From positions 1 to 43,347 of the IMG/VR virus record IMGVR_UViG_3300027545_000002: DNA of 43,347 nt; one strand, 5' to 3'. Shown in pieces: positions 1 through 43,347 of the stretch. The position numbers were made by a program, and so were the translations under genes. The notes beneath the pieces were generated by a model that saw only the letters and a list, made by a program, of their open reading frames with translations, made no database searches and was not told where the DNA came from. The number at the start of each line of letters is the position of its first letter. Position 1 is the stretch's first letter. This DNA is from a virus. Lineage: Duplodnaviria; Caudoviricetes.

Positions 1-2
1 TG

Positions 3-431
3 GCTATACGCAACCAAGGGTTATCAGTCAAACAACTTTATACAGTTACCCAACTTCCAAATACCGGAACCAGATTTTTACAGTGCAGACTTCCCAGTGG
101 ACGAGTATTTAGTTATCTCAATCCAAGTGTCAGCGGTAACACAATCTCTTACGATGCTCCAAAATTTGGAAGTAGCAAAACATATGGAGGAGAGTTGGTC
201 GAAAACATTGCGCAAGCAGTCTCAAGAGACATCATGGCCGAAGCCTTGGTACGTTTGGAAGAAGCATATCCAACGGCTTTTACCGTACACGATGAGCTGG
301 TCTGCATTCCACGAATTGCAGGAGAAAAATCGTTCAAAGAATTTGAAAGAATAATGCTACAAGTACCTGTATGGGCAAAGGGATTACCGATTGATGTTGA
401 ATGTTGGCAAGGAAATAGATATGGAAAATGA
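3..431 (+). CDS. Family A DNA polymerase, C-terminal part (continues from the ORF at the right end of the window)
   Basis: Frame open from nt 3: AIRNQG...RLPSGRVFSY...TYGGELVENIAQAVSRD...TVHDELV (motif C)...WAKGLPIDVECWQGNRYGK, typical of phage PolA C-termini. The ORF track only called 195..431. Confidence 0.93.
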   Translation, partial: AIRNQGLSVKQLYTVTQLPNTGTRFLQCRLPSGRVFSYLNPSVSGNTISYDAPKFGSSKTYGGELVENIAQAVSRDIMAEALVRLEEAYPTAFTVHDELVCIPRIAGEKSFKEFERIMLQVPVWAKGLPIDVECWQGNRYGK

Positions 432-654
432 ATTAAGCCAACAACTATATAACGACTTCTTGAAAGAGCTAAAGAATAATCCCTTATGGGTTACAGAATA
501 CAACATAAAAGCTAGACAATACCCAATGAGCTATGACTATCTAATTGATTTGATAGAGAAAGTGAAGGGGCTAGAAAAGCAATTGTTTGAAACAGAATGC
601 AATTATTCTATGCACCAGGATTATTGCGAAGAACACCATATGGAGAAAAAATGA
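421..654 (+). CDS. Hypothetical protein
   Basis: AAGGA upstream of ATG 421; tightly packed operon. Confidence 0.6.
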   Translation: MENELSQQLYNDFLKELKNNPLWVTEYNIKARQYPMSYDYLIDLIEKVKGLEKQLFETECNYSMHQDYCEEHHMEKK

Positions 655-1010
655 CAAAGAACATAATCAAACCTTGGCGTAATAACAAAGTAGCTTTCGA
701 TTCTTTTGGTTCCCCTGAGAAAATGAAACTTACGGTTATAGCAATTTCTACCTCAGCTTATGCTCGTATGTTCCAGCTTTGGTTTAAAGTGAAAGACGGT
801 CAAAAATTTGCTCCAGGTGAAGAACAAGACTTTAAGCGGCTTATGAAGTGGTACAAAAATCTTGGGGTAGAACGCAAAGACAAACTTGATAAATGGATTT
901 TTGATTTAAGCCGAGATGTTGAAGATGTTACGGGCAAATCAGGACGCATTGTTGATGATGCTAATAAACGGGCTATGAAAGAAGTCACCGATTGGGAGTC
1001 AAATCAGTGA
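651..1010 (+). CDS. Hypothetical protein
   Basis: GGAG RBS then ATG 651 overlapping the previous stop (ATGA). Confidence 0.65.
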   Translation: MTKNIIKPWRNNKVAFDSFGSPEKMKLTVIAISTSAYARMFQLWFKVKDGQKFAPGEEQDFKRLMKWYKNLGVERKDKLDKWIFDLSRDVEDVTGKSGRIVDDANKRAMKEVTDWESNQ

Positions 1011-1462
1011 TTAAAGCTGTACTTGGTATAGACCCAGGCGGTACTGGTGGCATGGTTTTAGGGGATGAATTTTTTGGTTGGTATGTACATCCTTTTAAAA
1101 ATAATTGGGAAAAAACAGCAGAAGTTTTACGCGAATGGCAAAAAGATTTCTGGATCACTACTGCATACATAGAAGCAGTAGGGGCAATGCGTAGAGACAA
1201 ACCTAGAACTGCATTCATTTTTGGTAAGAATACAGGTATCATAACTGGAATGCTGTATCTAGCTAAAATTCCTTTCGTAGAAGTGCATTCCCAGAAGTGG
1301 CAGAAGTTTCACAAGTTAGGGGCTAAATATGAATCTAGTGCAGAACGTAAAAACGCTCATAAAGCTCATGTCCAAGAAATACTGCCCGAAATTAAATGGA
1401 CACTTCAAACTGCTGATGCCGGTCTTATTGCTTCTTATGCTTTCGACAAAGAGCTTGGCTAA
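1007..1462 (+). CDS. RuvC-like Holliday junction resolvase
   Basis: LGIDPGGTGG, AYIE, FGKNTG, KWQK and ADAGLIA motifs; GGAG RBS before GTG 1007. Confidence 0.85.
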   Translation: MIKAVLGIDPGGTGGMVLGDEFFGWYVHPFKNNWEKTAEVLREWQKDFWITTAYIEAVGAMRRDKPRTAFIFGKNTGIITGMLYLAKIPFVEVHSQKWQKFHKLGAKYESSAERKNAHKAHVQEILPEIKWTLQTADAGLIASYAFDKELG

Positions 1463-1757
1463 TATTCCTAGTGTTGTTCAAATACAGGTACAAGGGCAAA
1501 CCCATTTAATAACTGAATTAATAGAACACAAAAAATTCTTTAGACACCCAGAAAAGGAATTTTGGAAGTATAAGCTTTTAGATTCTGATTATCCGCTTGT
1601 TATTCATAAGCCGGAATACAAAGCTAACGAAACGCTTTTAAAAACAGTGACCGATAATCGTCCATTTAATGTAAAACATCCGATAATGCAAATCGCTATG
1701 TTTGTTGGTAATATATCTTCTCTGGCTTTAAATATTGTACAAGTGGTGAAACTATAA
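1455..1757 (+). CDS. Hypothetical protein
   Basis: Open frame; TTG 1455 overlaps the resolvase end and avoids the long overlap of the track start. Confidence 0.5.
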   Translation: MANIPSVVQIQVQGQTHLITELIEHKKFFRHPEKEFWKYKLLDSDYPLVIHKPEYKANETLLKTVTDNRPFNVKHPIMQIAMFVGNISSLALNIVQVVKL

Positions 1758-1768
1758 GGAGATTTGAA

Positions 1769-1981
1769 ATGACAACTAAAAAAGAATTTGAAGATGAATT
1801 TGAGAAAGACGAAGAAGAACTAGAAACAGAAGATAAAGCAGAAGAAGTTACTGTAGAGCATGTAGAAGAAGCATTGCAAAAATATGCTGAAGAATACCGC
1901 GGTCAAAGCGGTGTAGATCCTAATGATCACCCACATTTTGCTAAAGCAAAAGCGCTATTAGAAAAAATGAAGTGTCACTAA
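1769..1981 (+). CDS. Small acidic hypothetical protein
   Basis: Strong AAGGAG RBS; E/D-rich 70 aa; last gene before the hairpins. Confidence 0.75.
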   Translation: MTTKKEFEDEFEKDEEELETEDKAEEVTVEHVEEALQKYAEEYRGQSGVDPNDHPHFAKAKALLEKMKCH

Positions 1982-1982
1982 G

Positions 1983-2086
1983 TTTATAGAATACAGCCAT
2001 CTATAAAAACATAAACAGTAGGTATTCAGCTCCCTACTGTTTTTTGTTATAAAAACACCTACAGATGTGCGAACTGTAGGTGTTTT
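1983..2086. terminator. Three tandem hairpins, including bidirectional terminators, where the two gene arms converge
   Basis: TTTATAGA/TCTATAAA (1983-2007), AAACAGTAGG/CCTACTGTTT plus T tract (2013-2045), AAAACACCTACA/TGTAGGTGTTTT (2052-2086). Confidence 0.85.
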
Positions 2087-2115
2087 AGCAAGGAAGTCAC
2101 TCTATGCTGTATTAA

Positions 2116-2712
2116 TTATACAGCTTCTTGTAGTAACTGCTTATATACAACAAATGCCCCTGGGCGTGTATCAATAATGTCAATCCACTTTCCGTTATCT
2201 TCACCTCTAAAACGCATATTGTGATGCAGCTCATCAAGCTCATTAGCAACATAAGGAGAGTTGAAAGGGTTACTACCATACGCCCTCCCGTTATACCCAT
2301 AGAAAGCGTCAGCAATAGTCTTATCTGAAGTATCTACAGAGATTACTTGAGTTGATTCATGTACATCTTTCTCTACGTCAAGCTGGTAACTCTGAACCAT
2401 AACTAACGGATAACGGCATTCGTGGCGTAACCAACATGCAGCTAAAATAGCAGCAAAAGAAAAATCATCAATGCTATAACGGATGGGCTTATAGTCAGTA
2501 TAGCTTTGCAAAAGTCCTAGTATAACTGCATGGGTTGGTGGCGGATCAAACTGAAATGGGTTATTGCCCATTGTCAATCCGTGTTCGCGAAACCACACAG
2601 CGGCTAGCATTTGCCAAGGAACTTTTACAAGTTGCTCCGCTTCAAGCAAGATAGATTTGTTTGCTTTGATAGTGTCTATTTCTTGTGAAGATAGTCTAGC
2701 TAGGGATTCCAA
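2116..2712 (-). CDS. Putative endolysin, lysozyme-like/lytic transglycosylase fold
   Basis: VPWQMLAAVWFREHG (catalytic-Glu-type helix end), NPFQF, AFYGYNG, NSPY; last late gene, downstream of holin-like genes. Confidence 0.7.
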   Translation of the reverse strand: MESLARLSSQEIDTIKANKSILLEAEQLVKVPWQMLAAVWFREHGLTMGNNPFQFDPPPTHAVILGLLQSYTDYKPIRYSIDDFSFAAILAACWLRHECRYPLVMVQSYQLDVEKDVHESTQVISVDTSDKTIADAFYGYNGRAYGSNPFNSPYVANELDELHHNMRFRGEDNGKWIDIIDTRPGAFVVYKQLLQEAV

Positions 2713-2842
2713 ATACTTTTACTCCAAGAATTATGAATAGTATTAAATCAAATCCGCGGGCATACTTTACGTATGGTTCTGGAAACCAACACCCAGCTAC
2801 CGCAAGAATGATAAGTACCCAAAAAATTACTGCTAGTACCAT
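2696..2842 (-). CDS. Small two-TM membrane protein, 48 aa (missed by track)
   Basis: MVLAVIFWVLIILAVAGCWFPEPYVKYARGFDLILFIILGVKVFGIPS; ATG directly after the previous stop and fills the gap exactly. Confidence 0.7.
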   Translation of the reverse strand: MVLAVIFWVLIILAVAGCWFPEPYVKYARGFDLILFIILGVKVFGIPS

Positions 2843-2843
2843 T

Positions 2844-3206
2844 TTAACCGTCCTTTTTTAATAACGCTGCTGCTGTTGCCGCTGTAGTAGTTGCAGCTAC
2901 TTCAGCTGCTGTTTTTGCTGATTCTACTTTTTCTGTTAATGTAGCTAATTTAGCTGCTTGATCTACTGCATGAGCTGTTTGCCCATTAGTAGCTATTTTT
3001 ATATCGTTTATACCTTCTCTATTTTCTTTAGTGGCTTTTGTACCTTCATCAGTTTTATACATGTTCAGAATTTGTCCAATTGTTGGTGTAAGAAATCCTA
3101 TTATAAGAATTACTGTTTGAGTCTGTGCGCCTTGAGGGCAAAAAATTTCTAAACAGGTAATAGAAATTAGCCCTACGCACGTAATAATAGTAAGCGCAAT
3201 GATCAT
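2844..3206 (-). CDS. Holin-like membrane protein (N-terminal TMs, Ala-rich helical tail)
   Basis: Two N-terminal hydrophobic segments; position in the lysis cassette. Confidence 0.55.
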   Translation of the reverse strand: MIIALTIITCVGLISITCLEIFCPQGAQTQTVILIIGFLTPTIGQILNMYKTDEGTKATKENREGINDIKIATNGQTAHAVDQAAKLATLTEKVESAKTAAEVAATTTAATAAALLKKDG

Positions 3207-3556
3207 TTTTTCCCTGCTAGTTTTACTGCTGCTTGTATTACCTTAGCACTTCCAATACCCACCCACGGTGATAGTATTATGACCCATATAAAATCTGGAA
3301 TAATTAATGTTTTTCCTATGTAAGAAAAATATATTTGCGCTGCGGTAATTAGTACGGTAATAGCACTTGATAGCTTAAGAGCATTTTCCCTTAATGAAGC
3401 ATCAGCTCTAGCATTAATGATATCAGTCACTTCACAATGATGCGCTTCTGCTAATATTTTAGCGGCTTCTATATTTGTTTGCGTTTGAGTAACCGCGGCT
3501 TCTTTTGCCGCATATATTACTTTATCCGCTATCTCTAATGATTGATTTTCGTCCAT
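3203..3556 (-). CDS. Holin-like membrane protein (two C-terminal TMs)
   Basis: Two hydrophobic segments and a basic C-terminus; lysis cassette. Confidence 0.55.
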   Translation of the reverse strand: MDENQSLEIADKVIYAAKEAAVTQTQTNIEAAKILAEAHHCEVTDIINARADASLRENALKLSSAITVLITAAQIYFSYIGKTLIIPDFIWVIILSPWVGIGSAKVIQAAVKLAGKK

Positions 3557-3627
3557 GTTGAGGCAATAAAACTCAGGCTTAATAGTCCAAGGAATACACC
3601 TCTCACTATCTCATATGCTAATGGCAT
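3535..3627 (-). CDS. Small single-TM peptide, 30 aa (missed by track)
   Basis: AAGGAG RBS 8 nt before ATG; MPLAYEIVRGVFLGLLSLSFIASTWTKINH. Confidence 0.55.
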   Translation of the reverse strand: MPLAYEIVRGVFLGLLSLSFIASTWTKINH

Positions 3628-3640
3628 TTGATAGTCTCCT

Positions 3641-4402
3641 TTAAGTGACTAGCCCTACAGACCAAATATCACTCGTCAAGTTGGGGTCTAATAGATATGC
3701 CCAAGGTAAATGGAAATAGCCTTTATCTCCCCAACTGCTCCCCCAGGAATTAGGACCTGAAACATAATTTTCATCGTAGCTTGATACTCGTAAAGCATGT
3801 CCTCCTATAGGACTGTCAAACGGTCCTGGCATAGCTATAATACCGTCTTTAGCACATTGCGCACTTTCTATTTGATCAAAAACAGCTATTCCTATAACTA
3901 AAGGAAAACCGTTAACGATAGCGCTTTGAACAGATTGCTGGTCTTGGTTGACTTGAGAATAAGTAAGACACTTATGAAGTCCTGCGTCTTGTAGAGAAGC
4001 AGCAGGCGGAGCTTGAGTGAACTTACTGATGTCATAAGGCCAATTCCAAGATGAGCCTTCGTCCTCTGGACACACGCCTGTACTGTTAATGACTTTGAAT
4101 CCATCACGGATATTAGCCCCCGCATCTTGATCGGTAGTACCTTCAATAGCACGTTCTCCATAATAAATTTGTAAACGTGATGGAGTAAAAGGCCATTTAT
4201 ATTTGTTCTTCACCATCCAAGTTTTAAGAGCACCTGATATAGCATTAGCAGTACATGAGCCCAAATCGCCTTGATCAAACACAATACTGTCCCATTGGGC
4301 AAGAGAAAATGCAGCAGGTAAAACAGTTGGAGAACCGCTAAAAGCAAACTTATGATCTCTATGATCAGGTAAACCGCGCTTATATCCATATCTATGTTTC
4401 AT
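3641..4402 (-). CDS. Papain-family (C1) cysteine peptidase, xylellain-like
   Basis: DQGDLGSCTANA (Gln/Cys), GGHAL (His), NSWGSSWGDKGYF (Asn); N-terminal YGYKRGLPDHRD; PSRLQIYY. Confidence 0.93.
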   Translation of the reverse strand: MKHRYGYKRGLPDHRDHKFAFSGSPTVLPAAFSLAQWDSIVFDQGDLGSCTANAISGALKTWMVKNKYKWPFTPSRLQIYYGERAIEGTTDQDAGANIRDGFKVINSTGVCPEDEGSSWNWPYDISKFTQAPPAASLQDAGLHKCLTYSQVNQDQQSVQSAIVNGFPLVIGIAVFDQIESAQCAKDGIIAMPGPFDSPIGGHALRVSSYDENYVSGPNSWGSSWGDKGYFHLPWAYLLDPNLTSDIWSVGLVT

Positions 4403-4839
4403 GACGTCACCTTAATTAATGGGGAAATGAAAAGGTCGTAGGGAGTAATTCTGTCGCCTTGATCTCTATCAAGCAACATAATACCGGCTTTAGCAAAAGC
4501 AGCAAATACTAATTCAGAACAAAACCAAGAATTTTTACTGCTCCAATCCTTATGTAAAATTATCCCAGCAATTTGAGCATAATCGTAAGATTTTCCTCTT
4601 TGGGAAAGAACAAATCGGTCTATTATTTTCTCTTGTTCAGGAGTAGTTTCAACAGTACCAAACCATTCTTTCTTAGGTTTTGCGTAATCTAAAGAACGAA
4701 GTTCTACCCCTCCGGGGGCTACTGCTCCTAAATACCCATTATCAAATGCAAATTCAACATGACTGATTTGACTCCATGTCCAAAACTTTATTAAGTCTGG
4801 GACTAAACCTCTATTATCTAAAAATCTTAGTTTTATCAT
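4399..4839 (-). CDS. Permuted papain-like (YiiX/YebB, NlpC/P60 superfamily) enzyme
   Basis: N-terminal SHVE, GKSYD, WFCSELV, ITPYDL; His precedes Cys. Confidence 0.85.
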   Translation of the reverse strand: MIKLRFLDNRGLVPDLIKFWTWSQISHVEFAFDNGYLGAVAPGGVELRSLDYAKPKKEWFGTVETTPEQEKIIDRFVLSQRGKSYDYAQIAGIILHKDWSSKNSWFCSELVFAAFAKAGIMLLDRDQGDRITPYDLFISPLIKVTS

Positions 4840-5171
4840 AAGCTATTAATTATAGGGCAAATTACTTCACATCCTACTGCACATACCATTTTAGCAATTG
4901 CTATCATCTGGGCTGCTGTAATGCCCAATTTATTTTCTATTGCAAATTCATTTAGCTGAAGTTCTCTTATATTAGGATCTTCAATCAGCATTATTTGTTG
5001 AAAACGAGCTGAATCTAGTTTCATTTTCTCTCCTTTATCGTAAGCTCTCTTTACTAATGCGTAAAATTTATCGGTAGATTCTTTAATACCTATTCCAGAA
5101 ACTGTTTGCGTTTCAACCATAAACCTTGCGGCATTCCATAACTGCAATTGAAATGGCGTTAAATCAGTTAT
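4836..5171 (-). CDS. Hypothetical protein downstream of the tail fibre (possible fibre chaperone); start uncertain
   Basis: Open frame; AGGAG lies 6 nt before in-frame ATA 5171, whereas the track start TTG 5147 has no RBS. Confidence 0.6.
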   Translation of the reverse strand: MTDLTPFQLQLWNAARFMVETQTVSGIGIKESTDKFYALVKRAYDKGEKMKLDSARFQQIMLIEDPNIRELQLNEFAIENKLGITAAQMIAIAKMVCAVGCEVICPIINSL

Positions 5172-6786
5172 AAATAACTCCTGTTAAAGCGTTGCATCCT
5201 GTAAGGGAAAGTGTTGGTAGGGTTCCGTAGTAAGTAGTAATTACACTAGTTTGTGCTGATTCAACTCTTTGATAATAATTAAGTCCTAAAGCGCTAGTAC
5301 CTGTATAACTACAATTGATATTTTCAATGGCTCCTGTAGCCGCTGAACTAAATCCGCCTATTACTATTGCTGTAGAAGTACTATTTATTCCAATTCCAAT
5401 ACACGATACGCCTGAAAGATTGTTATTTGCAGCTAAACAAGTATCAGTTAAATTAACAGCTCTAGCTTTTCGTGAAAATACAGTTACTCGTCCTTGTCCG
5501 TTAGTAGTATTAGCATTTGCAGCTCTTAAAGTAGGAGTAGCGTACGTCCAACTGCTAGTTGTATCCTGCGCAAAAACTGCTTTTGATAGCTCATTGAATT
5601 CATTACTTACTGAACGTTCACCAATATAATCATTAGTGTGTCCAGTAGAACTGCAATAAAATTCACCAACTAAAAGTTTATTGGTTGAACTTGGTTTTGT
5701 AAGTCTTCCTAAAGCATCAGTGCTGTAAGAAGGCGCAGTAATTGGATTAGTCCAATCTTGATCTATCTCAACTGTCTCAGTTCCTGCATTATTATAAATA
5801 TAAACACTATACGCATCTCCGTTAACTAAGCTGCTTATAGAAGTTCCTATTTCAGTAAGTTTGATAGTCGAAAGAACTCCACTACCGTTATCCTGAGTTA
5901 CTAAATTACCTTTATACGGACCAACATATACAGTTGTATTTCCTGAACTTGAACCATCAGCTTCAGGTGATCCACTTACTAAATAAATACGTATCTGTGT
6001 TTGCCCTAATATAGGAGATTTACTAACGAAGCCTGTTCCAGTATCAGTTACAACATTACCACTTGCTACTGGAACAATGCCTGTACCTAAAAGAGTTCCT
6101 ATTGTATTATTCCAGGTAGGAATTGCCCCATTTACTGTAGTAGTTCCAGGTCCAATAACTCCAGAACTTGCAGCTTGAGCCACTATTTGTTGAGGCGTAT
6201 AATTCACAATATTCATAGCGCCGCTATCCCAGCCAATCAGATTTAAAGCTACTGGAGTAGGTAATGCAGTATTGACTAATCCAACAGAAGTGATTGGTAA
6301 TTGCAAGCTTAAACTTTGAGCAGTGCTTATTTGCTGTATTTGCATACAAGCTCTATCAAAAACAGTTTGCAACGTAGAAGAAGGCAAGCTACCTTCAACA
6401 GGTAAATTTATTGTTTGAGTTAAAGTAAGCATTCTTGCCATAAGAATGGCAGCAGCATTAGCCGGGGTATAAGTGGCTTGAAATGTTATTGTGCCGCCTG
6501 TACAAGGATAAGATCCTCCTGTTGGAGAAACAATATAAGCAACACTTTGAGTTTGTAGACCGCCATTAACGTAAACAGTCATATCAGATGCTTGAAGCAG
6601 TTCAAACGTAAAGGTAAAAGTATTTGTAACACCATCCCCGGTAGCGGAGCTAGTGGAGTTGGTTGTTGGGACTACTGCTTGTGCTGATAACTGACAAGTA
6701 AGAAATGTTGAACAGATTAACAGATGAACGAATAACGTCAAAAAGACGAGTATGTTTTTAACAGATTTATTTCGTATTAGGTGCAT
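5164..6786 (-). CDS. Tail fibre protein (T7 gp17-like N-terminal domain) with N-terminal signal peptide
   Basis: TGDGVTNTFTFTF...DMTVYVNG...GGTITF...FDRACMQIQQ is the podovirus fibre attachment domain; preceded by MHLIRNKSVKN-ILVFLTLFVHLLICSTFLTC-QLSAQA. Confidence 0.88.
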   Translation of the reverse strand: MHLIRNKSVKNILVFLTLFVHLLICSTFLTCQLSAQAVVPTTNSTSSATGDGVTNTFTFTFELLQASDMTVYVNGGLQTQSVAYIVSPTGGSYPCTGGTITFQATYTPANAAAILMARMLTLTQTINLPVEGSLPSSTLQTVFDRACMQIQQISTAQSLSLQLPITSVGLVNTALPTPVALNLIGWDSGAMNIVNYTPQQIVAQAASSGVIGPGTTTVNGAIPTWNNTIGTLLGTGIVPVASGNVVTDTGTGFVSKSPILGQTQIRIYLVSGSPEADGSSSGNTTVYVGPYKGNLVTQDNGSGVLSTIKLTEIGTSISSLVNGDAYSVYIYNNAGTETVEIDQDWTNPITAPSYSTDALGRLTKPSSTNKLLVGEFYCSSTGHTNDYIGERSVSNEFNELSKAVFAQDTTSSWTYATPTLRAANANTTNGQGRVTVFSRKARAVNLTDTCLAANNNLSGVSCIGIGINSTSTAIVIGGFSSAATGAIENINCSYTGTSALGLNYYQRVESAQTSVITTYYGTLPTLSLTGCNALTGVIYN

Positions 6787-7003
6787 TAGCTACCGGAGTG
6801 TATTCTTTGCCTTTATAGATAATATTACCATTAGCTACTAAGATTACTTTAGCCTCTTTTTGCTTTTTCCTTCCTGTAACAAACATAGGAGGGCTAACTG
6901 GTTGGTTAAGCGCCCAATTAAAAGCTACCGCATTGTCAAGTTCATCTGCTTTAACAGGTAAACATAAAGCGCATATACACATAATTAAAAATAGTTTTTT
7001 CAT
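6767..7003 (-). CDS. Small secreted protein (signal peptide)
   Basis: GGAGG RBS before MKKLFLIMCICALCLPVKA|DELD. Confidence 0.7.
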   Translation of the reverse strand: MKKLFLIMCICALCLPVKADELDNAVAFNWALNQPVSPPMFVTGRKKQKEAKVILVANGNIIYKGKEYTPVANAPNTK

Positions 7004-7027
7004 ATAAGTGACCTCCATAATATACAT

Positions 7028-10000
7028 CTAGTATAGTAGATTTGGGTCGCGTGTGCCTTTAGATTTACTGTTCTTTTCTATTATTCTTTTTGTTCCGTGT
7101 ATTGCTGGTTCAAAAGGATCTTTTACAAAAAATGCTGCTAGGGCATTTGCGTCTTCTAAACATTTTATTAAGTTATTCTTTATATAGCTAGGGTCTTTCT
7201 TCTGATGCTGGGCATCTAATGCCAATCTATAAAGCGCTTTATCTGCTTGCCCTAGTAGCCCTTCACTAGGTTCAGTTACCGGTACTCCTACTGAAAACTT
7301 AACTACATCTTCTATAGCTGTTTTCACAATTGGGATATTTAGTACCTGAAACAAGGATTCAATAGGTTCAATTATAAATCTCTCCATCGCCGCAGCACGT
7401 TGCTTATCGTCTTTAGCCATAGCATAACTAATAATTGCTTTAGCACTACCAAAAGCTAGTCCAGTATAAGCGGCTCTATAGATAGATCGCCTCAAATTTA
7501 ATGCCGCTTCTGAAGTCCTATGCTTAGCCCAATAGGTATAATCCACAGCTACTTGTGTTGATAGCTTTAGTTGTTGTCCGTGGAAAGTAGCAAAGAGTCT
7601 ACCTATTAAACCTCTATTCATAGCAGAGCGCATATCCACTGCTCCAGAAACCTGCGTCTTATGAACGAGTTCGCCAGCTTTTTCTAAAGCCTTAGCCTCG
7701 CTCATTCCTTGTTCCCTGTAATATTCTTTGGCTACAAACAGCCCAAACGCTTCTGCTTTTATACCTTGCAGTGTTGGAGACATCCAAAAAAATTGCCACA
7801 CGGTAGCTGCTGGGCTATCCATGTTATCTGTGTATCTGGTATTAGTAGCAGTATCAATAGCATGGGCGTCATGACGATGCTTTAGTTGTTTGGTATTAAG
7901 CATGTCATTAAAATTCTTTATTGGATCTTCAAAGAATTTAGCCGTACCCCTAGCTCTAGCATCTGCGGGTATATCAATTAGCATATTAAGACTCGCTAGT
8001 ACGTGAGCGGGGAATAGATGTATTTTTCCGCTAACCAGTGAAAAAGGTAAGTTTCTAAAAACAACGGTGTCAAGAAACTTTTCTAGCTGGTTAGCTGTAT
8101 TAACTTCTCCGTATAAAATATCTTTAGTTTTCTGCTTCCACGCATCAACAAAAAATGTTCCCTTCTGATTTATGAGTTGAGTAGTTAAACTCCTACTTCC
8201 CTGCACAGGAGCTATTTTATTTTTTATAATATCTTTAAATGCTAACCAATGCTCTGCTTGTCTTGAATATTGCTTAAATGCTGTATCAGCATCAGGAATA
8301 ATAACTCTTGATGTACTGCCAGTTCTGGATTTTAAAGTCCCGGGCGAACTATTATTAATAGCCCTCCCTCTAGGTATAGTGTCCTGAAAATGCTCTTGAG
8401 TTAAATTTTCAGCGCTGTCATGTACAAGTTGCCCAGAAAACATTTCTGTTTTATTTAGCGGATAACCTTTATCCTTCTCTACCTCTTTAGATAGCTTGCC
8501 GTATAGTTTGTAATACCCTTTTCTATAAGCATCCATCATATCTAAATAACGCGGATCTATTTTAGCTAGTTGTTCTTCTATCTGAGCCTGCAATTGATAT
8601 GTACGCATCACATCTAACTCAGGGTCGCCATATCCATTACCTTTAATAAGAGCATTAGCTGCTTTTTCGTCATCAAGCATCATATGTAGTTGCACTGCTT
8701 GGTTAGCTGAAAGTACATCTACCCCAGAACCGTTTTTATCTGTGTATTCTATATAAATTCTATTAGCGTCAGTTTGTGGAAATAGCTTAACTAGCTTTAT
8801 TGCTTTGCGATATAGTTTCAATACAAAACCGTCTTTCCTGCCCTTGCGTAGTAGCTCTTTTATAGCCCCAACGTCCGAGTTACTTGTTTCCGCTATTTCC
8901 CCGTATAAAGTATTTACGTTATTAGAATGTTCTCTTTCTGATTCTTGCTGTGCAGGGTGTACGTTTAGTTCCTCCAGTAACGCATCTCGTTCTTTAATAT
9001 TAGCTTCTTCATTTAAAGCTACCTCATTCATTTGATGATAGTTACCAGTTAAATTAACTCCCGCCTCAGAGAAATGGGGTATATGTAATTTATCAGTATC
9101 AGCGTTAGTCCTATCACTACCCCCGACAGCTTTTTTAACTCTATCAACTAAATCTTTTCTCGCTTTCTGTTCCTCTAATACTTTAGCTATTTTGCCTTTA
9201 CGACCAGTATTATATGCTTCTTCAATTTCTATTTTTAATTTACGTAGCCCTTTGGCATTCCTTTTATCAATGTTAGCTATGAAGTTTGCAGCATCGTAAT
9301 TAGCTTGTTCTTCTTGCGAATTAGGGTGCCCCTGCTGTTCGTTATATTCATAATCCCCAATAACTTTATCTGCTTCGCTTTGATTATGGAAATATTGTCG
9401 CACCTTATCTAAAAATTTCTGTACTTCTATTTTGTCTAAACGTGTTTCTGGTTGTCCTGCTGTTACTTTAGGTTCAGTATTTTTAATAGTATTTTCTAAA
9501 CGTTCTTTTTCAATCTCTCTACTTTCAGTTTCATGCGCTGCTTCTTTAGCTTGCGCTTTTTTTAAATCTTTTTGTATTTTATCTAAGTCTTGCCGTAGTC
9601 CTGTTAGCTCACCTTCGTATTGTATTCGTTCACCTGGAGGTAAAGTTCTACTAGCAAAAACAGCCCCCCGCAATGCTTTTGTAGCTTTATTCTTTTTATC
9701 TATTAAAGCTTTTACTTCGCCATGTAATTGCGTAGACGTTTCATCACGTTCTATTTCCCCTTTAGTGCGGGTATCTTCTTTAGGTATTTCAACTTTTAAT
9801 TCTGGCTCTTCTTGCGGAAATAGCCAATTCAAAGCCTCTGTTCTAGCATCGTCCTTAACTTGCTGCGGCGTTCTTTCGCTTTCTGCTGGCATATCCTCTA
9901 CAGCTTTTTGTTCCTGATTTTGTAGATGAGCTTCTAGATTTGCTCCTGGTAATTCAAGTGTATTAGCAAAAGCTTTCATACCCTGCGGTAAAGTCTTAGG

Positions 10001-10993
10001 TAGTATTATCCCTCTTACATTTTTAACTGCCATACCTCCTAACCATCCAGTGGCTAAAAAAGCTGGGGTAGTAGCTGCCATTTGATATGCAGTAGCTTGT
10101 AATTGCTTACCTATATCTTTAGGGGCTAAATGTGGATTGTTAGTTAAATGCGCGGCTATAGCTTCTGTCCCTATAGTAGTAGCGCTTTGCAGTTCAGCAG
10201 TAGTCATAGTAACTCCAGTAACCGCAGCAAACTTAGTAAACATACGCAATAAAGTATTTTTAAATGCTGGGTGTTTTAAAAATAAATCTTTAGACGCTAC
10301 TTCTAATCCCCCTAATAATGCTCCGCTACCAACTTGCAATGCTCCTACTACAGCCCCCGCTGCTAAAGAATAATTACGAGCTACATCATGCGATGCTCCA
10401 CCCCTTCTTAATTCCATATACATTTCCCCAGCAGTTAATTGCGCCGTAGTAGCACTAGCACTTAGATCAGCCGCCACTAAAGCCCCCGCCATAGTTCCTA
10501 CAGGGGAACCTAATGAGCCAATCGCACCCCCAGCAACAGCAGGGGCGGCGGCATTAGTTGCTACCTTTTGTAAGTATGGAAGGGTTTCTAATACTGGCCC
10601 TAGAGCATCAGCCGCATGTATAGCCCATTCAGGAGTATCAGAAGGTAAAATATTATTATGTTTATTCGCTGCCAACTGCGCTTCTACGTTAGCATATTCA
10701 GCTCCATCCCCCATTAATAGCCTAGAACCCGCTACCGCTGTTTGTACACTGTCTACCCCACGTCCTATATGTTCAGCAGCAGGTGCCATAATTCTAGTAA
10801 CAGCAGTGCTTAAGTTAAATGGTTCCTCTGCCTTTGTAGCCCCCTCTACATCAGGTTTACCAATAGGAGTTACATCAAATTCAGATTTAGGTAAGGGTAT
10901 ATCAGCAAAAGGATCGCGCTCAGGCGCAGCACTACCGACAGCAGAAGTGCTACTTAAATCAGGTATAGCGTTTTGTTTAATTAGATCTGACAT
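7028..10993 (-). CDS. Large internal virion/ejection protein (T7 gp16 position)
   Basis: 1321 aa, helical, Ala/Gly-rich hydrophobic stretches; third of three genes after nozzle and GNAT. Confidence 0.7.
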   Translation of the reverse strand: MSDLIKQNAIPDLSSTSAVGSAAPERDPFADIPLPKSEFDVTPIGKPDVEGATKAEEPFNLSTAVTRIMAPAAEHIGRGVDSVQTAVAGSRLLMGDGAEYANVEAQLAANKHNNILPSDTPEWAIHAADALGPVLETLPYLQKVATNAAAPAVAGGAIGSLGSPVGTMAGALVAADLSASATTAQLTAGEMYMELRRGGASHDVARNYSLAAGAVVGALQVGSGALLGGLEVASKDLFLKHPAFKNTLLRMFTKFAAVTGVTMTTAELQSATTIGTEAIAAHLTNNPHLAPKDIGKQLQATAYQMAATTPAFLATGWLGGMAVKNVRGIILPKTLPQGMKAFANTLELPGANLEAHLQNQEQKAVEDMPAESERTPQQVKDDARTEALNWLFPQEEPELKVEIPKEDTRTKGEIERDETSTQLHGEVKALIDKKNKATKALRGAVFASRTLPPGERIQYEGELTGLRQDLDKIQKDLKKAQAKEAAHETESREIEKERLENTIKNTEPKVTAGQPETRLDKIEVQKFLDKVRQYFHNQSEADKVIGDYEYNEQQGHPNSQEEQANYDAANFIANIDKRNAKGLRKLKIEIEEAYNTGRKGKIAKVLEEQKARKDLVDRVKKAVGGSDRTNADTDKLHIPHFSEAGVNLTGNYHQMNEVALNEEANIKERDALLEELNVHPAQQESEREHSNNVNTLYGEIAETSNSDVGAIKELLRKGRKDGFVLKLYRKAIKLVKLFPQTDANRIYIEYTDKNGSGVDVLSANQAVQLHMMLDDEKAANALIKGNGYGDPELDVMRTYQLQAQIEEQLAKIDPRYLDMMDAYRKGYYKLYGKLSKEVEKDKGYPLNKTEMFSGQLVHDSAENLTQEHFQDTIPRGRAINNSSPGTLKSRTGSTSRVIIPDADTAFKQYSRQAEHWLAFKDIIKNKIAPVQGSRSLTTQLINQKGTFFVDAWKQKTKDILYGEVNTANQLEKFLDTVVFRNLPFSLVSGKIHLFPAHVLASLNMLIDIPADARARGTAKFFEDPIKNFNDMLNTKQLKHRHDAHAIDTATNTRYTDNMDSPAATVWQFFWMSPTLQGIKAEAFGLFVAKEYYREQGMSEAKALEKAGELVHKTQVSGAVDMRSAMNRGLIGRLFATFHGQQLKLSTQVAVDYTYWAKHRTSEAALNLRRSIYRAAYTGLAFGSAKAIISYAMAKDDKQRAAAMERFIIEPIESLFQVLNIPIVKTAIEDVVKFSVGVPVTEPSEGLLGQADKALYRLALDAQHQKKDPSYIKNNLIKCLEDANALAAFFVKDPFEPAIHGTKRIIEKNSKSKGTRDPNLLY

Positions 10994-12848
10994 CAGGATT
11001 TTTAACCTTTAGGGTAGACCTTACTCTTTCAGGAGCTAACAAAGGTTTTACTTTATACCTATTTTCCATCATGCCGTTTAAAACCGTATTCTTCCATTGT
11101 CTAGGAGTTAAATTAAACTCTTGGAGCTTAGAATCAGTATGCAACCTATCTAATTGATTATTGATATACGTCTTTGCATTTTGATATCCAATACTGCCAG
11201 GGGTAAGTTCCATATAGCTTGCAAATTCAGAAGGCATGGCTTCTGTTTTTACAACGTCTAACGATTCTGGATGTTGTCCTTTTGGTAGTTGCGGCGCCTC
11301 TTGTTTATAAGCAGGAGTAACTTGATGCCTTATTTTTGTATATAACTTACTTAACTCTTTGTACTGAGGTTCTGTTATTGCCCCGCTGTGTTTCGCTTCT
11401 TCTAATGCGGTTCCCATTTTATACAATTTACCAGCAGTGATACCACTTCCTATAACAAAAGAACTACCCTTATTTTCAGGTAACTTAGCTACCCCGTCTA
11501 CACTAAAAGCCACGTCCGAAAAACCTTTTTCTAAAGTATTGTACTTAGCTTTATTTTCAGGCGTCTGAGGTCTTTCTGCCTGATCTTCTTTTTGTATTTT
11601 TTCTACTTGAGTGGCATTATAGATACTTGTTTCTTGTACTGTACGTCCTCTATTTTCTTGATCGTGGGTTATCTCTTTCCCAAAAGAACTTATAGCAGAA
11701 GATATATCTTTTGCCCTATCCTCGAAAGGTAGCTTCTCGTAATTGGCTTGAATAGCTGTAAAATCATCTTTTCCTTCTTGTCTAATTTCAGGAGTAGCCC
11801 CGTTTATGGCTTGGTCTGAAGCTGTTCTAGCAGTATCCCAATAATGTAAATCGTTATTCTCTTTAGCTAGCTTTAAATTATCCGTCATAGTCTTTTCAGT
11901 TTCAGCAGCTTGAGACTGCATACCTAATAGTATTTTTGGATCTGTATCCTTCACTAATAAACTATTTGGATTAGTTAATTGTTTATTTAATAACTTAGCC
12001 GCCTCTAACTGCGCTTTAGCCCCCACATATAAATTACCGTCTTTCGGGATAAAATTATTTGCATTAAGCACAAAAGTTTTTTGCGTTGACCAGTTACTTA
12101 TTTTAAGGTTGTCTTTTAATTCTGGTATTTTTCCCATAGTGCCTGCTGGGGTTTTAATCGCCGCCGTTTCTGGTGAATCTGCTCTAGCTAATGCTCCGGC
12201 TAAATCAGTTGTTGATTGAGTAGCAAGACTCTTATCTAAATTAGTATCTCTAATGCCTACTGCATTAGTCATGGCGTTTCCCTTAGCAGTATCGAATCGC
12301 TTATTTATCTCAACTAAATTTTTTCTTACGGCGGCATCAAAACCGTTATATGCTCCTTGTGCCCCGTCGGTTGTTGGTTGAAGCTGTCCTGTTAATTGAT
12401 CTCTATAAACCCCCGCCGCTGTTTTATACCCCGCACTAAATTTAGCAATAGCTTCTGGGGAAAAAGCATTTGGATCATTTTTATTTGCCTCTATATAATC
12501 ACTTGCTTGTGTATTAGTATGTGTAATTAAATCATCAGCGCTAGCACCAGCAGTGTTCGTGTTATACAACGCGTTCATCTTATTAGTAGCGTCTCTGTGA
12601 GCTTTAACAGCACCGGATACACCAGCTACTACCCCTGCTAATCCTTCCCCTATCGGACGAAGCCAAGCATTTCGTACTAAAGCTCCTGTTTCCGCAACAT
12701 CATTTGATAATTGTGTTCCTGACCTAATAGCCCCTTCAGCTACATTCAGCCCAGTATCAGGCAAACCAGGCGCATTAACTGCATCGGGTGAACTTTGAAT
12801 TACCGAGTTAAATGGTTCGTTGGGTGTAAAATTTCCAATCTTTGGCAT
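10977..12848 (-). CDS. Internal virion/ejection protein (T7 gp15 position)
   Basis: MPKI start, helical 623 aa, synteny. Confidence 0.65.
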   Translation of the reverse strand: MPKIGNFTPNEPFNSVIQSSPDAVNAPGLPDTGLNVAEGAIRSGTQLSNDVAETGALVRNAWLRPIGEGLAGVVAGVSGAVKAHRDATNKMNALYNTNTAGASADDLITHTNTQASDYIEANKNDPNAFSPEAIAKFSAGYKTAAGVYRDQLTGQLQPTTDGAQGAYNGFDAAVRKNLVEINKRFDTAKGNAMTNAVGIRDTNLDKSLATQSTTDLAGALARADSPETAAIKTPAGTMGKIPELKDNLKISNWSTQKTFVLNANNFIPKDGNLYVGAKAQLEAAKLLNKQLTNPNSLLVKDTDPKILLGMQSQAAETEKTMTDNLKLAKENNDLHYWDTARTASDQAINGATPEIRQEGKDDFTAIQANYEKLPFEDRAKDISSAISSFGKEITHDQENRGRTVQETSIYNATQVEKIQKEDQAERPQTPENKAKYNTLEKGFSDVAFSVDGVAKLPENKGSSFVIGSGITAGKLYKMGTALEEAKHSGAITEPQYKELSKLYTKIRHQVTPAYKQEAPQLPKGQHPESLDVVKTEAMPSEFASYMELTPGSIGYQNAKTYINNQLDRLHTDSKLQEFNLTPRQWKNTVLNGMMENRYKVKPLLAPERVRSTLKVKNPDVRSN

Positions 12849-13394
12849 TTAGAATAAAGACCCTATTGCAGTAGCTAACCCAGACCCCGCGGCTTTACCA
12901 GCCGCCGCACTAGCTGATCCTAAAAACGGCCCGAATAAGCTTGTAAAAACTTGTACATCAGCGTTCTCTTGTGTAATATCTGCGTTAGCCAAGCCCGCTG
13001 TATATTGATTACTAATTCCAAGTAAAGCTGCTCTACTAGCGTTTATAGTAGCGTTAGCTTGTGTGTTTTGCATTTGCGCTTGTAAGCCGCTTTGTTGCAT
13101 AGATTGATTTATGCCTAACGCTGCAAGTTGTCTTTGTTGATTAAGAACCCCCATTGGAGAACCTTCGGGTAATACACCACCAGCATTAAAGCTTTCAGCA
13201 GTATTCCCAAGACTTTGCTTAGCTGCCAAAGTCTCCATACTGGCGTTATAATTGCCTACATTGAGCGTATTCTGTGCTTGTTCTTCTTGTAGCCCAGCTT
13301 CTATACCGCTAGTCTGAGCCGACATAGCTTGACCAGCTTCTACCCCAGGGTAAGAGCTAGCATATACGCTGCCTGCATTCATCCCGGCTACGAT
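12849..13394 (-). CDS. Internal virion protein (T7 gp14 position); start ATC 13394 or ATG 13382
   Basis: Q/A/G-rich with AGGVLPEGSP motif typical of gp14-like proteins; synteny. Confidence 0.7.
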   Translation of the reverse strand: MVAGMNAGSVYASSYPGVEAGQAMSAQTSGIEAGLQEEQAQNTLNVGNYNASMETLAAKQSLGNTAESFNAGGVLPEGSPMGVLNQQRQLAALGINQSMQQSGLQAQMQNTQANATINASRAALLGISNQYTAGLANADITQENADVQVFTSLFGPFLGSASAAAGKAAGSGLATAIGSLF

Positions 13395-13396
13395 GG

Positions 13397-13837
13397 CTAA
13401 TCCTCCTTAGTTATTGCGTACATCAAATAATCCTGCTTATCCTTAGTATAGAGCTTCATTCGTCCTTCATAAACAAATCCAAGCTTCTCTATAAATTTCA
13501 CTCTCGTTGGATCATCTAAAACACTACTTTGCAATCTATGTATATTAGGGTGGGCTTTCAAGAGGGATATTGTTCTATAACATATTCTAAAGGAAACTTG
13601 CGGGTATTCAAAAATATATTTACTGGGTATGACGAACATCTCAACTACGCCAGGCCATAGCGTCAAATAGCCAGCTACCCCTAAGAGCTTGCCATCATGA
13701 AACGTACTACGACAATCATTCCCTGGAACAAACACGTTAGCTAGGAATTTCCTAAAATCCAGCATTTCTATTTCATGCGGTTGCAGTTGCAACTGGTCTA
13801 AATGCCAAGCTTCAAATGGAACGATGCTAGTAACCAT
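13397..13837 (-). CDS. GNAT-fold protein (T7 gp13-like)
   Basis: LLGVAGY..LWPGV and KFIEKLGFVYEG motifs; follows the nozzle gene. Confidence 0.8.
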   Translation of the reverse strand: MVTSIVPFEAWHLDQLQLQPHEIEMLDFRKFLANVFVPGNDCRSTFHDGKLLGVAGYLTLWPGVVEMFVIPSKYIFEYPQVSFRICYRTISLLKAHPNIHRLQSSVLDDPTRVKFIEKLGFVYEGRMKLYTKDKQDYLMYAITKED

Positions 13838-16473
13838 TAGGTAGTATTGAACTGATCATCTGAAGTTTGTACGTACCCATCAATTCCACAAACTGTAGCC
13901 GATAAAGGTAGTCTTTGGATTACCACAATTTTCTTTTGTGGGTCTTGATCTTGCTCCGTCCATGAGTCAGCATACTGCACCATATCAATACCTGTAAAGG
14001 GTACAGTCGGTCTATCAGTTTGAAAAGGTGCTTGTCTAAAAGTTAATTGCTGTTGTGTGTAATAATCAGTACCAAAAGTAAGCCCAACAGAATTTAAAAA
14101 CCTCAAAGCTGCTTTTACTAAAATACGAGATTTACTCTGTGCCGTTCCGCTTTTTCCGCCCACATCTAAGTTTAAAGTTTCCAAAGTTCCTATATAAGGA
14201 AAACCTACAACTACTGTGCTGGCTGGGGCTTGGAGTGTTATTGCTCCATTTGCAACAGTAGCATTCACAGCAGGGCCGCCGTCCGTCACGACCGATACAC
14301 TATTGCCATTACCAAAGTAACCAAGACCGTTTATTGTCGTAGCCGTTAAATACCAACTACCAGCAGCCATAGCCGCTGTAGTAGAAAACGGAACATAAAC
14401 TTTAGCTGTCATATGTGTACTGTCAGTAAAAGCTGTTATTACAGCTATGCCATTACCTTGATCATTACCGTCATAGGAATTAGTAATTAACTGCCCTACC
14501 ATCGAAGCCGTAAAGATTGGAGCTGAAGCAGTCAGTGTTATTGATGCTCCAATAGGGCCAACAGCAGAAGGAGTTACTGAAACATTTGCGTTTCTTCCAA
14601 GAGCTGAGCCATCATAATAAACAGCCATATCTAAATAAATAGATGACTTCTGCTTTTCATACATTGCATTATTAAATAACATTAGATCAGCAGCTTTACC
14701 TGCTGGGGTGCTAACGCTTCCGTAAAAATCCCGAAAATTAGGAAATTGCTGATAATCAGCCATATATTCAACCGAACATATAGTTTGCCCGTTTATAGTT
14801 CTAGTTACAGCAAACCAAAGCTGATCTGTTGTGTTATTACGTGGAGAGACTGCTAAGGAATTAACAACAGCGTTGTTTACTAATATCCCATTAGAATTAG
14901 TAGACTGACCCCCTAAGTAGTTTCTAAACCATCCAGCATAAGGTTCTATTTCTGGACGTGAGTAAATGAAGCCCAGGAACCTACCATCAGTTCTTAAATA
15001 CCACATAGTATCTGGATAACCACGCTGTTGAACAACCTGAGTTAAACCAACTTGTGATAAATGATCAGCCGCTATGATTTGGTCTTTAGTAGTAAGCCCT
15101 TGAATATAAAAATCATATTCCAAAGAGCGAACACGCTGACCGCCTCTTTGAATAAAGAATAACGTATCACCATTAGCTAACGGTAATGTATAAGCACAGC
15201 CTATTGTATTTGCTGGTTGAGCTGTAATAGCACTAGGAGTAACAGGAGTGCCTTGAGTAGTTCCCCATAGACTCCTTACTGAAGCAAATGTACCAATGAC
15301 CATGAATCCATTAGTGTTTGAAATCCATTCTACGTAATCTACTTTGCCGCTAAACAATGGAGCAAGAGTAAATATAACTGAGTTAGTTGCAGCAGTTCCA
15401 AGAGTAAAATCGTCAAACGCTGTAGTACCGCTAGAAGGGGCAGAACTGCCCCAAAGAGATTGAGGGTTATTAAGAGTACCTCCATACCATAAACGCCCAG
15501 CAGAATCGAACTGAACACTACGTGGATAATTTCCTAAACTAGTAAAAGGATCTGTTCCTGTCCGCGTAAACGTTGCCATTGACCAATTAGCGCTCGAATT
15601 TCTAATAAGCTTATACGGAGCATATTGCTGATTGACAATATACATAACATCAGCACTCTGAGCATATTGAAGATTAGCTATATCAGCAGCTACATAAGGT
15701 GTCGTTACTTCATAAATACGTTGAGCAACTGCACCACTTGTATAAGCAGCTAACGCCGTCGTATTGATAGCATTAGCAAATAAATCAGTAAGGCTAAAAT
15801 TATTAGCATCGATTTTGACCACAAGGTATTGCTGTCCATCTAATAACATTGCTCCTGTGCCAACTAAGAAAACAGCATCCCCAGTAGAATATTGATGATG
15901 AGTAGCAGTGATCACCCCAGGATTAGCATTAGTAATTGCGCTAATGCCGACTACCTGAGTTGCTTTGCCGCCATTGGTGTAAGTGCCATAAGCAGTACTG
16001 TCTACCCCTAAAGTAAAAGTATTAGCGTCAACCACAGTAATAGTATAAGTATTGCCATTTAACTGCGTCATACCTGCTACGTTATTAATAATAACCTTAT
16101 CGCCAGTTGCATAACCATGCGCAGTATCAGTGACAGAAGCAGGATTAGCATTGGTAACGCCAGTAATAACAGTATCGTTACCAGTCACAATTCCATTGTT
16201 AGTGTAGAACCGCATCTTCAATGGAGTGACTTCAACAATATAAGTTTGCTGATCACTAAAGTTAAAAGGTACTAAAGCTGCTGTTTGATTCAATCTAGTA
16301 TTAGTAACGAAAACCGTTCCGTTTCTATACTGCGCTGGTCCTTGTGGAGTAGCTAGAAAGTTTTCCATCTTAGCTAAAGACTTTTTATAAATAGGCGCAT
16401 CAATACGTCCGTGCATGAGTGGTGATATTTCACCACCAGAAAAGTTAGATATTAATTCATTTGCTATAGGCAT
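13837..16473 (-). CDS. Tail nozzle / tail tubular protein B (T7 gp12-like) with two FCCH-like inserted repeats
   Basis: NFSGGEISP...R.D, ENF...PQG...R.GT, YAQSADVMY, FFIQRGG motifs; ITGVTNANP...HGYATGD repeat present twice. Confidence 0.9.
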   Translation of the reverse strand: MPIANELISNFSGGEISPLMHGRIDAPIYKKSLAKMENFLATPQGPAQYRNGTVFVTNTRLNQTAALVPFNFSDQQTYIVEVTPLKMRFYTNNGIVTGNDTVITGVTNANPASVTDTAHGYATGDKVIINNVAGMTQLNGNTYTITVVDANTFTLGVDSTAYGTYTNGGKATQVVGISAITNANPGVITATHHQYSTGDAVFLVGTGAMLLDGQQYLVVKIDANNFSLTDLFANAINTTALAAYTSGAVAQRIYEVTTPYVAADIANLQYAQSADVMYIVNQQYAPYKLIRNSSANWSMATFTRTGTDPFTSLGNYPRSVQFDSAGRLWYGGTLNNPQSLWGSSAPSSGTTAFDDFTLGTAATNSVIFTLAPLFSGKVDYVEWISNTNGFMVIGTFASVRSLWGTTQGTPVTPSAITAQPANTIGCAYTLPLANGDTLFFIQRGGQRVRSLEYDFYIQGLTTKDQIIAADHLSQVGLTQVVQQRGYPDTMWYLRTDGRFLGFIYSRPEIEPYAGWFRNYLGGQSTNSNGILVNNAVVNSLAVSPRNNTTDQLWFAVTRTINGQTICSVEYMADYQQFPNFRDFYGSVSTPAGKAADLMLFNNAMYEKQKSSIYLDMAVYYDGSALGRNANVSVTPSAVGPIGASITLTASAPIFTASMVGQLITNSYDGNDQGNGIAVITAFTDSTHMTAKVYVPFSTTAAMAAGSWYLTATTINGLGYFGNGNSVSVVTDGGPAVNATVANGAITLQAPASTVVVGFPYIGTLETLNLDVGGKSGTAQSKSRILVKAALRFLNSVGLTFGTDYYTQQQLTFRQAPFQTDRPTVPFTGIDMVQYADSWTEQDQDPQKKIVVIQRLPLSATVCGIDGYVQTSDDQFNTT

Positions 16474-17273
16474 CAGTCTATAATCGTAAATCTAGAAGCT
16501 TCCGCATTAGCCCGTAATGCTCTGCGCCTTTCTAACGCGGGGCTTCGTTCAATCCGTAGCGGCGGATTCTCTTGACCGCTAACCGCTGTTAACGCTGGAG
16601 TTAATTCATCTATTTGTTTTTGTATAGACATAACTAACGAATTACTTTTAGTTATTTGATAAGCAATTTTTCTAGCTATCTTTAGCTCAAGAAGCTCAAG
16701 TACGTCTTGTGTCCAATTAGTCAGATTAGTTTCGTTAAATATATAACGTAGATTTATTGAGGTGTTTACCGCAGTACCAGCAAGGTCACTGGGATTAGTA
16801 ACTACTTGTCCAGTAATAATAGTAGTTATAGTTTCAACTGACTCACTACCTGTAATTATTGGCCCAATATCCGTGGTTGTTTGCACAACATCAGCTAAAT
16901 TACTTTGAATACCAAAAAGACTAGAATTATTTACCCAAATTTGTCGTTGAGACATTATTCTATAACGGTGCTTTTGCCACTCGACAATCTCCCCACCTAA
17001 AGAAACAAAGCGAACAAAATCAGCCGGTAGTTGATAAGCATCGCTAAAATCTCTGATAGGCGTCCCAATGCGGCTAATCATTGTTTCTTGTGTAGCAAAT
17101 GGCCACGGATTCATACGCAATACATTTACACGCTGCTGATCATAAAATTGCGCTAGCACCGCTTCCATAGCATTGCCAGGAGTTGGCGGGTTTATAGAAG
17201 CAATAGTTATGTTTTGCCCACACGCAGTAAGCGCGTTTTGACAAACTTGAACATCAGCGCTAGGTGCTGCCAT
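16473..17273 (-). CDS. Tail adaptor / tail tubular protein A (T7 gp11-like)
   Basis: VCQNAL...G, YDQQR...L...PWPFA, YQLPADF motifs; GGAGGT RBS. Confidence 0.85.
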   Translation of the reverse strand: MAAPSADVQVCQNALTACGQNITIASINPPTPGNAMEAVLAQFYDQQRVNVLRMNPWPFATQETMISRIGTPIRDFSDAYQLPADFVRFVSLGGEIVEWQKHRYRIMSQRQIWVNNSSLFGIQSNLADVVQTTTDIGPIITGSESVETITTIITGQVVTNPSDLAGTAVNTSINLRYIFNETNLTNWTQDVLELLELKIARKIAYQITKSNSLVMSIQKQIDELTPALTAVSGQENPPLRIERSPALERRRALRANAEASRFTIID

Positions 17274-17289
17274 CGCGCACCTCCTAGCT

Positions 17290-17883
17290 TTAGGCTTGCG
17301 TGTAAAGTAATTCTACGCCAACAAAGCCAGCTACAGAAGTAGCAGTAGTCACTGTCAAGCACAAATCGTATTGTCGCGGTGTACCCAAATTTGGTGCAGA
17401 TGAACCAGACATAACAAGTGAATCTCCAGCAATTTGATAAAGCATTTGTTGTTGACCAATAGAATCGCCAGAAGTTTGCATCTGCCAAGCACCTGAAGCT
17501 TGAAGCGCTGCTAAACCATTAACCCCTAAACCAATCATTGGTAAAGCTGCTGTAGCTATAGAAGTAGCCGCCATAAGAATAGCTGCTCCTGTAGTAACAG
17601 GTTTAACAGTTGTACTTTGGTTAGCTGCATAAAGCCCGGCACTTACTGCTAATGAAGTTAGCGCGTTATAAGTACCTATAGTTAAATAGACTGGAACTAT
17701 ATTAGCGTCTAAATTTTTAAATATACGCCAGATATCCCCGACAGCAGTTGTAGTTGGTACTTTATAAGACTTGAATTTTCTAAGTAGTGGTTGACCATCA
17801 GTTGTAGTAGGACCACGACTTATGACCATACCATTAGCATCTAAAAGCCCTACTTGAGTGTCAGCATAAATATTGATAGTCAT
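17290..17883 (-). CDS. Capsid decoration/cement protein (putative)
   Basis: Beta-rich 197 aa directly after the major capsid gene. Confidence 0.55.
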   Translation of the reverse strand: MTINIYADTQVGLLDANGMVISRGPTTTDGQPLLRKFKSYKVPTTTAVGDIWRIFKNLDANIVPVYLTIGTYNALTSLAVSAGLYAANQSTTVKPVTTGAAILMAATSIATAALPMIGLGVNGLAALQASGAWQMQTSGDSIGQQQMLYQIAGDSLVMSGSSAPNLGTPRQYDLCLTVTTATSVAGFVGVELLYTQA

Positions 17884-17907
17884 GTTACTTTAATTTCTCC
17901 GTATTTA

Positions 17908-18795
17908 TTAAACAGTAGTGTTGAATTGTTGAATCAACTTGCCTTCTGTCCGTACTGCACCCAGAACCCCAATAACTTGAATTTGTTCTACTTCAGCATA
18001 ATCAGGTCTGTCTTTTACTTTGACATCCCAATCGCGTGACATACCTACGCACAAACCATCAGTAGCTAAAGCGAAAGATTGTCTTACCCCAGCAACTACC
18101 CCAAGTACTGGGTTAGTAACATTGGCACCGAACTTGAGCAACTCCATATTAGCTACTTGCGTAACTTCACCTTTTTCAAGTTGCATTTGATTTGTATATC
18201 TAGAAGATATAAACTGGTCAATTTGCAAGAGGGTGGAATGTTCTTCACCGGATATACCGACGCAGATTTTTATAGGCATATCGTTACCAACTTCACCATC
18301 GATGAAGTTTTGCTTGATAGCTAGAATCTTGGCAAGTGTCAAACCGCCAGTAGCATCAACAGTTAACACGCCATCATTGGCGGCAGTAACTGAAGTCTGG
18401 AAAGTCTGACCAGTGTTAACCGCAGCAAACATCGCTTGGTAACAAACTAAGTCGAATACCCGCTCAAGAGCCTTAACACATGCTTCAGCAAGACGACCCT
18501 TAGGATCGTTCATCATGCCTTCGACATCCATTTGGTCAAGAGGAATAGTGACTACGAATCTACGTCTGATAATTTCGCGACGATTAAATTCAATATCATC
18601 AAATTGAGTTAAATTAATACGCCCAACTAACTCACGGGCTTCTACGGTGCCTAAACCATCGTATGCGTAAGTGTCGCCAGTCATGCGGCGAATGTCACAG
18701 TAAGGACGCAATCTTGCGCGGGCTTGTTGTGCCCGGATGTGCATCATGTCCGAAAACTGGACTATAAGTGCATTATTGACGGTGTTCATTGCCAC
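17908..18795 (-). CDS. Major capsid protein
   Basis: VQFSDMMH..AQQ..ARLR, GGLTLAKI, GAVRTEGK; follows scaffold; GAGGT RBS, GTG start. Confidence 0.9.
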   Translation of the reverse strand: MAMNTVNNALIVQFSDMMHIRAQQARARLRPYCDIRRMTGDTYAYDGLGTVEARELVGRINLTQFDDIEFNRREIIRRRFVVTIPLDQMDVEGMMNDPKGRLAEACVKALERVFDLVCYQAMFAAVNTGQTFQTSVTAANDGVLTVDATGGLTLAKILAIKQNFIDGEVGNDMPIKICVGISGEEHSTLLQIDQFISSRYTNQMQLEKGEVTQVANMELLKFGANVTNPVLGVVAGVRQSFALATDGLCVGMSRDWDVKVKDRPDYAEVEQIQVIGVLGAVRTEGKLIQQFNTTV

Positions 18796-18917
18796 GGCGC
18801 GTTTACCTCGAAAAAAGTATTTATTTACTTGTTTTCGAGTAGTGGCCTAGACAAACTAGATACTCTTACTGATTCACAGTCATAAGTTGGATGCCGAAGC
18901 AGTACCCCAACAATTTA

Positions 18918-18946
18918 ATGATAGCAAGGCTTGTAATTGGTGTCAA
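18918..18946 (-). promoter_or_regulatory. Sigma70-type promoter for the capsid operon
   Basis: TTGACA-N17-TATCAT with extended -10 TG. Confidence 0.8.
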
Positions 18947-20014
18947 TTACATCAAGCTTAAAGGTCTAGCAAGTACATCTGGTGGTAAGGACTTATAAGC
19001 AGCGTTAATTCTTTTCGTCAAAGCTTCATACTCAGGACTCATAGTATTACTTCTCATTGAATCGCGTTTCTTTAACATCGCATCAAGCTCTTGGCGTGAA
19101 GCAACCCCAGTATTAGCAGTAGTTGTTGTATTACCAGTCCCAGTGTTAAATGTATCTTCTTTAGTAGTAGCTTTATAAATATCACTCAATGTCCCGGCAA
19201 TTGCTGCTAACTGTTGATTATTAAGAGTAGCTAATATAGCTTTATGCTCAACACGTCCAAATTGAGATAACAATTTACTGCCCCGATCCTGAACAGCCAT
19301 TTTTTCTTCGCCGTACATTCTAGTCATAGTTTGATCGTAATCAACTTCTTGCGCTTTACCAGCAATTGCTTGCGCTTTCAATTGATCAACAGTTAGCTTA
19401 TCCCATTTCTTTTCTAACTTTTCCCATGCCTCTTTAGATACGCCAGCAGCCATAGCTTCCTCTTTAAGAGGATTCATAACTGTGTCTGGCTTGTATTGCT
19501 TTAGGTTGTCAGCGTAAGGCTTATCTTCCGGTGTCCATTCTTCCGGTGCGTACTCATAACCTTTAATAGAATCAGGAACACCTATAGACTTGTAAAATGC
19601 TTTGCGCTGTTCTGGCGTAGCATTCTCATCAGGCACTCGTGGTCTTTGAGTGAGAGCTTCGAGGTTATCAACTTTCTTGAATAATTCGGATACCGGGTCT
19701 TCTGACTTTGATATATTTTTAACCCACTCTTTTTCTTTCTGATCTTGTGGAATGATTGAATCAAAGTTGAACTTTTCTTTTCCTGAGCCACCACTAGCAA
19801 ACGGATTAAACGTAGAAGAAGCTTGTGCATTACGCACCTCCTCTATCTGTACCTTCGTCGTTTCCGATGCCGGGGTAGATACCGGCGATGTAGTCTTCTG
19901 CAAACTTTGCTGATTTTCTGTCGAAGTCGTCACGCCTGCGTCTGACGGTGCCCCCGACTGATTTGATGTTGATGTCGTCGTTGGGGTCGGTGTTGCTACT
20001 GTTTGATCGCTCAT
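18947..20014 (-). CDS. Capsid scaffolding protein
   Basis: Low-complexity N-terminus, FYKSIGVPDSIKGYEY, helical C-terminus; directly upstream of the capsid gene. Confidence 0.8.
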   Translation of the reverse strand: MSDQTVATPTPTTTSTSNQSGAPSDAGVTTSTENQQSLQKTTSPVSTPASETTKVQIEEVRNAQASSTFNPFASGGSGKEKFNFDSIIPQDQKEKEWVKNISKSEDPVSELFKKVDNLEALTQRPRVPDENATPEQRKAFYKSIGVPDSIKGYEYAPEEWTPEDKPYADNLKQYKPDTVMNPLKEEAMAAGVSKEAWEKLEKKWDKLTVDQLKAQAIAGKAQEVDYDQTMTRMYGEEKMAVQDRGSKLLSQFGRVEHKAILATLNNQQLAAIAGTLSDIYKATTKEDTFNTGTGNTTTTANTGVASRQELDAMLKKRDSMRSNTMSPEYEALTKRINAAYKSLPPDVLARPLSLM

Positions 20015-20294
20015 GGTTAATATCCTTTACTATTTCTGCTGGAACTTCCTTTTTCTCGTCTAGTTCTATTACAGAGAGATTATCTACTTCTATAATATCA
20101 CGTAAATCAAGCCATACACCTCGTCTAGCTTCATTATAGATAGTACCGCGTATTTCTACTTCATTTGATTTAGTTAGCACTACTGAAGGTTTCTGATAAC
20201 CGCATTCTCTCATAAGGGCTTTGAGAAATACTTGACCCTCGTGTTGAGAGCTGATTATCTTTAATGCTTGCTTTTCTCTATCTGATAGATCCAT
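19830..20294 (-). CDS. Bbp19-like protein between portal and scaffold
   Basis: EGQVFLKALMRECGY...IYNEARRGVWL pattern; TAATG coupling to the portal gene. Confidence 0.7.
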   Translation of the reverse strand: MDLSDREKQALKIISSQHEGQVFLKALMRECGYQKPSVVLTKSNEVEIRGTIYNEARRGVWLDLRDIIEVDNLSVIELDEKKEVPAEIVKDINHERSNSSNTDPNDDINIKSVGGTVRRRRDDFDRKSAKFAEDYIAGIYPGIGNDEGTDRGGA

Positions 20295-22198
20295 TAAGCA
20301 GCTTGATTGCCCCCTACACTAGTTCCAAACAAATCCTGTAGTGGTAAACCTGCTTTTGCCGCCGATTGCGCGGCCTGGGCTACATGCTTCATATCTACAG
20401 AACTTTGAGCCTTCTGCGCTGCTGCTGCTTGTTGCTGCTGTACCTGTATCCTGTTTTGTCGCAATGCCTTTATAGTTTCAGCGTCGTTAAGAATAGCGCT
20501 GTTCGCGCCAGCCAACTCAACTATAAGCTCCACTGCTTTATCGGTATTGATAGTATCCAATATATCAGGAACCGCTTGAGACATGTTTATAGTTGCTGTC
20601 AGTGCCTGTTGTATCCCCGCAAGTTCTTCTGCTCTCATACTACGGGCTGCTGGGGAAACAAATCTAATTTTATAACCGTTCTGCCCTGAATTGATTAGCT
20701 TAGCTACAGCATCAGGGATATACATTGCTGGTGGTTTACCAAGAGCTTGTAAAATCAAATCGTCAATAGAACCTTTGATAATCCCAAGACGCTTTTGGTC
20801 AAACAGGATATCAAAAGTAGCTTCTACTGTACGTGAGAACTGTTCAGCTATTTGACGGGCATACACAGTTATAAGTGAACGCTGACGCATACCGTCTATT
20901 ATCTTAGCTTCCCCTAAAGTCTTTCTTTGCGTATTATCTAAAGTAGTTAACTTATCAATAAAGAAATTCTTTTGGATAATAGCTTGTAGCCTTTCTATCT
21001 CAAGATAAGTATCTTTAAGCTCACCAACTGTTATAAGCGGTTCGACTGGTTTAAGACCGCTATTAGCAATACGACCAGACACATTATGAACACTAATTGC
21101 GCCAGTAGAGGTGTTAATTGTTTGGTTGCCCAATGCACCGTCAGACAGCACCAATATAGGAGGATTGAGTGTTTTCTCAACTGCGACAATGGAATTCTCC
21201 CTCATCTCATTAACTTCTAAAATATCAGGCATTGCTTCCATGCCAGGACTTCTGCCATAGACTTCGTTCATGGTTTTCCAAAAACGAGTAATGAAGATAC
21301 GCATTTTCTTCATGCCTGATTCTTTAATTATATGCCCTTCTGGTACTTCAATATGATCAGAAGCAATGGGATAACCTTTTACCCCAAAAGCCCCCGGATT
21401 ATCTTGCCTTGGTTCTACCGCGTGGAGTATTTGTATAAGTTCTTCTTGCCTTGAACCATCAGGACTATTAAAGCTATCTCGTACTCGTTGAGAAACATTA
21501 TCAATACCGTACTCCTGTACTACCTGGCGCATTGTCATTTCACGCAAAACATAGCAAGTATCAACAACGCCTTGAGAATTTTCAGCAATAGCTATTTTCT
21601 TAGCATCCACTGCCATATAAGAAAGTGGAGTCTCTGCCCCAAGTTCTTCATTCTCTTTGACGTAAATACCACTTATACCAAACGCCCCTTGGTCATAAAA
21701 ATATTCTTCAAGGGCACAAGCTAAGCCGCATTTAGGGTCGTCCATAACTTCCGCCATCGTATGAGACACCCATTCAAAATACTCTTTTACCTCTTTTGAA
21801 TTTTTTACCTCGGCTGGCATACTGTCAGGTGGGTGAATATAGAACGACCTGGAAGCATTAGGCCACAAATCCCCAAGCATAGAACTAGCCATATCATGGT
21901 TAGCCATAGGAGCAGTAGAGTCAAATATCTTACCTGTAAGGAACATCCCTGGAGTTATATGAAGCGTAAAGTCTTGCTTACGAGTCATAATAAACTCACC
22001 AAGTAATTGGTATGTATAAAGCCAAGGAGCCTTCTTAGCAAGCAGTTGTCTATGCTTAGCCATGATAGCTTGTGCGCGTTGTTGTTTAGTTGGCTTAGCT
22101 GGAAGTGCTGAAGGGGTATTTAACGGCATTGCAAAAGGATCGAATACAGGATCGACACTTCCATTATTAGAACTAGCTACGGCATCTATCGTAGACAT
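20294..22198 (-). CDS. Portal (head-tail connector) protein
   Basis: IFDSTA, EVYGRSPGMEAMPD, NPP and SPAARS motifs of T7 gp8/BPP-1-type portals. Confidence 0.93.
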   Translation of the reverse strand: MSTIDAVASSNNGSVDPVFDPFAMPLNTPSALPAKPTKQQRAQAIMAKHRQLLAKKAPWLYTYQLLGEFIMTRKQDFTLHITPGMFLTGKIFDSTAPMANHDMASSMLGDLWPNASRSFYIHPPDSMPAEVKNSKEVKEYFEWVSHTMAEVMDDPKCGLACALEEYFYDQGAFGISGIYVKENEELGAETPLSYMAVDAKKIAIAENSQGVVDTCYVLREMTMRQVVQEYGIDNVSQRVRDSFNSPDGSRQEELIQILHAVEPRQDNPGAFGVKGYPIASDHIEVPEGHIIKESGMKKMRIFITRFWKTMNEVYGRSPGMEAMPDILEVNEMRENSIVAVEKTLNPPILVLSDGALGNQTINTSTGAISVHNVSGRIANSGLKPVEPLITVGELKDTYLEIERLQAIIQKNFFIDKLTTLDNTQRKTLGEAKIIDGMRQRSLITVYARQIAEQFSRTVEATFDILFDQKRLGIIKGSIDDLILQALGKPPAMYIPDAVAKLINSGQNGYKIRFVSPAARSMRAEELAGIQQALTATINMSQAVPDILDTINTDKAVELIVELAGANSAILNDAETIKALRQNRIQVQQQQAAAAQKAQSSVDMKHVAQAAQSAAKAGLPLQDLFGTSVGGNQAA

Positions 22199-22470
22199 TA
22201 ATCCCCTAGCAATGCTGAACGAGTTGCTCCATTACCTAAAAAACTTCCTGGCGACTGCGCTCCCGCATAAGCCCCAATAGATGGACTGTTATTAGCAGAA
22301 GCAGGAGTAGCAGGGTTAATAGCCGCATCTAACTGAGCACTTTGAGCTGCATACTGAGACTGCAATTGCTGCGTTTGTTGATTGTATTGTTGATTAATCA
22401 TATTTTCTTGCTGTGCAGCAGCAATCTCTTGGTTAACAGAATTATTAGCCATATTAGATGGTACGCCCAT
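22198..22470 (-). CDS. Small Gln-rich virion protein ending in LLG
   Basis: MG start, Q-rich, C-terminal RSALLGD; usual position just before the portal. Confidence 0.65.
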   Translation of the reverse strand: MGVPSNMANNSVNQEIAAAQQENMINQQYNQQTQQLQSQYAAQSAQLDAAINPATPASANNSPSIGAYAGAQSPGSFLGNGATRSALLGD

Positions 22471-22475
22471 ATTTA

Positions 22476-22940
22476 TTAGCTACCACTACGGCATATAAGT
22501 TGCGCTCCAATTATAGTAGCGTTATCATTCGCTTTCACATTGAATATAACAGCGCTTCCGGCTGGAATAATAGGTTGTCCACCAACATTCAAACTAGTAG
22601 CAAACCCTAACGCCGTACTAGATGAAATTAGTTGATTCTGTGTAGCAGCAGTAGTTGCAATATAATTACCATTACAAATAGTATTTGATACTGTAGGCGG
22701 TCCGTTTGCAATAAGTGCTTGCCATACATCAATTTGAATAGTAGCACTTACATCGCAAAATAAAGCCCAACCTTCTATTTTCAAAGCTACAGGCACATAA
22801 AAATAAAATTTCTTACTTGTAGCTACTGCTGAACCTCCTCCATCCCAGAAAGCTGAAAGAGCATCTGAAAATAAAGAGGACATTTGCTCCCCTACTCTAA
22901 ATATATTATTTCCTTGTAAAACCGAATTTGGTGCTGTCAT
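22476..22940 (-). CDS. Putative virion structural protein (beta-rich)
   Basis: VPVALKIEGW...IQIDVW...PPT pattern; strong AAGGAG RBS. Confidence 0.55.
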   Translation of the reverse strand: MTAPNSVLQGNNIFRVGEQMSSLFSDALSAFWDGGGSAVATSKKFYFYVPVALKIEGWALFCDVSATIQIDVWQALIANGPPTVSNTICNGNYIATTAATQNQLISSSTALGFATSLNVGGQPIIPAGSAVIFNVKANDNATIIGAQLICRSGS

Positions 22941-22952
22941 TTTATTCTCCTT

Positions 22953-23276
22953 TTAAGTTGTGACGCCAGCTAAATCATTAAACAGTGAACTAACAGCAAA
23001 CTCAATATCACTATCTGGAACAGCAGTACATCCAGGCAAACTTGCTACTGTAGCTTCGGCTGCAATAGAAGCATTTGTCAAAACTGCTTCTGCTACTTCA
23101 AGCATATTTACTTGTCCATTAATAACTTTTTCAGCAAATTGCGCCCGCGCAAAATGATTTGCTGTTTGCGCACTTTCTGCTGCTACATTAACAGCGGCCT
23201 GTTCAAGAGCCGCAAAGCATCTTTGTTGAAAAGCTGTATCAGCAGCGATTGCACCTAAGTCTTGTAAATCTGCCAT
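22953..23276 (-). CDS. Ala-rich helical hypothetical protein
   Basis: AAGGAG RBS; follows the fibre-like gene (possible chaperone). Confidence 0.65.
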   Translation of the reverse strand: MADLQDLGAIAADTAFQQRCFAALEQAAVNVAAESAQTANHFARAQFAEKVINGQVNMLEVAEAVLTNASIAAEATVASLPGCTAVPDSDIEFAVSSLFNDLAGVTT

Positions 23277-23286
23277 ATTCGTCTCC

Positions 23287-25176
23287 TTATTGCTGAACGA
23301 TAAAGTTAAATATTAATGTCCCAGTAATGCCTGTACCCGCAGTTGTCGAAGTAAGTACTGCTGTAGTAGTTGTAGTTGTAACATTTAAACCTGTTCCAAG
23401 AACGCCTATATTACCAGCCGAAGTATTAGCGGCAGAAAAAGTTGCAATAGGGGCTGCACCAAAAGCAGTACCAAAAGTTACTGTTGCTAATATACCTGCC
23501 CCAGCGACAGTTCCAGTTGTAATAGTTACTTGAAAAGCTCCATCATGTCCTGTAATCGAAGCCGTTGCCCCTGAACCAGCACCTGCTCCTACAGCTACCG
23601 TTGGTGCTGTGCCTATATTTATATAATGGTTGTTATTTAAAAACCCATTAACATCAATCGATGATAAAGTAGCCGCACTAGAGTTTTGCCAAACTTGCAT
23701 AGCAGCTGTTTGAGAAGCAACTTGTTTTACTATTAATCCAATCGCGCCTACCACATTGCTGGTTACACGAAGCATAGAAGTATTACCAGCGGCAGTTCCA
23801 GTAACATCCATCATTACACCTGAACCGTTTAGCGTAATTTGATTAGATGTACCGTTAACACGCATGGTAAACGGACTACCAGTACCAACAATATTATTAA
23901 TACTAGTAGTATTGTTAAATGCACTTATCCCACTGGTATTAACGCCTCCGGCAAAAGTGACTCCACTCCCCGTATCTTGTAATGTCATTTGCGCAGTATA
24001 ACCACCACCATTAACTTGACTGGCAAATATCAAATTAGTACCGACTACACCACCTTGCTGAATCGGTTGGTTATATACAATCCAATCAGCAGTTTGGCTG
24101 GCTGCTGTCGCGTTACTTTTCCAACCTTGTCCGATTAAGTGCAATGAGGGAGAATATTGTTGAGCGCCAGAAGCAGCAGCAGTAGTGTTTTCTAATATAA
24201 GACCATCTGTTGGTGTTGTGCCAATATTGGCTTTCAATACAATCGGAGCTGCTGTCCATGTATTTTGAGTAGCAAGATTTAAATCTAAAGTGGTGTTAGA
24301 TGAAGTTCCACCAACAGTTAAAGTGCTGTTTGGAGAAGTAATAGTATCTCCACCCCCACCGCCTGAACCATTAGCAGCAGCCGTAATTCTTCCTTTAGCA
24401 TCAACTGTTATATTAGCACTAGTAAAACTTCCAACATTGCTATTAACAGTTGCAAGAGTTAAAGCACCAGTATCAGATATAGTGGCATCTCCGCTTAATG
24501 TTACAGCTTGCACATTACTTGCAGTCTTACCCACAACTATCTGGGCATCAGTTAAAGCAGGTACCATACCTTGCAAACTAGCTGTGGCTATATTAGGAAT
24601 TGTAGTTAACTGAGTAGCAGTAAGTGCTACTGGAACAGCAGTACTGCCGCTTATATTTCCTAAAACCGTATTGTTAGCTTCTGTCGGAAATTGAGCTAAA
24701 GTTGCGGAACCTGAAATGTCAGTAAATGCCGGTTGCGTCGAGCTAGGAACTCCAGAAGTGGAAATAGTATTTATCCATTGATGAGAGGTAGCTGCTAAGC
24801 TTTCTATACCTCCTAAAGTAGATGCGCCAGGATTACCTAGAGTTACAACACCTGTAGTGGTATTAATAGTTGCTCCACCACTAGCAGTAAACCCTCCTAA
24901 AGCACCAGAACTATTAAATTGAATTTGTCCGTTAGTACCGCCAGCAGAAGCTGAACCGCCAGACGAACTTATAGTTAACGTATTAGGACTGCTTCCTGGC
25001 GTAAGAGTTACATTTGTTCCAGCTTTCAGTTGATAGCTATTAGGAAAAGTTGCAGAATCGTTTCCCTGAGTTAACACATCAGCCGGACCACCACCTCCAC
25101 CAGCAGAAATATATTGAGCAAAACTAGGAGTTATAGTAAGAAAAAAGGCTAAAAGTAAAACAAGTATATTTTTCAT
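23287..25176 (-). CDS. Fibre-like virion protein with signal peptide
   Basis: TGATG-coupled start MKNILVLLLAFFLTITPSFA|Q; G/T/S/A-rich with fibre-type segments (GGTNGQIQFN, SGDATISDTG, ANITVDAKGRITAAANG). Confidence 0.75.
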   Translation of the reverse strand: MKNILVLLLAFFLTITPSFAQYISAGGGGGPADVLTQGNDSATFPNSYQLKAGTNVTLTPGSSPNTLTISSSGGSASAGGTNGQIQFNSSGALGGFTASGGATINTTTGVVTLGNPGASTLGGIESLAATSHQWINTISTSGVPSSTQPAFTDISGSATLAQFPTEANNTVLGNISGSTAVPVALTATQLTTIPNIATASLQGMVPALTDAQIVVGKTASNVQAVTLSGDATISDTGALTLATVNSNVGSFTSANITVDAKGRITAAANGSGGGGGDTITSPNSTLTVGGTSSNTTLDLNLATQNTWTAAPIVLKANIGTTPTDGLILENTTAAASGAQQYSPSLHLIGQGWKSNATAASQTADWIVYNQPIQQGGVVGTNLIFASQVNGGGYTAQMTLQDTGSGVTFAGGVNTSGISAFNNTTSINNIVGTGSPFTMRVNGTSNQITLNGSGVMMDVTGTAAGNTSMLRVTSNVVGAIGLIVKQVASQTAAMQVWQNSSAATLSSIDVNGFLNNNHYINIGTAPTVAVGAGAGSGATASITGHDGAFQVTITTGTVAGAGILATVTFGTAFGAAPIATFSAANTSAGNIGVLGTGLNVTTTTTTAVLTSTTAGTGITGTLIFNFIVQQ

Positions 25177-25523
25177 CAGTATGCTAACCAAGATAATGTG
25201 CCAGTAGCACTAGCCCCAATATAATGAAATCCTGTCTGAGCTGCCATATGTCCTGCTAACCCCAAATTTAAACTAGCCCCAGGGTCTACCTGAAAATCAG
25301 CACTAGTGGCAGTTGTATTATTAGGTGAAACATAAACAATAGCTGCGGTGCTAGATGTTTTTATAATTATATGAGAAAAACTCCCGTTAAAAGAAATAGC
25401 AGTATCTGTTGCCGCTATATTCACTGTACCTTCCTGGCATATAGGAGCTATTGCATAAGCGCTTATGCAATATATATTAGCTATAAACGCTAAAACTAAT
25501 CGTGCCCAAAATCTTTTAAACAT
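25176..25523 (-). CDS. Small beta-rich protein with signal peptide
   Basis: GGGAG RBS; MFKRFWARLVLAFIANIYCISAYA|I. Confidence 0.7.
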   Translation of the reverse strand: MFKRFWARLVLAFIANIYCISAYAIAPICQEGTVNIAATDTAISFNGSFSHIIIKTSSTAAIVYVSPNNTTATSADFQVDPGASLNLGLAGHMAAQTGFHYIGASATGTLSWLAY

Positions 25524-25524
25524 A

Positions 25525-25818
25525 TTAACTCCCTAATAACTGATTACGAGATGTTTGTGGGCTTGACTGGTCACCTAATTCAGAAGTTGAAATAGTTGGT
25601 AAACTATTTAAAGCATATGGTGTAGCAGAAGTTGGCCCAAGTTGAGAAGTTAAAGCAGAAGTACGAGCGCTAACTAAGTTATTCATGTTTGACTGCTCCG
25701 TTAGCATTTGATTGTTTTGATTTGCCTGTGCTGCCATAGCCTGTAATGAAAGGTCGCTTTGTTGTTGAGCCGACATTTGTGCAGTTTGATTCTGAGAAAA
25801 ACCAAATAAACTTCCTAT
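25525..25818 (-). CDS. Small Gln-rich virion protein ending in LLG; probable ATA start
   Basis: AGGGGG-N7-ATA GGA AGT TTA TTT GGT (MGSLFG...); C-terminal RNQLLGS. Confidence 0.6.
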   Translation of the reverse strand: MGSLFGFSQNQTAQMSAQQQSDLSLQAMAAQANQNNQMLTEQSNMNNLVSARTSALTSQLGPTSATPYALNSLPTISTSELGDQSSPQTSRNQLLGS

Positions 25819-25829
25819 AATGTAGCCCC

Positions 25830-26465
25830 CTAACCCGCTTGTAGAGCGCGTTTCTGGCTTTTTGCTCTACTTCGTGCACGCGCACAAATCATACAGCATT
25901 TAGTCAAGCCGCCATTTTTATGACTGTAAACTCTAAAATTATCTCCTTTATAGACATGTCCTTGTGGACAGTGCGTCCGGTCTTTACATGGAACTTCTAG
26001 ATAAGGTTTCCCTCCATTAGCTATTTTATTTCGAACCCGTCGATTTCGTTTACACGTAACGCATCGTCTGCCCCAAGTACCAGTACGAGGAATAAATTCT
26101 TTTACTGAATGCTCTTCGTTATACGGATGCCCAGCCGGACAATGTGTTTCTTTCCCATGCCCCTCTCCACGCAATAGATTCTCTTGTAGGGTTACCTCCT
26201 CTAGATGATCAGGTCTTACGCAATTTCTAACCCGGCAAAGATGATCTAAATTTCTCCCCGCTCCGGGAACATACCCAAAACGATAATAAAATGCTGCTCT
26301 GTGCGCACTAGATATACCTAATTCACTAATTCTAAATCGTCCATAACCGCTTTTAGTTAAAGTATGCTGCCAAAGCCAGCAGGTATCGGTAAATTCAATA
26401 TACGAAACAAATTTCGCAAATCGATCTAACCTAACCTTCCCGCGACAATCCTTCAACTCAAACAT
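25830..26465 (-). CDS. Free-standing HNH endonuclease with duplicated THCPxGH zinc-binding repeats
   Basis: CWLWQ...GYG...AHR...LDHLCRVRNCVRPDHLE...EN; THCPAGH...CVTC and THCPQGH...CMIC. Confidence 0.9.
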   Translation of the reverse strand: MFELKDCRGKVRLDRFAKFVSYIEFTDTCWLWQHTLTKSGYGRFRISELGISSAHRAAFYYRFGYVPGAGRNLDHLCRVRNCVRPDHLEEVTLQENLLRGEGHGKETHCPAGHPYNEEHSVKEFIPRTGTWGRRCVTCKRNRRVRNKIANGGKPYLEVPCKDRTHCPQGHVYKGDNFRVYSHKNGGLTKCCMICARARSRAKSQKRALQAG

Positions 26466-26468
26466 AGC

Positions 26469-28124
26469 TTACCTATATTCCCTCTTCGACAATTTTCGCA
26501 GCTTTTCTGTCTGCTGTAAATCATTACCGTACATCTCCTCCCCCTGACGCCTCTTATTAGCAATAGTTAACTCAGGATTAATGGTTCTAGTATTAGTAGT
26601 AAAGCGGCTAGATTCAAGCCTAGCCTCCTTTGGTTTAACTCGTTCGGAGAAGGTAAGAGCAAGGGCATCGAATATATCAGGAGATTTTTGGTGGTCTTTC
26701 TTGATATCCGCTTTTGGCTTAAATTTGAGTCTGCCAGTATCCGTAGGTTCAGGTTCAGGAATACATGCTATATCGCTGGCAAGGTCATCAGAATCCGGTA
26801 TATTACATCCCTTCTCATTAAACCAATCCCTAACCCTGTGGAATACTTCAGCCCGCTTATTGAGGAATTGAGGGTCGTCTGGAGATTCCCCAAAATCAAC
26901 TTCATTAACTACGTCTTGGTATCCCGAATCCCTAAGTTTAGATATCAAGCCATAACCAGCCCCGATATCAATTGCTGCTCTATCCACATCGTATTCGTCA
27001 ATTATCTTGGCTACCCATTCCTTTTGCTGCTGATCTGAAATAGGTTCTTTCTTTGTATCCCTAACCCAAAAATCAACTACTTGTCTACCTTTACGTAGAA
27101 GAAGAACCATCCTATCGTTTTTATGTGCAGGGTCAACACCAAGAATATTCGCCCCATAAGTTTCCTCAATCTCGCATTTTCTAGCTGCTTCCACCTTCAT
27201 ATTGTCAATAAACGATTCCCCAGTAGCTTGGAATGCTTCTGCATAAGTAGCTGGATACTCTTGCTTAAAAAGCTTTTCCCCTAGTTCCTCAAGCTTAAGT
27301 CTACGCCACTGTAACTGCCCATCAGTAAGCGGTGTAAGCACAATTTCGTTAGTATGCTTATCAAAAGTAGTAGCAATAGCAGATAGTTCGTTTTCTTCAT
27401 GTGTACGCACGAAATTAGCTGGAACTGGCTCAGTATATTTATCTGACCAAAACCAAGGACAGAAAATTACTTCATATCCATTAAGTCCGGCATTGGCTTT
27501 TTCACAGAACGCATGAAACCAATTAAGCCCGTTAGCAGTTGATTCCCACCATATTTCTGTTCCCGGTTTATTCGATATAGTTTGGAGCAAGCCAGATTTA
27601 ATTCCTGCGTCGTTAGAGTAGTGAGCAGGCTCTGATAAGTGTCCAAATTTATTAGTGTCGGAGCGCCCGGTGTTATCACTGCCAGCAGTTCCCACGGTAT
27701 AGTTAGATTCATTCTTAAACTTCTTTTGATACTTGTTCGCTGTTGTTTCTTCAGGAACAAGCGCCTGAGCGTAATCCTTGGCGAAACGACAATATCTATC
27801 GACTTTATCAAATAACTTTGCGACTGACTTATCTTCGTGTGAAAGGATATAGACGGAAGTTGCTTCTTCCTGAATTGCCTTTTTAAATCCCCTTCCACAT
27901 ACATATTCACTGCATCCTTGTTGTCTTGCTTTTACTACTATCATCCGTATACGCCCGGTGCGGCGGAGCTGGTCATTAGCTCTAAAGTCTATATAGTCCT
28001 GCACCATATTAAATTCAAACGGAATTATGCCATCATCCGTTTTTATTTTTAAAATCTTTCTAGCAAAATAGCGATAAGAGCTGGTTAATAGTTTCGCTTT
28101 TTGCTGTTCCGTTAGTACGGGCAT
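26469..28124 (-). CDS. terL: Terminase large subunit
   Basis: KARQQGCS (Walker A), HLSE (Walker B), ESTANG, FKQEYP, LGVDPA, NKRAE, SPDIFDAL. Confidence 0.95.
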   Translation of the reverse strand: MPVLTEQQKAKLLTSSYRYFARKILKIKTDDGIIPFEFNMVQDYIDFRANDQLRRTGRIRMIVVKARQQGCSEYVCGRGFKKAIQEEATSVYILSHEDKSVAKLFDKVDRYCRFAKDYAQALVPEETTANKYQKKFKNESNYTVGTAGSDNTGRSDTNKFGHLSEPAHYSNDAGIKSGLLQTISNKPGTEIWWESTANGLNWFHAFCEKANAGLNGYEVIFCPWFWSDKYTEPVPANFVRTHEENELSAIATTFDKHTNEIVLTPLTDGQLQWRRLKLEELGEKLFKQEYPATYAEAFQATGESFIDNMKVEAARKCEIEETYGANILGVDPAHKNDRMVLLLRKGRQVVDFWVRDTKKEPISDQQQKEWVAKIIDEYDVDRAAIDIGAGYGLISKLRDSGYQDVVNEVDFGESPDDPQFLNKRAEVFHRVRDWFNEKGCNIPDSDDLASDIACIPEPEPTDTGRLKFKPKADIKKDHQKSPDIFDALALTFSERVKPKEARLESSRFTTNTRTINPELTIANKRRQGEEMYGNDLQQTEKLRKLSKREYR

Positions 28125-28577
28125 TTATAAATCTCGTGTGTAGTCCTCTTCTACATCGGTGACTTCCGCATCAATAACTATACCTGCTTCTGCCAATTCC
28201 ATGTCAGTAGCATCATTCAAATCTTCGCTACGGAGAAATTCAACTAACGAAACGTTTAAGTTGGTGTTGGCGGTTTTCTGTACTACTGGGCCAACAGTAC
28301 GATCCAAGAGTCTAGTAAGTGCCGACGCTGACCCACGAGCAGCTTCTCTGACTTCTTGGTAGACAGCAGTTTCGATGTTGGTATACCCTTCAGCTTCAAA
28401 TTCAAGTTGATCTGACGTGGGCTTGTTGATATTATTCGTAGAGAATTTCTCAAGGGCTGCATTGTCAAAGACATTTTTAACGTCTTTCTCTGTAATGGGA
28501 CGCTCTCTGACAAGAAAGCCTTTTGGAGTACAAACCGCTCTGTCATTTCCTGTTACCGCTGGGAGGTCTTTGACCAT
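28125..28577 (-). CDS. Putative terminase small subunit
   Basis: Directly upstream of terL; A.RGS..A...LLDRTVG..VQ helical-hairpin pattern. Confidence 0.6.
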   Translation of the reverse strand: MVKDLPAVTGNDRAVCTPKGFLVRERPITEKDVKNVFDNAALEKFSTNNINKPTSDQLEFEAEGYTNIETAVYQEVREAARGSASALTRLLDRTVGPVVQKTANTNLNVSLVEFLRSEDLNDATDMELAEAGIVIDAEVTDVEEDYTRDL

Positions 28578-28813
28578 TTTATAAACGTCGATGCTCCTAA
28601 ACTTCTAGGTTTTAGTTTCATACCCGTTTTATAAGCTTCCTGAGCAGATACTAAATCGTCATAATCCTCTCTTAATATACGCTGCCCATCACAATACTGG
28701 CAATACTCAGTACCCATAAATTCAAAAGTTAAAGGCAATCTAAATTCTGATGTTTTGAAACACGCGCATATTTTTTTAAATATCCTATTGTCTCGTAGTA
28801 ATTCATATACCAT
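28553..28813 (-). CDS. Hypothetical protein (CxC / CxxC)
   Basis: Coupled ORF in the operon. Confidence 0.55.
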   Translation of the reverse strand: MVYELLRDNRIFKKICACFKTSEFRLPLTFEFMGTEYCQYCDGQRILREDYDDLVSAQEAYKTGMKLKPRSLGASTFIKWSKTSQR

Positions 28814-29500
28814 TTACAAATCCGATAAATAGTCGTCCTCGTATGCCCCATCAGAAGTTACCAATTGTTTGCCCGTAAAGCGAACTTTTACTTCTTTAAC
28901 GTTTTTAGTATCATTTTGTAGCTGGTCTTTGTATTTGTCAAGCAATGCTTTGGCAATATTAGTTTGAACCACTTTCTTGCCCTTACGCTTCTGTGTCTGT
29001 TCCTGGGTGGATAGAAACCCTTCCTTGTCAGTTTTATACAGCGCTATAGCAGCCCTAAGGCTCCCTGCGTCATCACATAACGCAGGTTCAATTTCATATT
29101 CATTTTCTTCAATATAATCCACCAGTGCTTGGAAATTCATAAGAGCAGTATTTTCTTTTAGCATTTGGGGATGTGTTGAACGTACTGATTTAATTTCAAA
29201 CGTTTGTAATGCCTGGTAATCTGGATATTTTAGTGGCATCATCATAGGGGCGTAATCCCTGCGAAATAGGCTGAGAGTAGAATCAGCAAGGATATGTTTT
29301 TCCTTGTACGGCTTTTCGTTTTTGTTTTTAGGCTCTATTGGTATGCGAATCGTATACGTTCGCATAAGTTGTTCATGGTTGATGGGCACTTCTATTTCAT
29401 ACGAACAAGCATTCTCCCCTGGGGTTTTAGCATTAAAGTAAACTCCCTGGAAAGTTACAAAATAAATTACGTCCTTAGCTGCTACTTTAGTTACCATCAT
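28814..29500 (-). CDS. Hypothetical protein
   Basis: 228 aa ORF with AAGGGA RBS. Confidence 0.7.
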   Translation of the reverse strand: MMVTKVAAKDVIYFVTFQGVYFNAKTPGENACSYEIEVPINHEQLMRTYTIRIPIEPKNKNEKPYKEKHILADSTLSLFRRDYAPMMMPLKYPDYQALQTFEIKSVRSTHPQMLKENTALMNFQALVDYIEENEYEIEPALCDDAGSLRAAIALYKTDKEGFLSTQEQTQKRKGKKVVQTNIAKALLDKYKDQLQNDTKNVKEVKVRFTGKQLVTSDGAYEDDYLSDL

Positions 29501-29753
29501 TCCCTTTTTTAACTGCCTCTACTTCTTCTAAATTTTCTATATTGTGCGTAGCCAATCTTTCAAAATCAGGATACTCTTTTACAAATTCCTTATAAGTCAC
29601 AGTTTTTTCATTATGCAGTTCTCGCTTTATCCAACCAATAGCATTTTGATTTTTTATTACATCTTCTGGGACATTTAAAGTAACCCTGTACGGTTTGTTA
29701 CCTGGGTTGTAAGTTCCTATATAAGTTACTGCATGGCTAAGCGTTTCCGACAT
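29487..29753 (-). CDS. Hypothetical protein, resembling the N-terminal domain of 28814..29500
   Basis: GAGGT RBS; shared VTxxGxY...YPD(Y/F)xxLxT pattern. Confidence 0.7.
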   Translation of the reverse strand: MSETLSHAVTYIGTYNPGNKPYRVTLNVPEDVIKNQNAIGWIKRELHNEKTVTYKEFVKEYPDFERLATHNIENLEEVEAVKKGNDGN

Positions 29754-30027
29754 TTGGCACCTCTATTTTTTGTGGGGGTAATTGCATTCTTCTAAATTCT
29801 ACCAGGGAGTTAACGAAGTTGTTGAAAGAGTCTTTAGACATAACTATAGCTCCCCGTGCGTGGTTCGTTCCCCCTTCAAAAACCCTTTCACAAAACGCTA
29901 TGCGAATAGAACCGTCAGCCATTGGTAAGGGTGCCCAACCTGAGACTGTTATAGCGGCATCTGATAAGAACTCATCGGGAGGTTGCTGCTGGGTGTTTAT
30001 GATTTTGCCTAGCTGGAGGTTGTTCAT
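29737..30027 (-). CDS. Hypothetical protein
   Basis: AAGGT RBS, ATGA overlap. Confidence 0.65.
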   Translation of the reverse strand: MNNLQLGKIINTQQQPPDEFLSDAAITVSGWAPLPMADGSIRIAFCERVFEGGTNHARGAIVMSKDSFNNFVNSLVEFRRMQLPPQKIEVPNVGNA

Positions 30028-30260
30028 TTAACCTTTTCCAATTTAATCACTCTTGAATAAAGCTCTGTAATACATTTCTGCATACCGGTAACTTTGCGCT
30101 CTAGCTCACCAATACGCCGTTTCAATTGCATTTCATGAACTGCATATAGCTTCGCTTCGTACTGCTTATCGTTCATAGAACCGGGAACACCAGACTTAGT
30201 TAAATCTTGGGCTACGGCTGGTAGTGCCAATAAAACCATTAGTATTAAAGCGTTTTTCAT
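30024..30260 (-). CDS. Small secreted coiled-coil protein, first late gene
   Basis: GAGGT RBS; MKNALILMVLLALPAVA|QD signal peptide, heptad-like C-terminus. Confidence 0.7.
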   Translation of the reverse strand: MKNALILMVLLALPAVAQDLTKSGVPGSMNDKQYEAKLYAVHEMQLKRRIGELERKVTGMQKCITELYSRVIKLEKVK

Positions 30261-30282
30261 TTTTATACCTCTATGTAGTTAG

Positions 30283-30311
30283 ACAATATCACTGGTGTGA
30301 GGTAGTGTCAA
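30283..30311 (-). promoter_or_regulatory. Sigma70-type leftward promoter
   Basis: TTGACA-N17-TATTGT with extended -10 TG. Confidence 0.8.
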
Positions 30312-30339
30312 GTTTAGATTTTCCAACAAGAAATCCAGC

Positions 30340-30533
30340 TTTCCTCCCAATGCGTCCATCAGTGATTACTGGATTTATATGTCTCTCTTTTAATACGGCT
30401 ATAGGTTTGCGAGTAACCTGACGTTATGATGTCCCGTACTGACCACTAAGGAGATACCGGCCAACTGCTGCCCTTAGATTCCACCAACATCTTTATTGAA
30501 GTAATCGCATAAGAAGGCGGCCGGAGGAAATAC
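30340..30533 (-). ncRNA. Candidate ~190 nt structured RNA or leader
   Basis: Own promoter, no ORF, 8-bp closing stem TTTCCTCC/GGAGGAAA and several nested helices. Confidence 0.5.
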
Positions 30534-30540
30534 AAGAAGT

Positions 30541-30569
30541 ACTGTATCACTAGTGTTTCGTAGTGTCAA
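30541..30569 (-). promoter_or_regulatory. Sigma70-type leftward promoter
   Basis: TTGACA-N17-TACAGT with extended -10 TG; spacer resembles the 30283-30311 promoter. Confidence 0.75.
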
Positions 30570-30609
30570 CCTTTAATTTTTTGGCTGTGATGGGGATACA
30601 CATTCTGTA

Positions 30610-30656
30610 GGGGTACGCGCCGCGCCGTGGGTCGCCCGGCACCCTCCCCCGCCCCC
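30610..30656. other. Very GC-rich patch, candidate packaging/terminus signal
   Basis: Almost pure G/C in an AT-rich genome; non-coding, upstream of the terminase operon. Confidence 0.4.
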
Positions 30657-31040
30657 TTGAAGATGGTCTGAGACTTGAATAATAGTCATATGTACGACAA
30701 TACGACTAGCTATTGAGTGACTGATAATAGCTATTATGTTTCATATTGGCTGTATGCCTTACAGGCTGGCAATATACACATGATGTCATGTGTAACTGTG
30801 CTACTAATGGCACTGTTACACATACATATGTAGTAATAATGACAAGCTGTTTAAAGGCTCAGGAAGGCTTATGAAAATAATTAGGTGGGTGATTATACAT
30901 TGAGTTACACTAGTGAGACTGTATTGCAGTAGTGATAGTTTTTAGGTGTTTTAGTGGCATTGGTAAGGAAATAATCAATGTAACACCGCTTTTCCGGCTC
31001 ACAATATAAAAACCTATACAAGCCGGCTATTTTCTTGAAT

Positions 31041-31192
31041 ATACGGGCAATACATACCTGCTGTCTTATGTCTTACAAGTAATCCGTAATAGCCAATAGT
31101 ACATACATACATATTACCTCTTGACTATATACACTATATATACTTATACTATTCCCTATTATAATATAAGTTATAAGACAATATGCCCGTAT
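31041..31192. other. AT-rich stretch flanked by inverted repeats, candidate replication origin
   Basis: ATACGGGCA/TGCCCGTAT and TGTCTTAT/ATAAGACA arms; repeated TGTCTTA. Confidence 0.4.
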
Positions 31193-31296
31193 TGCTTGTG
31201 TAACAAGGGTTTTACTGTCTTACATCTATATCTCATATATACCAAAACCAGTTAAAAATAACCGCTAAAATAACCTATAAATACTGTTTAACACTA

Positions 31297-31325
31297 TTGA
31301 CACTATTAACAAGCCCTGGTATGCT
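31297..31325 (+). promoter_or_regulatory. Sigma70-type early promoter
   Basis: TTGACA-N17-TATGCT with extended -10 TG; followed by inverted repeat GTTAATCA-N4-TGATTAAC (31335-31354). Confidence 0.85.
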
Positions 31326-31374
31326 ATTCATATAGTTAATCAGTGGTGATTAACACGAATGAGAGGTTTAACAA

Positions 31375-31527
31375 GTGAATAACTACGATCTAGCTAGAGA
31401 AATATTAAATGAATGGTGCATTACACCTTCAGAGAAGCACTGGGTAAAAACATCAACGGATATAGAATTAGCAGCGTGGATATGGGGTACTTACAATAAA
31501 ACCGTAAGTGAATTTATAGGAATATAG
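31375..31527 (+). CDS. First early gene, 50 aa (missed by track)
   Basis: GAGGT RBS, GTG start; MNNYDLAREILNEWCITPSEKHWVKTSTDIELAAWIWGTYNKTVSEFIGI. Confidence 0.7.
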   Translation: MNNYDLAREILNEWCITPSEKHWVKTSTDIELAAWIWGTYNKTVSEFIGI

Positions 31528-31540
31528 AACTCACTGCTAG

Positions 31541-31582
31541 TTAATTCCAAAAACAAGGCCGTATACAATTTAAAGAGGTTTA
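31541..31582 (+). repeat. 42-bp direct repeat, copy 1
   Basis: TTAATTCCAAAAACAAGGCCGTATACAATTTAAAGAGGTTTA, identical to 31832-31873. Confidence 0.95.
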
Positions 31583-31586
31583 ACAA

Positions 31587-31835
31587 GTGAATATTTGGGG
31601 CAAAAAACTATTTGTTCATACAATAGGTAATGTGGTATCTCCTGAAACAGGTAAAATTACCCATTGCTTGCTTCACTATTCCACTACTCAAGGGGAAGCT
31701 GATTCACCTGAACGTGAAAAGTCAAGAGTAATAACATTTGAGCAAGCTACTAAGTTAATAATGCTTAAACGAGTCAAAGTAACGGCTCGTTATAGATTGC
31801 CATTTTATAGCGCTTTTGAAATAGACCATATTTAA
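31587..31835 (+). CDS. Early hypothetical protein
   Basis: RBS supplied by repeat copy 1; stop lies in copy 2. Confidence 0.7.
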   Translation: MNIWGKKLFVHTIGNVVSPETGKITHCLLHYSTTQGEADSPEREKSRVITFEQATKLIMLKRVKVTARYRLPFYSAFEIDHI

Positions 31836-31873
31836 TTCCAAAAACAAGGCCGTATACAATTTAAAGAGGTTTA
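31832..31873 (+). repeat. 42-bp direct repeat, copy 2
   Basis: Identical to 31541-31582. Confidence 0.95.
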
Positions 31874-31878
31874 GAACA

Positions 31879-32217
31879 ATGAAATTCAACAAAGAAGCAA
31901 TTGCTTTAAGAGCAATAAACAAAGGAGCAACTGCCGGTAATGGTAACAACTATTTTTACGTGCCTGTTATCTTAGCTAAAATTCACCGCTTAGCAGTTAC
32001 ATATAACCGTATTCAAGAAATGTGGTGCAATGTAGAAATGGATGACAAAACTACAAAATACTGGGAAAATAGGGAACAACAATTAGAATCTAAAATGAAA
32101 TTCTATGCGGCTGATATTAATTGCAAAATGCAATTTGAAGGAGACCCGCGCGGTATGACTGTTAGGTTAATATGCCCGGAATATAGAAACGAAGATGATT
32201 ATATAGGAATTGCATGA
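31879..32217 (+). CDS. Early hypothetical protein
   Basis: RBS from repeat copy 2; WCN...GDPRG motif. Confidence 0.75.
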   Translation: MKFNKEAIALRAINKGATAGNGNNYFYVPVILAKIHRLAVTYNRIQEMWCNVEMDDKTTKYWENREQQLESKMKFYAADINCKMQFEGDPRGMTVRLICPEYRNEDDYIGIA

Positions 32218-32393
32218 CCACAAAACAACTAACCCGCAACAACCAAATAATAGCTGACTACAATGCTGGTGTTGATTTAAGGGCAATGGCTGACTATTAT
32301 AAAATATCAATACCAAGAATATATGCAATTTTACGGCATAGCAAAACAGAAAAAAGGAAGTCACCACATGAAAAACAACAAAACCGTAATTAA
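32214..32393 (+). CDS. Small HTH protein, Mor-like, 59 aa (missed by track)
   Basis: RNNQIIADYNAGVDLRAMADYYKISIPRIYAIL; ATGA overlap, AGGA RBS. Confidence 0.7.
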   Translation: MTTKQLTRNNQIIADYNAGVDLRAMADYYKISIPRIYAILRHSKTEKRKSPHEKQQNRN

Positions 32394-32574
32394 CGATTTA
32401 CATAGGGATCTTGAATTTATAGCCAAGGATTTACCAATGAGCAATGCTATGTGTCAATACCTGCTTTGTCTCACTCACCCACAAGCATTAACACAAGCGT
32501 TTTTAAATAAATACGCCCATGCAGTTTTATTAGAGCAAGTTTTAGAGCTTAATTACTACTACAAAACGCATTAA
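32368..32574 (+). CDS. Early hypothetical protein
   Basis: AAGGAAG RBS before ATG 32368. Confidence 0.6.
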   Translation: MKNNKTVINDLHRDLEFIAKDLPMSNAMCQYLLCLTHPQALTQAFLNKYAHAVLLEQVLELNYYYKTH

Positions 32575-32588
32575 AGGTATAATCCTAT

Positions 32589-32813
32589 ATGAGCAAACTA
32601 AAAAACCTTATTATGGACCCCACAGCCACCTCTATTGAAATGCTATTAGAAGCGCAGAAGTTAGAACAAGAACGGAATGCTTGGGAAAGAGCCTGTGATA
32701 TTGCTTGTAGACATGGGGGATATTATTTAGAGCCAAAAGATCTATACCAAGATGCTATTAAGGAGTTATTTGATGAACAAATTGAAACCTATTCACCTAA
32801 AACTGGAACATAA
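32589..32813 (+). CDS. Early hypothetical protein
   Basis: AAGGT RBS. Confidence 0.6.
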   Translation: MSKLKNLIMDPTATSIEMLLEAQKLEQERNAWERACDIACRHGGYYLEPKDLYQDAIKELFDEQIETYSPKTGT

Positions 32814-32970
32814 GTTAAATACTTTTCTATTGACTATAACTTACAGTACTGGCAATAATTACACAGCTAAGACATTTAGCTTTAAATCTAAGATGCTACT
32901 ATTCCAAGAATACAATGCAATTATCAATAAATTTCCTTATTTAATTAGTGAGACTACAAATGAGCAATAA
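32773..32970 (+). CDS. Early hypothetical protein
   Basis: AAGGAG RBS before ATG 32773. Confidence 0.5.
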   Translation: MNKLKPIHLKLEHKLNTFLLTITYSTGNNYTAKTFSFKSKMLLFQEYNAIINKFPYLISETTNEQ

Positions 32971-33175
32971 CTTAAAATTAATGCAAAAAATAGCATGGCA
33001 AGGACAAACTAATATAGCTAAAAGCTTATTCGCCCCATTACGAAAAGAAGCTAAGTTTGATATTTCCTTGCAAATAGAAAAGCAAGAATTACCACCTAAA
33101 AATTATTGTGAATATGATTTAGACGTTATTTTTAATGGGGATGATAGATTTGCAGATCCTTGGTGGAAAAGATGA
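32960..33175 (+). CDS. Early hypothetical protein
   Basis: Overlapping start/stop packing. Confidence 0.55.
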   Translation: MSNNLKLMQKIAWQGQTNIAKSLFAPLRKEAKFDISLQIEKQELPPKNYCEYDLDVIFNGDDRFADPWWKR

Positions 33176-33294
33176 CTTACGAATTTGACGAAACCAATGT
33201 CTGGCATAACATGCTACAACTCATTGTCATGCTTATAGTTGGCTTTGCCTTCATTCTGCTTCTTGTCTATATCGGACAATTGAGGATGGATTAA
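33172..33294 (+). CDS. Single-TM peptide, 40 aa (missed by track)
   Basis: MTYEFDETNVWHNMLQLIVMLIVGFAFILLLVYIGQLRMD; ATGA coupling. Confidence 0.6.
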   Translation: MTYEFDETNVWHNMLQLIVMLIVGFAFILLLVYIGQLRMD

Positions 33295-33318
33295 TGACAA
33301 TTGCTGGAAAAAATAAGA

Positions 33319-33423
33319 ATGAAAAATATTGAGGATTATTGTTGGTGGGAAATATTGGTTATTACGATTGCCATAGTAATAGTATTTGAACTTGGCAGAG
33401 AGTTATTTATAAAGGTGTTTTAA
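33319..33423 (+). CDS. Single-TM peptide, 34 aa (missed by track)
   Basis: MKNIEDYCWWEILVITIAIVIVFELGRELFIKVF; stop abuts the next ATG. Confidence 0.5.
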   Translation: MKNIEDYCWWEILVITIAIVIVFELGRELFIKVF

Positions 33424-33780
33424 ATGTCTTATCCAGCACTACATGAAATAGTTATAGCAGGTAAAAAATATATAGATTTACCCACATTGGAAAATGCTAT
33501 TAAATCAGTATACCCTTTAAAAACCCATTCTTTGCGTAGACTTGCGCGTTATGGGCGTATTCCCCATAAGCGTATTGGTATGAGCCGCAAAGATTGGTTT
33601 AATTTGGATGAAGTAACTAAGGCACTAAATTTGGTGCTTGAAACTGATGAGACTGAGATTGATGTTGATGCTAATGATGCGAATGTATTAGTACAATCGT
33701 TTGATGAGCATTTGCAAGAGCAAGCTAATAATATGATTGTTAGTTTTGTAGACGATGAAGATTATTTGGGTGATATGTAA
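33424..33780 (+). CDS. Excisionase/MerR-like HTH DNA-binding protein with acidic tail
   Basis: SLRRLARYGRIPHKRIG...WFNLDEV. Confidence 0.7.
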   Translation: MSYPALHEIVIAGKKYIDLPTLENAIKSVYPLKTHSLRRLARYGRIPHKRIGMSRKDWFNLDEVTKALNLVLETDETEIDVDANDANVLVQSFDEHLQEQANNMIVSFVDDEDYLGDM

Positions 33781-33998
33781 TGTACGAAACAGTAGGAAAT
33801 TGCCCTAAATGCGGCGCTCCAATATATGTTCAATCGCCTTATTGGAGTGTATTACCACCACCTAATATATTTTCATGTAATTGTAATCCCAGAAATACTG
33901 TGACTAATTATGGTCATACTGTTGCCGAGATAGAAAATTTCAAAAAACAAATGAACGAAGATCATAAATTTTGGAAAGATGAACCAAGTCAAATATAG
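33780..33998 (+). CDS. Small Cys-rich (CPKCG...CNC) protein
   Basis: TAATG coupling; zinc-binding-like motif. Confidence 0.6.
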   Translation: MYETVGNCPKCGAPIYVQSPYWSVLPPPNIFSCNCNPRNTVTNYGHTVAEIENFKKQMNEDHKFWKDEPSQI

Positions 33999-34437
33999 AA
34001 CCAGTTGTATTGCTGAATATCTGAATGCTGGTTTTACTTTATTCCCATGCTATCAAGATAAAACCCCAGCAAAAAAAGCTTGGAATAAACTAACATTTGA
34101 TTCTAATTTTGCTCTTGGCCAATATGTAGCGTTTGGGGTACAGCTCGGGGCACTAGATATGGTGCTTGACTATGATCCAAGACGGGACGATATATATTTG
34201 GGCCAGTTGAAAGAATTTATAAAACTGCTAGGCTATACAACACCTCTTAAAACTTTAATAGTTACCACTGCCCGCAAGGGCTTACACGTATATCTAAAAA
34301 GGCAACCAACGGAAACTAAATTGCCTTCTTACATACCAAATTTTCCAGCTATTGAGTTAAAGAAGCAAGGGCAGTATGTAATAGGCGCAGGAAGTGTAAT
34401 TAATGGTGTCCAATACCGAATTGTTCGTAAAGGATAA
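33979..34437 (+). CDS. Prim-Pol (bifunctional primase/polymerase N-terminal) domain protein
   Basis: LFPC..DKTP, VLDYD, TTARKGLHVY, IELK..GQYVIGAGS. Confidence 0.88.
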   Translation: MNQVKYRTSCIAEYLNAGFTLFPCYQDKTPAKKAWNKLTFDSNFALGQYVAFGVQLGALDMVLDYDPRRDDIYLGQLKEFIKLLGYTTPLKTLIVTTARKGLHVYLKRQPTETKLPSYIPNFPAIELKKQGQYVIGAGSVINGVQYRIVRKG

Positions 34438-34759
34438 CGAATATATAGTTATTCTATACGACCCAAAGCTTAAAAAACGTGCTGTAGCTATTGCTCCTCT
34501 ATATGACAGAGATTGGCAGAATATAACTTATTTAGAAGGATTGGATTTTATTTGGCGTGAAGGTAATAACGCCTGTGATTGTAATAAGCGAGGATATTTT
34601 AAAGAATATGCTGACTTACTAGAAGCAGATAATATATGCACACATAATATTATTGTGGATAGTTTAATATTGCCTAATGGCGCAGTTCTGATAAATAAAG
34701 GTGAATTTAACGGAGAATATAAAGACGGTAGAATTATCCACGTTAAAGGATGGTTCTAA
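34403..34759 (+). CDS. Hypothetical protein (W.EGN..CDCN motif) between the primase halves
   Basis: 118 aa ORF overlapping both neighbours. Confidence 0.6.
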   Translation: MVSNTELFVKDNEYIVILYDPKLKKRAVAIAPLYDRDWQNITYLEGLDFIWREGNNACDCNKRGYFKEYADLLEADNICTHNIIVDSLILPNGAVLINKGEFNGEYKDGRIIHVKGWF

Positions 34760-36435
34760 TGGTTTTTAACATAAAATTATTAGACGAGGATGACACCTTA
34801 TTTCAATATTTATCAACTACCCAAAGAAAAGCAATATGCAATTTAGAGCCATTTGAAGATGATTCAATACAAAATCAATCGTTCTACATAAAACAATTAA
34901 ACAATACGAATGGTAGTATTTTAGGACAAGGTTCTAATAATGAAACTTTTCATTTAGCTAGGGAAGGCAAGTTAAGAGGATTAAGCGAAAACACCGCATT
35001 TAACTTAATGTTGGAATACTGGAATGAAAAATGTCAGCCACCATGGCCAGCTGAAAAACTTAGAGTAGTAGTTAAAAACGCATTTGAATTTAGCAAAGCA
35101 CCGCAAGGCTGTATGAATGTATGGCAGGCGTTTAAAGACGTAGACATAATTCAGTATGATGATGAATTAGAAAAAAATGAAGCTGGTTGGTCTGTCTTAC
35201 GAAATAAAGCAAAGAAAGAAGATCCAACGGCTGAAACGTGGAATGCTAGGGCTATTTTTTATAGTAAAAGAGTCAGCGTTAAAATTGATGGGCATACTAA
35301 AGAAGTAAAAAATCCAGTTTATAGGCTTTTGAAATACAATAAATTTGCTAATCAAATTTCTTTTAATTATCCAGCTCCCTGGCATGATGAGCCACAAGAA
35401 TACTGGGTTGATTCAGATGTTATTGAATGTAGGCGTTGGATGGATCAACGGCTTTCAATGCCATTTTCTAAAACAGTTATGGAAGACGCGGCATTGCAAG
35501 CAGCTATGACCTATAAATGGCATCCTGTAAGAGATTGGCTTAATTCTTTGCGATGGGATGGAGAGGCAAGACTCGATAGGATGTTAATTGATTATGCAGG
35601 TTCTCCAGATACTCTATATGTGCGAGAAGTGACAAAAAATACTCTGATTGCTGCCGTTGCAAGAGTATTTGAACCGGGATGCCAGCATGACTCAATGCTC
35701 GTTCTTGAAGGCAAGCAGGGCACGGGCAAAACGAGCATGGTGCGTATCCTTGGAGGTAAGTACTATGCAGATATAAAAATTGATTTAATGAATTTAAAAG
35801 ATACGATTCAATGTATGCAAGGACGATGGATTCTTGAGGCATCTGAGTTAGAGTTTATGAAGCGCAACGAAGCGCAAGCTATTAAACGCTTCCTCACTTT
35901 AACACATGATATAACTAGATTTGCATGGGCTAGATATGATCAAGAATACCCTCGTCAAAGCGTATTTATAGGTACTGTAAATCCTGATAGAGAAGCCGGT
36001 TATTTATCAGACACCGAGGGAAATAGACGCTATTGGCCCGTTGCCACTTCTAAAATAGATTTGCAAGCATTATCTAGGGATCGTGATCAACTATTTGCTG
36101 AAGCCTATCACCGCTATAAACAGGGTGAAAAATGGCATATTAAAGACGCTTTAATACTTAAAACGGCTATAGATGAGGCTAATTTGAGAGTAGGAAAAGA
36201 TCCGTGGGAAGAAACTATAGCCTTATGGTTAACCGGAGATCACGCAAATCTAATTTCTTCTTATATTGCTGATCAAGCGTTAAGTTTAAAAGGTAATCAA
36301 TTTAATAAGCATTATTCAAATAGGCTAGGAAAGATTATGGAAAAATTAGGGTACGAGCAAAAACAAAAACGAATAGGAACAAGCCGACCATATGTCTGGG
36401 TTAAAAAGGAAGAAAATTATGCAAAAGACCTGTGA
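34750..36435 (+). CDS. PriCT plus VirE/VapE-type P-loop ATPase (replicative helicase partner of Prim-Pol)
   Basis: WNEKCQPPW (PriCT), HPVRDWL..L.WDG, LEGKQGTGKTS, WILEASE, FIGTVN, GNRRYWP. Confidence 0.92.
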   Translation: MVLMVFNIKLLDEDDTLFQYLSTTQRKAICNLEPFEDDSIQNQSFYIKQLNNTNGSILGQGSNNETFHLAREGKLRGLSENTAFNLMLEYWNEKCQPPWPAEKLRVVVKNAFEFSKAPQGCMNVWQAFKDVDIIQYDDELEKNEAGWSVLRNKAKKEDPTAETWNARAIFYSKRVSVKIDGHTKEVKNPVYRLLKYNKFANQISFNYPAPWHDEPQEYWVDSDVIECRRWMDQRLSMPFSKTVMEDAALQAAMTYKWHPVRDWLNSLRWDGEARLDRMLIDYAGSPDTLYVREVTKNTLIAAVARVFEPGCQHDSMLVLEGKQGTGKTSMVRILGGKYYADIKIDLMNLKDTIQCMQGRWILEASELEFMKRNEAQAIKRFLTLTHDITRFAWARYDQEYPRQSVFIGTVNPDREAGYLSDTEGNRRYWPVATSKIDLQALSRDRDQLFAEAYHRYKQGEKWHIKDALILKTAIDEANLRVGKDPWEETIALWLTGDHANLISSYIADQALSLKGNQFNKHYSNRLGKIMEKLGYEQKQKRIGTSRPYVWVKKEENYAKDL

Positions 36436-36619
36436 ATTTGAAAAACTAACAAGTAAACAAGAAGATATTATAAAAACAGCAGAAAATATATACTGCAAAA
36501 ATGTAGGGAACGATGCTTTGAATTGGCCTGAAGATGTAGCAAGGGATGCCGCAGAAAAAGCATTTACTTTAGCTAAAATATTTTACGAAGCTTCTTGTGA
36601 GTATATAGAAGAAGACTAG
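36419..36619 (+). CDS. Hypothetical protein
   Basis: Fills the gap between the ATPase and helicase genes. Confidence 0.55.
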   Translation: MQKTCEFEKLTSKQEDIIKTAENIYCKNVGNDALNWPEDVARDAAEKAFTLAKIFYEASCEYIEED

Positions 36620-37921
36620 ATGCTATTCCCCTTCCAAAAAATAGGTGTTGAGTTTTTAAAAGCTGAACCCCACAGGCTTCTCTCAGATCAGATGGGGCTT
36701 GGGAAGACCATACAAGCATTATCAGCCGCAGCAGAACTAGGTGTTTGTTCTATCCTAGTGATCTGTCCGGCAATTATAAAGGACACTTGGGCTAAGCATA
36801 TTGAAGACTGGACTACGTTTGATTCTCGCAGTATTCAAATACTTAGAACAAAAAGCGATATCGTTAGCGATAAACGAGTTATTATTGTAAATTATGAACT
36901 ACTTTACCCCCAAATATCTAAAAAAAGAAATTCCGTGGATGGAATCCTTTCCCAGCTTATCCGAAATAGAAAATTCGGATTATGCATTGTGGATGAAGCG
37001 CACCGCCTTAAAGAGATCAGTGCAAAAATTACTCATGTTATCCTTGCGAAAACTGGAAAACGTGCGCCTCTCATTTCGATCGCCTATCGCAAATGGCTGC
37101 TTACGGGTACTCCAATGCCTAATCGCCCCATTGAGCTTTTTCCTATTCTTCGGACTCTTGCCCCGTCAACCATTGAACCCTACGGAACATATGAGGTTTT
37201 TGGAAACCGTTTTTGCGATCCCAAGCCAAACGACTACGGAATAAACTACGACGGTGCTAGTAATGTAGAAGAATTAAAAGAACGCCTTAGCAAGTTTATG
37301 CTTCGTCGTGAAATGAAGGAGGTTTACGCTCAGCTTCCAGAGCGTCTGATAAGCCCAATATACTGTCAAGTAAAGTTAGATATAAGTGAAAAAGATACTC
37401 CGTTGGCAACATTACGAAAAGCTCTAGGCGATGCGAAAATACCTTTTTGCGTTGAATATTTGCAAGATAAACTTGAATCCATGAAAGGGAAGATCGTTGT
37501 TTTTGCATACAGCCGCTCCGTTATTGAAGGTATTGCAAACCACGATAAACTTGCAAAGTATGACCCTGTTTTTATATATGGGAGTTTAACATATGAGGAT
37601 AAAGCATTCGCTCTTAAGCAGTTTAAAACAGATCCTAATTGTAGAATTATTGTACTTCAGTATAACGCTGCTGGGACTGGTACTGATGGTTTACAGCAGC
37701 ATAGTAATTGCATGGTTATGGCTGAACCTGACTGGTCAGCCGGTACCTTTGACCAAGCCATTGGCAGACTTCACAGAATTGGACAAACAGAATTAGTTAG
37801 CGTTTACCCAATAATTGCTAGAGAAACACTGGACGAATCCATTTTTGGTGTATACAATAAGAAGTCCAAAGTAATTGATAAAGTGTTACGTAATGGAAAA
37901 AGAGTTAAAGCTGTCAAGTAA
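36620..37921 (+). CDS. SNF2-family helicase
   Basis: DQMGLGKT, ICPA, DEAH, LTGTP, QAIGRLHRIGQ. Confidence 0.95.
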   Translation: MLFPFQKIGVEFLKAEPHRLLSDQMGLGKTIQALSAAAELGVCSILVICPAIIKDTWAKHIEDWTTFDSRSIQILRTKSDIVSDKRVIIVNYELLYPQISKKRNSVDGILSQLIRNRKFGLCIVDEAHRLKEISAKITHVILAKTGKRAPLISIAYRKWLLTGTPMPNRPIELFPILRTLAPSTIEPYGTYEVFGNRFCDPKPNDYGINYDGASNVEELKERLSKFMLRREMKEVYAQLPERLISPIYCQVKLDISEKDTPLATLRKALGDAKIPFCVEYLQDKLESMKGKIVVFAYSRSVIEGIANHDKLAKYDPVFIYGSLTYEDKAFALKQFKTDPNCRIIVLQYNAAGTGTDGLQQHSNCMVMAEPDWSAGTFDQAIGRLHRIGQTELVSVYPIIARETLDESIFGVYNKKSKVIDKVLRNGKRVKAVK

Positions 37922-38108
37922 ATTAAGTTTTAGAGGTTGGCCGCAAAGCTGCGTAAGTCAACTGCTAAAATTGGAAACGGATAATGAAGAACTATTATTA
38001 GAAGTGAGGATATTAAGAGATGCCATTAGAAGATGTGTTGGAGAACGGAATACTACAATTAAAACGGATAGCGGATCGCCTGGAAATGATCCACAACCAT
38101 TTGACTAG
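37893..38108 (+). CDS. Hypothetical protein
   Basis: ORF overlapping both neighbours; weak support. Confidence 0.35.
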   Translation: MEKELKLSSKLSFRGWPQSCVSQLLKLETDNEELLLEVRILRDAIRRCVGERNTTIKTDSGSPGNDPQPFD

Positions 38109-38475
38109 CTTGCCCGAGAAAAACCCAAAACTAGATGAAATGCTAGTTGAGGAAGAAGCGGAAGAAGAAAAACCCAAGGCTAAACCTAAAGGTAAAGCTA
38201 AACCAGAATCAGTAAAAGAAAAAGAAGTTACTGAAGAAGAGGTACGCATAGCTGCTAACGCAATGATTAAATCTGCTATTAAATCAGTAGGCGGGGATAA
38301 AACAAAGGGCGTTGCTGAAGGCAAGAAACACGTTAAGCGTGTACTTGGGGAATTTGATTGCGAAAAGATTGAAGATTTACAAGAAAGTGACTATAAGAAT
38401 GCTGTACGGGCATTTGAGAGAGTTGCTGGGACGTTTGCGCCTGATGCTGAAAGTAGTGACGATTTAGATATATAA
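38020..38475 (+). CDS. Hypothetical protein typical of APSE-type replication modules
   Basis: K/E/P linker then VTEEEVR...KIEDL...Y helical domain upstream of DUF2800; GAGG RBS. Confidence 0.7.
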   Translation: MPLEDVLENGILQLKRIADRLEMIHNHLTSLPEKNPKLDEMLVEEEAEEEKPKAKPKGKAKPESVKEKEVTEEEVRIAANAMIKSAIKSVGGDKTKGVAEGKKHVKRVLGEFDCEKIEDLQESDYKNAVRAFERVAGTFAPDAESSDDLDI

Positions 38476-38551
38476 TTTAGCTGTTGGGAGTAGGTCGCGT
38501 CTAACTTAGGGCGAGGGGTGGAATAGACGATAAACAGAACCCCTTCCATTT

Positions 38552-38621
38552 GTCTCTGTAGCTCCAGTGGTAGAGCGACCCAGAAATGGGGAGGTGCATG
38601 GTTCGAATCCTTGCTGAGACA
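38552..38621 (+). tRNA. tRNA-like element / pseudo-tRNA with shortened anticodon arm (GAA in loop)
   Basis: Acceptor GTCTCTG/CTGAGAC, TA, D arm GCTC-CAGTGGTA-GAGC, T arm with GGTTCGAATCC; anticodon arm only CCCA-GAAA-TGGG. Confidence 0.7.
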
Positions 38622-38698
38622 TGCCCTATGTATCGCTAAGGCACTCAAAGTAAGTCCTAAGGTGGGTGACGGGCGCCATTTATAAAAAGGAAGTCAAA

Positions 38699-39844
38699 AT
38701 GCCAGAAACAGAAGAAAAACACGCAGTATTCTCCCCAAGCGCAGCAAAACGCTGGATTAATTGCCCCGGTTCTGTAAACTTGTGCAAAGATTTACCAAAG
38801 CAAAAGCCTAATTTTTATAGTGCTGAAGGGACTGTGGCGCATGAGTTAGCAGCATCCTATTTGAATTTAAAAGCTGGGAATTTTCCTATTCCTAGCAAAA
38901 CTATTCAAGACGGTTTTGAGATAAACCGTACAGAAGAAATGTGGGAAGCGGTAAGCGTTTACGTAGCTTTTGTACGTGACCAAATAAACAAATATGACGA
39001 ACAACCAGAAATAGAACGCAAAGTAAAAGTAACTGATGATTGTTTTGGTACTGCTGACAGTATTATTTACAGCCCTTATCGCATTCTTATAGTTAATGAT
39101 TATAAGCATGGGGCTGGGATTCAGGTTGATGCTGAAATGAATGAACAAATGATGATTTATGCTCTTGGACGGTTAATAGAGATAGATGAAGATGAAGCGG
39201 AAGACCTGCCTATTGAAATGAATATAATTCAACCTAGAGGTGCTGGAGAATCAATTAAGACGTTTAGGATGAGGAGTAAGGATCTTCATAATTGGTATGA
39301 AGACGTTTTGGGGCCAACTTTATATAAAGCGAAACAACCAGATGCCCCACTAAATCCAGGTGATTGGTGTAAATACTGCCCCGCTGCGCTAACCTGTCCA
39401 GCATTGAAGAAAGAAAATTTAGCCGTAGCTAAAATAGCATTTCAAGAACCTACGCAATGGATTGACGTTCTTACACCAAAAGCTATTGCGGATTTACTTG
39501 ATAAAGAATCAATGGTTATGAGTTTTTATAAGCGGTTGAATGAACATGCTGCTGAACTAGCAAGTAAGAATACAAAGATTCCTGGTTATACCTACGAGAA
39601 AAAATGGGGTAATAGGAAATGGCGCGATGAATCTGGAGCTAGAACAGCATTATTTGCTGCTGGTTTTAGAGATTTTGAAACTAAGCCAAAACCTAAATTA
39701 CTTTCACCACATCAAATAGAACTATTAACTAAGAAAAAATTTGATTTAAAACCGTTTGTAGAATCGCCATTTACAGGCTATTCTCTAAAAAAAGCTAACG
39801 GTAAGGAAATAACAGTAAAAGAAGTATTTAGTGAGGTAGACTGA
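38699..39844 (+). CDS. DUF2800 / Cas4-like PD-(D/E)xK exonuclease
   Basis: HAVFSPSAAKRWINCPGS, EGTVAH, FGTAD, DYKHG, QPR, WCKYCPA...CP. Confidence 0.92.
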   Translation: MPETEEKHAVFSPSAAKRWINCPGSVNLCKDLPKQKPNFYSAEGTVAHELAASYLNLKAGNFPIPSKTIQDGFEINRTEEMWEAVSVYVAFVRDQINKYDEQPEIERKVKVTDDCFGTADSIIYSPYRILIVNDYKHGAGIQVDAEMNEQMMIYALGRLIEIDEDEAEDLPIEMNIIQPRGAGESIKTFRMRSKDLHNWYEDVLGPTLYKAKQPDAPLNPGDWCKYCPAALTCPALKKENLAVAKIAFQEPTQWIDVLTPKAIADLLDKESMVMSFYKRLNEHAAELASKNTKIPGYTYEKKWGNRKWRDESGARTALFAAGFRDFETKPKPKLLSPHQIELLTKKKFDLKPFVESPFTGYSLKKANGKEITVKEVFSEVD

Positions 39845-40560
39845 TGGGTGATATGGCTGATGCTGCTATGGAAATAATTGATCAAGAAAGACTTAATTAC
39901 TTATATAAACAACAATATAACGCAAAAAGGAAAACAAAAATGACAACAAAAACTGAAACAAAGAAAACACACTCCCTAAGTCCAATTATAAGAGTAAGTT
40001 TCTGCAACGTATGGAAACCACGTAAAGACACTGAAAAGTATGATATTACTGGGATTATGGACATGCCAAAAGACTTAAGTGAAAAAGATAAAGCTAGATG
40101 GAATACTATTAAAGAGTTAATGGTGCAGACTAAGAAAGAAAAATGGCCTAAATTTAGTGGGCCTGTACTTTGTACAATTAGAACAGAGAAAGGCTATAAA
40201 ACAGATGATTTTTTCTCAGATCCATTAGATTGCGAAAAATATCCTGAATACAAAGGCAAAGTAATTATCAAAGCTATCTCTAGTGGTAGACAGCCTGAAA
40301 TTATAGGGCCAGACAAAGAAGAAATTATCAACACAAAAGACTTTTATAGTGGATGTTACGCAATTCTTTCACTAACAGCATTTGCTTGGGAAAATAGTGG
40401 TAAGAAAGGCGTTTCTCTTGGTGTTAACCACATAATGAAAGTTAAAGACGGTACTCCGTTTGTTGGGAGTGCTACTACAGCAGCACAAGCATTTGAAGAA
40501 ATCCCAGCTTCTGAAGCATTTGCTACTACTGATGAAGAAGACGAGGATTACGGTATATAA
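39844..40560 (+). CDS. DUF2815 / gp2.5-like ssDNA-binding protein (alternative start 39940)
   Basis: RVSF...W, FYSGCY, GKKGVSLGVNHI.KVKDG, acidic tail. Confidence 0.9.
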   Translation: MGDMADAAMEIIDQERLNYLYKQQYNAKRKTKMTTKTETKKTHSLSPIIRVSFCNVWKPRKDTEKYDITGIMDMPKDLSEKDKARWNTIKELMVQTKKEKWPKFSGPVLCTIRTEKGYKTDDFFSDPLDCEKYPEYKGKVIIKAISSGRQPEIIGPDKEEIINTKDFYSGCYAILSLTAFAWENSGKKGVSLGVNHIMKVKDGTPFVGSATTAAQAFEEIPASEAFATTDEEDEDYGI

Positions 40561-40564
40561 GTTT

Positions 40565-40638
40565 GTGGGGCTGATCTAGACTGACGGATGATATACGTCA
40601 CATGCTAGAGGCGCTAATAGCCCTCAGCCCCACTTTTT
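40565..40638 (+). terminator. Branched stem-loop with T tail (terminator/attenuator or small RNA)
   Basis: 10-bp stem GTGGGGCTGA/TCAGCCCCAC plus TTTTT, enclosing inner hairpins. Confidence 0.65.
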
Positions 40639-40658
40639 ATTTTTAAAGGAAAAAACAA

Positions 40659-41000
40659 ATGAATTTAGAACCCTTAGGTGACCGTCTTATAATTCAACCT
40701 GAAAGTGCACCAGAGGTGACAGAAGGGGGAATTATAGTACCGGATACGATACAAGAAAAACCATTGCAAGGCATTGTAATTGCTGTTGGCCCAGGTAAGC
40801 GTGACGATAATGGTAAACGAATTGGTATGGACGTAGAAGTGGGTAATACAGTGCTTTATGCAAAGTATTCAGGAACTGACGCAAGAATAGGTGATATTGA
40901 GTATTTGATATTGAATGAGCATGATGTGCTTGCCCGCATTAAACCTGAAACAGAAGACGAAGAAGAAATGGAAAATTTTCCAGATAATCCAAGTTATTGA
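40659..41000 (+). CDS. groES: Co-chaperonin GroES
   Basis: LEPLGDR, TEGGIIVPDT..EKP..G.VIAVGPG, VLYAKYSGT, YLIL.E.DVLA. Confidence 0.96.
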   Translation: MNLEPLGDRLIIQPESAPEVTEGGIIVPDTIQEKPLQGIVIAVGPGKRDDNGKRIGMDVEVGNTVLYAKYSGTDARIGDIEYLILNEHDVLARIKPETEDEEEMENFPDNPSY

Positions 41001-41006
41001 GGGAAG

Positions 41007-41411
41007 ATGGATCTTGAATTTATTACCCAAAGGCATAACAGACTTAGAGGATATGTAACTATGGATAAATTGGATAGAATAGATGTTTTAGACAAAATTA
41101 CTGATCCAAATTTAGGCAAAAAGGAAACCATCCTAGAAGAAGCCGCGCGTATTGTTAACGGCCCACGCCGTCAGGAATATGGGCATCCTAAAGAAAATTT
41201 CAATGATGTAGCTCAGATGTGGACTATAGTTTTACGGGAGAAACTTTTAGGGCGTAATAAACTTTCTAACGAGCTTGAACCCATAACTCCTGACGATGTT
41301 ATCTTGATGATGCTTTGCTTAAAAATTTGCCGTGGCAAACAAGACTATAAGCGTGATACCGCGGTTGATATAGCTGGGTATGCGCAGTGTTGGGAGTTGG
41401 TGAACGAATAA
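41007..41411 (+). CDS. DUF6378-like (nucleotide-metabolism-associated) protein
   Basis: ILEEAARIVNGPRRQEYGHPKENF...W...MMLCLKICR...DTAVDIAGYA. Confidence 0.8.
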   Translation: MDLEFITQRHNRLRGYVTMDKLDRIDVLDKITDPNLGKKETILEEAARIVNGPRRQEYGHPKENFNDVAQMWTIVLREKLLGRNKLSNELEPITPDDVILMMLCLKICRGKQDYKRDTAVDIAGYAQCWELVNE

Positions 41412-41971
41412 TGCCACATTCTCCTGAGCTAATTAACAAACTGATAGAAATTATAGTTCAAGACTATCCTCGATCTATGTATTCTATTGAAATAGAAAAA
41501 CCTTTAGCTGGTACTTCTTTTGTACCGGATTTAACGGTAAGAAATAAAAGTAAAGCTGTTGTTTGCGTTGTAGAAATAGGTTATACGCATCCAGAAAAAC
41601 TAACTTGCTATAGAGATGAATTACATATATTAGATGTTCGTTGGTACGATAAACAGTTTAAACTTCATACTCCTTTTACTGATTTAAGAGTCGAAAAATT
41701 TGAATACGATAAAATTAACGGGCGTTATTTTATGACTATTCGAGAAGTAGCAAAAATGTTTTCTATTTCTTTAGTTACGGCGTATAGAAGAAATCATATT
41801 GGTTGGATTCCTTTTTATAAAGATCCTATAAGTAAGAAAATAATCTATAAACTGAAAGATGTTTTGGATTATATGGAAATGATCCCCGTACATAGAATAA
41901 CAAGTAATACGCATGACAAATATGATTTGATGCTATTAGCAAGAAATTCAAGAAAAGTAAAAGATGTCTAA
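41411..41971 (+). CDS. PD-(D/E)xK-like nuclease domain fused to excisionase-like HTH
   Basis: IEK...FVPDL...VVEIG; MTIREVAKMFSISLVTAYR...GWIP. Confidence 0.6.
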   Translation: MPHSPELINKLIEIIVQDYPRSMYSIEIEKPLAGTSFVPDLTVRNKSKAVVCVVEIGYTHPEKLTCYRDELHILDVRWYDKQFKLHTPFTDLRVEKFEYDKINGRYFMTIREVAKMFSISLVTAYRRNHIGWIPFYKDPISKKIIYKLKDVLDYMEMIPVHRITSNTHDKYDLMLLARNSRKVKDV

Positions 41972-43347
41972 CAAAATATACCTCGATTTTGAAACACGCT
42001 CCCTAGCTGATCTCAAAGCAGTTGGGGCAGCTAAGTATGCTGCTGATCCAAGTACTGATGTGTTGTGTGTTGGGGCTGCGGAAAATAAAGAACCGGCCAT
42101 GTTATGGAAACCCGGTGGGCAGTTATTTTCTTGGGCTAATGATCCGAAAAATATTTTCATCTCCCACGGCATTTTCGACCAATTTATATGGCAATCAGTA
42201 ATGGTCAAGAAATATGGCTATCCTGAGATTCCTATAGAACGTTGGCGCTGCACTATGGCTAAATGTTATGCCCATGGTCTTTCAGGTAGCCTTAAAGAAG
42301 CTGCCATAGCCCTTAAATTACCTATCCAAAAGGATATGGAAGGGCGTGATAATATGCTATCCCTTTCTAAGCCACGTAAAAATGGAACTTTTTGGACACC
42401 ACAAGACAAGCCAGAAGCATTTGAGAAATTGTATGAATATTGTAAAACTGATGTAGAAGTAATGAGGTTGATTGATGAAACTTTGCAAGATCTTACCCCA
42501 AAAGAACAAAAAATATGGTTTATTGATCAGCGGATTAACAGAGAGGGAATTAAAGTCGATACTGTCTCTATTAACAGAGCCATGGAACTTGCCAGCTCCG
42601 ATTTTCATAAAAGACGAAATAGATTTACAAGCATTACAGGTGCTGATCCTGAGAACCCACGTCAACGTGGAAAACTCTTAAAATGGTTAAATGAAAATGG
42701 TTTATTAGTTCAAGATACCCAAAAAGCTACATTACAAAAGCATCTTGATACTGATGTTGCTATGTCAGATGATATGAGAACGGTATTAGAAATTGCTGTT
42801 TCTGCTAATAAAAGCAGTTTAGCTAAATACTCAAAAATGTTAGAGAGGGCTGACGAGAATGGGCAAATTAGGGAAATACTACAATATCACGGAGCACATA
42901 CAGGCAGGTGGGCAGGGCGTGGAATACAGATTCAAAATTTTCCCAGAGAAACAAAAAATTCGGATAACGTGCTTGACGTGCTTAACACAGAAGATGAGGA
43001 ACTATTCTCTATCTTCTACAAAGATACTGCTGGGGCGCTCAGTTCGATGCTGCGAAAAGTTATTATCGCTCCTAGTGGATGTACCTTCTACGGTGCGGAC
43101 TTTAGCCAAATAGAAGCTAGAGTTTTAGCTTGGTTAGCTGGGCAAAAGTCAAAGCTAGAAGCGTATGAACGTGGGGAGGACCTATATTGTCAAGCAGCTA
43201 CAAGTATTTTTGGAAAAAAAGTGGAAAAAAGTGATAAGGCAGAAAGGCAAGTTGGCAAAGTTGCTGAACTAGCATTAGGTTTTGGTGGTGGAATTGGTGC
43301 GTTTGTTACCATGTCTAGCGCTTATAGTGTAGACATAAGCCCGCTTT
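41964..43347 (+). CDS. Family A DNA polymerase, N-terminal part (missed by track because it runs off the window)
   Basis: Open from ATG 41964 to the end: YLDFETRS (ExoI), YCKTDV (ExoIII), HTGRWAGRGIQIQNFPR, ADFSQIEARVLAW (motif A), RQVGKVAELALGFGGG (motif B). Confidence 0.96.
   Translation, partial: MSNKIYLDFETRSLADLKAVGAAKYAADPSTDVLCVGAAENKEPAMLWKPGGQLFSWANDPKNIFISHGIFDQFIWQSVMVKKYGYPEIPIERWRCTMAKCYAHGLSGSLKEAAIALKLPIQKDMEGRDNMLSLSKPRKNGTFWTPQDKPEAFEKLYEYCKTDVEVMRLIDETLQDLTPKEQKIWFIDQRINREGIKVDTVSINRAMELASSDFHKRRNRFTSITGADPENPRQRGKLLKWLNENGLLVQDTQKATLQKHLDTDVAMSDDMRTVLEIAVSANKSSLAKYSKMLERADENGQIREILQYHGAHTGRWAGRGIQIQNFPRETKNSDNVLDVLNTEDEELFSIFYKDTAGALSSMLRKVIIAPSGCTFYGADFSQIEARVLAWLAGQKSKLEAYERGEDLYCQAATSIFGKKVEKSDKAERQVGKVAELALGFGGGIGAFVTMSSAYSVDISPL

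Follow-up and report, generated by a model that had tools for sequence, protein, structure and literature searches.

The tail fibre gene of the podophage genome analysed here was found to begin with a 37-residue predicted Sec/signal peptidase I leader, which is fused to a tail-attachment (anchor) domain at the place where homologous fibres carry their initiator Met. From this arrangement we infer, with a probability of roughly 0.6, an assembly route in which each step beyond the sequence anatomy is conditional. Translation would start at the ATG at position 6786, the leader would direct Sec export of the fibre across the cytoplasmic membrane, and signal peptidase I would cut after Ala37, generating the N-terminus that leaderless homologues obtain through Met removal. 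The fibre trimer would then fold outside the cytoplasm and, in its mature form, attach to particles still lacking fibres when holins open the membrane at lysis.

The stretch of DNA under study (referred to here as the window) spans 43,347 bases and corresponds to an entire virus record. A DNA polymerase gene, which we take to be of the family A type, is split at the junction 43346/1 across the two record ends (41970-43346 and 3-431, plus strand), and comparison with its L001 orthologue showed that residues 474-540 are missing, corresponding to ~67 codons or ~200 bases absent from the record. The window is therefore considered to represent a near-complete, circularly permuted podophage genome. 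Its minus-strand podophage module encompasses genes for the terminase, portal, capsid, adaptor and nozzle; it also includes three genes resembling those of internal proteins, together with an 86-aa gene and the 540-aa fibre gene. The sole sequencing run holding the fibre region was a soil metagenome. Logan contigs of run X1 matched positions 6200-6635 and 6678-7200 with zero differences, while positions 6636-6677, where leader and anchor meet, were spanned by no contig, and no join between the two matches was reported.

The fibre gene (5164..6786, minus strand; 540 aa) follows the genes for the internal virion proteins, a position usual for fibre genes. Residues ~38-165 of its product (6292..6675, minus strand) form the anchor domain, predicted to consist of a β-sandwich and a helix of the T7 gp17/Carin-1 type. 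Comparison with PHROG tail families 1640 and 13893 gave a match starting at residue 39, equivalent to profile position 3, and alignment with Carin-1 Dpo31/Dpo36 (PDB 8CK1/28LX; E 1.3e-7) paired fibre residue 39 with residue 3. As the full-length fibre model exhibited low confidence overall, and for residues 26-263 especially, the anchor was refolded separately; residues 38-190, modelled from a 116-row alignment, reached a pLDDT of 92.5. Foldseek searches with this model returned podophage tail or fibre structures in all of the top 13 rows, including 8ck1 (TMq 0.72, rmsd 2.0) and T7 gp17 (7boz; TMq 0.61), with T7-type structures in the range 0.60-0.63. An earlier interpretation based on the letters of the DNA (the sequence-only reading) had described a T7-type fibre with a gp17-like attachment domain, which holds for the predicted fold but not for membership of the Pfam family Phage_T7_tail (PF03906), as the score of 13.9 bits (E 0.045) lies below the cut-off of 25.2 and the whole protein was without a Pfam match at E 0.01. 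By sequence, the relatives of this domain are the epsilon15/phiV10/Carin-1/HTVC010P/VP2-type anchors, which have the T7 fold in common.

Anchors of the T7/Carin-1 fold dock as trimers on the adaptor and nozzle (PMC10575957), and the D1 domain of Dpo31 is linked to the virion base (PMC13317679). Among the ten closest relatives of the fibre, the anchor region is 82-87% identical, while the distal modules have been swapped. The C-terminal part (~residues 395-540, with approximate limits; 5167..5604, minus strand) was predicted from the full-length model and Foldseek to adopt a C1q/TNF-like jelly-roll head, with pLDDT values mostly between 67 and 85 and matches to the Pgp3 C-domain, C1q, EDA and the receptor-binding protein of lactococcal phage 1358; on this model it is likely to represent the receptor-binding end.

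The leader (6676..6786, minus strand) comprises a basic n-region (residues 1-10), a hydrophobic stretch (residues ~11-30) and a c-region ending in A-Q-A. R5, K7 and K10 are its only D/E/K/R residues, none occurs among residues 11-50 of the protein, and the best 19-residue Kyte-Doolittle mean is 2.37, compared with 1.38 elsewhere in the fibre protein. The leader ends in S-A-Q-A and is followed by V-V-P-T-T, encoded from codons GTA GTC onwards, and it is here that the anchor begins. The basic n-region, the hydrophobic core, the position of the SAQA/VVPTT boundary at the start of the attachment domain and the lack of ATG or GTG at that boundary had all been proposed in the sequence-only reading, and each was corroborated. 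As judged by hydropathy and by a crude three-part rule (not SignalP), the leader exhibits the Sec/signal peptidase I features of a basic n-region, an uncharged hydrophobic h-region and a polar c-region. Tat and lipoprotein (SPII) identities were rejected, as the leader contains no twin arginine, a lipobox scan was silent on the fibre and the +1 residue is Val.

The crude rule was positive for 14 of the 16 leader-bearing proteins and for none of the 148 others in a set of 164 homologues (the best of 7,598 anchor hits); the two negative leader-bearing proteins had been called from a later TTG-type start and lack the n-region. Across the six frames of the window, 12 of 337 Met-started 50-mers were positive. 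However, 555 of 2000 shuffles of the fibre leader also passed, indicating that the rule mainly measures composition and is weak on its own. The case for a signal peptide rests on conservation and on the position of the cleavage site rather than on this rule.

Between the upstream stop codon and the anchor, the only in-frame start codons are the ATG at 6786 and one TTG within the hydrophobic stretch, and at the anchor edge ATG, GTG and TTG are absent from all six loci compared. L005 and L006 have the ATG of the leader as their sole in-frame ATG/GTG/TTG ahead of the anchor. Met69 was considered as a conserved internal start and rejected, its codon being TTA (Leu) in L006 and L007. In all five loci for which DNA was available, the leader frame is open while both other frames contain stops.

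It is very improbable that the leader merely reflects an untranslated open stretch upstream of the true start, or a mis-assembly. Such an artefact would fit the lack of a clear Shine-Dalgarno motif before the fibre ATG, which overlaps the end of the upstream gene, and the later start chosen by gene callers in five clade records (P0001, P0004 and P0012-14). The motif is, however, also missing from many other genes of this genome, leader and anchor form one uninterrupted stretch in L001/L003, L005, L006 and L007, the leader features survive 75% divergence, and the geometry of the ATG overlap matches that at the start of a leaderless orthologous gene (in G001, described below).

Within the 164 homologues, a set drawn from the top of the 7,598 anchor hits and hence biased towards close relatives, 143 begin no more than five residues from the edge of the anchor, a further 5 have an internal codon as their called start, and the remaining 16, among them the record of the window itself, carry a leader of 22-39 residues. 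Among the 12 full leaders of the clade to which the fibre belongs (66 pairs, aligned ungapped from the cleavage site), median identity was 25% in the leader and 86% in the anchor, and all 12 retain the three signal regions despite this divergence. The predicted cleavage column was tabulated for 19 leader-bearing sequences, with the boundary fixed by HMM; duplicates, fragments and truncated calls (P0001, P0004, P0039, P0165, P0168, L001, L003, L004, L006 and L020) were left out, and these ten exhibited an identical cleavage pattern. The residue occupying the initiator-Met column was A in 17, S in one and G in one of the 19 sequences, and position -3 was A/S/T/V/C in 19/19, compared with 53/228 for the other leader positions fitting the pattern; these rows are related and stand for about six events. 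Thr follows the Met in 124 of 153 leaderless members, and Met aminopeptidase would expose a Thr in that position. Given the small residue in the Met column of leader-bearing sequences, cleavage would restore the N-terminus typical of the family. In P0125, a Met lies two residues ahead of the cleavage site, which may render this sequence ambiguous.

The positions of the small residues also bear on whether the leader stays uncleaved and acts as a membrane anchor, so that fibres, and with them tail assembly, would be tied to the cytoplasmic membrane up to the time of lysis. The 19-residue stretch with a mean hydropathy of 2.37 is long enough for a membrane span, and uncleaved export signals have a precedent in SAR endolysins (PMC6116005). 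Nevertheless, the small residues at -1 and -3 are conserved in every row and lie exactly at the domain edge, and distant leaders such as that of L027 are classic signals of 24 residues. Under the positive-inside rule a basic n-region stays inside and the rest of the protein outside, which would place a tethered fibre away from the capsids. A permanent tether is consequently regarded as improbable, and the suggestion in the sequence-only reading of a fibre that is 'membrane-tethered' is the weaker of its two options, export being preferred, because the A-x-A-type site has been kept. The length of the leader and a hydrophobic stretch that could span the membrane do count against the export reading.

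To place the leaders on a phylogeny, an anchor tree was calculated from 183 anchors over 167 columns (FastTree, midpoint root) and complemented with an AU test. The window clade, composed of 17 leader rows and 3 internal-start calls, was recovered with a support of 0.996 and is nested among leaderless proteins. The leaders require 6 parsimony changes and are scattered over about six places of this tree, and monophyly of all leaders was rejected (AU p 0.004), although, as the tree alignment is short, the direction of gain or loss at single nodes is not secure. Homologues initiating at the domain boundary had been named in the sequence-only reading as an outcome that would speak against a leader; such homologues are indeed the majority, yet they do not refute the claim, as the window clade is nested among them, retains its leader and has its predicted cleavage site in their Met column. 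In the unrelated podophage loci L024 (4176-6753) and L027 (9899-19667), the anchor fibre likewise carries a leader, and neighbouring fibre, spike or small genes were, as judged by eye, also signal-bearing.

At the nucleotide level, synonymous identity at the leader/anchor junction was 79/107, compared with 31-64% in most other 12-codon bins. A special nucleotide conservation of the junction was dropped as an explanation, since codons 106-118 are equally conserved (74/95). The junction value, a stem-loop predicted just downstream of it in 4/5 loci and the long leader would all be compatible with two fibre products, of which a fraction escaping export (through a slow signal or a non-canonical start near the edge) would arm particles in the cytoplasm while the exported fraction would have a second role. 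This is judged to be quite unlikely, given that codons 106-118 match the junction, that no edge start exists in the loci compared and that Met69 is not kept; in addition, the docking domain of an unexported precursor would carry 37 additional hydrophobic residues.

A closely matched comparison was provided by the complete phage G001, whose capsid protein is 77% identical to that of the window. Its fibre orthologue (P0024) is leaderless and 40% identical over 527 columns. The G001 fibre ATG follows an in-frame stop, and its overlap with the upstream gene, six codons, equals that in the window and in L006. On this basis, the simplest reading is that of one start site behind which a leader was inserted or lost. 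Folding of the leaderless orthologue presumably takes place in the cytoplasm, which suggests that this compartment suffices for the fold and that export is not required by it. G001 carries predicted signals on its 121-aa, 210-aa and 88-aa counterparts of other signal-bearing genes of the window, and none on its anchor fibre. The fibres of G002 and G003 (capsid identity 55-58%) are likewise leaderless, and no credible signal-bearing structural gene was detected within the stretches read of these two genomes. An order in which accessory appendages were exported first and the docking fibre afterwards fits these observations, which cover three genomes only. A nozzle search of viral contigs gave no match. 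In L034, a short duplicate of the 5' part of the capsid gene was observed at 569-796, upstream of the scaffold region.

Other signal-bearing genes were sought among the minus-strand ORFs between 2 and 30 kb of the window, where the crude rule was positive for 6 of 40, namely the fibre, the 86-aa gene, a 629/634-aa fibre-like gene, a 115-aa gene, a 78-aa gene and a doubtful 67-aa frame. The rule was negative for the major capsid protein (17908..18795; PF19821), the portal (20294..22198; PF12236), the tail nozzle (13837..16473; phrog_376), the tail adaptor (16473..17273; phrog_394), which is the expected docking partner of the fibre, and the internal proteins; these head and tail-hub genes, all on the minus strand, are thus leaderless. 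The 86-aa protein (6767..7027, minus strand), whose stop lies 6 codons beyond the fibre ATG, has its own predicted signal peptide when read from its second Met, and a small signal-bearing gene occupies the same pre-fibre slot in L001, L005, L006, L007 and G001. Its product could be a fibre chaperone. The overlap of this small gene with the fibre start is in the -1 frame, and in L007 the gene continues 41 codons past the fibre ATG, covering the whole leader.

The second fibre-like protein (23287..25191, minus strand) is rich in Gly/Thr/Ser, lacks Cys and an anchor domain, and carries a predicted signal peptide, with its likely start at 25176. Leaders are present in some relatives of this protein and absent from others (52 of 120 being rule-positive), and in close relatives (P0171, P0183, P0194 and P0196) the N-terminus consists either of a signal or, at the corresponding position, directly of M-S-D-I-Y-I. 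The 115-aa β-rich protein (25176..25523, minus strand) also has a predicted signal peptide as well as a signal-bearing homologue in G001, and its nearest Atlas clusters are viral and unnamed; it is a candidate appendage adaptor or decoration protein. The 78-aa ORF (30024-30260, minus strand), located at the head of the late operon, combines a short predicted signal with a coiled-coil-like tail. Outside the structural module, an ORF overlapping a presumed RuvC-like gene (1329-1757, plus strand; 5552-5956, minus strand, in L001) starts with a signal-like leader in both phages.

With respect to function, the fibre could alternatively be an exported non-virion decoy or superinfection-exclusion protein that masks an envelope receptor, the particle being armed by other means. 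A decoy would be in keeping with the separation of fibre and capsids that export would bring about, with the leaderless orthologue of G001 and with the other small signal-bearing proteins that the phage encodes. A profile search of the six frames of the window, a genome short of ~67 codons, nevertheless recovered the fibre anchor and no second one, and the other fibre-like gene is itself leader-bearing and without an anchor. The anchor is, moreover, the most conserved part of the fibre, and restoration of the exact family N-terminus in about six lineages would be needless for a decoy, which is therefore considered unlikely.

If the fibre is instead exported and docks at lysis, as we prefer, the likelier reason for its export would be that other appendage proteins of this phage group were exported and the fibre came to follow them, as it may have to fold or assemble with them. 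Folding that depends on disulfides was dropped as a reason. The mature fibre contains seven Cys, an odd number, and the sequence-only reading had regarded these as compatible with oxidative folding; the count was confirmed but lends that reading little weight, as no pairing signal was detected (Cys counts are even in 6/12 clade members) and the only conserved Cys residues, C95 and C378, are both present in the leaderless P0024. Cys density was 0.90 per 100 aa in the clade and 0.54 in the comparison set, these being related sequences. N-glycosylation was dropped likewise, N-x-S/T sequons not being enriched (ratio 1.17 versus 1.14).

Late docking has a precedent in phage T4, whose long fibres join fibreless particles as a late step (PMC3004832). 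The compartment in which the Sec-exported fibre would reside depends on the host envelope. No fibre relatives were found in GTDB genome contigs in a host search, and a crude lipobox scan of the window returned no credible spanin or lipobox protein that would indicate a diderm host, so that a periplasmic location is assumed for the fibre rather than demonstrated. In a host without an outer membrane, exported fibre could escape into the medium. The window also encodes a GroES-like co-chaperonin with an acidic tail (40659-41000, plus strand; PF00166), for which bacterial matches are just 40-57% identical and spread over unrelated phyla.

The fibre shares its N-terminal anchor with Carin-1 Dpo31/Dpo36 and with the epsilon15/phiV10/HTVC010P/VP2-type fibres. 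Unlike Dpo31, which has a Met at the anchor edge, it carries the 37-aa leader at this position, and unlike the Carin-1 depolymerase it has a predicted C1q/TNF-like head. Fold, gene slot and the portal/adaptor/nozzle/internal-protein architecture are shared with T7 gp17 (PF03906; 7BOZ, 7EY9) and with P-SCSP1u gp28; in contrast to this family, the window fibre scores below the PF03906 cut-off and has its start ahead of the anchor edge. T7 gp17 itself is a signal-free protein synthesised in the cytoplasm. On the predicted fold and the gene slot, the fibre is expected to work as a T7/Carin-1-type fibre does.

The Sec-exported endolysins (Lys44 of fOg44 and the SAR endolysins of P1 and phage 21) are late proteins kept outside until lysis (PMC6116005). 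In contrast to these lysis enzymes, which form no part of the particle, it is the fibre of the window that has a leader, whereas the lysin candidate (2116-2712) has none. Membrane entry through signal sequences also occurs in the coat proteins of Ff phages and in the membrane virion proteins of PRD1-type phages, whose particles either leave the cell by extrusion through a membrane or have a membrane inside them. The window, by contrast, encodes a portal/adaptor/nozzle tailed phage with a leaderless head and tail hub. A weak Foldseek match linked the window fibre model to the Bdellovibrio fibre adhesin Bd2133 (PDB 8OND). Bdellovibrio adhesins are phage-fibre-like trimers made for export, indicating that maturation beyond the cytoplasm is possible for folds of this type, although they are bacterial surface proteins without a podophage tail anchor.

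Among cultured or deposited phages, 78 records matched the anchor at E<=1e-3, and among the 40 matches listed, two extend over the leader. A leader in HTVC035P was rejected, as the extension represents run-on into the upstream gene, and the other extended match likewise overlaps two annotated genes. No reports of signal-bearing tail fibres or virion parts were encountered in the titles and abstract openings of the literature, and the term 'signal peptide' does not occur in the available portion of PMC13730344.

According to the textbook view, the morphogenesis of tailed phages takes place entirely in the cytoplasm, and Sec is involved only for some lysis and exclusion proteins. We lean slightly towards the broader proposal of a second assembly route for tailed phages, in which particles would be finished without their host-recognition gear, while Sec-exported fibres would mature beyond the membrane and arm the particle at lysis. 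Phages would have entered this route repeatedly through a signal peptide at the place of the initiator Met, with accessory appendages first and the docking fibre later. The present locus adds a matched leaderless sister, a Met-column rule that applies across lineages and a case without cysteine pairing. If the proposal is true, the last assembly step would be tied to lysis timing and to the host envelope, gene callers would mis-start such genes, and recombinant fibres of this kind would need periplasmic expression. The window fibre and its leaderless G001 orthologue constitute a near-matched natural pair, which makes the role of the leader directly testable.

A lysis-like region was observed at 2116-4839 (minus strand). 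It contains two small hydrophobic ORFs resembling holins, along with genes for a papain-family peptidase (PF00112), a phrog_1128 protein and a 198-aa protein that resembles SLT/lysozyme folds.
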